The notes below the pieces were generated by a model. That model searched no databases. It was not told the DNA's origin and was given only the letters and a program-made list of their open reading frames with translations. Of a stretch of 64,000 nt of DNA, positions 1-64,000 are shown piece after piece. The stretch's first letter is position 1, and each line of letters opens with the position of its first letter. The position numbers and the translations under genes were made by a program. The stretch comes from Blastocystis sp. Blastoise. Lineage: Eukaryota > Protista > Bigyra: Opalinata. The DNA lies in contig JBBPEB010000012.1 in the NCBI GenBank assembly GCA_039096225.1, positions 124,001 through 188,000 of the forward strand. The letters run 5' to 3'.

Positions 1-3000
1 TTTGGATTCCTTTTGAAGATTCTCTTGAAGATTATTCTATTTCATTTTATATTAATACAATTCAAACATCTTCTTTCTTCTTTGGATTTCGTTCTGCTTT
101 ATATTTTAATAATGAAGGTACAAAAGATATTATTATTGAAAATGGTAAAATTGGTTTAAAACTATATACTAGTTCTTCTACTAGTCAATCTTTTATGTCT
201 ATACAATCAATTAATGATGATATATGGCATCATATATTATTTTGTTATTCTTCTTCTACAAATACATATACATTATATATTGATAATAATTTAGATTCTT
301 CATTTATAAATAATGATTCTTCTTCTTATTTAATTGCTCCTTATTTTGGATTTTATTTTATTAATGGATATACTCAATTTATAGGTAGTCATAAAGAAAT
401 ACGTTTCTATCATTCTATTCTTAATGAATCAGAACGTTTATCATTATATAATAATATTCCAAAAGAAATTAATATTCAAAGTAGTTATATATCTACTGAA
501 AATTCTGTATCAATTACTTTCTCTATTCAAAAATTATTAACTAATGAATTAATTCCTATTTATATATATATTCAAGAATCAATTCTTCCTATACCTTCTT
601 CTTCTATTATTATTAATGAAGGTCAATTTCTTTCTGTATCTAGTCTTGAAGAAAATAATATTATTTTTAATAATCTTAATAATGATACTATTTATTTTGT
701 TTATTTCTTTATTAATATGATTGATTATTATGTTATGACTGAAGAAGAAATTATAGAATATAAATTATCTTTAACTACTTTATCTACTTCTCAATGTCAA
801 CAATTTATATCTACTCAAAATTGTTCTCCATCTAATCTTATTGATACTACTAATGTTTATACTTGTTCTTCTATGATTCCTTCTACTATATCTGGTTATT
901 GTATTTGTAAAGATGGTAGAAAGATGAATGCAGTTACTTGTAATCATAATGAATTTAATTGTAATAATATATGTGAATCTGAAGAATCTTTTACTATTAT
1001 TAATAAATGGATTATGAGACATCATACTTCTTTTTCTTCTTATATTAGTGTTAATGATATTGTACCTATTCTTCCAAGACAAGTATATTTCTATGATTCT
1101 ATTAATCAAGCATATTCTTCTGGATCAGCACCTACTAATGTTGATACTGCTGAAAATTCTATTTTTACATTTCATTCTATGATTTATGCAGATACTACAG
1201 GTAGTTATAGTTTCCAATATAAAGTAGATGATCAAGTATATTTCTTAATTGATTCTTTAAATATAAATAATGCTGTAATTAATCAAAATACATATCTTGG
1301 TAGTTGGACATCTGTTAGTCCTAAAACACTTACAAAAGGTTGGCATAATGCTTATATTATAAATTATAATGGTGGTGGTGCTGGTGGTATTGAAATTCAA
1401 ATGAAAGGACCTAATGATAGTAGTTTCAAAGAAATAACAGGTCAATATCGTATGAGTACTCATGGTATTTTAGCTCAATATAAAACAGAAACATCTACTG
1501 GTTGTACTGTTAATTATTATGCTAATACTATGAATACATTCTTTACAAGTGAATTAATGATGGATTTATCTAATGAAAATGGTAATACATTTGGTACTTC
1601 TGGAAATAGTTTAACTGATAATTTCTTTGCTTCTTATACTTTTATTTTATATCCTACAAATACAAATACTTATACTATTAGTATAGAAGCTATTGATGGT
1701 ATTAAAATAAATGTTGATGGTGTAACTAAACTTACAAATAATGTTTGTGGTGAATATACTGGATCTTTTGATTTAAATCTTATAGCTAATACACCTGTTA
1801 TGTTTTTTATACAATATAGAACAAATGGTATTTCTCATAAATTAAAATTATATTGGAAATCTTCAGATATGAATGAAAAAGTCTTAATTCCTTCTTCTAA
1901 TATGTATAGAGAAGATTATAGTCGTTGTTTCCAAAGTGAAATAGATTCATTAACTTTACCTTATACTTATTTAAATAATAAATATGAAATCGATTGTCCT
2001 TCTGGATATAGTGGTAAATCGTATTATTTATGTTCTAATCCTAATGATAAACCATTTGCTTATGGTATATGGGGATCTAAACAATCTGAAAATTGTGAAA
2101 TTATTCCTATTTCTGATGTTACTTATCAAAATAATACTTTAAGATTACATCGTTATGAATCTATTACAAATATATTATCTTATAATGGTATAGCTACTTC
2201 TATTAATATATCTCCTTCTCTTCCTAATGGATTATTATTTAATGAGAATACTGGTATTATATCTGGTTCTATGTCTTCATTATTAAGTTCTACTAATTAT
2301 ATTGTGACTGTATCTAATTCTAAGAATTCTATAGAGATTATTATTACTATTATAGTAGAAGAAACTTATTGTAGTGGTGATAATTATCCTACTACTGCTA
2401 CTGGTGAGAATGCTATTGGTTCTTGTGGTGATAATACTTTATATACAGGTATAAAATCAGCTACTTGTGGATCTATATATCCTCCTATATGGACTAATAT
2501 AATAAATACTTGTTCTCGTAATCAATGTAATTCTATTACAACTGATTCTATGGTATTTGAAACTACAAATACAAATAGTTATGCTTCTATTACTTGTCCT
2601 AATAATGATGGTAGTATCATTCGTTTCTGTAATAAAGATATGACTTGGGGTGATATAGAGAATAATTGTGGTAAGATAGTATGTATTCAAGAAGAATATG
2701 AAGGATATATATGGCCTGCTACAGAAGTAAATACAATACGTTCTATTGCTTGTGGTGAAGGACTTGAAGGGAATCGTAAACGATCTTGTAATGTTTCTAG
2801 TAATGATAGTAATCAAGGTGAATGGTCTAATATAATTGATAGTAGTGAATGTATGATAGCTCCTGTTAATATAGATATATCTATTCCTACTTCATCTCAT
2901 GTAATGAAAGAAATTCCTATTTCTTTTGATTTCTATGGTCAAAATTATCATATTGATACAAATTCTATATTATTAAGTGAAGGTTGTTCTATTCAATCAA

Positions 3001-6000
3001 CTATTAATGATATTTCTATTTTACCTCAATATACTATTCTTATTCGTCGTTCTTCTGAATGTATAATTACATTTAATAATGGATTCCTTTTAAATACTGA
3101 AAATCAAATTCTTACTCCTCGTAGTCCTTTTTCTACTACACTTACTATTGCTTATCGTCCTATACCTGTTCTTAATGAATCCTATAATAATCATATTGGT
3201 TATGCTACTGAATTAGGTATAAATAAATATGTAGTAGATTCAAGAAATACAGAGAATGAAGCTATTCAACTTCTTACTGGTGGTCTTTCTTATGAAGATA
3301 AAGATATTAATACTCCTTATTCAATATCAACTTCTCCTTATTCTTCTATTGGTGATGAATTATCTATTTCTTTATGGTTTAAGATAGATTCTATAGGTTC
3401 AAAGAATATTCTTACTAAAGCTGGTACTAATGGTAATAATTATTCTATTTTTATAAATGATAATAATGAATTAATTATATCTACTGGTAATGAAATGGAT
3501 ACTTGTGCTTATTATAATACTAATGTAATTCTTAATATAGATACTTGGACTCATATAGGTTTTACTATGAAAACTACTAGTGCTTATTCTGGTACTAAAA
3601 CTATATATATTAATGGTGAATCTACTAGTTGTACTTATTCTTCTATGTATATATCTAGTCAATCTCCTGTTATTCTTGGTGAAACTGGTGGTATTACTGT
3701 TTCTGATTTCAAATTATATAAATATGTTTTAACTAATAATGAAATGATTGAATTATATAATACATTTGCTATTCCTTCTATTCGTATTACAGTTCCTTTA
3801 ACTACTACTTCAAATATTATTGATATTCCTATTGAATTTAGTGAATCTGTAAAGAATATAAATATAAATAAAGTATCTATTATGAATTCTATTGGTGGTA
3901 AAGATACTATTATGTCTTGGACATCTACTACTTTACCTTCTCCTTCTATTCATATTTCTTTCCCTATTTCTTCAGGTACTCGTACTTTAACTACAAAATT
4001 AATATTTGATACTGAATTTATTCAATCTATTACTACTGATATATATAATAAATATACTGAATATATAATTACTTATAATTCTATTGTTGAAAATCCTGAA
4101 TCTGGTTCATTTAGTCCTATATTTAATCCTGAATCTTCTACTAGTATGTCTTCTAATACTCCTATTACTTTCTCTTTTGGTCAAGAAGTTCTCTTTAATG
4201 GTAATGGTGTTATTCATTATTTTGATAGTGAACATAGTGATGAATATAATGGTGATATTCTTATTTCTTCTTTAGAATCTTCTCTTACTACTTTATATAT
4301 TATATTACCTGGTGGATTTGCTCTTGGACGTTCTATTCAATTCTCTATGGATAGTAATATATGTACTGCTTTAGATGGTACTCCTTGTCCTAATGTTTCT
4401 TCTGAAAATACTTGGATATTTACTACTAATTCTCCTTTTACTGGTACTGTTGTGAAATCTATTGAAGGTAATTATAAATATGCAGTCTTAATTAATTATC
4501 AAATAATATATAATAGACCTATTAAACATGTAGATGATACAAAGATTGAAGTTACAAATGCTGCTATATCTACGATTCACATTATGGATAATATTTTATC
4601 ATTTGCTCTTCATCCCATGTTTAACTCTGTTACTAATTCAATCGATATTACTATTTCTATTCATAATTCTGTTGCTTTGGATTTCTCGATTCCTTCTGCT
4701 GGTTCTTCTTCTACTTATTGGGAAACATTTACTGCTTATTCCACTGTTCGCGCATATTCTTTTAAACAAAATGGTCATAGTGATATTAATGACAAGTCAT
4801 GTTTATATATAAATAATAATGATAATTGGGTGAGTAATAATCTTGGCTCCATAACTAGTGCTTATCAATATTCTTCTACTACTCCTTCTTGGATATGTGA
4901 TAACACCGAAGATATTACAATTACTAAACCTATTATAGATACATCATTAACTATATCTTTTTGGTATAAAGTGTTGAAAGTTCAACAATCATTCACATTT
5001 ATCAAGAAATCAATAGATAGTACTCATATTGACTATCAAATTGACTATGTTAATGGAGAAATCAATATATATACATATGATCTAAGTAATGATAATTGTG
5101 TTACTGTAGATTCTCCTATGGATATAAACTGGCATAACCTTGTTATTTCTATGAAGGTCATATCAGAAACATCAGTAGATATTTCTATTTATCTTGATGG
5201 ACAATTATCTAATTCTCAACATAATATTCAAAAGAGTTTTTCTACTCTATATAATTCATTAAATATTGGTGATTATGGATCATTTATAATGTCTAAAGTT
5301 GAGTTTATTGCTTTAGAAATGACTTCCGAATTAGTTATGAATAAATATTTATCAAATTCTAAACCTATTTTATCGATCACATATCCTTCTATTATAAATG
5401 AATCATTTACAGCTATTATATCATCTTCAAAACCTATTACTGGACTCTCTTTACAATCAATAAACTGTATTCCTGAACGAAGTGTTATCTTAAGCTCATT
5501 CAACATTATTGATGATAGTCATTATTCTATTATTGTATCTCCACAACAATTTGGTATTATTTCTTTATATATTTATGAGAATAGTGTTAAAGACTCAGAT
5601 ATGTATTCTAATGAACAATCATCACTTTATTCCTTTACTTATGGTCATGATATATACCCACAATTTAGTCTTCTTGTTTCTTCTCCTTGTACTACTCCCA
5701 TTGTTCCATTTACTATTTCTATTCCTTTCATTTCTGAAACCATAAATATAAATGATATTAGTGCTTCTTATGGTACTTTATCTAGTATTTCTGTGAATAA
5801 TAATGTCTATAGCGCTACATTTAAACTGAATGATAATACAGATCGCAATCAAAATGGAATAATTATATGGAATAAAAATATTTGTGGAGTCAATCATAAT
5901 TCTCTTTGTCAATTTGAAATTCATTTTGCTAATATATTTGAATCATCTATAGCTACTATAACAGCTGCTCAAGAAGGAAATACAGAAACATTTTCATCAG

Positions 6001-9000
6001 AATATTATCAGCAACATCAATTTAATTCAGGTACTTCAAATTTTGCTATTTCATTTGAAGCTAATTGTGAAAATGATATATTACTTGGTGTACGTGAATA
6101 TCCATTATCTACTTCAAGTGTATATCCAACAATTGTTATAGGAGGTTCAGGTAATAAAGTATTACAAATTAGAAAGAGTCATGGTAGTTCACATACTAAT
6201 GTTGGATCCTCAAGAACAGATTTATCATACTGTGTTCCTGGTACATACATGAAATTCTGGTGGAGAATGCAAGATCAAATTATTACATTTGGTAAAGGAG
6301 ATATGGATAACAATCCATTAATTACTCAAAACTTTGGTGAAACTCTTCCTTATACAAATATGGTTGGTATTTTCGATAATTGGGGTACAACTGTTTATTA
6401 TAGAAACATACGTATCTACAGTATATCACCTTCTTTTATTCCTTCTCCTTATATTTATATGGATACCTCTTCATCACCTTATCAAACTATTGTTCAATTT
6501 ACACGAAATCCTTCAACTGTTTTATCGGAAAGCTCTATTCTTAAAAATAACGTTGTTCTTCATGATTTTACTGTTGTGAATAATAATTATTATACATTTA
6601 CAGTTGAACCTATTGCTAATGATAATGATATTAATGCAGTTATTGCTCATTCTATAGAAATTCCTAATGGAGCAGTTAGTTTTACTGAAAATGAAAATAC
6701 AGTTGTCAGTTCTTCAAGTACATTTGAAGTATATAGTACACATATTCAAGTTTCTTTAACTTGGAATAGCGATGAAAGTATTCATTCTTATATTATTCCA
6801 ATTACTGTTTCTGTTAATATTCCTGTTATTATTCATAAATCTATGTTTCAATTACCTAATGGTGGTGAAATCGTACAAATCTCTCAAACAGGTTATGGAG
6901 CAATTGTGTCTATTATACCTCCTTCTTCATCTCCTATCTCTGTTATTCTTGTTGAAAATGCTGTTGAAGGTTGTATATCTAAAATGATTACTATTCATAA
7001 TGAAAACCCATCTAAATTACAATATTATCAGGAAATAAGTGATTATTCCTATTGGTCAGATCAATGGATATCATATACAAATGATTATTTACGATTTACA
7101 TTTGAAGCTATCTCCTATGATGGTATACGTATAGGTTTTTCATCTACTAAAGGTATGACTACAGGTATGATTGAATTATATCTTGGATATAACAATGGAT
7201 ATACTAGTTCTTTAAGACAATATAATGGAAATACATGGAATGATATCAATATATTTAGTCATGATTCCATGATTGTATCTGGACGATTAAGTTCGTATTT
7301 TATTATATTTGAAAAAGAACATTTGATTGTAGGAAGTGGTAATCAATATAATCAAGATACAATAATTATTGATTATGAATATAATTTATATTCTCCAAAA
7401 TATTTTTCTTTTGCTTCTGGAAATTCATATACACTTATTCAGTCTATTAATCCATATACTATTGAAGTGAATCTTCAAGATATATTGATTAATATAAGTT
7501 CTCCTACATCTAATGCCTACTCATTACCAATTGTATTCACTGTTGTTTCTGATATTATTGTTCCTCTTGATTCTTGGAAGGTTTCTAATGGTTATTTAAT
7601 TGAAGGAAATGAACCTAAATCATTCTATTTATATCCATTCAAATCAAGTATTTCTTCTCTCTATTTACCTGAAAAAGTTATTGATACTGAATCTTTCCAT
7701 TCTAAAGCTACACCTATATATTCTTATTCAAATGGAGGTTTCTATCAGTCTTATATACTTCCTCCTTCTATATCAGGATTAACTGTAGCTCCTGCATCTA
7801 ATTGGAACTTAGAAATAACAAATAATGGCAATATATTATTTACTTATATTCCTGATGGTTCTTGTCAAAGTTTAATATTATTATTAGGAAGTACATATGA
7901 TACTATTGATAATAATTATTATCGTATTAATATATGTGGTATTTCAACTATTGAATATATTTATGATTCTACTATTATGGATAGTTCAACTGGTTCTTCT
8001 ATTGATTGTTCATCTTCTATTTCCTTTACAGTAACTATAACTGATTCTTCTATCATATTACTTAATTATGATTCTTCAATAACCTATGTATCTATAAATA
8101 GGAATATAAATATTAAAGTATTCTCATTTGCTCCAAGTGAATGTATTGACAATAATAAACTTACATCTAAAGGAAGACTTGAGAATATTATGATTCGTCC
8201 ACTTTTACCTTCTGTTTGGTATGATGATATGAATACAGTAAATAACTTTATTAAAGATAGTTCAAGTGGTAATAAGAATACATGGACAGCAGAAGGAGGT
8301 GTAGGAAGAATTCATTATACAAGTGGATTTGAATTACCTACAGGATCTAGAACTTCTGTAGATTATTATTCACATACTATTGGTACTTCCTGGAAAGAGA
8401 TTATAGTTTCTGTACGATTAAGTTCAAATAGTCGTAAAAATATAATTGCTTGTATAGGTATTGCTAAAACAAGTAATATCAATTGGGCTGCTGATGGTGT
8501 TTGTATTCATAATGATGGTGGTACTAAATATATTCGTCATCAACGTAAAGTCAGTGGATATAGTGATACTTATGTTTCATTTACAGGAGATTTTTCACAA
8601 TTCGTTGATTTACGTATTGTAAAGACTAGTGAAATATCTTATTCAACATATTATAGAGTTACTTCTACTCAAGGATCTTGGATTAAGATAGATGATTATA
8701 CTAATAATGAATATACAAATTTAGATCGTCTTGTATTCTATTCAGCTTTAAAACACGCTACTAAGTTTATCTTTATTTCTGATGATGATTATAGTATGTA
8801 TTATGATAATGTTTATATCTATCCAAAGGAATCTCATTTTGAAAATATGATTGGTTGTATGTCAACATTAGATACAATAAGTAATATATTAACAAGTAAT
8901 ACATTAACTTCTGATGAATGTAAGAATCATTGTTTAACTTCTCATTTCTATGGATTATATCAAGGTAACAAATGTATATGTATTAATAATTATTTAGAAT

Positions 9001-12000
9001 TAACTGGAGAGTTTATTGATAAGAAAAATTGTGATTCTATATGTACTGGTGATTCTTCTTATTTCTGTGGAGGTTCAAATAGTATTTCCATATATTCATC
9101 ATCAGCTGAATATACGATAGTTATTCCTTTTAATGATGATAGTATATGGAAATCTGACATACCTAATAGTAATTTAGCTAGTATTAGTTATAATGATGGT
9201 GTTTTAATACAGACAATTCATGGAGATACAAAGATTACTTCAAATAGTCGAAATAATGCTCCTGCTGTTTATATTCCTATTTCTAAACCTTTCATAAGTA
9301 TTATGTCAGTTACATTTGAATCTATTTCACAACAATATATTGCTGGATTTGCTGTTTATAATAATCAAAATGATTATTTTGAGCATCTTTGTGCTATAGA
9401 TTATTCGATATCATCTGAACCACATTTACAATATAAAGGGTATAATAAAGAAAATTCATTTATAACTATAAATAATTCATTTTTAAAGATATGGCTAAAA
9501 TATTCTAGAGACTCTGAAGGTATTTTTAGTTGTCAATATAAACTTGAGAATGATAATGAATGGAGTGATATATATGATGATACAACAGATACAAGTTATT
9601 ATGGTTATCGATTAGGTATTTTCTCATCAAGTAGTATTAATGGGAAAACAACTTCTTTTGAAGATTTTAGTATATCAACAGATACAACTAAGCCAATTGC
9701 TATATTATCTTCAGAATTGTCTGATACAACAAATGAAAGTCATCATATTATAACTGCTTCTTTTAATAAAGATATTACATTAAATAGTATGTATTCTCCT
9801 CTTTGCGATAATTGTGATATTGAACAAATATCAACACTTTCAAGTTCTTTGTATGAGATTGAAATAGTGATATTATCTCGTGGTACATTTTCTATTTATT
9901 TACCTACTGGATTTGGTCAAGATAATAATAAGAATCCATCTGAACAGTCAAAATCTATTCAAAGTCAATATATAGTTAATAATTTTGTTTCTTGGATTAT
10001 ACCTTCAAATAATATATATATAAATTCTTTAAAATTCACAATAATTGTTGTTTTTAGTATTCCTATTTCTCAATTTGATGGAAACATATTAGAGATTGAT
10101 AACTGTATTTATAAACAAACTTCTAAGATTGATTCAAATACCTATGAAGTTGTTTTTGAAACAAGTAAAACAGGATTAATTATGATATCACTTCCTTCTT
10201 CAAGTGTAGTTTCTACAGATTTAGTATATAATTTACAATCTAATATAGTATTTTTCTATTTCTTAAAACAAGGTTGTGAAAGTAATACTATACATGGATA
10301 TTTATGGCCTGCTTTGAATTCAGGAGAATCTTATAGTTATAATTGTGAAACTGGATATATTGGTAGTATTACTAGATATTGTTTAAGTACAGGTAAATGG
10401 AGTTCTGTAGAAGACACATGTAGTATATTAATGTGTCCAAATAATGAATACAATAACGATTATTGGCTTTCTATTCCTATTAATACTATATCTAATCATG
10501 AATGTCCTTTATATCATGATGGAACAATTTATCGTTCATGTATATATAATGAAGAAACAAATGATGCTCAATGGAATATACCTATTAATGCCTGTAAAAT
10601 GATTCCACCTTACAATATTCTTTATTCTACTTCAAATATTGTATTAAAACAATATCAAGAAATAGATCCTATATCAATAACATATGAAGGTATAGTAGAA
10701 ACAATTGAATTACTTGATTCTATTCCTAATACAATTCATTTTAATACTACAGATGGTAGTTTTAGTGGTTTTGTGAGTGATATTCTTCCATTAACGACAT
10801 ATACAGTACGTTTCAGTAATAGAGACAGTTTTACAGATATACAAATAACAATTCTTGTTGAGGGATCCTATTGTACTGGTAATGGATATGATAATACACT
10901 AGTAGCTACAAAAGGAAGAAAAGAATGTGGAGATATCCTTTATAGTGGATATATAGAACGTGAATGTTTAGCTTCATATCCTCCTGTATGGGGAACAGAA
11001 ACAACTGAATGTATACGAAATACATGTTCTACTGAGATAGATTCAGTATATAATATATTATGGGATAGAATAGAAACTGATAATACTGTATCAATAGATT
11101 ATTATGATGGTGGTATAGATAATTGTATATTATATCGTGACTGTGAATTAGATCGTACATGGAGTTCAATACGTAAGACATGTAATCGTATTAAATGTGA
11201 AAGTATAATAATATCAAATCCAAATGATAATAATGAAAGTAACATAGAATTACCAATAAAAGAAGTGAATGAATATTATAATATAAGTTGTAGAGAATAT
11301 TATAATGGTATAAGTTCTTATAAATGTGAGTTAAAACAATTAATAATAAATAATACTATTATAAAAGGTATAGGTGAATGGAGTGATATTGATAATAGTA
11401 AATGTATATTAGAGATTCCAAATAAATTAGAATATTCATATAAATATATAGAGATGGAAAAGAATACAATTATAGAAGAATTGTATCCTATATATGATGG
11501 TATAATAGAATCTTATAGTATAGAGCCAGAAGATAGTTTATTATTAAGTGGTTTAGTATTTAATGATGCTAATGGTAAGATAAGTGGAATTAGTAATACA
11601 TTTGGTGATTATAACTATACGATAAAAGGAATAAATAGTTCTGGTTATGTATCAACAACTATGAGAATACGTATATATAATAATAAATGCAGAGAAGAGA
11701 ATTGGCCTGAAACAATTCCTGGTCATACTGTATCTATATCATGTGATGAATATTATTATGAAGGTACATATGATCGCGTATGTTTATTTGAAGAAACTTC
11801 AATATTTACAGATCCAATAGATAATTGTATAAAAAAGATTCCTTACGACACTCATTATTCTAATAGTTATTATCGTTATTCTCCATCTGAAACAATCTTA
11901 TTATATCCATCTTATAAAGGATTTGTAGATATAATAAGAATTAGTCCTGAATTACCTGATAGTTTAAGATTTGATAATAAATATGGTATAATAAGAGGAA

Positions 12001-15000
12001 CATTACCTTCGGAATATAGTAAAACAGATTATACAATAGAGTTTATCAATGAGATTGGATCTAATTCAATAATAGTAACGATAGATATTACAAATATATC
12101 GTATGGTAATGTTTGGAAATATTACGATCTTAATAACAATGATAATGAAATAGTAAATAACTGGAATCAAGAAATCATAAATGAAGATGATTGGATAGAA
12201 ATATCAAAGAATAATTGGAATAGAAAATCAAGTACTAATCATTATTACAGATCAAAAATAATAATATCTCCTAATAATAATGTAATATTCTATATAAATA
12301 TATATAGTTTAGGTAATATAGAATTATATATAAATGGCAATCTAATAAATGTAAATAAGATAAATAATAAAGTATTACAAGATTCAAATAATCATGAAAT
12401 CAATATAAATGATAATGAAATACATATTTTACGAAATAGTAGAATACTACGTAGTGGTATAAATACAATAGCTCTTCATATATCACTAAATGAAGAAATA
12501 ATTGATCCATTATTATCTATAGAAATAAATGGATATAATAGTAATAATAATATGAATATAGGTAGTTTTAGTTCATCAAGAGATGTATATTCTGCTGACG
12601 AAGGGTTCAGTAAATTAATAGATGGTACGACAGATACAAAATGCTTATTAAAAGGTGGTTGTGCAAATAGTGATTTAATATATACTTATGATAATAATGA
12701 ACGCTATTATTTAACCAATTATTATTTAATCTCTGGTAATGATTGTAGTAAGAGACATCCAAGTAGTTGGAGATTAGAAGGTTCAAATGATAATTTTATA
12801 AGTTATGATATATTAGATACAGTAAGTGATAATAAATTTACAAGGAAATATACAAAGAAAGAATTTACAATAGATACTCCTGGAGCTTATAATTCATATA
12901 GATTCATATTTACAGAATGTCAAGGTTATCAAGCATTTTATGGTGGTGTTTGTTCTGATTCTAATTATCTACAGTTATCTGAATTAAATATGTATAGTAA
13001 TAGTGAATCATTTAATTGTATGAATGATGACATAATAAATAATAATAATGATTATGGTAATAGTTATGATGGCGAAATAAGTACAAAGAATTGTGAAGAT
13101 GGTTATAGTGGTTATATAGAATCTACTTGTGATAACAGTAATTATATTAATGAAATATCTCATTGTATGATTAATCCAGAATATAAAATAAGTTATAGTG
13201 AAACAAATGTAATTACAACAAAAGGAATATATATAAGTATTTATCCTATAACAAACGAAACAATAATTCTATATGAAATAGTTGATAATAGTTTACCTGT
13301 TGGATTATTATTGAATAGTAGTGATGGAACAATTTCAGGTAATGTAGAAGAAACTGGTAAACATAGAATAATAATATCTACAATGAATGAAATAGGTTTA
13401 ATATCTTCTGTAGAAATAATAATTGATGTAATGGGTTTTTGTAAATATGATAATATTGATTATGATACAGGTGACTCTATAAGAAAAGATTGTTCTGATA
13501 ATCGTTATGAAGGCTATGAAATTTATGAATGTAAATATAATGGAATAAATGAATGGGTATTTATTAGTGACACATGTATAATGAGAGCTCCAATATTTAA
13601 TTATGAAATAGATAATAATACAGTAACTTTGTATCGTAAACAATATGCATCAATTTTATCAAGATCAAATGAATACTTTATAGAGTATTTTGAGATTAAT
13701 CCTGAATTACCATCTGGATTAATATTTAATAGAACAACAGGTAATATATTTGGAAGTCCATTAATTTATAGAGAAAAAACAAATTATACAATTACTGCTT
13801 ATAATGAAGATAAATCTAATAATGTAATAATATCAATAACAATTCTTAATAAGATATGTGATGCTAGTGAAGATGGTAAATATGAAGAAAGTGTTGCTGG
13901 TACAAAGATAGAATTATTATGTCCTGAAAATGAATTATATAATGGTATAATATCTCGTGAATGTATAGATAATGATAATAGTTATTGGAGTGAAATTATT
14001 AATACATGTACTAGAAATACATGTAATAGTATAACTGAAGATGATGTTATATGGGATATTACTCCTACTGATACAACAGTAACTAAATCATGTGATGAAG
14101 GATTAGAAGGTAGTATAACAAAGAAATGTAATTTAGATGGTACATGGTCTAATACTATTAATACTTGTGGATTACCTTCTATTGATTGTACTATAGATAT
14201 ATCAGAAATTACTATTGTAAGATTACAACCTATTCCTACTTATACTATTACTTGTAATAAACCTATTACTACATTTACTATTAATCCTATTATTTCTGAT
14301 ATTGAAACATTATCATTTAATTCTGAAACTGGTATTATTTCTGGATATTATACTTCTGTAATATTTAAACAAACATATACTATTCAACCTGTTGGTTATA
14401 GTGGTAGTGTATCTTTATCAATAATTGTAAATGAATTATATTGTGATGTTGATGGTGAATGGTCTGAAACTGTTGCTGGTACAAGTGCTACACATGAATG
14501 TGATTCTCTTAAAGAAGGTAGTATAACAAGATTATGTAATAATGAATATCCTGCTAGTTGGTCTGAATCAATAATTAATACATGTGTTTATAAATCTCCT
14601 ATAATTAGTTATAATGAAATAAATTATATTTGGTATAGAAAGACATCAAATGTAAATATAATACCAAATATAGAGAATATAGTAACAGAATGGGTTATAA
14701 ATCCTACATTACCATCTGGATTAATATTTAATAATGAGAATGGTATTATAAGTGGTATTCCTTTAATATATAAATCATTAAATAATTATACAATTACTGC
14801 TTATAATGAAGATAAATCTAATAGTACAATAATATCAATAACAATTCTTAATAAGATATGTGATGCTACAGAAGATGGTTATGAAGAAACTAGTAGTGGT
14901 AATTCATTTAGTATTCCATGTGAAAATAATGAATTATATGAAGGTAGTATTACTCGTGAATGTATAGATAATGATAATAGTTATTGGAGTACAGAAACTG

Positions 15001-18000
15001 ATAGTTGTATAAGAATGAAATGTCCTGAAAATATTTATGATGGTAAGACTTATGAATCAATTCCTACTAATACATCAATCTCAATTTCATGTGGTGATGG
15101 ATTTATTGGTACTTATGAAAGATTCTGTAATTTAGATAAGACATGGTCTGAACCAATTGATCATTGTACATCTACTAATGTTGTTTGTATACCTAGTATA
15201 ACAGAAATTAATATAGTTAGATTACAACCTGTTCCTGAATATAGTATTAGTTGTAATAGTGAAATAATAGAATCTTATTCTATTAATTCAGAATTACCTG
15301 ATGGTTTAGTATTTAATAGTGAAACTGGTATAATATCTGGTATTCCTACAACAACATTAATACCATCAAATAAATTTATAATAAGTGTAAATAGTCCATT
15401 AATTGGTGGTTATGAAATGAATATAATAATAAATGAATTATATTGTAATGTTGATGGTGATTGGAATTTTGCTATTGGTGGTACAACATCTACACATGAA
15501 TGTGATTCTTTTAAAGAAGGTAGTATTACTAGAGTATGTAATAATATATATCCTGCTACATGGGAAGATGAAGAAAATACATGTAAATATAAGATTCCTA
15601 TAATTAATTATGATGAAAGTAGTTATATTTGGTATAGAAAGACATCTAATGTAAATATAATGCCTATAATAGAAAATTATGTATCATCTTATACTATTAG
15701 CCCTGAATTACCATCTGGATTAGTATTTAATAGTGAAAATGGTTCTATTAGTGGTATTCCTTTAATTTATTCTTCTATTACTGAATATACAATTACTGCT
15801 TATAATGAAGATAAATCTAATAATGTAATAATATCAATAACAATTCTTAATAAGATATGTGATGCTAGTGAAGATGGTAAATATGAAGAAAGTGTTGCTG
15901 GTACAAAGATAGAATTATTATGTCCTGAAAATGAATTATATAATGGTATAATATCTCGTGAATGTATAGATAATGATAATAGTTATTGGAGTGAAATTAT
16001 TAATACATGTACTAGAAATACATGTAATAGTATAATTGAAGATGATGTTATATGGGATATTACTCCTACAAATACAACAGTAACTAAATCATGTGATGAA
16101 GGATTAGAAGGTAGTATAACAAAGAAATGTAATTTAGATGGTACATGGTCTAATACTATTAATACATGTTCTATAAAGCAATGTATGACTGATATTGATT
16201 CTGTTTATAATTTAGAATGGAATTCTATTGATATTAATACAAGTATGAGTATATCCTGTTCTACTCCTTATGAAGGTGTTTATATAAGAAAATGTAATTC
16301 AGAAGGTATATGGGAATCTGTAGAAAATCATTGTTATATACCAAGTGTATCTTGTATTCCTTCTCAAAATATATTTAATATAAGTAGATTAGAATCTATG
16401 CCTATATATGATATTCCTTGTTCTAAACCTATTCAATCATTTACTATTAGTCCTTTATTACCTAATGGACTTTCATTTGATACTCATACTGCTATTATTT
16501 CTGGTTCTTCTACTACTTTACTTGATACTACTATATATACTATATCTTTATCTGAACCTTATAATGATTCATTTACTATATCCATAACTATAAATGAATT
16601 ATATTGTGAAAGTGATGGTATGTGGCCTAAAACTATTGCTGGAGAAGAAAGTATTATAAATTGTAATGATCCTATGTATTATATAGGTAATTCTCATCGT
16701 ATATGTAATAATGTATATCCTGCTACATGGGGATCTATTATAGAAGATTCATGTGAATTACGTGCTCCTTATGATGTTTCTTATCCTCAAAGTCAAATTT
16801 CTATTCCTATTAATACACCTATGACTCCACTTATTCCTACTTATAAAGGATTAAATGTTGAATTTTCTATATCTCCTTCTTTACCTTCGAATCTTATTTT
16901 TGATATTCATACAGGTATGATAAGTGGTACTCCTACTGTTATTATTCCTTTATCATCTTATACAATTACTTTAAGAAATGAAGGTGGTAGTATAGATATA
17001 ATAATATCAATAGTAAGTAGTTCTGCTTATTGTAATTCTATAGAAGAGAATGGTTATATATTCCCTGATACAAGTGTAGGTGGATCAGTATCCTTAAAAT
17101 GTGAAGATGGTTATTCTGGTAGTATAATTCGTAATTGTTTATCTGATAAATTATGGTCTCCAATAATAAATACATGTAAACAAATATATTGTCCTTCAAA
17201 GATAGTGAATTATCATGAATTAGAATTTAGTATACCCGAAACACCAGCTGGTCATAAATCAGGAATGCATTGTTATGAAGGTGGTATATGGTTATCCTGT
17301 TCTATAAGTGGTGAATGGGATGAAACAATAGAAAATAATTGTACTGAATGTAATTCTGGTCAATATCCTGTATATATAAATCCTGATGATGGAACAAAAG
17401 TATGTGATACTTGTCCTTCTGGTATGATATGTCCTGATGGATCTATAGAAACTATGACAGGTTGTTATGGTCAATATTGGTCTACATCTGGATCTAAGAT
17501 ATGTCAATTATGTATAAATGGTTATACAAATAAATTATTAAATGGTAATACAATGTGTACAGAATGTAAATCTGATGAATATGTATATGAATCTGAATGT
17601 ATAAAGAAGACTAGTTGTTCTAGTATAATAGATGAAGATGGAATATGGCCTGAAACACTTGTTGGATATAGAGCTTCTTTATATATTAATAATGATATTA
17701 ATATAGGTTATATTACTAAGAATTGTATTTCTACTATTAATGGTCCACAATTTGAACAAACTGATTATTCTGGATTAGGTATATTTTTTATTGTTTATTG
17801 TTTTTTATTGTTTTTTATTATTTATTTTATTATTATTATTATTATTTTATTATTATTTTATTTATTTTATTTATTTTATAATATTAATATTTTCTTTTTA
17901 TAGTTGATAAGAATATTCAAGCTGGTCATTCACTTATTGATGTTAATTATATATTTAATAATCTTGCTATATATGATTATGATAGTGATGCTGAATTCCT

Positions 18001-18901
18001 TATTTCTCAAAGTGTAATTCGTTCTTTTGCTTATAAATTAGGATCTATTCGTGATTATGCTTATAGTTATACTTTTGAAAATGTATATATTATTTATTTA
18101 ATTATTTTTTATTTATTCAATATAACTTTATATAATTTAATAATAAAAATCTATAATATATATCTATAGGGTATATTTACTGTGACACTTCATTTCCGTT
18201 TTGAATCAAATTATATTAGTTTAACAACATTAGAAAAATATATTCCTGTTTCTGTTAATTCTATTATTGATAATTTACATTCTACCAATCCTTATCTTTT
18301 CCATAATTATATTTATATTTCTATACCTAATTTTATTGATTCTATATCTCTTAATGATATATGTGAATATGATGATTTATCAAGTGTATCTCTTACTGAA
18401 TATCATTATGAATCTTGTCCTTCTGGTTATACTGGTATAATAAGTGAAAGATGTTTACAACGTCATTATGATTCTTATAATACTAGACGTCAATATCAAT
18501 GTAAACCTATTAATCCTCCTTTTGGAAGTGATCTTACTTATATTGATATTACTTATTCTGCTTCTGATATATTTATGCAAGAATTTACTTGTGAAATCAA
18601 GATTCTTCTTAAGAGATATATTCTTCAAACTACAAAACAACTCTATTATTCTATGGATGTTTATAATTTCCATGAATATAATAATGATAATTTAGATGTT
18701 AAGACTTCTTTTACTATTCGTGCTTCTGTTCCTACTTCTTATACTGATACTACTGTTGATATATTATCTTCTTTAGAAGATCCACTCAAATCATTCTTTA
18801 TTAAAAACAAAGGAATAATCTATAGTGATACTACTATTTCTCTTGAACCTAATTCTATTCATATTGTTAATGCTAATAAACGAAGACTTCGTTCACTTTA
18901 A
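1..18901 (+). CDS. Giant (>6,200 aa in window, 5'-partial) multidomain extracellular/surface-type protein: LamG/ConA-like, 2x PA14-like, He_PIG-type Ig repeats, Cys-rich hormone-receptor-like repeats, bacterial Ig-like, 2x farnesoic-acid-O-methyltransferase-like, WSC and F5/8C-like domains
   Basis: The frame of ORF 195..17903 is already open at position 3 (WIPFEDSLEDY...). Exons are <1..17778, 17904..18082 and 18170..18901. Introns 17779..17903 and 18083..18169 are GT-AG and restore one frame ending ...ANKRRLRSL*. Motifs: LPxGLxFxxxTGxISG (He_PIG), WPxTxxG..C..G..G...R.C...G.W repeats, WSC (IGC..ECKNHC..YGLYQGNKCIC..CTGDSSYFCGG, ~8845-9095), SGNDC..RHPSSWRLEGSND (~12730-12790). Confidence 0.9.
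13791..16165 (+). repeat. Intragenic tandem repeat, 2001-bp (667-aa) period, built of two ~1-kb Ig+Cys subunits; ~1.2 periods in this copy
   Basis: The ITAYNEDKSNNVIISITILNKICDASEDGK coding sequence recurs at 13791 and 15792. The same 2001-bp period is seen in the minus-strand paralog (MKCPENIYDGK at 63443 and 61442). Confidence 0.85.
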
Positions 18902-20169
18902 GACTATTTAGGTGTTTTAATGTAATTTCCTTACATATCTCAAATAGTTTTTTACATAATTTTATGCGATTATATAGTATTCTTTTATAAATATATATAA
19001 GAATTATATTTAATTTCTATTTTTATTTCTATCTTTTTCAATTATAACAGTCTCTATATTTTAATAACTATTTGTTTATATTTATTATTTTTTATTTTTA
19101 TCTTATAAAAAAAACAATTTATTAAAACATTAATCTTTATATAAACATATATATATGTTATGTTATTAATGTTTATCTGTTTTAATATATCCTTTTATTT
19201 TTATTTTATTATATTTTTGATATAATTTATTTTATTTTTTAATTTCATTTTTTTAGTTTAATTTATTTTTAATTATATATATAGATATTTTAATTATTTG
19301 GTAGATTTGTTTTAATTTAACTTATTTAATTTTATTCTTCTTTACTTGATATAATTTTAATAGTATAATTTTCTTTGATTAATTTTTATATATTTCTTTT
19401 TTTTTGCATATAAGATTTATGATTATTTTAAGTTATAAAATATATTGTAATATCTGGCTGAAAATAGTGATTTGATAATATTTTAGTTTAATTTTTTAAT
19501 TTTTTGAATATATGTTTGTGTATATTCTCCTCATTGCTTTATAAAAATAGCATATTTTATTTATTTATATATACTAGAAATGCCTTTTCATTAGTTTTTT
19601 GCTATTTTATGTATGCAGTGTGTCTTTTCGTATTTATACTAATTCTCTTTTACATTTCGTTTTAGTTGTCCACAAATGTGGTGGACCTATAGGTATATAA
19701 TATGTCGTCATTTATGATATTATTATATATACTTTTTAAATATTTTTATTTAATACAAATTTGTTTTCTTTTAAAATTCGTTCATTTTATAGTATTGTTT
19801 TGTTAAATAAATGATGTGTATAGAAATAGACATAAAACGAGGAGATATCCGTATAATTTCAAATGTTTTTCAATATGGTATTGTTTTGACATTATTTTCT
19901 TCTTTTATATGTTGTTATCTTCACATATGTTATATAATAAATATTATGAGGAATTACTTTTCTTAATTATAAAAACATATAAATTGTTATGTGTATTAAG
20001 GGTCAAAGACATAAAAAAATATATACAATACAATTTAAAGAATATATAACAGTTGTTGATATATTTTGAGTGATAACAATAGAAAAAGGGAAATAGATTA
20101 ATAAATAATGAAGATAGAACCAACTATATTAAATATAACACTATACGTTTTATATATATATTATTATTT

Positions 20170-21069
20170 TTAATGAATAGTTTCGGTATTTGAATCATCA
20201 TCAGTAGTTACAGGAAATATCTACATATATGATAATAATAACGAAAAATATATATATATATTTATTTAAAAAAATGTATAATATATATATTTCATAGATC
20301 AATAATAATATATAAATAAATATATTTTTAATAATTTCACTCTTATTATTCTTTCTATGACGATAAGAAGAAGAAGGATCGGAACTTTCAGAAGGAGAAG
20401 TTAAAGAAGCTATTTTTTCTTCTAAAGATTGTTTATTTAATTTAGGTGCAATTAAATTATCATATAAAATAACAGCTAACTATATATATAGAGGAAGATA
20501 GGACGTAATTATCCTAATAATCATATTAAGAGAAAAAAATAAAATTATATAAGCATAAGTAATTTATGAGTGAAGAAACATTATATATATATACATTAAT
20601 AGAGTCCATATAACACATAGAAAATACAGCAACTTTAAAAGCATCATAAAGAGGGAACCTATATATATATATATTCATTATATTTTTAATAATAATATTA
20701 ATTAATAATATATATATATATATACCAACGAATAAGTATAAAACGAACACTATCTAAAAGACAGAAACTAGCGTATAATATCCAATAAGTATATAATTTA
20801 GGAAGATCATTAGGATTTGGATTACAGAAATAGCGAAGGGTTTCATAAGTTGGATACACAGTACCAACAAGCGTAGCTATAAAATTAGATCCAAAGACTG
20901 CGTAGATAATGAGGAACAATAAAAATGAAGTAAACGAGACAATATAGATTCTTTTGACTCCAGTCTTTTCACGAATCAAATCAATATAGGGAATTGATGA
21001 ACACTTTTGATCATATCCATCGATCTGAGCATTAAAACGTTTCTTCAATTCTTCAAAATTAAAAGCCAT
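20170..21069 (-). CDS. REEP/DP1/Yop1 (TB2/DP1, HVA22 family) ER-shaping membrane protein
   Basis: Exons 21069..20726, 20658..20595 and 20479..~20341 give GTVYPTYETLR...KLYTYWILYASFCLLDS...WFPLYDAFKVAVFSMCY...AVILYDNLIAP. The last exon (~20220..20170) and its phase are uncertain. Confidence 0.85.
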
Positions 21070-22887
21070 ATTGAGTTACCAGTAAGTAATAAACAAATAT
21101 TAAATAATAAAGTAATAAGCCTTAATAAAAACAAATAATCAATACCGTCAAACGTCCAGTTCTGTAGCCATTTTCAGACTTTTCCCATGATTACATTCGT
21201 TTTCATTATGGGAATTATTTTTTGCCGCATTTTCTTTTCTATTCGTTTAGAGTATTCCTTGGAAAAAGTATACAATCATGTTCACCTTTTCTTTAACTAT
21301 TGATTTCTCTTTAATAATAAATATATTTTATGAGTTCATGTAGTTTCATTGTAGATGTATATTTTAATATGCATATAAATATCTATAAAACAATTATTAG
21401 TTGCTCTTTTTGGTTAAACATAAAAGAAATATCAGACGCCTTTTTTATCGCTTTTTTTGTGGCTTTCATCTTTTCAGATGAATAATATATACTGTAAGAT
21501 CTATAAATGTATTTAATAATACATTGAACAACAGATGAGAAACTCAAAAACATTTGACAAAGTGTTAAACAATCATCAAAGATACATTACTGATATAAAT
21601 TGATTTTCTGTCAAGCTCTAGACATTATCTACCAAAATTTACGTTCACGTCAAAATCAAATAATGAATATCTTTGTCAATTCCTAAGGATGACCTTCAAT
21701 TATTAGTGTTTGTTTTAAAAATATCAATTATTTATTAGAAATGGTAGGTCTTATTGTTATAATATAATAGTTTAATCCTAAACTAATTGGATTATGATAT
21801 ATTAATAAACATTCTTTATTTTATATAAACTCAATAAAGTTGAAGAGTATATATAGTTGTCATATTACTATTTACTTTTAAAGTATCAAATAATGTTGAT
21901 ATTATAATATAGAAATAATTATCCAGCTATTAACAATACGATACTGTTGTGTTGTTAACTATTAAACAGAAACTATATCTATTTCTAAAGATGAAGAAAT
22001 ATGCATCTTTATAATATAAACAGAATCATATACGTTATACATAAATGAATATTATATTGTCAATATATTAATGTTTCTTAATAAATAACAAATAGCAACC
22101 ATTCCTTCACTATGTATATCACATAAATTATGTTCCAAGAATAATCATGAAATGTTTTTTGTATTAAAACTAATATTACTGTATATATATATATATTGAT
22201 AAAAGTTATATATTGTAAGAAAAATATATTAAATATATACATGAAAACAATAATAAAAAAGTTGTAATAAGTGTTCTTTTCATTTTATAAATCTTGAATG
22301 ATAAATAGAATTAATAATCTATGTTTATTATAATAAAGATTATATTAGTTTATTATTCTATATCTGTTTGTGTTTTTCACCTTTTCTATGTTTATACATT
22401 ATTTTGAAATCTAAAAAAGCATAGATTCTATAAATAATTAGTTATTTAGTTATTATTTTTTATTAGTGATAAAATCAATCAAATGATGTAGATATCAAAG
22501 AATATAAAATTTCATTCTAATACAGTTTTTTCTTATTATATAAAAATATTAAAAATAGTTTTTTTGTTGATATATATAAAATTGTTATATATGTATTAAT
22601 AAAATAATGTATATTATTTCTATTCAATGCATTGTTTATATAGACTAGACTGTTAAGATTCTTTTAAATTTTTTATTAAATAACCATAAGACTACATACT
22701 TTAAGATACAATTACATATTGTATATAATAGTTATAGAGAAAAATAATAAATAACAATAATAAAATATTAAATTTACAACTATATAAAAAAATGAAAATG
22801 ATTAAAATTTAAAAATACATATATATATATATATATTAAAAGAATATAATAAAACAATTTCTTATTCAATATATATATAATAATATG

Positions 22888-24459
22888 TTATGCTCTTCCC
22901 CATACTTCATAGTCATCCACAATAAATGAATTTGAACTATTTGCATTTCCAGTATTTACAAATAATGATGACTTTTGAAGTGTATTTACTTCATTATAAT
23001 AATATGCATGACAAGTAGATGATGAATTTTGATGGCATCCATCAGATATATTAATATCACCAACAAATACTGGTCCATAAGAAGGATCACAATTGATAGC
23101 ATAATCTTTATTATGAATAGTATATTGAGTAGGAGGAATACCATGTTCATTACTTAAAGTAAATATAAACTCTTTAGAATATTGTTTATATGTCTCCATG
23201 TCACTACACATAGTGAAAGGAAATGATTCCCAACTTTGATCTGTATATCCTCCAAATATATTTATATGATTATTATGACCTATATGTTTTATTAGAGTCA
23301 CTGTTTCTCCTTGATTATCACAATAGTTATGAAATTCGTAAGCAGAATAATTATGCTCACTTGCTCTATATATAATAGTTTATAAATTAAACAATTATTA
23401 TAAATAATATATATAATAATGATACCTAAATAATAATTTCCATTTTTTGTCTTTTCCCAGCCAGTTCATTAAGGATCTTTTTAATTTTCTATTAATTATA
23501 GTAGATTCATCAAATATTCCTTTAATAATGCAGTCTTTCGCTTCATCTCTTCCTTGATCACCAAATAATTCAATCATTTCTTTCTCAAATGAATCTTGCT
23601 TAATATTACTAATTTTATCTTCTTCTATATCTATAATTTTATTCTTTACATATTCATTAATATATTCAATATATTCATATTCCTTATTCATATATAAACT
23701 ATCATCTATATGATTATAATCAGCAAATCCATGATCATAATTCATTATATAATTCTTCCATAATCCATTCTGTACTAAATAATCTTTTATAATCTTATCT
23801 TTATTTCCATTAATAATCAATTCTATTTCTTCTTCTTTTTCTATTTTCTTCTTCTTTGTTTCTCTACGTTCACGTGCAAAGACTAAATCTCCAGGAATAA
23901 TTATATTGCAATATTCAAATAAATCTAAGATTTCTAATTGGTCTTCGTATATAAAATTATAAAAATTAATTGGCTTTTCATTCAAATAATCTAATAAATA
24001 ATAAGCAGAAGCTTCATTTCCTATATAATCTAGATATATATTACCATAAATATCTCTTGATTCTTCTGAAGACGCTTCATATATATATGAGTAAGGAATT
24101 GATTGAATAATACTCTTTGATATTTGAAATAAAGAACCACTATTTGTGAAACGAATAAAATCTTCATCATTATTCTTGTTTCTATAATGATTACCATTTT
24201 TAGTAACACTATTTCGACTAATTTCATCAAAAATATTTGACGAAATCGAAGATTCATTGATTTGATCATCACTTTTTGTTTCATAATAATTACGAGAAAT
24301 GTTCAGAATGCTCTTAATCAACGTATCGGAATGAATATAAAGTTTTGATATTGACGAACAACAATCAACAAAAGAATGCAATAGTTTTCCACGTATAACT
24401 ATGTCTTCTTCTAGTTGCCTGAGACAATCTGTATTTATATTTATTTGTTCTATCAACAT
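22888..24459 (-). CDS. TLDc-domain protein with N-terminal BTB/POZ-like region
   Basis: Exons 24459..23426 and 23365..22888 (GT-AG intron 23425..23366) join as WKLLFR|ASEHNYSAYEFHNYCDNQGETVTLIK...IFGGYT..SW...FIFTL...YGPVF...VDDYEVW, which are canonical TLDc motifs. GNIYLDY..YLLDYL resembles BTB/T1. Confidence 0.9.
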
Positions 24460-25489
24460 TTTACGTGAATATTCACTATCAGGTCATTTTTAATTTTTAA
24501 AGCTTTTTGATTGGCTAATTTTCGTTCAAAACTTATTCAGCCAATAAAATTATAACAAAAAAAAGACTTAGGCAAAAAAAAACAAAATTTTCATAAAAAT
24601 TTTAAGTCGACTTTTGATTTAGACACAAAAACCCTATTAAACATATTTTATTAAAGAATTGACAATATTTTTTATTTACAGAGGATCACACGATATCCAA
24701 ACCGTTTTTATTTATTTTAAAGTCGCAATTCTGAAGAAAATGAGGGTCAATATTTTAAAATATTTTATAGTTGTGTTTAAAGTGAAGACCCTCTCAGAGT
24801 CACATATATGATTAAAAATGAATAAAAAGACCTCTATGGTTCGAAACCAAAATTCAGCCAAAAAGTCAAAAAATTATATTTTTTTTACACTGAAAAATTG
24901 AGCCGAGCCTATTTGTTCCATGGGCAGTCAGACCAGAGTTTTGAATTTTTAAAATATTTACGGGAATATTTTTCTCGTTCAAAACTGAGTCTATTTATAT
25001 TTTATTGACTATCAGAGGATATAAGTGTTTTAGAAGAGTTTTTTCATTTGATTTTATTATGACTTAAAGTTCCGCATACAAAGAGTATGCCAAAACTTCT
25101 AAAAAAACTACTTTTCCTCAGAATCAAATAAAAGTCTTTTATAAAGTCACTTTTAGAGTTAATTATGTAACATGCAATCGTTTTAAGTCAAAATTAATAG
25201 TTTTTAGACGAGTCAGTCAACAGATCAGAGAGTCAACAAAAATGAGTAATTTTTTAAAACTTGAAAGTAGTGAGATACAATAGTGTTGTGTCAATAGCTC
25301 AGTACATAACGTTTAAAACTTGTAATTTTAGTAGTGAGTCATAAAAAATTAAAAAAAAATATAAAAGCTATTTTTACGAAAATTTTTAGTATTTGACTAA
25401 CAAATTTTATTATATTAGTGAATTCATCTTTATTTTTAAATTATTATAACCAAACATATATAGATATTTTTATACTTATTTATGGTGTT

Positions 25490-25945
25490 TTTTATACAGG
25501 TATGCACTTTATAAGTATTTATTTATTAGATATTTTCTACTTTTTTTCATAATTCTTTTTAGTTTTCCATTGTGTAAATCCTTTTCCTGACAGATATTCT
25601 CCCAGGTCGGTTTCAAAGTGGTTCATCATGTGTACTTGTTGGGTTTTTTCTTATAAGGTATTTTATTACATTTGTTTATTTTTAATTTTTTTAGGTTGTT
25701 TATTAGGTCTTGTCGGTACTTCAAATAATCAATTAACAAAGTCTAGAAGGTATATAATTATATATTTTTTTTTTCTTTGCATTTAGATATTTTTCTTTTT
25801 TCTCTTTTCCTATGTTACAATATTCTTTTATTCTTTTTTTAATTTACTCTATTTTTAGTATATGTTTATTATATATTATATTATATAGGAAGGTGCTTTT
25901 TAGTTGCCATTGGTGAATTAGGTTGCTGGTGTGTTCTTTAAAAAT
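25490..25945 (+). other. Micro-exon cluster 1 inside element A (spliced; no clear ORF)
   Basis: Donors ACAG|GTATG (25500), TAAG|GTATT (25658) and GAAG|GTATA (25750). Acceptors at 25593, 25694 and 25888. The exons are GC-richer blocks of 55-64 nt between AT-rich introns. Confidence 0.5.
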
Positions 25946-26005
25946 TAAAAAGACTGATTTTACAAAGGATATTGGTCTCTATATGTCTATTCATGTTAAT
26001 GATAA

Positions 26006-26046
<41 letters not shown>

Positions 26047-26057
26047 AATATCTTTAG

Positions 26058-26648
26058 AATCACGGGAATAGTGCTTGATTTCTTTGAAGAGAGAGGTATA
26101 TATAAGAATATATACAGAGTTTATTAAGATGGATATACACAAGCAGATATTTATGGATTAGAAGATATTCAAGTTGATATAGTAGAGCCATTTCCTTACC
26201 TGGAGCGTCATCTAGATGCGTCACTTGTACTAACCAATACATCTCATGATAAGAATTTACTTATTTATTATCATCAGGACAAACAGATTTATACCATAAT
26301 AGATCTTTCTTACTCCCCCATTTCTGATAAATATACATATTCACTACGAAATAGTGATAATAGAGCATTTATTTTTGATTTATCTCAAGGTTCATATACG
26401 ATTCTAAAAGAAATTCCAGCACGTGATCGTCTCGTGACTCCCCTCAATCCCCCTCCAACAGACCCCATTCTCAGTACGAAACTCAAATCATTTGTCGAGG
26501 AATATACAGATAAACGATATTATTGTAAACCCTATAGTTTTTTATATAAAGCTATTGAAACCTCTTTATATGAATATATGAATGTATTACAATCATTATG
26601 GGCAGATATCGACTTTGGAAAAGATGTATATATATATATATATATATG

Positions 26649-26683
<35 letters not shown>

Positions 26684-27604
26684 GTTTGAATACTTATTCT
26701 CTATGTATAAATTAAGCATATATATTTATATACTTACTTCTCTTCCTTCACTTGTTACTATTTGTAATGAAATGTATATATATATAGTTTATAAAAATTT
26801 TTACCAAGTGATTTTCCCCGCCAAATTGATGTTGATGAATATACAAATACACTGAAATTTGCTGAAAAACGAAAAATGTAATTATGATTTATTATATTAT
26901 TAATATATATATATATATATATATAGTTATCAAGATCCTTATGATTATCAAAAATTATATATTAATATATATATATATAAGTTGATGAGATCAAACATGA
27001 AAAATAAAATTGATGTATATAATTATTATTATTATATATATATTTATATATAGGGAATAACGAATTTAACTACATTATTTAATGATCTTCAAACGGTAAA
27101 GAAATCTGCTATTTATAAATCACTTGTTCAATATATACGAGACAGAGTATATATAACTATCTATATATATTACTTATATATATGTTACTTATTATATATA
27201 GGATATATTAGATGTGTTATTCCGACAGTGTTTAAATACAGAAACGTTACGATTGTCTCTCTCTCTTCTTCAATATATATGCACTGTTATCCCTGTATTT
27301 ACTTATTATTCTATTCTTATTATTATATATATACATATTCTTATTCTTATATATATAGTTAACAAATAAGGATATTGATATATTTTATGAAGCTGTTCAT
27401 AATAGCAGTATATATGAATACATTCAAGCAACTACCATTATATGTCAACTACTCCCTTTCTTCCCTAATCAACGTATATATATATATAGTATTATGCTTT
27501 TTATTATTATATATTCTTATATATAGAACGTGAATATTTACAAAGTTTATTATTAAATACAAGTGTTGATATATGTACAGTACAAGTATATATTTATATA
27601 TACT

Positions 27605-27635
<31 letters not shown>

Positions 27636-27919
27636 AATTATACATATATATATATACTTATATTCATATTATTTATAGAGTATTAAAGTATTAAGTAAAA
27701 TTGTTAGTTATATATATAAATGACATCCCTGAATCACAACCTATTCCTGATTCTATTCGAAATTCTATTGTATATATTATGTATTATAATAACATTCTTA
27801 TTATTATTATAGAAAACAGTTGGTGAGTATATTTTCCGTTAAGGATGTATTTGTACTCCCGAATCAAATGAAGAAAAGCACGTGATATTCTCATTGATTC
27901 CACTTTATAAATCGGAGAG

Positions 27920-27973
<54 letters not shown>

Positions 27974-29600
27974 ATATATATATATTTTATTATTATTATA
28001 TATTATTATTGTATATTATTATAGACTTCTTAACAACATGGTTAAAGAATGCAATATATTTATATAAGTGTTTTAAATTATTCTTCAGTTTATTATGCTT
28101 TTAAACCTTCCTTTGAAATCCATTTCAATTCATATACTGTACTATCTCGTTTCTTACTTATAATATTATATCATATTATTATATATAATACAAAGAAGAG
28201 AAACAATATTAGTAAGTCTATATATATATGAATTGAATTATATTCCTCAAGATATGATATATACCTTATTAACAAGAATAGAAGAAATTATACAAATAGC
28301 TCGTTGTCCTTCTTCTTATATACCTCCTCAGTTACATACATTAAAAAGATTGATATTTATTCTATTTCCTTTTTTATGAGTCATAATAGTTTAAAAGAAG
28401 TCTATAGTCCTCCTTTTCCTCCTCCTCCTACTACTAATTATTTCACAGGTGCATATAAAGATACAGGAAATGATTTGATGATTGATAATGATATGGAAGT
28501 ACCTGAAGAAGAAGAAATAGGATTAATGAATACATATGAAGAGAAAGAAAGAGGAGAAGGAGAAGAAAAACCTAGTGGAGAACTGATTTATGGATTAAGT
28601 CATATACTGAATACGGTTGAAATTGAAGGTGAAGAAGAAACAGGAAAGAAAAAAGAAAAAGAAATGATAGATATGTTTACTTATATAGGAAAAAGAGAAG
28701 AAGATAATGATCATTGTATCTTTTGTATTTATTATGGTTTTATTATAGTTACATTATATTTATTGTATATATTATTGTGTGTATTATTATTATTATTATA
28801 TTATATAATATATATAGCTATTGATGTTCAATATGTATATTCTCTTCGTAACCGACTGAAAACCGCGGATAAGAAGATATATATGATATAAATATACTGG
28901 ATGACTTTGTATATATATATATATATATATATTATTATTGTTATTATTATTATTATTATTATATAGAATATATGTATTCTATGAATGTTTGAATCCCTCT
29001 ATCAGCTACTTATGTCACATGATTTTCTTATTACATATTTTATAGGATATACTTAATTATCCCCGGTTATATACTGTTATCCTGTTATCTCCTACTTCAT
29101 CTTCCCTACTAAGAGTAGCGTGTTGTCTTTATGAATTATAATCGTGGGAAATACTTATTCTAGAATTTCTCAAGTATATATATATATATACTTTATTGTT
29201 CTCGTGATATTATATATTTATATATATACTTTATTATTATATTTTGATATAATATATATATATATATATATAGTTATTACAATTCCATACAAACTACAGA
29301 AAAAGGATCATTATCTATTTGAAGAATTACCACCATATAAAACATATATATACAACTATATACCTCCTATAATACCCACGTTTTATGTTCCTTATTGATA
29401 ACCATGATTATCAGAAACATGGTTATTATATATCTTGTATATATATATATATATATTATATACTTATTGTTATTACTATTATTATATTATTATTATTATA
29501 TAAACTTTTGGATGATTCCTTTATGTATTAAGATAATGATAACTCTTGTATATATATATATTTATAATACTATATCAATATATATATATATTTAAATTAT
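26058..29600 (+). pseudogene. Captured, decayed multi-exon host gene fragment; part resembles the N-terminal ARM region of USP9X/USP24/USP34-type deubiquitinases
   Basis: About 15 exons bounded by TAG and GTA. Spliced ~26980-27590 reads LMRSNMKNKID|GITNLTTLFNDL...YIRDR|DILDVLFRQCLNTETLRLSLSLLQYICTVIP|LTNKDIDIFYEAV...IICQLLPFFPNQ|QREYLQSLL. There is an in-frame TAA at 27840-27842 and a frameshift in the (AT)n run at ~27715. No start exon or catalytic domain is seen. The family call is from remembered motifs. Confidence 0.6.
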
Positions 29601-30439
29601 ATATGGTTTTATAATCATGTATATATAGAATAGAAAGGAGTTTAATAAATTATTCATATTATATATATTATAATGATATATTACTATATATATACTATAT
29701 ATTATCTTTTTTATCTATCTTTTATTTTGTTTTATTTCTTTATATATTACTCTATTTGTTTTGTTGATATTTAGGAATAAAATTATTTATAGAATTCTTT
29801 TGGAATAATAGAAAAAAGAGTAAATATTAATCTACTTTATACTTTAATAAATTACATTCTTTATTATGTCTTAAACAACTCACAAAGCTTTCAAACATTC
29901 TCGTTTTATTTATACATCTACAATAATCGATAAATTGTTGAAATAAATCATATTAGAAACAAAAGTTTATAAATTTTGAATCATGTCTCTATAAGTGATT
30001 ATACTAAATATTTCTCTTGATTATCTAGGACCTTCTTGTTATAAATAAAATACTATTATATAAAAATAGCAGACAAATATATTTAATTGTAATTAAAGAT
30101 TTTTTAAATAACTATATTTTTGTTCTAATAAGTCTTAAACATGTTGTAATTAAATAATTTAGGTTCATAAACACATATTACATTTATAAATCATTTTTAT
30201 ATTCAAATAGACTTTTTATTAGAGAAAAAGGGAAAATTTAAAAATGTTGTAACCCCTGGAAACCCAGATTTTGTAAAGAATTTTATTATACAAAAGAAAA
30301 ATTGTAAGGGGGAATTTCTCTTTGTTTATAAGATTCAACTTTTTCGCATATTTATATTTATTTTTCTTTAATTTACAACTATATTTTATATATTATTAAA
30401 TGTATATATTATTTTTTTTATTTATCTTATTCTATATAG

Positions 30440-30960
30440 GCTTACTGGTGTGTCAAAATAGATTCTAATAGGTCCTAATTGGTCTTCTTTTTTAAAGGTA
30501 TGCTTATTTTTCATTTCTTTTATTCTCTTTAGTTAGTTTATGAGTTTCCGGGCCTGAACGTATAGAAATCTGGTTGTATTAAAGGTATATATTTTTTAGC
30601 ATTCTCTCTGCTATTATTATTTATTATCTTATATAGGTTCAACTATTGTCTCAGGTCTCCTTGGTCAACAAATCAATGCTTCTGAAGGTATTTAATTATA
30701 TTTTATTTTTTTGAAATTAACTAATTTAATTTTTTATAGGTTCTAGGTACTCTCTGGTGTCCCTTTTGGTCTACACTGCTAGGATTTAGAAGGTATATTG
30801 TTATAATATATTTATTTTTTTACATTCTATTTTTATAGTTTTGGTTCTTGTTCAAGAGTTGGTCTAGAAGTGATGTTAGAAGGTATGTATTCTATATTAT
30901 CTATATTATTATTAGTTCTATCAATTTATATATATAGTCCTCAGATACAGTTGCCAATTT
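30440..30960 (+). ncRNA. Micro-exon cluster 2: candidate multiply spliced non-coding transcript inside element A
   Basis: Exons 30440-30497, 30533-30584, 30637-30687, 30740-30792, 30839-30882 and 30938 onward. All five donors are AAG|GTAT and all acceptors are TAG. Introns are 35-55 nt. The first two exons have stops in all three frames. Confidence 0.5.
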
Positions 30961-31175
30961 ATCAAAACAAATCAAAATAATTATTATTTTCTTATCTTTC
31001 TTGCTATTTTAATTATTATATATTATTTATTGTCTTTTGTTATATATATATATTGATTATCATTCACACAACGATTAAATTAATAATAAAATGACGTTTC
31101 TAAAAGAATTCTGAACGAATGAAAAGAAAGACCATATTCGACAAAAATAACCTAGTTTTTGGCTACTCTTTTCGC

Positions 31176-32248
31176 GAGAAGTTGATTAGGGTCGTCCATT
31201 TTATCTATTTTGCCGTTAGGGGTTGTCCGCGGACAACCTGCGTCACGCACGATTTTCTTGTTCATCCAATTATTCTCTTATTTTTCATACTATTTTTCAA
31301 AATAAATATTTAGGGGTTGTCCACAATATTATTTTATTATTTTATGTTATTTTCAATACTATGGCATTTATTCTATTAATTCAGGATATATATTTTGTAA
31401 GAGTAATATATTCTTTGAGCAGAATGCAAAAATAATAAGACTAACCGTCAATGACCAACAAATTACGGCATTGCCATTCAATTAAATAAAAGATAAAAGT
31501 CTATTTTATATGCTCAACCATTTATTAACTTATCTAAGTTTAAAATGATGTGTATTACTCTAAATATGTTATAAAAAACAATAAAACAGAAAACAATTAT
31601 TTTTTAAATTATTTTCTTTTTATACCTGTAATAACATAATATAAAATCAAACAAAAATCATTTTTAAAGTCAGTTAGGGCAAGTGATATAGTCATAGCAA
31701 ACATATTTGTATAATAGGTGAGAATCCTATAAATCACAATTATCTTATTATAAATATTTAGTTAATGATAATCACTTTCAAAAATATTTTGTAACTACTA
31801 TTGCAATTGAATTATGCTTAAAACGAATTGTAATACCGCATTATGAATAAAATTCTTAATTAGACTTATAAATACCTTTAAGATATTCTTAATCGTGACA
31901 AGAGAATAGTTGTGTATTGTTAAACGAATTCTAACGGAAAAATCATTATTGTATTTACAGAATTGTGTTCATTTGTGCAATGTATGCTGATTTCGATGCC
32001 TACACATTATTTAAGAAGTTCTTCTAAGCTATGTCTATCCTGAATTAATAGAATAAATGCCATAGTATTGAAAATAACATAAAATAATAAAATAATATTG
32101 TGGACAACCCCTAAATATTTATTTTGAAAAATAGTATGAAAAATAAGAGAATAATTGGATGAACAAGAAAATCGTGCGTGACGCAGGTTGTCCGCGGACA
32201 ACCCCTAACGGCAAAATAGATAAAATGGACGACCCTAATCAACTTCTC
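31176..32248. mobile_element. Mutator-like (MULE) non-autonomous element/MITE, 1,073 bp, nested in CACTA element A
   Basis: 213-bp apparently identical TIRs at 31176-31388 and 32036-32248, starting GAGAAGTTGATTAGGG. 9-bp TSD TCTTTTCGC at 31167-31175 and 32249-32257. No internal ORF. Long TIRs starting with G plus a 9-bp TSD are Mutator hallmarks. Confidence 0.9.
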
Positions 32249-32598
32249 TCTTTTCGCCTGACTGAAAATAGTCTTAAAAAGTAATTTAGTCATTTTTTGG
32301 CAAAACTCTCCAAAAAGTATCACGGGAATACCTGATAGTGATTGTAGATAATGTAGCAACTAAAAATTTGAAAATTTTTTAGAAAAGACTTTTTTTTTCA
32401 CAGTAGGTGTCCCAAGTCACTATGAGGCATTCCCGTAAATATTATTTGCAGATCAACGCCAATTGTTGTAGAATTTTTTTTAAGATCAATTCAGACAAAT
32501 TATTGGAATAAGAAATTTCTTTTGTTGTTAAAATTTGATTGGTGAAAACAAACAAATAAGGAAATAATAAACATTTTTTTTCAATAAAACAATAAAAC

Positions 32599-32729
32599 AA
32601 GCCAATAATCTATTAATTAAAAAGAAAATAAGCCAATAATCAAATAAATAAAACAAGCCAATAGTCTATTCAATAAAACAAGTTAATAAGCCAATAATGT
32701 ATTCATAAAAATAAAAAATAAGCCAATAA
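32599..32729 (+). repeat. Five subterminal AAGCCAATA direct repeats
   Basis: Copies at 32599, 32630, 32655, 32688 and 32720 (spacing 25-33 bp), 180-310 bp inside the left TIR of element B. Confidence 0.8.
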
Positions 32730-32772
32730 AAATAATAAAAATAATAGAAAAAGAAAATAAAATTTGGCCCAA

Positions 32773-33459
32773 TTATATTATTGACTTGTGTTTAATGTAT
32801 GTGAATGGAAACCAAACACAACACTGCTGAAGCTTCAAAATCAGTTCATTATTCTTTTTGAATATTCTTTCATTTTTGTCTGGAAACGGAATCCTTTCAA
32901 TCCATTCGCATGTAAATTGATAATTACTATTATTATTCACATTCTCAATCCATGTATTAAGAGGCTCAGAGATCTCAAAGCCAAAAAACTGGATTATTCT
33001 TCTTTTCTGTTTCCGATTTACTAGTGACTCTCTCACACATCTCATCACCTCTATCTTACTAACCATGACTTTATTATCATATTTCTTGAAATAAAGATAA
33101 ATAATATTACAAATGTATAGATATAAAGGACTTTTTGTATCGACAACAGTGTTCTTTGCTTTTGTACAGAATATGCTTCTAGCAAGTAGTCTAATTTCAG
33201 TGTTCAAACAAAAAGGAATCAACATAAATAGATTCTTCACTTTATACGACCACATCAATCCTTTTCTAATAGCAACACCATTCATAATGGATACTTTACG
33301 AAGAAATTTCTCAACATATGTTGGAATAGTACATTCAGCTTTATCTAAAGGACATTTTTCTTCTATATCATCAAAATATGCATTAACATAGTCAATCATT
33401 CTCGATCTTACATTAGTAACCAATTGTTTTCGTTTCTTGATAACTATCTTAGATTCCAT
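32773..33459 (-). CDS. Transposon-encoded accessory protein (228 aa, basic N-terminus), no recognised family
   Basis: Intact intronless ATG-TAA ORF with coding-like composition, inside element B and divergent from the transposase. Confidence 0.7.
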   Translation of the reverse strand: MESKIVIKKRKQLVTNVRSRMIDYVNAYFDDIEEKCPLDKAECTIPTYVEKFLRKVSIMNGVAIRKGLMWSYKVKNLFMLIPFCLNTEIRLLARSIFCTKAKNTVVDTKSPLYLYICNIIYLYFKKYDNKVMVSKIEVMRCVRESLVNRKQKRRIIQFFGFEISEPLNTWIENVNNNSNYQFTCEWIERIPFPDKNERIFKKNNELILKLQQCCVWFPFTYIKHKSII

Positions 33460-33525
33460 TTAAGCTTCTAATATATAAATATAAGATAATAATGTTTATT
33501 AATTATAATAAAAGATAAATATTTA

Positions 33526-33636
33526 CAAATAATAATTGGAGGGAAATATTGTGGGAAAAAAGTACTAAAACCAAAAAAATCATGATAAATACCTTGAATA
33601 AAAATATATTTGTTTCAAATGATAATTGGAGGGAAA
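33526..33636. promoter_or_regulatory. Candidate bidirectional promoter with a duplicated CAAATrATAATTGGAGGGAAA motif (inverted CCAAT box)
   Basis: The 21-bp motif occurs at 33526-33546 and 33616-33636 (1 mismatch), in the 212-bp gap between the two divergent ATGs (33459 and 33672). Confidence 0.5.
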
Positions 33637-33671
33637 AAACGCGGCATTAGAAGATGTATAAAAGAATAGCA

Positions 33672-36600
33672 ATGAGTAATAATGACTTGTATTTTTATAA
33701 GTCGAATGGAATCAAATCAACACTGAATCGTATTCTTAATCAACTATCTAATTGTTTAATACCATATACACAAGACTAAACTACTATTATATATAGCAGA
33801 TGATATTTTCAATTTTGACAATTTTGATTTTAAATCAAATTGCTGAAACTCCTGTTGATAATATTCAAGAAAATGACATAATGAATTCTTTGGTAAACTC
33901 ATTTCTAAGTTCAACTGTATATATATAGTTAAAAATATATTATTATGTAAACTTTACTTAGAAATAATCGGATATAATTATTTTAATGAAATTCATTGAT
34001 CTATTTATTTATATTATATATACACCTATATAGAAAAAAAAAGAAAAAGTAAAAACACTTACTGAAGATATTGAAGAAGATATATTTGCTTGCTGGATTT
34101 TGCTTGGTATTAGTGAAGCTAAGATTATTTATCTATATACTTTAGCAAATAAAATAATTAAAAAGCTTAGAGATGACATTACTGCATTACCTATTCCACA
34201 TAATGGACAAGATATTTTGAGAAAACGAACCAATAAATCTAATACAAAACTTATATATAGAAACATTTACACATGCAGTATATGTTACAACATAAACACG
34301 TTTAATAATGGAAGAAAGAATCCACTTCTATCAAACATTCAGTGTAGTAATCCTACATGTAATAAAAATATTTGTATATATATACTATATATATAATATA
34401 TACTATATATACTATTATAAAGAATTAAATATATATTTTATATATTAGTATTATATAAAAGTTATTATATCTATATTTTTATATACATAATTATATATTT
34501 GTAAAATTTTGAATATTTTATAACTACTATCATCTATAGATAAAATATATTATTGATTATTAATATACATAGGTGATAAGCAGGTAATCATACCATTAAT
34601 TCCAAGAATAAAAGCACTTCTTGTTTCTTCACTGTTAACCAGGGATCTAACATATTATACTAAAGAGCAAATAAAAGATGCTTTCAATAATAAAACCTAT
34701 AAAGATTCTACAGGGTATAACTTACCTATTCCTCAATATATGTATGGATCAACCTATAAGCGACTAGTTACTAATGTAATTAATAAGGGGGATATCTTCT
34801 TATTCTTTCAAGTTACGACAGATGGTATATCAGTATTCAACAAAGCAGTAGCAGCACAAAACAAATCAGCAAATCCAATTCTTGTGAGATTATTAAACTG
34901 TGTTGAAGAGAAACGTATAGAATCGTGCTTAAGTATACTGATAAACGAATTCTTAGTATTAGGTGATGGCATAGATATGCCAGTTTTTGTAGGTGATACA
35001 GTTCAAACAAAGAGAGTGGTTGGAATACTTCTTGATGTTTTTGGTGATACTTTAGCAATCTCTCATGTGGGACATTTTCTAGGTCCAACTTCGACATTTC
35101 CATGTAGATTCTGTAATATGTCCAGTGATAGACATATAGATAATTTTCATCAAGGAATCAAGTGTTCATGTATTTATTCCTTCTATTCCTATTTCAGATA
35201 CTTCCATTCTAAACCAATCATATAATAACTTTGATGAATCATTAATTCTTTATGAATCTATCCAAAGAGACGAACATCATTTTGATGATGCATTTAATGC
35301 TAACATATATCATGAATTCACAAAAGATAAAATAAATGAAATAAGAATAAATAACTTACCGGAAATAACATCAATAAATGGTATTAAATGTGATAAGAGT
35401 ATTTTCGAAAAATTAAATTATTTTGATCCATCATGTAGCTTCCCAATAGACATAATGCATCTTTTTGGTAACATTACAACATTAATTCTATCATTGATAT
35501 TTGGATATAATAAAGCCTCCTATATAAAAAAATTAAAGAATAGTAATATGGATGAAAAGAAAGCAGCAGAAATTATTTCCTCATTTTCACTTGAACCATA
35601 CAACCTGGACATCTTAGCTACAAGGTTGATATGGATAAACAGCTTCTATGGAAAATGTGAGTACCAATACAGATATATTCTTGACGAAACTTCATTTCAT
35701 AAACTTACCACACATACAAAAGTAATGTTTATTTCTAAGATATTACCTCTTATATTATATGATTTTACTTCCAACGACAGCACCTTAATACCACTTATAG
35801 AACTCTTTGCTAGTATAGTCCATGATTCTAATACTATTTCTGCTTTCTCTGTGATTTTTGTTTACCCAAAGAACTTATAAATTCTCAACTACATATGATT
35901 TGTCACATTCCACATTGCATAATATCTTCTGGATCGATGAAAGCTGTTTCAACATGGTCTTCTGAGTCTTATTATTCTAAGTTGAAGAGAAGAACGTATA
36001 GTAGAAATGAGTTTAATATATCTACTTGCATAAACTGGATATATCAGGAATCTATTATGTTATCTACAGTAGAAGCAAAAAATATTAATGAGCCTATAGA
36101 TACACAAATAGCCAGAGCAAACAATGATAGAGATATAAATATAAATAAATTTTTATATAAAAAATGTATATACCACGAAGATCATAACACCAATCCTTCA
36201 GTATTTAGTGCTCAAGGAAGAGATGTAATAGAAGGAATAGAATTAAATGATGAAGATATAAAGAATTTGTTAGTTACAATATTAACGCATGGATCCAATA
36301 AAATTGTAGCCTTACTACTAGAAGAAAATCTTTTCAATACAAAATCAAAGAACCAAATTATACAGCTATTGAATAATCCTAATACACTAAATACCTATAA
36401 AAATAGATTAAATCAATTACATATAAATTACTATACAAAAATACTTGTTAATAATGAAATTATATTTGATAGATCTGATATAAATTCAGGGGTGAATAGA
36501 ATAGATAATTCTTACATTATATCGTACACATCAACTGGGATACCTCATCTATATAAGGCTTTACTATATGTTCAGGTTGAAGAAGAATTTTATATTCTTA

Positions 36601-36797
36601 TGTGTGATTATGGCCCAGCAAAACCATCAAAGACTGGGCTGTACTTTATTATTCAAGGAACATCGTTTGAGAAGGTATTTAAAAAAATAACACTAGTTCT
36701 TCCTTCCAATATCATAGTGGCCGACGTCCATGTAGATAATTCTTGTGATGAATCTAATAGCAATAAGGTAATAAATAAATATTATAAATTAATCTAA
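33672..36797 (+). pseudogene. EnSpm/CACTA (Transposase_21-like) DDE transposase, spliced, probably frameshifted near 35850
   Basis: Exons 33672-33729, 33797-33892, 34034-34373, 34573-35169 and 35198-36797. Motifs in order: CSIC..CSNPTC, IPLIPRIKALL, VTTDGISVFNK (D1), GDTLA (D2), FPCRFC, NGIK..SIFEKLNYFD..FPIDIMH, HMICHIPH, STWSSES (E). The reading frame switches between 35850 and 35895. Confidence 0.88.
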
Positions 36798-38272
36798 ATA
36801 TTTAAATATATACAGAAAAAACCAAAAAGAAAACGTCGTATCTCAGAAGAGGGACTGTTTGTACCATCCAGCAGTGTTATCACGTATACTGTGTTCACGC
36901 CTTCGGAGACAATGAAGAATCACGGTTATTCACCTGTACAATAAAATTCATAACATAAATATATACAATATGTAAAAATATATACCTGTGTTTTATTATA
37001 ATTCTTGTTTGAACCTCTTCTTGTAAGCCTTTACGGTCACCCGGTATTCTTCTGATTAAGATTTGTGTTGTTTCTAGAACAGATCAGTTGATCTTTATTC
37101 AAGTATCTAAAAAACATATATATATTTGACATAACACTGTAAAAATACATACACAAATTTATGAATTGACTTGAATAACATTCTAGTTTGTATTTTTTGT
37201 TTTGTTGAAAATATGATTATTCAGTTCTTTTCTAAAATTCTATTTTAAAAAAAGAAAAAGATATTTTCACGAATTTAAGGAATTCTTAGGTAAAATATTT
37301 GTTTAATCACGATTATGTTTAAAACGTTTGACAAAAATAGAGCATGGAAACATTGCACATTTCATTTTTAGTAGTTTATATAATCAAGTTATACAATGAA
37401 ATATACGTCTTTATTTAGTGATTGATAGTCTCAAGTGGTGTTGAGCAGCCTCATATATATATCAAAATTATTTAGAAGCTTTCTTGTATTGAAGAATACA
37501 TTTAATCACTTTTCTATTCCTTTATGTGTCTTTATTCCTATATTAAATGGTCCTCGTATATATATATAGTCTGTCTTTGCGTTTTATTTGACAAGTCATT
37601 TTATTATCCTATATATTTGTCTTAAAATTATTTCACTGTTATAGTTTTTGCTTGTTTTCTTTCAATGAGTTTATTTATATTACTTTCAAGTGACAATCTT
37701 AGTATTTGAAATAATGCTTTAGTAAAAGTGTCAATTGTCGAAGAATGGATTATCTTCTGTTAATATTGGGTAAATTTCTATGTAGTTTAACTTGCCTCTT
37801 ACACAACTAGTCATAAATAGGTTATAATGATATGCTTGTATATATAGTTCATCATGTTATAATTTATTGTGTTTATATTTTGTATATTTTATTTATGTTG
37901 TTTTACATGTTCATGTTTTAAGTCGTTTTTCTAATATTAATATTTATTTTTTCAGCTTCTTTTTGTTAGAGTATTGATAGTTTTTCATTAGAACTTATAC
38001 AAAGTACTTGCTAATAAACTCAGTTTAATCTAGCAAAAATAATAATGTAGTTTTAAAAATTGCTGTTGTTTTTTAAAAATAGAATTACATACATATTTAA
38101 AAACAAAAATAAAATAAAAACTTTTAAAATGCAATAACAAAATATAATATATGTATACATAAGTAATAAATTTGTTAATAAATGAATATTGTCTAAATAT
38201 TAATATATAAGCTAAGTTATTATTTATGATGTTACACATACTAATATAAGCTTAGATTTTATTATTTACTTA

Positions 38273-38290
38273 TATAATAATTATATATAA

Positions 38291-38352
<62 letters not shown>

Positions 38353-38386
38353 TATATATATATATATATGTAAATATATATATATG
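38273..38386. repeat. (AT)n microsatellite
   Basis: Long interrupted TA dinucleotide run. Confidence 0.9.
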
Positions 38387-40849
38387 TTGCTACTTAGATC
38401 TACATTAATTAAGAATTTGTGGTTTTATTCATTTGTAATTATACAATAAAACTAGAATAATTTGTTTTAGAATTCATATAATTGAAATTTTGAGAAACTT
38501 TTTGAGACCTTATAAGAATTGACTATATATTTCTATATATAGCATATATAATAAAATTAATAGGATTTACTTTTTTCATTTTAAAATACACCAAATACAT
38601 AATTCCTTTTGAATGTAGAATGGTATTTCATTCTTTTTATCTTTATATTTTATAAAATATTTAATAATATGATAATAATAAGCCAATTACTTATTATAGA
38701 AGACTGAAACACTATTTTTTGATGATGATTAAATTGATTAGTTATTAAATAACTATTCTGGATATATATTGTTTTATGTGTTTTGATTTCAGAATATTTC
38801 ATTAGAGTCGAATCACAAGGATTAATTTTTAAAATAAGCTGAATAATCGAAGTATATGAAATATTAAATGAATAGAAATAGATGATAGAAGCTGAATATA
38901 CATGATATATAATAGAAATAAGATTCTTTTAAAAATAAGAATCAGGATTATTACTTGAATTAGAGCAACAATAAATTATTCAAAGAATATATGTTCAAAT
39001 GATACCTTTTATTAAAAGAGTGGGAAAAAAATAGTTTAAAAATACTATTTCAAATCAAAAATAAAAGGAGAATAAAAAGTTCATATTAGACGTAGTAAGA
39101 AAGGAGTTGATAATTTGAATAATGGAAAACATAAAAAGATAAAGCATTTGAAGTTGAATACCATGATTAATTAATTAATAAAAATCTGTATTAAAATAGT
39201 TAAAGAAGAATTACAGCTAATAGAAGATAAATTAAAGAAGTTAATCGGAGTTTAAATTGAAATAATAATAATAAAATAATGGTACTGCCAGCGTAGAAAT
39301 GTAAATTAATATTTAAGAAATAGAATAAGAATATTCAGTAGTGAACAGAAGTAAAAAGAGCTAAATACAATTAGATAAAAAAAGATATTTAAATTAGAAA
39401 AAGAAGAAAGAATTTGTGGATATAAATATATAAATATGAATAAAGAATAAGTAGAGGAGTAGAATCAGAAATCAAATAACAGAAAAGAAAACTGGAATAA
39501 AGACTATGATTAGATTCAGTAGTTCATTATTTATATGCTAAATCGTAGAAGAATGAAAATAATAATATTTTTTGATACAAAAAGCTAAAATAAGAAGAGA
39601 ATATTTGTGAATATAAAAGAATGCTAAAAAAATGTTTTTGACACATAATAGTTTAATAGCAATGAAAAAAAAATAGAACTAAATATATAGTTATATAATA
39701 GATACAGAAACAGGAGTACTAAAAGACAGAGTGGAATGATATGATATCATATAAAAAATTGAGGAACAAGAAGAATAAAAGAAAAAGAACATTAAAAAAA
39801 AGATGCTTTAAAACTATTAAGGTTAAAAAGAGCTAATGTAAACTAGAATGACAATTTTAATTATATGAAAATAAAGAAGAATACTAGTATTAGAAAGAAT
39901 TGCATAAACAAGATGTTAGAATTAAAGATATAGTACAGTATGCAAATAGAAAAAGAAAAAATAATAGTATATCAGTTTAGCATGAATATAGAAAGGAGAA
40001 AGAGTAAAAACATTATAAGTCTTTTACATTGTAAACAGAATTAGTCTGACTAAAATTAGTTTTTAGAAGACTAATACAAATAAAAATAGTAGAAACACCC
40101 ATGAAAACCTTAATATAAAAAAATAGATATATATTTGTAGAAAGAGTAGAATAATAAGAATAGTAGTTTTAATGAGAGAAAGACGAGAATGAATTACAAT
40201 AGTAGAAAGAGTATGAATCTTATTACTAAGATTGACAAGAATATAGACATTAAAAAGTAGGAAGAAGAGTAATTTAGGATGAATAATATAATTAGAGATG
40301 ATAATGTATTATTCATATTAAAAAAACTCCATAAGAATATATTATAAAATTAATTTCCTATAAAAGTATTAATAACAATAGGAAAATATGGAAAATAGAA
40401 AGACTAGCAGATAGTTATAAAGTGTAATGAAATTAACAGAGAGTAATAGAGAGTAGAAGATTTATATGATAGTTATAACTAGTAGAAGAAAAGCTAAACA
40501 GAATAATTATAAGAAAGGTAGTTAGAGGATAATACAATGAAAACTATGAGAAGGAGTAAGAAGAGTAGAAAAAATAGAAAGGCTGAAATAATTGAGAGAG
40601 CAAAAGGAAAGAGGAAGAATAGTAACGAGAAAAAGAATGAATATAAAGTAAGAAGATTAGGAAGATTAATGCCATTATAAGAAGTTGTAAGAATAGACAT
40701 ATAACTAATAGTTGATAAACTAGGAATATTATAAAGACTAAGAGTAACAAAAGTATAAGTAATAGAATTAATAGGAATTTTTTGTTTTTTAGTAGAAGTA
40801 GTGGTTGAATGTGGAATATGAAGAATACGTATAATTAGTAGCACATCTA

Positions 40850-42900
40850 GGTAGTATGTCTAGAAAACATAAAATACATAAAATACATGGAGTACAATAA
40901 TATATATATTATATATATTATATAATACATAATATATATAATATAAAATGTATATATTATTTATTATATAATATAAAACAATTAGTAGTATATAGAATGT
41001 ATAATAGTATGAAGAATAGATATAATATGTATATATAAGAAATAAAGAGAAAATGCTACATTATGTAGAATAAGTAATAGACAAACAATAGAATAGAAGA
41101 AGAAAGTGAAAAGATGATAATAGAAGACTAGAGAGAATCAGTAAAAAAAAAGACTAGCTAGAATTAGTTATTGAGTGTAGAAAAACTACTTCTAGTTATA
41201 GAAACTATAGAAACTAGAATCTGTTGATAAGTACAATTATTAAATAAATACATTTGATATAATATGAAAAATCGTTAGAATAGCTATAATAGGCCGAAAA
41301 AGAAGAATATCAAGTTCAAGTTTATTATTTATAAATAGAAAGATCAAGCATAATAAACATAATAAAAATTATAGGAATGTTAGGAGATTGGAGAACATGT
41401 TGTAAAAATACAGCATACTTATTATATTTAATAAAAAAGACTAAGTGAAAAAGGAACTATAATAGTATAAGAAAGCAAAAATAATATTCAGAATCAACAG
41501 AACATGAGAATATATCTTATTACATAGAATACATATTATTTACAGAATACATAAAAATATATGTAAAGTGTAGTATAAATATAATGAGAGAATAATAAGT
41601 ATTCTAGTGTTATGAGCATAATTAGCAATATTTTGTACAAATAGAATTATTAACATTGTAAAAAGTACGGTTATTATTATAAAGAATATGTATTAAGGTG
41701 GAATATAGAAAATAAATAGAATCGATGATGATAGACAGAATATGTAGAATAGATAGAATAATTGTTATATACATAATATTCAAAATCAGCTGAATAAGAA
41801 CAGTAGATATGATATGTACTATTTGGTAGAACTGATAAAATAAAGAGCAGTAAGCAGAATAAAAAAAATAGAAGTATAGGTAGAATAAGATGAATAAGAA
41901 TGGATAGAATAAAAATTAGCATGAAAAGAGTTTGAATAGAAAGAAATCGAACTATAGAAGAATAATAAATAGTAGAGAGAATTTGACATAAGTTGAATAA
42001 TCAAATTTATAAGTATAAGAAAAATAAGTAATGTTAAAGAGTATAAGTTAATAGTTGATTTTATGAGTAGATTTGTAAAATAGACAAAATACTTGTGGAA
42101 TATGTAGTAGTAATATAGAGTAAGTATATGAGAAAGAATAAAGAGAATTAATAGAATAAGTAATGAAATGAATAGATAGAATAACTAAAATGGGTAGTAT
42201 TTGGTGATATAAATAAGAATAGGTAGAAAGAGTAAAATAGTTCAAAGTATTGGATAGTTAAATGGTTAGAATACGTATAGAAGTTGAATAATTAGAAAAT
42301 GGTACATTAATTAACATTGAAGAATATAATATATAGATAAAATGTTGTATCTTTGAATTAGTAAAATATATAGTAATTTGATGAAAAAATAAATAGTATT
42401 ATAAGTAGAATACGTAAAAAAAGTAGTAGTTCTAATTTCTCTAGAATAAATTATTTTATAGATATAACAGATTTGATAGAATCATATTAAATGTATAAAT
42501 AGGAGAAAAAACATTATTAGAAGAATAGGCAGAATACATACAATATGTAGAAAGAATATAGTAGATTTTAATAGCTTTAATAGATAGAATCGATGGTATA
42601 GATTGAATAAGTGGAATATAATAAAAAAAAAATATGATAAATACATACAATAAAAACAGTAAAGAGTAATAAGTAGAATGAATATAATAGGAATAATAAG
42701 TAGCAATACGTAGAAAGAGCAAAAAGGTAAAACAAATAATAACAGTTAAATAGATGGTATTTCTAATTAGAGGTAAAACACCAATAGATAAGTAGAACAT
42801 ATAACATATATAAAATATATAAAAACAATAGAATAGAGAAATAAATGGAAACAGTAGAAATAAATAGATTGAATAAAGAATAAAATAATAGAATATAAAA
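40850..42900. repeat. Degenerate purine-rich low-complexity tract with recurrent TAGAATA and an apparent ~9-nt period
   Basis: Dense AGAATA/GTAGAA words. Spurious minus-strand ORFs read as I/L/S/Y triplet repeats (ILSIL, YSTYS), as expected from a 9-nt period. Confidence 0.45.
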
Positions 42901-43039
42901 TGTGTAGAATGCGCCAATAAGTAGAAAAGGATAATAGTTTTTAGGAGTAGCTATAGGTAAAATGTGTATAATTCTAAGATTGTATCGGAATAAAATGAAA
43001 TAAAAATGTAATCAATATAATGGATAATTTTGGTTAATA

Positions 43040-43790
43040 GATAAAATAAGTACTATTCAGTAGAATAGGTATTACAAGAAGTATAGACAAAAATTAGTAG
43101 CTGTTATAAAGAAAAAAAAAAGATTTATAAGAAGAGAAGGTAGAATATGCAGATAATATAGAATTTATAGAATTTTGTAGATTATGTAGATAGTTATTAT
43201 AGGTATTATAAACATAATAGATAGACTAATTTTTATAAGAAGAATAGATTTAAAATTTGTTGAAACCAGAATAATTTGTAGTAAGTAAATAGATAGAACA
43301 AGTATTATAAGAAGAATATGTTGAATATCTAGAAAATACAGAATACATACAACGATAAAAGAAAATGAATAATAATTGTTAGTCATACCAAGTGGAATAA
43401 GAAGAACAAAAGTAAATATTATCAGAAATAGAAATTAATAGAGAGGATTTAGAAGAGCAGTTACCATTGTAATAAGAATAGTACTAATAATTTAAGCAGT
43501 AAGAATGATACTATGAATAATTATAATAAAAGACATAAAAATAACATTAATTCTAAAAAGTAAGGTAAAGATAAAATATGGGAAAAGAAGCCTAGTAATA
43601 TAGGAAGAGAATCAACATTAAAAATGTTTTACTTAGAATAGAAGTAGTATAATAAAACGGATAACACTAATAGGAATAATACTATGAAAAAAGATAAGAA
43701 TATATGAGGAAGAATATTTCTGATACAAAACAGAAATAAAAGCAGTTTTACCATCTATATTGGGCTTAACAATAATATGAGAAACCTAAA
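43040..43790 (+). pseudogene. Possible fossil Penelope-like reverse transcriptase fragment
   Basis: Read across stops and frameshifts: KYY..GI (43050-43073), CR/YVD..IIGII (43175-43210), EYVEYLE (~43314-43334), NG* (43656), VLPSILGL (43745). Order and spacing resemble the PLE motifs YxQxxGxxMG, RYVDD, FLD, NGY and LPYxxGL. Highly decayed. Confidence 0.3.
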
Positions 43791-45912
43791 TTAAAAGTAT
43801 AGTAAATAAACATGATAACAAAGAATAATAAAATCATAATAATAAATATGTATATACATTTTAAATAATAGTTTTATATATATCGAAACATAAGTAAACA
43901 ATTATTTTATATATCAGCAAATGAATTAATAGATCAATAAGTATCCATGAAAATGAATGAATCTTTCACACGAAATTTTTTACCTATATTTAAAAAAATT
44001 ATTGAATTAATAAAAATATAAAAAAATGAAATAAGAGATAAATATCAATTAGATAATAATATATACGTAATAATAAAACATGATTAAGAATATAAATATA
44101 AAATATATAAACAGAATCAATTGATTCACTAAGGAATAATATATATATAAATACAACTTATATGAGTATTAAATAGTGTTTAAAGAAAGACGTGAAGAAT
44201 AATAAACACAATATGAATAAAAAAGAAGATGTAAATATAAGAATATACCTTATAACAATATTTTGAGATTATGCTTCAATTACAAGTTTCTGAACCTATT
44301 TGATATTCAAAACAGACGAATTTGAATCTAAATATAAATAAATCAAAATTACGATACAGATGAGTATAACTAACAAGAAAAACATTGAGATAATTGATTA
44401 AGAATATAAATAATAAATGCAATGATCACACTAGATCTTTGTAATAGTGAGAAGCTGTTCACATAAAAAGCTTTTAAAACTGATGACTTTGGATGGATTA
44501 TTTTTAAAACTCTTATAAATAAAATAAAATTTCCGTGAATTAAAAGTCATAAATTCTTCCTTTGTTTTAAAGTATAAATATTGATACTATAAACATTTAA
44601 CAAGTCACAGCATACACTACTAAAGCTATTTTATTGTATCCAAACATTTTAAAGGTGGAATATGAAAATAGAATCATTTTGTCGAAATCACTAATTACTA
44701 GGCAGACTCATTTGTAAATATTTATTTGAAATAAGAACAGACCCTATTTGTATAAAAGGCATAAAATATGTCTATATTACGTGTTTTCTTTGAAAATGGA
44801 AAAGTAATTCTCAAATTTTAAACCCCTATAAAACTTTCCATTAAAACTGTTAGTTGACCATTCGCAACAAGTCATAAAATAAGTGTAGACTCTTTATAAG
44901 CCTCAATAAGCTGTCAAATATAAATAGACTCATTTTATAGTTAAAAAAATATTCCCGTAAATACTTACAGAATTCAAAAATCTGGTCTGACTCTCCGACA
45001 GACAAAATAGGCTCGTCTATTTTTTTCACTGTAAAAAAATAAAAAAATATATTTTTTTGGCTGAATTTTGATATTGACCATTAGAGGTCATATAAATTAT
45101 TTTTATTGATGTTTATGACTATTAAACAACATTTTCTTCAAACATAACGATAAAATATTTTAAAACATTGACCCCCATTTTCTTCAAAATTGTGACTTTA
45201 AAATTTAAAAAAACGGTTTTGATGTCGTATGACCTTCTAAGACAAGAAAATAATGTCAATTTTATTATATAATGTGTCTTATATAGTTTTTAGAGTCTTA
45301 TAAAAATTTTACTGAAAAAAAGTGTCCAAATTTTGTTAAAATTCACGATTTTTGCCTAAGTCGCTGAAGTCAGTCTCTTTTCATTGGTGGAACAAGCTTT
45401 GAACCAAAATCAACCAATTATATGAATTTAAAAATAAAAAAGTGCCTCATAGTGAGTGTTTTTAAAAAAATATTTTATCAAAAGAAAGTCAAATAATTAT
45501 ATGAAATTCGTTAAATAACTGTATTAATGTTCATTTTTTGTGGTTTTTATAATTATTAGAGTATAAATAATATTCATTTATAGAAGCTTTATAGACATGC
45601 TATACATATATAAAACGAATAAAATATATAAAGTATATATATATCCTCATAAAAAATATAAAATCAATATTGACCTAAATTATTTAATATATAGATATAG
45701 AATATATTCATTTTATCCTTTTACATCTAAGGATTCTAGATAAAATCAATTATGAATCACAGTAGCTATAAATATCTTATACACAATATATATATATATA
45801 ACAATAAAAAAAAAACATAAAACAAACAAACAAAAAATAATACACATAAAATAACAACTATAGCTTTTCATACTGAATAGATCACTTTGTTTACAATTAT
45901 TAACCAAGTGAT

Positions 45913-46321
45913 TTACCATAATAAATCAGCATCAAATTCATCACCAAGACTTTCTTCAGTTTTCTTCACTTCATAACGTTTCTTCTTTCTGTCTTCTTCT
46001 TCTTTGATCTTATCTCTGATTTCTTGTAACTTATTCTTACCTTTAGACTTCACATCGGATAATTTTATCTTATCACCAATTTGTGAAACTGCTTTGTATG
46101 CAGCAATTGATTCTATGTTCTTCCCTATTTCTTTTGTGACTTTTTTGTCTGTTATAGAAAAAGCTACAGCTTCTGGCTTCTTTGCAGCAATTACATATTT
46201 TTTAGGAGCATGAACCTTACGTGGTTTCTTTGTTTTCACTAATTTCTCCTTCCCTCCAGTATCCTTACCTCCCTATATTCAATAAAATCAATACAAACTA
46301 TACTAATAATACTTGAGCCAT
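45913..46321 (-). CDS. UPF0390 / C19orf53-like (DUF2462) small basic protein
   Basis: Exon 1 46321..46313 (ATG GCT CAA), intron 46312..46273, then MAQ|GGKDTGGKEKLVKTKKPRK..YVIAAKK...KKVTKEIGKNIESIAAYKA. The MAQG start, IApKK and KxIE motifs are typical of the family. Confidence 0.75.
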
Positions 46322-46472
46322 CGATTATTGGGAAAAAAATAAAATAAATTTTTTATGAGAATTCATGAATAATATTCAGTTTCCTTCGATCAAAACAAAA
46401 ATAAACAAGAATATTTATTTTTTAATAAAACTTTTTATATTCTATTATTATTCTGCTTATACACTGATAGAA

Positions 46473-46598
46473 ATGGCATCTGAGATATATAGCTACTCAT
46501 CCTACGTTGTTGGAATAGTTATATTAGTTATTGGAGTTATTATACCTGTAGGATACATGTATGCTAAAACTTCTTCAAGAATACTAAGAAAAGATTGA
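46473..46598 (+). CDS. Putative 41-aa single-pass membrane microprotein
   Basis: MASEIYSYSSYVVGIVILVIGVIIPVGYMYAKTSSRILRKD* has one hydrophobic helix and a basic tail. It is GC-richer than its flanks and lies head-to-head with UPF0390. Confidence 0.55.
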   Translation: MASEIYSYSSYVVGIVILVIGVIIPVGYMYAKTSSRILRKD

Positions 46599-46815
46599 GT
46601 TTCTTATATGAATTCTATTTAATTTTGCTTGTATTTTCTTATTTTTCACTTTTTATATTGTTTCAATGGTTTTATTTAAATGTAATATATGTTTTTGTGA
46701 ATATATCTTTTCTAATAACTATAACAAAAGTATGATTTTGAACAATTAATCAACAATAACAAAAAACAGAGAACAATGAAATTCAAACATATATAGAATA
46801 CTGTGATTATTTATT

Positions 46816-47133
46816 TTAATTATCATGAATGATACTATCCCAAATTTCATTCAATTTATTAGAATAACGAGGAACAATCCATGATAAAATGTCAATTTTC
46901 AAGAAATTTGAAGAACTCTTCCATTTTAATAGTAATTGCTTTTTATTATTAATTTTATTAGACATTAACATTTGAATAAGGATCAGTACTTTTTTAGAAG
47001 TAGAATTATCAATAATAATCTTAGGATTATTTATATAATAAGGTAGTAATGATTTAAAAGGTTCAATAATAGAATCAGTTAATAATAAATATGCAAACCA
47101 TTTATAATAATCTTGACCTTCAGGATATTCAAT
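46816..47133 (-). pseudogene. Isolated terminal exon resembling the C-terminus of DEAH helicase DHX37/Dhr1
   Basis: TAG acceptor ending at 47134, then 105 open codons: IEYPEGQDYYKWFAYLLL...LLLKWKSSSNFLKIDILSWI...LNEIW*. This matches the remembered DHX37 C-terminal pattern (FPEG.DRYK.FA.FLL...L..AWK.NP.YL...WL...W). No helicase core exons are seen upstream. Confidence 0.6.
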
Positions 47134-47250
47134 CTATAAGATATATATATTTTATAAATTCATAATAAGATATATATATATAGTGTTATAATTAATTTCA
47201 TATTCATAATAGTTTCTTATATATATATATGTAATCAGTGATTCTTATAG

Positions 47251-47484
47251 GATAAAGTGAGAATTTTAATTACGAATGGTTCATTCCCAGATTTAAAAGA
47301 ATTATTAATTGAATCTCTTAGTATATATTATATACATATTCAATGAATACATTAATACTAGTAATTTTTTTTATTTATATATAGTTGCATATATTCACTC
47401 TAATATCTGTCAATTGATTGAACAATATAAACAAATATAAAATCCATATTTAAAAATACTTGCATTTGATGAAGACAATTCTAA
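47251..47484 (+). pseudogene. Two-exon decayed gene fragment (LRR-like FPxLxxLxI motif)
   Basis: Exons 47251-47320 (DKVRILITNGSFPDLKELLIESL) and 47385-47484 splice in frame, with an internal TAA. Confidence 0.35.
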
Positions 47485-49408
47485 GTAATCTTATTTGTAT
47501 TCTATATATATTTATTAGTTTTTTATATTCATTGTATATCATTTTCATTTTTTCAATAATAAATATGATTTCATTTTTAAAAGAATTTGTTTTCAGAATA
47601 TGATATTAGTGTATCGTTTAATGTATAATAACAAAATATTTTGATGAAAAGTAAATTAAAATAATAATTTTTTATTTTTTTAATATTTATTTTGAAGCAA
47701 AGAAGAATAAAATCTTATGATATAGGGAATGATGGATTAATAAAGATCTTCTAAATACACATATAATAACATAATTATCTTTGATATTAACTCGCAAGTC
47801 ATAAAATCTCATTATATCGTGATATTATACCATAATATATATATATATATATATTTTCAATGAAAATGTATGCTTTTTATGTATTTCTATATACATGATG
47901 AAAAATAAATATCTGGTATATCGATAGAGAACTGTTAATTGAATATAGAATAGTTTTTCAAGTAAAGTAAAACAAAATAAAAACAATATATTTTCACTTT
48001 TTTTAGAGTTTCTATTGAACCAATTTTTTTTTAATGAACATTTACTATTGATGTATATATAACTTAATATATAAATCAAATTATACTATATATATCATGA
48101 AAGACAATATTAGCATGAAAAGTATGAAAACAAATGTAATAATGAAGGTAAAATACATATATATATTTAAAAAACTATTTTTTCTTTAAATAAATTCATT
48201 ATATAGTATTAATAATGATATAATCAGTTACATTAATAACTAATAAATTGATGAATAAAATGGTTTTAATTCAATATATCCCTTCATTGAATTGTCAAAA
48301 GATAAAAACAGTATGAACAATACCAGAATAATTGATTCACTGGGATATCATTAGTTATATATATGTAAAACAAATAATAAAGTTTATTAATAATCATATT
48401 TACATTTAAATGACTTTTGAATCATATAGTTTTTTAGAATAAATATTCTTATTAACTAAATTAAGTAGAATTCTTTATTAGTATGTATTACTTATAAGAA
48501 TATTTATAAGATTATATTGTTCAAATATATCAAATACCTATTTGATTTCTTCATCATGTATAGTATATCTAGCATATTCTAAAATGAATAGAGTTTCTAC
48601 TACAGACCTCATTCTTTTATTTTAATATTTCTACAGATATATAAAGATTTTAATAGCTACAAAAAAACTAATAATTATCATGTTATTAATATATATTAAG
48701 ATAATGGAATCATGACTATTTTAGGAGAGGATGTTATCATTTATATAATCATATCGTAATATACTTACTCTACACAGAAAGTCAAATAGTCTTATATAAA
48801 ATCAACCAATAAATAGTCAATGAATAAAAATTTAAAAATACATAAATAATGAATGAAGTTTAAAGCTTCATAGCAAGTAAAAGAATATTGATAGTATATA
48901 CATCTAAAATTCCATTATATATAATGATTTCTTTTCAAATTGAAGCATACATAATAAAGTATTCAATTCTCTATAGTTTCTCTTTGTTCTTATATAATTC
49001 TATGTACCTGATTTTGTTTTAATCTTTGAAGCCGAAAAATAAAAATGTTTTTCAAATTAGCAGAAGATACTAGCACAAATCTTTCTTGTGATTATCTAGA
49101 TTCATCAAATAGGCATAAAGAGCATGATTCTATACTTAAACAGAGGTTAAATTAAATACTAATATACATGAATTCAAAAAATATCTCACTTCTAAAAGAA
49201 ATATACATTTTATAGGACATAGAGAACTCAGATTTATACATTATCACATTCATCTGCCATTAGTAATTGAATAAAACAACAAAAACAAATCGAATTCGAT
49301 TTCTGAAACGGGTTTAAAAAACTTTCAGTTTGGTTGTGTTTCTTTTCTAATTTTTGTCGACACATACGTATTTCTCCTTAGATAATAATAGAAGAGACTA
49401 GAATAATA

Positions 49409-50408
49409 ATGTTTCAATCAAATAAGGTTGTGGATGATACAGTTCCGTTAGTAGAAAAGCCTCAAGATACAAGAATTACATGTGATGAGTTGATGCAAGG
49501 TGACTGTGTAGTTTCTGGTGATCTTGAAAAGATGGGCTATTATTGGAATATGAGTTGTCTTCCTCAATGGAAGCCACGATTCTGTGTTGTGAAAGGTGGA
49601 TATTTATGGAAATATCCTCATAGACATGTATATATTGCATCTATATTGTATTGTTCAATTATTGTTTCATTTTTATAGGGAACTGGATTCAAAGGGTATT
49701 TTCATCATCATATTTTTTATATAATTATACTTCTCTCATTATATAGTTGTCCAATTCCTTTAGAACATGTTCAATATGAAATTGTAGATTCCGTTCCTGA
49801 ACGAAATGTTTTAAAAGTATTTTTTTTATTTTCAATAAGATAAATATATATATGTTTTTCTTCTTAGATATATATATGTTTTTCTTCTTAGATATATATA
49901 TGTTTTTCTTCTTAGATATATATATGTTTTTCTTCTTAGATATATATGTTTTTTTCTTCTTAGATATATACATTATCAAAAGAATGGTATTTCAGATTTT
50001 CCAATGAACATGATTTAAATCATTGGATAGATTGTATGAAGAAGTATATTTATTATTATTATTATATATATAGAATTTATTTATTATTATATATAAAGTT
50101 TGTTTATTATTATATATAAAGTTTGTTTATTATTTTATTATATATAGAGTATGTTTATACATATATATAGAGAACGAGAAATGATGATTAAAGTGAGAAT
50201 GGGTCATCTTCACGTAGATTCTATTACTGAAAAGGCTATGAATGTATATATATTATAATATATAAATATTATTATATATTATTATCTAAATAATATCTTG
50301 TTTCTATTTTATTATTCTATATAGATAGGAGATAGAGAATATGAAAAACGATTAGAACACATGAAGAAACAAGAACCAGATGTCTCTCAAGTACCTCAAC
50401 TCTTCTAA
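49409..50408 (+). CDS. Small PH-domain protein (6 exons)
   Basis: Spliced: SGDLEKMG...QWKPRFCVVKGGYLWKY..|GTGFKG|CPIPLE..VLK|IYTLSKEWYFRFSNEHDLNHWIDCM...; stop TAA at 50406-50408. Confidence 0.85.
49844..49963 (+). repeat. 5 x 24-bp tandem repeat ATATATATATGTTTTTCTTCTTAG duplicating a 3' splice site
   Basis: Units end in TAG at 49867, 49891, 49915, 49939 and 49963. Confidence 0.9.
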
Positions 50409-51311
50409 TTCTTATCTGATTTATAAATAAATAAAGAATTCAATATATATATATTATATCATTTATGACTCAAAACTTTTTCAATATTATTTATTATTCA
50501 AATTCTTATGCACTATAATATATGTTTTATCTCTGTAGTTGACCTTTGTTTTTCATATATTCTGTACTATGTGAAGTATATTTTGTTTTGTTCTTATGAA
50601 TGGTAATAGAAGATTCTATTATTTGTCATGTAGTTTCTTCATGTTATTTTCACTTATATATATATATTTTTTAAATTAATAATAAAATTTATTACACTTT
50701 GAAATGAATAATATTTATAACTTATTTATAGGCATTCATTTTGAAATATATTCTTTATAGAGTCAGTGTAAGTATCGCATTTGCATTATCTTTTATTTGA
50801 GTATGAATAACTCACAAAATATATTATTTGTAAACCCTTTATATTTAAATAATCAACAAAAATGCACGTAAATAGAAGATTTTACAAAACTTTTTCATTT
50901 CATAGAATCAGATCGTTGTCTTCTATCAGCTGCTATATTTGAAAAACTCTTCTTTATTATTCTAAGTTATCATATAAGTATAAATATGACGTTCTTCAAA
51001 TCATTTGACAATTAAAGTCAATACAATTGACTAATTTTATAATAAATCCTATCTGGCAGCTTTCATATTACAATATTCATAATAAGTGAGCAATAATACT
51101 TGTATATAAAAACAATTTTGAATGTCAAAATATTTGGATAAAAGAAATGATCATTGAGTTGAACAGAGAAAGTACACTGAAAGTTAAAATTGATTTTTAT
51201 AATCATTTTATAAAATATGTTCAGTTGGGAATGTAAAAATAACATAATTCTAAAACTAAAGAAATTCTTTTCGTTTTCTAAATTTCGATTTTCTATTAAA
51301 TTACTTTTGAA

Positions 51312-52693
51312 ATGTCTACTACTTCTGAAAAGCAATTACTCTTTTCTATCATCAAATTCCTTGAAGATTTATCTTTAAAGAACTCGGATAACACTGAGTC
51401 TATGAATGTTTGTATCCAATGCTTACAAGATCAATTCAATATCGATGTTCATGATCCTGAACAAGTTCGTCAACTTGGTGTTTGTCCTAGCTTATTAGAA
51501 CTCTTTACGAAAGTATATGCTTTTTAATATTAAATAGTCATACTTTTACTTACATATATAGAATTATCCTGCTCAAGAAAGTGCTAATCCTGAACTTGCT
51601 GGTATTTTTACATATCTAAAAAATCTTCTAATTATTATAAAATGAATAACACTTTTTATAACTATTTTCTAAATCTCTAAAACGTTTTTTAGCTTTTTTT
51701 AAATATTTAATTTTTTTTATAGTTATTTCTAACATTTGATATAATCTATAGAACTTGAATCGGATTCTCGTTTCCAACAATTCATTAATAATCTATTAAA
51801 TAAAGGATACTTTAAAGGAACTGATATTCACGATTTTATTAACAAAGAAAGATTAGAAAAGGCTATATTGAAATTCAAAGAGAAATATGGTAATACTACT
51901 ACTTCTCCTGTTTCTATACCTACTCAAAATGAAGAAAAAACTGTTGTATATATATATATGTTCATATTATTATAAATAATTATATGATTTCATATTGAGT
52001 CATTATTATATTTTATGTTTTTTTAAAAAAGAAAATAAATTTATATATGATTATTTATATATAGACTGAAGAAGAAGAAAATCAAGCTGAATCTCTTAAA
52101 GAACAAGGTAAATATATTATATATATATATATTAACATAATATATATATAGGTAATAATTGTTTAGTTCAAAAAGATTATGATGCTGCTATTAACTGTTA
52201 TTCTCGTGCTATTTATATAAATCCCCGTGGGGAAAAGTCTCATATTTATTATGGTAATAGAGCTGCTGCTTATATGTATTTAAAACAATATGATAGTGCT
52301 ATTGAAGGTATATATATATATACATTATTATATGGTTTATATACTTTAAAAAAATGTTTTTTAATTAGTATATAATATGTATATAATAAATAAATGATAT
52401 ATTAATATATATTATGAATAGATTGTAAGACTTCTATTGAGCTTTGTCCCTCTTATATACGTGCATATACTCGTTTAGCTACTATATATATAACAAATAA
52501 AGATACTTCAAAAGCAAGAGAAATGTAAATATATATAGTTTTTATTTCTTATTAATAATAGTCTATATATTATTATGGTGATAACTATATTCTATGTATT
52601 CTCTATATATAGTATTTCAAAAGGACTTGAAATTGATCCTAATAACAAAGGTCTTCTTGACGGTCTTCAAACAATCAATAATCAAGTATAGAG

Positions 52694-52733
<40 letters not shown>

Positions 52734-53700
52734 AATATTTTGTGACTTCGATATATATTCTTTTTTAATTAATATTATATGATTTCAATATGTGTATATA
52801 ATCTATCTTTCTATCAATATATATATTATTTCTGTATAGTCTTCTTCATCTGATACTAATCCTTCTTCTAATGCTTCTTCAAATGCTTCTTCAGGACTTG
52901 ATTTCTCCAATATTGCAGGCATGCTTAGAGACCCTAATGTACAACAAGTATATATATATATTATTATTATTATTTCTTTATTTTTTATTATCTTTTTTTA
53001 TGTTAAATAAAAGTTTATTTTCTATTTTATATATATTTTTAATTTTTCCTTTTCTATTATATAATACCATTTAAAGAATATGTAATATATAAAATGTTTT
53101 TTTAAATATGTTTTATATAAAATCTTCAAGGAATTGCCTCCTCTTTATTTGGTGGGAACTCTTCTTCAAATCCCTCTTCGAATCCCTCTTCAGAAAATAC
53201 ATCTACGAATAGCACTAATAATACTCCTAATAATAACATGAATACTCCTAATAATAACCCTAATAACACAAATAGTAACCCTCTTGGAGGTCTTTCAGGT
53301 CTTCTGAATAATCCTGAAGTCATGAATATGTATATATATATTTATATATAGTATCAAATATTTATTTATAAATATTAACAACATATATATATAACAAATA
53401 TTCACAATATATATATTAACAAATATATATTTATAAATATTAAAAATATATATAATTCTATAAGAATAAAATGAGTATACTATTAATCTACTATATATAT
53501 AGGGCTCAGAATTTAATGAGAGATCCTCAAGCTATGAATAATCTTATGGGAACATTCGGATCTCTCTTTGGAAGTAGAGGAGGCAATAGTAATAATAATA
53601 ATAATAGTATATCTATATATTATCTTATACTATATTTTGTTGTTTTATTTTCAATTAAAAATAACAAAACTGATTTTTATTATATATAGGTAATAATTAA
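51312..53700 (+). CDS. SGTA: SGTA/Sgt2 co-chaperone (dimerisation domain, TPR, STI1-like C-terminus)
   Basis: SIIKFLEDL..ESMNVCIQCLQDQF; AESLKEQ|GNN..KDYDAAINCYSRAI..IYYGNRAAAY..YDSAIE|DCKTSIELCPSYIRAYTRLA; GLLNNPEVMNM|AQNLMRDP. About 10 GT-AG introns. Confidence 0.9.
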
Positions 53701-54107
53701 ATTTTAATAAAGGAATACTATATATCTATTGGCTGTCTCTATTTGATATTATCATAAATATTTTTAAAAGCAATCATTATATTGTTTCATTTGCATTTAT
53801 ATCTATATATTTTTTTTATATACTGATTGACAACATATTTTAAATGAATGCATTGATATATACTTTTTCTTGTTTGGTATTTACTAAAGTAGTGAAACAT
53901 ATTACTTATAAAACACAGAAAAAATAATAACAAAAAACAAATAAAAAGAACGCAGCAAGTCGATTCATTACTCTATTTAAAAAAAATGCTATAAGTAATA
54001 TGACTTTATAATGACAGTTATTAAAACTGATATAAAAACATATAGCAGAAGAAATAAAATAGAAGATAAATATATATATATATATAATTAAGTGTTTATA
54101 TATATAT

Positions 54108-54718
54108 TTATAATGTTTGACCATATTTATTTTGATAATAAAGTCGAACAGTAAAAGCTAATATTGAACAACATATTTGTATAAATAATAATATAAATGT
54201 TAATTTACGCTCGGTACAGGGTCCAATATAATATAAAACTAAGTTTATTAAAGTATGATTAATATATTTTGGTGGATGATATTCAGTAGCATTCAGTTTT
54301 TTTTCAGATTTATCAGATTTAGTATCATCTTCTTTATATATAGAAGGAATCAGCTTTTTCATTTTTGCATCATATCTATAATTATATATATAATAATAAT
54401 TATTATAATATTAATATTAATATATATATATATATACCTGGGTAAACGATGTCTAGGACAGGGAATCGAAAATGGTAAAAATGAAAGAAGCTATATATAT
54501 TTATATAGATAATATGTAATATAAAACATAAAATATAAAACATAAAATATATAATATATATATATAATATATACTTGAGGAAGTGAATAGATAAAGTTAA
54601 TCACTTGAGGAAGGAAGAAAAGAAGAAGAGATTTTGAAAAATGACCAAATATGCCAACCTTTATAGAGAAGAATTATATATAAAATAAATAATAAATATA
54701 ATAAATATATAGAATAAA

Positions 54719-54754
<36 letters not shown>

Positions 54755-55330
54755 ACTGCAAAAGTGACTCCAGCTGTATATGTATAAACATCTCCCACGA
54801 AACATTTGGCGGGATAAGAATTATATGCAAATAATGCGAGAGATAATGCTAAAAATGGGAGTAAAATAACCGCGGAAAAGAGATGATTTTGTACATAAGC
54901 TATTTAAATACATATATAGAATGTAACTAAAATTATATTAGATATAAACTGAATTATAATTATATTAACAATATATAATAAATATAATGTAATAGACTAT
55001 AAATGAATAAAAAAAACATACGACTTTCTCCTCCTATATATATTTCATAGAGATTCATAAGAAGTATAGAAGCAGCAATAATGATACTCTTTATATATAT
55101 ATAATAGTTATCATATTAATAGTTATATATATATATAAAGAGTTCTTACTTGTCCTACTTCTAATCCGTTGATTCCAGCGTAAATATTGATAGCATTAGT
55201 ACAGAAAATAGATAACATTAATATATAAATATAGTAACAATAACCTATTAGAAATATCGAAAAATTAAAAACAGTAAAAAAATGAAATAGATGTTATAAA
55301 CAATTATGTAATAATAATAATAATAATAAT

Positions 55331-55380
<50 letters not shown>

Positions 55381-55560
55381 TTAAATCAATATAAGTGCCA
55401 AAGGGTTCTCCATCGACAGTAAAAAAGAAAGAGACAAATTTTCCAAGGAGAGAAACAGAAGTAGAAGAAGATCCTAATAAATGACCTAAAAACCTATAGG
55501 TATATATTATATATTATTTATACATATATAACTATACAATCAAAGATAAAAAAAAATACA

Positions 55561-55639
<79 letters not shown>

Positions 55640-56278
55640 ATATACTCTGGAAGAACAATAATAGTAGATCCATGTTGAAATATATATCCTTGTACGAGAG
55701 GTAAACATGCTAAAGCAGGTAAAACTAGTTTATATCTCCAACGTAATTCAATTACATCATCTACAAATCCAAGTAATACCATAAAACATATAGATAAACA
55801 TGCAGAAGAAAATGTAGCAATCTAAAAAGAAAAATAAAAAAATTATTCTAAATAATAATGTACATCTTCTTGGGTTTTACCATAAATAATTTGCATAATG
55901 ATTATAATCAAAACAAGAACAGTACCAACGACAACACCTAATGATTCAGGACTATTTACAAAAAAAACATAATTTATAAGGAATAGATAACAAAATACAC
56001 ATGAACATCTTCTCGATCAGTACCTTTTTTACAGAGGTCTTTACCCCATAAGCCACTCTTTTCTGTCATAGGCATAAAAACTGGAATTAGTTGATAAGTA
56101 ACTAAACCACCATAACAAGAAAGAATAAGCGATATCAATATTCTGTACAAACTCTTCAAATATATATAATATAGATATTTCTAGATAAAGAAGATACTTC
56201 ATCAAAATATAATTGACTAACTAGTACCAAAACAGGTATCATTATAAGAATTGACAGAATGAGTGCATCTTGTTTCAT
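54108..56278 (-). CDS. DPAGT1: UDP-GlcNAc:dolichyl-phosphate GlcNAc-1-phosphate transferase (ALG7)
   Basis: Multi-exon. Motifs [59 protein letters not shown] and [16 protein letters not shown]. Confidence 0.93.
55561..55641. repeat. (TAAA)~20 microsatellite in a DPAGT1 intron
   Basis: Perfect tetranucleotide run. Confidence 0.9.
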
Positions 56279-57587
56279 TTTTATAAATGAATATCACGTA
56301 TAAGAAAAGAAAAGTAAGAAATAATGAAAAAACAAAATTAAAGTCCTTAACGGAAGTAGAACTTAACCCTATCAAGAAAGTCATATTCAAAGAATTTTTT
56401 TTCTTTGCATTCAATGGAATATAATTTTAAAATTCTTTAAATATATATATGTAAATACTTCCAGTATATAGAGTCATTATGGGAAGATTTAATAGAAGTA
56501 AAATAAGATAGTTTCTTGGTAAATGAGTAGTTCATTTGAATCAAAAGCTATTATGATGCTTCTAGAAACTATTGGAAGATGCTATAGAAGATATATGAAC
56601 TTGATTATTATCTAATTAATGTGTTCAGTGATTGATATTACACATTTCTATGTCAAATAAGCGATTTTATATTTCAGAAAGTATTTACATAATTGTCATC
56701 AATGAGAAAAATATATGATTATTTCAGAAAATGTATTTAAATTTTCTGAAATCATTTTTTTTAAGTATTTTTCTACTAATTTTATTTTTTTTTTATATTG
56801 CAGATATCTTCTAGTTTCAATAGAAACTTTATGTATCTCATGTAAGCAAAATCTTAAAAAATGGATGGTAAACAGAATTTATACTTTTTTAAATTTACAT
56901 ATATATAGTTCTTTTAATATCATTTTTTTATATGGTATTACTAGTATAAACTCAACTAATTAGCATGAACTTAATTTCTTCATAAAGAATTTTTATTTTA
57001 AATGCTTTATAAATCCAAATTGTTTATAGTTCATAAATATCATAGTATTCTAAAGTTAAAAAACAAAACAGAAAAATGAACGAGGACGATAAAAAAAGCT
57101 TAGATAAATTGAAAACGATATATATAATTAAGTTAAAAGTAAAATTAAATTAAGAAAAAGAAATATATGATTTTTCTTTTGAAAAGATTTTTAGAAATTA
57201 AAAGAAAAATATATTAAAATTATCGATAAAATAAATTAACGCGAGCTCATAAAAGAAGAATGCTTAAATGATACACAAGGAGAGCTCTTTAAAGGGTAAA
57301 AAGAAATTTTTAAAATTATAAACAATTAAAAGAAAATAAGATGTATATATATAGAAATATATATTAAATAAAATTTTTTACACGAAATGAAAAATAATTT
57401 GGTAAAATATATATATAAAAATAAAATATACTGTGTGCATATAAAAATATAATTTACACAACAAAAAGAAATATAAAAAGAAATATATATAAAAAAATTT
57501 ATAAAATATATAAAATATTAAAAAAAAAAATTAAAATATATAAAATTATAAAAAATAATTATAAATATGTATTAAGTAAAAAAAAAA

Positions 57588-60500
57588 TTAAAGTGAACGA
57601 AGTCTTCGTTTATTAGCATTAACAATATGAATAGAATTAGGTTCAAGAGAAATAGTAGTATCACTATAGATTATTCCTTTGTTTTTAATAAAGAATGATT
57701 TGAGTGGATCTTCTAAAGAAGATAATATATCAACAGTAGTATCAGTATAAGAAGTAGGAACAGAAGCACGAATAGTAAAAGAAGTCTTAACATCTAAATT
57801 ATCATTATTATATTCATGGAAATTATAAACATCCATAGAATAATAGAGTTGTTTTGTAGTTTGAAGAATATATCTCTTAAGAAGAATCTTGATTTCACAA
57901 GTAAATTCTTGCATAAATATATCAGAAGCAGAATAAGTAATATCAATATAAGTAAGATCACTTCCAAAAGGAGGATTAATAGGTTTACATTGATGTTGAC
58001 GTCTAGTATTATAAGAATCATAATGACGTTGTAAACATCTTTCACTTATTATACCCGTATAACCAGAAGGACAAGATTCATAATGATATTCAGTAAGAGA
58101 TACACTTGATAAATCATCATATTCACATATATCATTAAGAGACTTAGAGTCAATAATGCTGGGAACAGAAATATAAATATAATTATGGAAAAGATAAGGA
58201 TTAGTAGAATGTAAATTATCAATAATAGAATTAACAGAAACAGGAATATATTTTTCTAATGTTGTTAAACTAATATAATTTGATTCAAAACGGAAATGAA
58301 GTGTCACAGTAAATATACCCTATAGATATATATTATAGATTTTTATTATTAAATTATATAAAGTTATATTGAATAAATAAAAAATAATTAAATAAATAAT
58401 ATATACATTTTCAAAAGTATAACTATAAGCATAATCACGAATAGATCCTAATTTATAAGCAAAAGAACGAATTACACTTTGAGAAATAAGGAATTCAGCA
58501 TCACTATCATAATCATATATAGCAAGATTATTAAATATATAATTAACATCAATAAGTGAATGACCAGCTTGAATATTTTTATCAACTATAAAAAGAAAAT
58601 ATTAATATTATAAAGTAAATAAATAATAATAAAATAAATAATAATAAAAAAAAAAACAATAAATAATAAAAAATATACCTAATCCAGAATAATCAGTTTG
58701 TTCAAATTGTGGACCATTAATAGTAGAAATACAATTCTTAGTAATATAACCTATATTAATATCATTATTAATATATAAAGAAGCTCTATATCCAACAAGT
58801 GTTTCAGGCCATATTCCATCTTCATCTATTATACTAGAACAACTAGTCTTCTTTATACATTCAGATTCATATACATATTCATCAGATTTACATTCTGTAC
58901 ACATTGTATTACCATTTAATAATTTATTTGTATAACCATTTATACATAATTGACATATCTTAGATCCAGATGTAGACCAATATTGACCATAACAACCTGT
59001 CATAGTTTCTATAGATCCATCAGGACATATCATACCAGAAGGACAAGTATCACATACTTTTGTTCCATCATCAGGATTTATATATACAGGATATTGACCA
59101 GAATTACATTCAGTACAATTATTTTCTATTGTTTCATCCCATTCACCACTTATAGAACAGGATAACCATATACCACCTTCATAACAATGCATTCCTGATT
59201 TATGACCAGCTGGTGTTTCGGGTATACTAAATTCTAATTCATGATAATTCACTATCTTTGAAGGACAATATATTTGTTTACATGTATTTATTATAGGAGA
59301 CCATAATTTATCAGATAAACAATTACGAATTATACTACCAGAATAACCATCTTCACATTTTAAGGATACTGATCCACCTACACTTGTATCAGGGAATATA
59401 TAACCATTCTCTTCTATAGAATTACAATAAGTAGAACTACTTACTATTGATATTATTATATCTATACTACCACCTTCATTTCTTAAAGTAATTGTATAAG
59501 ATGATAAAGGAATAATAACAGTAGGAGTACCACTTATCATACCTGTATGAATATCAAAAATAAGATTCGAAGGTAAAGAAGGAGTTATAGAAAATTCAAC
59601 ATTTAATCCTTTATAAGTAGGAATAAGTGGAGTCATAGGTGTATTAATAGGAATAGAAATTTGATTTTGAGGATAAGAAACATCATAAGGAGCACGTAAT
59701 TCACATGAATCTTCTATAATAGATCCCCATGTAGCAGGATATACATTATTACATATACGATGAGAATTACCTATATAATACATAGGATCATTACAATTTA
59801 TAATACTTTCTTCTCCAGCAATAGTTTTAGGCCACATACCATCACTTTCACAATATAATTCATTTATAGTTATGGATATAGTAAATGAATCATTATAAGG
59901 TTCAGATAAAGATATAGTATATATAGTAGTATCAAGTATAGTAGTAGAAGAACCAGAAATAATAGCAGTATGAGTATCAAATGAAAGTCCATTAGGTAAT
60001 AAAGGACTAATAGTAAATGATTGAATAGGTTTAGAACAAGGAATATCATATATAGGCATAGATTCTAATCTACTTATACTAAATATATTTTGAGAAGGAA
60101 TACAAGATACAGTTGGTATATAACAATGATTTTCTACAGATTCCCATATACCTTCTGAATTACATTTTCTCATATAAACACCTTCATAAGGAGTAGAACA
60201 GGAAATACTCATACTTGTATTAATATCAATAGAATTCCATTCTAAATTATAAACAGAATCAATATCAGTCATACATTGCTTTATAGAACATGTATTAATA
60301 GTATTAGACCATGTACCATCTAAATTACATTTCTTTGTTATACTACCTTCTAATCCTTCATCACATGATTTAGTTGATGTTGTATTTGTAGGAGTAATAT
60401 CCCATATAACATCATCTTCAATTATACTATTACATGTATTTCTAGTACATGTATTAGTAATTTCACTCCAATAACTATTATCATTATCAATACATTCACG

Positions 60501-63500
60501 AGATATTAAACCACTATATAATTCACTTTCAGGACAAGATAATTCTATCTTTGTACCAGCAACACTTTCTTCATATTTACCATCTTCAGTAGCATCACAT
60601 ATCTTATTAAGAATTGTAATAGCAATAATTACACTACCAGATTTATCTTCATTAATAGCAGTAATAGTATATTCAGTAATAGAAGAATAAATTAAAGGAA
60701 TACCACTAATAGAACCATTTTCATTATTAAATATTAATCCAGATGGTAATTCAGGACTAATACTATAAGATGATACATAATTTTCTATTATAGGCATTAT
60801 ATTTACATTAGATGTCTTTCTATACCAAATATAACTACTTTCATCATAATTAATTATAGGAATCTTATATTTACATGTATTTTCTTCATCTTCCCATGTA
60901 GCAGGATATATATTATTACATACTCTAGTAATACTACCTTCTTTAAAAGAATCACATTCATGTGTAGATGTTGTACCACCAATAGCAAAATTCCAATCAC
61001 CATCAACATTACAATATAATTCATTTATTATTACATTCATTTCATAACCACCAATTAATGGACTATTTACACTTATTATAAATTTAGTAGATGGTATTAA
61101 TGTTGTTGTAGGAATACCAGATATTATACCAGTTTCACTATTAAATACTAATCCAGATGGTAATTCTGAATTAATAGAATAAGATTCTATTATTTCACTA
61201 TTACAACTAATACTATATTCAGGAACAGGTTGTAATCTAACTATATTAATTTCTGTTATACTAGGTATACAAACAACATTAGTAGATGTACAATGATCAA
61301 TTGGTTCAGACCATGTCTTATCTAAATTACAGAATCTTTCATAAGTACCAATAAATCCATCACCACATGAAATTGAAATTGATGTATTAGTAGGAATTGA
61401 TTCATAAGTCTTACCATCATAAATATTTTCAGGACATTTCATTCTTATACAACTATCAGTTTCTGTACTCCAATAACTATTATCATTATCTATACATTCA
61501 CGAGTAATACTACCTTCATATAATTCATTATTTTCACATGGAATACTAAATGAATTACCACTACTAGTTTCTTCATAACCATCTTCTGTAGCATCACATA
61601 TCTTATTAAGAATTGTTATTGATATTATTGTACTATTAGATTTATCTTCATTATAAGCAGTAATTGTATAATTATTTAATGATTTATATATTAAAGGAAT
61701 ACCACTTATAATACCATTCTCATTATTAAATATTAATCCAGATGGTAATGTAGGATTTATAACCCATTCTGTTACTATATTCTCTATATTTGGTATTATA
61801 TTTACATTTGATGTCTTTCTATACCAAATATAATTTATTTCATTATAACTAATTATAGGAGATTTATAAACACATGTATTAATTATTGATTCAGACCAAC
61901 TAGCAGGATATTCATTATTACATAATCTTGTTATACTACCTTCTTTAAGAGAATCACATTCATGTGTAGCAATTGTACCAGCAACAGTTTCAGACCATTC
62001 ACCATCAACATTACAATATAATTCATTTATAGTTATTGATAAAGATATACTACCAATATAACCAACAGGTTGAATAGTATATATTTGTTTAGACATTATA
62101 GAACTATAATATCCAGATATAATACCAGTTTCAGAATTAAATGATAATGTTTCAATATCAGAAATAATAGGATTAATAGTAAATGTAGTAATAGGTTTAT
62201 TACAAGTAATAGTATAAGTAGGAATAGGTTGTAATCTTACAATAGTAATTTCTGATATATCTATAGTACAATCAATAGAAGGTAATCCACAAGTATTAAT
62301 AGTATTAGACCATGTACCATCTAAATTACATTTCTTTGTTATACTACCTTCTAATCCTTCATCACATGATTTAGTTGATGTTGTATTTGTAGGAGTAATA
62401 TCCCATATAACATCATCTTCAGTTATACTATTACATGTATTTCTAGTACATGTATTAATAATTTCACTCCAATAACTATTATCATTATCTATACATTCAC
62501 GAGATATTAAACCATTATATAATTCATTTTCAGGACATAATAATTCTATCTTTGTACCAGCAACACTTTCTTCATATTTACCATCTTCACTAGCATCACA
62601 TATCTTATTAAGAATTGTTATTGATATTATTACATTATTAGATTTATCTTCATTATAAGCAGTAATTGTATATTCAGTAATAGTAGAATAAATTAAAGGA
62701 ATACCACTAATAGAACCATTTTCATTATTAAATATTAATCCAGATGGTAATTCAGGACTAATACTATAAGATGATACATAATTTTCTATTATAGGCATTA
62801 TATTTACATTAGATGTCTTTCTATACCAAATATAACTACTTTCATCATAATTAATTATAGGAATCTTATATTTACATGTATTTTCTTCATCTTCCCATGT
62901 AGCAGGATATATATTATTACATACTCTAGTAATACTACCTTCTTTAAAAGAATCACATTCATGTGTAGATGTTGTACCACCAATAGCAAAATTCCAATCA
63001 CCATCAACATTACAATATAATTCATTTATTATTACATTCATTTCATAACCACCAATTAATGGACTATTTACACTTATTATAAATTTAGTAGATGGTATTA
63101 ATGTTGTTGTAGGAATACCAGATATTATACCAGTTTCACTATTAAATACTAATCCAGATGGTAATTCTGAATTAATAGAATAAGATTCTATTATTTCACT
63201 ATTACAACTAATACTATATTCAGGAACAGGTTGTAATCTAACTATATTAATTTCTGTTATACTAGGTATACAAACAACATTAGTAGATGTACAATGATCA
63301 ATTGGTTCAGACCATGTCTTATCTAAATTACAGAATCTTTCATAAGTACCAATAAATCCATCACCACATGAAATTGAAATTGATGTATTAGTAGGAATTG
63401 ATTCATAAGTCTTACCATCATAAATATTTTCAGGACATTTCATTCTTATACAACTATCAGTTTCTGTACTCCAATAACTATTATCATTATCTATACATTC

Positions 63501-64000
63501 ACGAGTAATACTACCTTCATATAATTCATTATTTTCACATGGAATACTAAATGAATTACCACTACTAGTTTCTTCATAACCATCTTCTGTAGCATCACAT
63601 ATCTTATTAAGAATTGTTATTGATATTATTGTACTATTAGATTTATCTTCATTATAAGCAGTAATTGTATAATTATTTAATGATTTATATATTAAAGGAA
63701 TACCACTTATAATACCATTCTCATTATTAAATATTAATCCAGATGGTAATGTAGGATTTATAACCCATTCTGTTACTATATTCTCTATATTTGGTATTAT
63801 ATTTACATTTGATGTCTTTCTATACCAAATATAATTTATTTCATTATAACTAATTATAGGAGATTTATAAACACATGTATTAATTATTGATTCAGACCAA
63901 CTAGCAGGATATTCATTATTACATAATCTTGTTATACTACCTTCTTTAAGAGAATCACATTCATGTGTAGCAATTGTACCAGCAACAGTTTCAGACCATT
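57588..64000 (-). CDS. Second giant Ig/Cys-repeat protein (5'-partial), near-identical paralog of the 3' part of the gene at <1..18901
   Basis: Exons >64000..58679, 58585..58407 and 58319..57588, with the same intron positions and the same C-terminus ANKRRLRSL*. It has at least one extra 2001-bp repeat unit. Confidence 0.9.

What the first reader, a model, noticed from the sequence alone, without database searches (positions are those of the whole stretch)
30440..30960. Regular ~100-nt exon/intron ladder with perfect splice sites but no reading frame
Five consecutive 44-58-nt exons all end in AAG|GTAT, separated by 35-55-nt AT-rich introns ending in TAG. Exon lengths do not keep phase and two exons are closed in all frames. 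The exons are not tandem copies of one another. Uniformly strong splice signals without coding capacity suggest a transposon-encoded spliced ncRNA. It runs antisense to where a transposase would lie and occupies the position of the accessory ORF in element B. Possible roles include self-regulation, or splicing used to look host-like and evade silencing (speculative). This is the least explained structure in the window.
Basis: partly seen in the sequence, partly recalled or inferred. Interest (0 to 1): 0.75.

Follow-up and report, generated by a model that had tools for sequence, protein, structure and literature searches.

The report
Spliced noncoding RNA inside protist transposon
A multi-copy jumping DNA element in the gut protist Blastocystis carries a stretch whose RNA is spliced through six tiny introns yet has a stop codon in every frame; it is likely a decayed passenger gene, though its preserved splice junctions leave a working non-coding role open.

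Summary
The ladder is real. Five AAG|GTAT donors occur where shuffles give 0.17. RNA contigs splice all five introns plus a sixth upstream one. It lies in a 7.9-kb transposase-less CACTA element (24474-32340, CACTA termini, 3-bp target duplication) of a tortoise-type Blastocystis. The element's cargo gene has nine near-identical gene models on eight contigs, and at least one sibling has the same ladder. 'No reading frame' is overstated: one frame has a single stop after an exon-2 ATG, then runs 87-97 codons (p 0.01-0.02), and two public models translate it. But diverged expressed paralogs are broken in that frame too, show no third-position bias (hand count 30/26/34), and no homologue was found. 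I found no RNA structure, Rfam family or pairing with the transposase. Best reading (0.5): a transcribed, spliced, decayed passenger gene of a Pack-CACTA-like family. Rivals: an element-encoded lncRNA selected for clean splicing (0.25) and a translated small protein (0.18).

The parts
24474..32340 (.). CACTA element A, non-autonomous; 10-nt perfect terminal inverted repeat CACTATCAGG; 3-bp target duplication ATT/ATT
   Evidence: no transposase relic in 29400-31175
30351..30401 (+). Exon 0 (5' end uncertain; a possible acceptor lies at 30332). Splicing to E1 creates an ATG
   Evidence: joint 30401>30440 in X1 and X2
30402..30439 (+).
30440..30497 (+). Exon 1 (58 nt); frame A gives the 7-codon uORF MLTGVSK ending at TAG 30459
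30498..30532 (+). Intron 1 (35 nt)
   Evidence: spliced in X2
30533..30584 (+). Exon 2 (52 nt); ATG 30540 and TGA 30555 in frame B; internal acceptor at 30565 used by two public gene models
30585..30636 (+). Intron 2 (52 nt)
   Evidence: spliced in X1 and X2
30637..30687 (+). Exon 3 (51 nt)
30688..30739 (+). Intron 3 (52 nt)
   Evidence: spliced in X1 and X2
30740..30792 (+). Exon 4 (53 nt)
30793..30838 (+). Intron 4 (46 nt); spliced in X2, retained in the main X1 contig
30839..30882 (+). Exon 5 (44 nt)
30883..30937 (+). Intron 5 (55 nt)
   Evidence: spliced in X2
30938..31025 (+). Terminal exon 6; contigs end at 31021-31025, one paralog with a short A tail; frame A stop at 30978, frame B stop at 31054 beyond that end
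25465..25945 (+). Second, similar ladder (donors CAG|GT, AAG|GT, AAG|GT) ahead of the cargo gene; splicing not tested with RNA
   Evidence: partly included in models P0001, P0002, P0005, P0006
26058..29420 (+). Intron-rich cargo gene of unknown family, interrupted in this copy; nine near-identical models on eight contigs
31176..32248 (.). MULE-like insertion (218-nt inverted repeats, 9-bp target duplication) between the ladder and the element end
32418..45454 (.). CACTA element B (termini CACTATGAGGCA, duplication AGT/AGT), inverted relative to A; Transposase_21-like gene 34557-36797 (+) in three ORFs; accessory ORF 33459-32773 (-)

Best explanation
The ladder is a spliced RNA unit (six introns removed in RNA contigs) inside a transposase-less CACTA transposon whose cargo recurs on several Blastocystis contigs, and it is likely a decayed passenger gene that is still transcribed and spliced but likely makes no useful product. 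Shown: the termini and target duplication, the splice junctions, a probable poly(A) end near 31021-31025, an identical ladder stretch in a sibling copy, and stops in every frame here and in diverged expressed paralogs. Inferred: (1) the element is moved in trans by an element-B-type transposase, because the termini match in 9 of 10 bases and about 950 nt of one end are homologous; (2) transcription starts at an internal promoter near 30250-30350, or reads through from the cargo; (3) ribosomes would stop in the 7- and 5-codon upstream ORFs with 4-5 junctions downstream, making the RNA a likely nonsense-mediated-decay substrate; (4) the uniform AAG|GT donors and ~100-nt pitch are likely inherited from an old gene built by duplicating one exon-intron unit, whose frame (probably frame B) has since been hit independently in different copies.
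For: CACTA termini and TSD. End homology between A and B. Nine cargo models on eight contigs; P0013 differs from the window in the cargo but is identical in the ladder frame. Splicing. Relic-frame hints: an 87-97 codon run (p 0.010-0.020), an exon-2 ATG kept in two diverged paralogs, and no indel visible in 10 of 10 diverged paralog segments (hand reading). Present lack of coding constraint: frame B is stopped in the window (TGA, E2), in one paralog (TAG, E3) and in another (TGA, E4). Differences by codon position are 30/26/34 of 90 in frame B and 27/22/22 of 71 in frame A (hand counts). Host-codon fit of the best frames is p=0.054 for the ladder against p=0.001 for seven putative host exons. 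No homologue. No structure or RNA family. UPF1 and UPF2 domains are listed for all three tortoise isolates (PMC12129017 Table S5 rows).
Against: A dead gene should lose splice sites and gain indels, yet paralogs up to about 55% different in blocks keep exon register and junctions. This could reflect present selection on the RNA or on a protein. No parent gene or intact copy was found. Exon GC (38%) exceeds the giant host ORF (26%). Contig depth for the ladder is similar to the cargo's, which is not what strong decay would predict, although contig depth is a poor measure of expression. Unit duplication rests only on E3/E4 (p=0.004, 1 of 36 pairs) and four TTGGTC hexamers (p=0.026).
Confidence: 0.5

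Rival explanations
1. The ladder is a working, element-encoded long non-coding RNA. Selection keeps optimal splice sites and exon lengths but not sequence, because what matters is being spliced efficiently: it would mark the element's chromatin or RNA as host-like and avoid silencing triggered by stalled spliceosomes.
For: AG|GT donors in 8 of 9 ladder introns (both ladders) against 3 of 22 putative coding donors. Junctions and exon register are kept in diverged paralogs, with no codon-position bias (hand count). There are two ladders in one element, one in the accessory-gene position. Piwi and PAZ domains are listed for two of three tortoise isolates and RNase III for all three (PMC12129017 Table S5). 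Spliceosome stalling as a transposon signal in Cryptococcus is described in passages of PMC6232588.
Against: No folding signal (29 of 60 shuffles fold as well; five exons z -0.45 to +1.04). No Rfam match at gathering level. Duplexes with transposase, accessory, cargo and terminal RNA beat all 15 shuffles in only 3 of 25 tests, close to the 1.6 expected. Element B, which has the transposase, has an ORF in that position instead. No functional data.
Confidence: 0.25
2. Frame B encodes a real, fast-evolving hydrophobic protein of about 100 residues, or the C-terminal tail of the chimeric cargo protein. This copy is a pseudogene or is translated only through the cargo-to-exon-2 splice.
For: Stop-free run of 87-97 codons (p 0.010-0.020). 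ATG preceded by an in-frame stop in three copies, with sense codons at the window's TGA in two paralogs. No indels seen in paralogs. Public models P0012 and P0013 splice the cargo into acceptor 30565 and read frame B for 92 residues, from a pipeline said to prefer RNA-supported introns (PMC12129017 section 17).
Against: The run within E1-E5 alone is not significant (58 codons, p=0.18). Poor codon fit in frame B for E2-E4 (-0.59, -1.03, -0.38). Stops in two paralogs and no third-position excess. The cargo-to-E2 join is absent from the 13 joints. The frame-B stop lies beyond the observed RNA end. No stand-alone relative of 39-126 aa and no Atlas hit.
Confidence: 0.18
3. Each exon is a fragment captured from a different host coding gene, as in soybean Tgm-Express1, and the spliceosome joins them without regard to frame.
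For: E1, E3 and E5 each show some host-like codon use in their own frame (p 0.07, 0.10, 0.05). The cargo gene is chimeric in models P0007 and P0008.
Against: Captured coding exons would carry the host's mixed donor context (AAG| in 1 of 22), not 5 of 5, and would not share one length. No source gene was found.
Confidence: 0.07

Closest known systems
Tgm-Express1, soybean CACTA with captured gene fragments (PMC1947982; abstract and passages)
   Same: CACTA-borne exons and introns that the spliceosome processes, with intron retention and variable ORFs; gene models can fuse them to neighbouring exons.
   Different: Its fragments come from five unrelated host genes, four of them named, and are transcribed from the host F3H promoter. 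The ladder has no identified parent, uniform AAG|GT donors and a ~100-nt pitch, and seems to form its own transcript.
Pack-CACTA / Pack-TYPE elements (PMC8903248 passages; PMC6379663 listing only) and animal Pack-TIRs (PMC8277862 passages)
   Same: Non-autonomous element with superfamily termini and TSD, gene-like cargo, several copies, transcribed cargo, neighbouring insertions of one family.
   Different: Those are defined by a hit to a parental host gene, which was not found here. They are described in plants and animals; my searches found none in Blastocystis.
Non-coding snoRNA host genes such as GAS5/UHG (recalled, no call)
   Same: Short exons without an ORF, strong splice sites, upstream ORFs and likely NMD.
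   Different: Introns here are 35-55 nt, 14% GC, with no snoRNA match.

Membership tests
CACTA (En/Spm) superfamily | Terminal inverted repeats beginning CACTA | tested here: met
   CACTATCAGG at 24474 (+) and 32340 (-)
CACTA (En/Spm) superfamily | 3-bp target site duplication (PMC8978399 passage) | tested here: met
   ATT/ATT for A, AGT/AGT for B
CACTA (En/Spm) superfamily | Transposase_21 transposase in the element or in a partner with the same termini | tested here: met
   Absent from the part of A tested. B's ORF 34557-35225 is nearest to Transposase_21 clusters at 0.96 in the Atlas, although Pfam scans gave no hit
Pack-CACTA / Pack-TYPE | Non-autonomous element with intact TIR and TSD | tested here: met
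Pack-CACTA / Pack-TYPE | Several copies forming a cluster | tested here: inconclusive
   Nine cargo models on eight contigs, but the termini of the sibling loci could not be read (no genome held)
Pack-CACTA / Pack-TYPE | Internal DNA matches a parental host coding gene | tested here: inconclusive
   Cargo hits are siblings and two chimeric models only; no Pfam family above cut-off; no parent for the ladder
snoRNA host gene | Introns encode C/D or H/ACA snoRNAs | tested here: not met
   No Rfam hit in the ladder at E<=5; introns 35-55 nt, 14% GC
Structured ncRNA | Folding better than shuffles, or covariation | tested here: not met
   covariation could not be tested without full paralog sequences
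Protein-coding gene under a reassigned code (TAG=Gln) | TAG used as sense in host genes | tested here: not met
   No TAG or TAA in the first 5,966 codons of the giant ORF, against 121 CAA/CAG in the frame; 4.4% of shuffles also give a frame with TAG stops only
Functional lncRNA | Phenotype, or selection on the RNA beyond neutral expectation | not testable with these tools
   Needs all genomic copies or experiments

The most novel reading that the evidence does not exclude
A protist CACTA family has replaced its accessory protein gene with a 'splicing decoy': a ladder of ~50-nt exons whose sequence is free to change but whose lengths and optimal AG|GT junctions are selected, so that the element is read as a well-spliced host gene and escapes small-RNA silencing.
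Probability: 0.12. Interest if true: 0.8.

Novelty: new variant of a known kind. Interest (0 to 1): 0.38.

Why it matters
At the least it shows recently inserted CACTA elements carrying transcribed, spliced cargo in Blastocystis, where my searches found no CACTA report. It also shows that such elements seed at least nine 'hypothetical protein' models in a public annotation. If the splice junctions are under selection without any ORF, the family is a compact natural test of whether transposons keep introns only to look like host genes.

Tried and rejected
Reassigned stop codons (table 6, TAG=Gln): rejected; the giant ORF is open under the standard code. Exons as hairpins, H/ACA or C/D guides: no folding signal and no Rfam hit. 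Antisense pairing with transposase, accessory, cargo or terminal RNA: 3 of 25 tests beat all 15 shuffles (a first, slower version timed out). Homology of the ladder to B's accessory ORF: none. Apparent homology of exon 6 and downstream DNA to the accessory gene's 3' flank (p=0.01 against shuffles) weakened against real AT-rich windows (44 of 462 and 6 of 462 scored as high), so I claim only a positional analogy. Homology of ladder exons to B's first cargo exon or to the giant ORF: none. Protein searches with the stop-as-X read-through: no hit at E<=10 among 178 candidates; one hit among 1.84 billion representatives, a tandem-repeat protein matching 10 of 19 residues, rejected as chance. DNA or protein relatives in metagenome, prokaryote and viral collections: none. 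Runs X3, X4 and X5 gave no usable cover, which is no evidence of absence. The T run before 30351 in X1 may be a priming artefact, so the start site is unknown. I first read paralogs as dense mosaics of identical and divergent blocks; the tool hides differences near contig ends and joints, so I say only that differences are clumped. My idea that B's 5-kb cargo is a decayed copy of the giant ORF got only low-complexity matches. No structure or complex was predicted.

Full report
Setting. The window is an AT-rich, intron-rich eukaryotic sequence read with the standard code: a giant ORF has no TAA or TAG in its first 5,966 codons. A cargo exon near the finding matches proteins that NCBI names Blastocystis sp. 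Blastoise at 97-100% identity (5 of 8 hits), so the organism is that strain or a very close one. Tortoise isolates have 21-23% GC, longer and variable introns, and canonical stop codons (PMC12129017, abstract passage and section 6). No genome was held for the window.

The observation. AAGGTAT occurs five times in 781 nt; 0 of 5000 dinucleotide shuffles reached five (mean 0.17). Exons are 38% GC and introns 14%, and the unit pitch is 99.6 +/- 4.3 nt. Two of five listed runs hold the region. Run X2 (poly(A) RNA) joins all five introns at the predicted GT..AG sites. Run X1 joins introns 2 and 3 and keeps intron 4 in its main contig. Both join a sixth intron, 30402-30439. Contigs end at 31021-31025, one paralog with a short A tail. 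The 5' end is not defined. Contigs show presence only, and because siblings are identical over much of the ladder the RNA cannot be tied to this locus. The donors are unusual for this genome: AAG| precedes 5 of 6 introns of this ladder and 2 of 3 of a second ladder at 25465-25945, against 1 of 22 putative host and cargo donors (those donors come from a heuristic scan, and from reading by eye; three mis-set positions were dropped).

The element. CACTA termini occur at 24474 (+), 32340 (-), 32418 (+) and 45454 (-). They delimit element A (24474-32340, duplication ATT) and element B (32418-45454, duplication AGT). The A end at 24474 is homologous to the B end at 45454 (73% over 544 nt, with a further ~430 nt aligning above 100 shuffles), so the two are inverted relatives 77 nt apart. 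B carries a transposase in three ORFs whose first part is nearest to Transposase_21 clusters (0.96; Pfam scans were blank), and an accessory ORF on the other strand. A shows no transposase relic in 29400-31175. It carries ladder 2, an intron-rich cargo gene, the reported ladder and a MULE-like insertion with a 9-bp duplication. The cargo has nine near-identical public models on eight contigs, and two further models share only its middle part. P0012 and P0013 continue from the cargo into an internal acceptor of exon 2 and read exons 2-6 exactly as in the window. P0013 differs from the window in the cargo, so at least one sibling has the same ladder. That join is not among the 13 joints.

Coding or not. 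Splicing gives ATGs that open 7 codons (frame A) and 5 codons (frame B), then two ATGs in frame B that run to the RNA end. Frame A has three TAG stops; reassignment is excluded, and 4.4% of shuffles give such a frame. Frame B has one stop and then 87 codons to the RNA end, or 97 to the genomic stop (p 0.020 and 0.010; 0.0075 with the end set at the stop). Within E1-E5 alone the run is not significant (p=0.18). Host-codon fit of the best frames is marginal for the ladder (p=0.054) and strong for seven putative host exons (p=0.001). The laid runs also show diverged paralogs as ten replaced or loose segments of 15-30 nt (further loose ends were not shown by the tool, and some segments come from one contig). 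By hand count, differences fall 30/26/34 on codon positions of frame B (90 differences, 8 segments) and 27/22/22 in frame A (71 differences, 7 segments), with no third-position excess. Paralogs carry their own stops: TAG in exon 3 and TGA in exon 4 in frame B, and two TGA in exon 4 in frame A. Against a purely dead sequence, none of the ten segments shows an indel, junctions stay in register, and the exon-2 ATG is kept in two paralogs that have sense codons at the window's TGA. These segments were selected by the tool for being divergent and are short, so the count has limited power. Searches found no relative of the read-through or of the frame-B peptide.

RNA function. Single exons and the spliced core fold no better than shuffles. 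Rfam gave two chance-level matches outside the ladder. The longest exact matches of exons to the rest of the window are at chance level, and duplexes with element RNAs beat all 15 shuffles in 3 of 25 tests. The ladder is unrelated to B's accessory ORF. Tortoise isolates list UPF1 and UPF2 domains (3 of 3), Piwi and PAZ (2 of 3) and RNase III (3 of 3) (PMC12129017 Table S5 rows), so both NMD and small-RNA silencing are plausible but untested.

Verdict. The best-supported mechanism is a passenger gene relic in a non-autonomous CACTA family: copied with the element, transcribed, spliced at inherited sites, stopped early and probably degraded (0.5). The uniform donors and pitch most likely come from an old exon-intron unit duplication, for which the evidence is weak (E3/E4 p=0.004, 1 of 36 pairs; TTGGTC four times, p=0.026). 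A selected non-coding RNA (0.25) and a translated small protein or cargo tail (0.18) remain open, because indel-free, junction-preserving divergence needs explaining. It works like Tgm-Express1 and Pack-CACTA cargo (PMC1947982, abstract and passages; PMC8903248, passages). CACTA membership is met. Pack membership is inconclusive because no parent gene was found. Searches for a Blastocystis CACTA or a spliced non-coding CACTA RNA in protists returned nothing relevant: 0 'CACTA' or 'EnSpm' in 12 supplementary files, one general review, and none of the 10 listed of 39 papers mentioning Blastocystis. The library lacks most subscription papers. Earlier scan notes on this genome concern a provirus and agree only on the organism; look-ups for this ladder returned nothing.

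Noticed in passing
window 3-17900 (+) and 57588-64000 (-): Giant intronless ORF (over 5,960 codons, open at the window edge) with ~333-codon repeats that look like Ig-like surface-protein repeats (label recalled, not scanned), and a 98% identical inverted copy of its last 4 kb at the other end of the window.
   Followed up: partly
window 39000-44400 (-), inside element B: About 5 kb with a strongly asymmetric strand (G 5.7%, C 15.9%, T 50%), stops in all frames and a decayed-gene look; no convincing match to the giant ORF. Unexplained strand-biased decay.
   Followed up: partly
window 24474-45454: Two related CACTA elements with perfect target duplications sit 77 nt apart in inverted orientation. 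A's end lies about 15 nt upstream of the first ATG of the ORF 23398-24483 (-), next to a TLDc-domain ORF. Looks like local hopping.
   Followed up: partly
window 25465-25945 (+): Second short-exon ladder with AG|GT donors ahead of the cargo gene; public models start their protein inside it in different ways. One exon has good host-codon fit (p=0.005). Splicing not tested.
   Followed up: partly
window 26058-29420 (+): Cargo gene family of unknown function; gene models of near-identical copies differ widely in exon choice, and P0007/P0008 fuse its middle to other N-termini. Likely mis-annotated transposon cargo.
   Followed up: partly
window 31176-32248: 1.07-kb non-coding MULE-like element with 218-nt, 99% inverted repeats and a 9-bp duplication: a recent nested insertion.
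   Followed up: partly
window 34557-36797 (+): Element B's transposase is split into three overlapping ORFs in different frames: broken, or with unrecognised introns.
   Followed up: no
window 32773-33459 (-): 228-aa intronless accessory ORF of element B with no Pfam hit; no homologue search was run on it.
   Followed up: no
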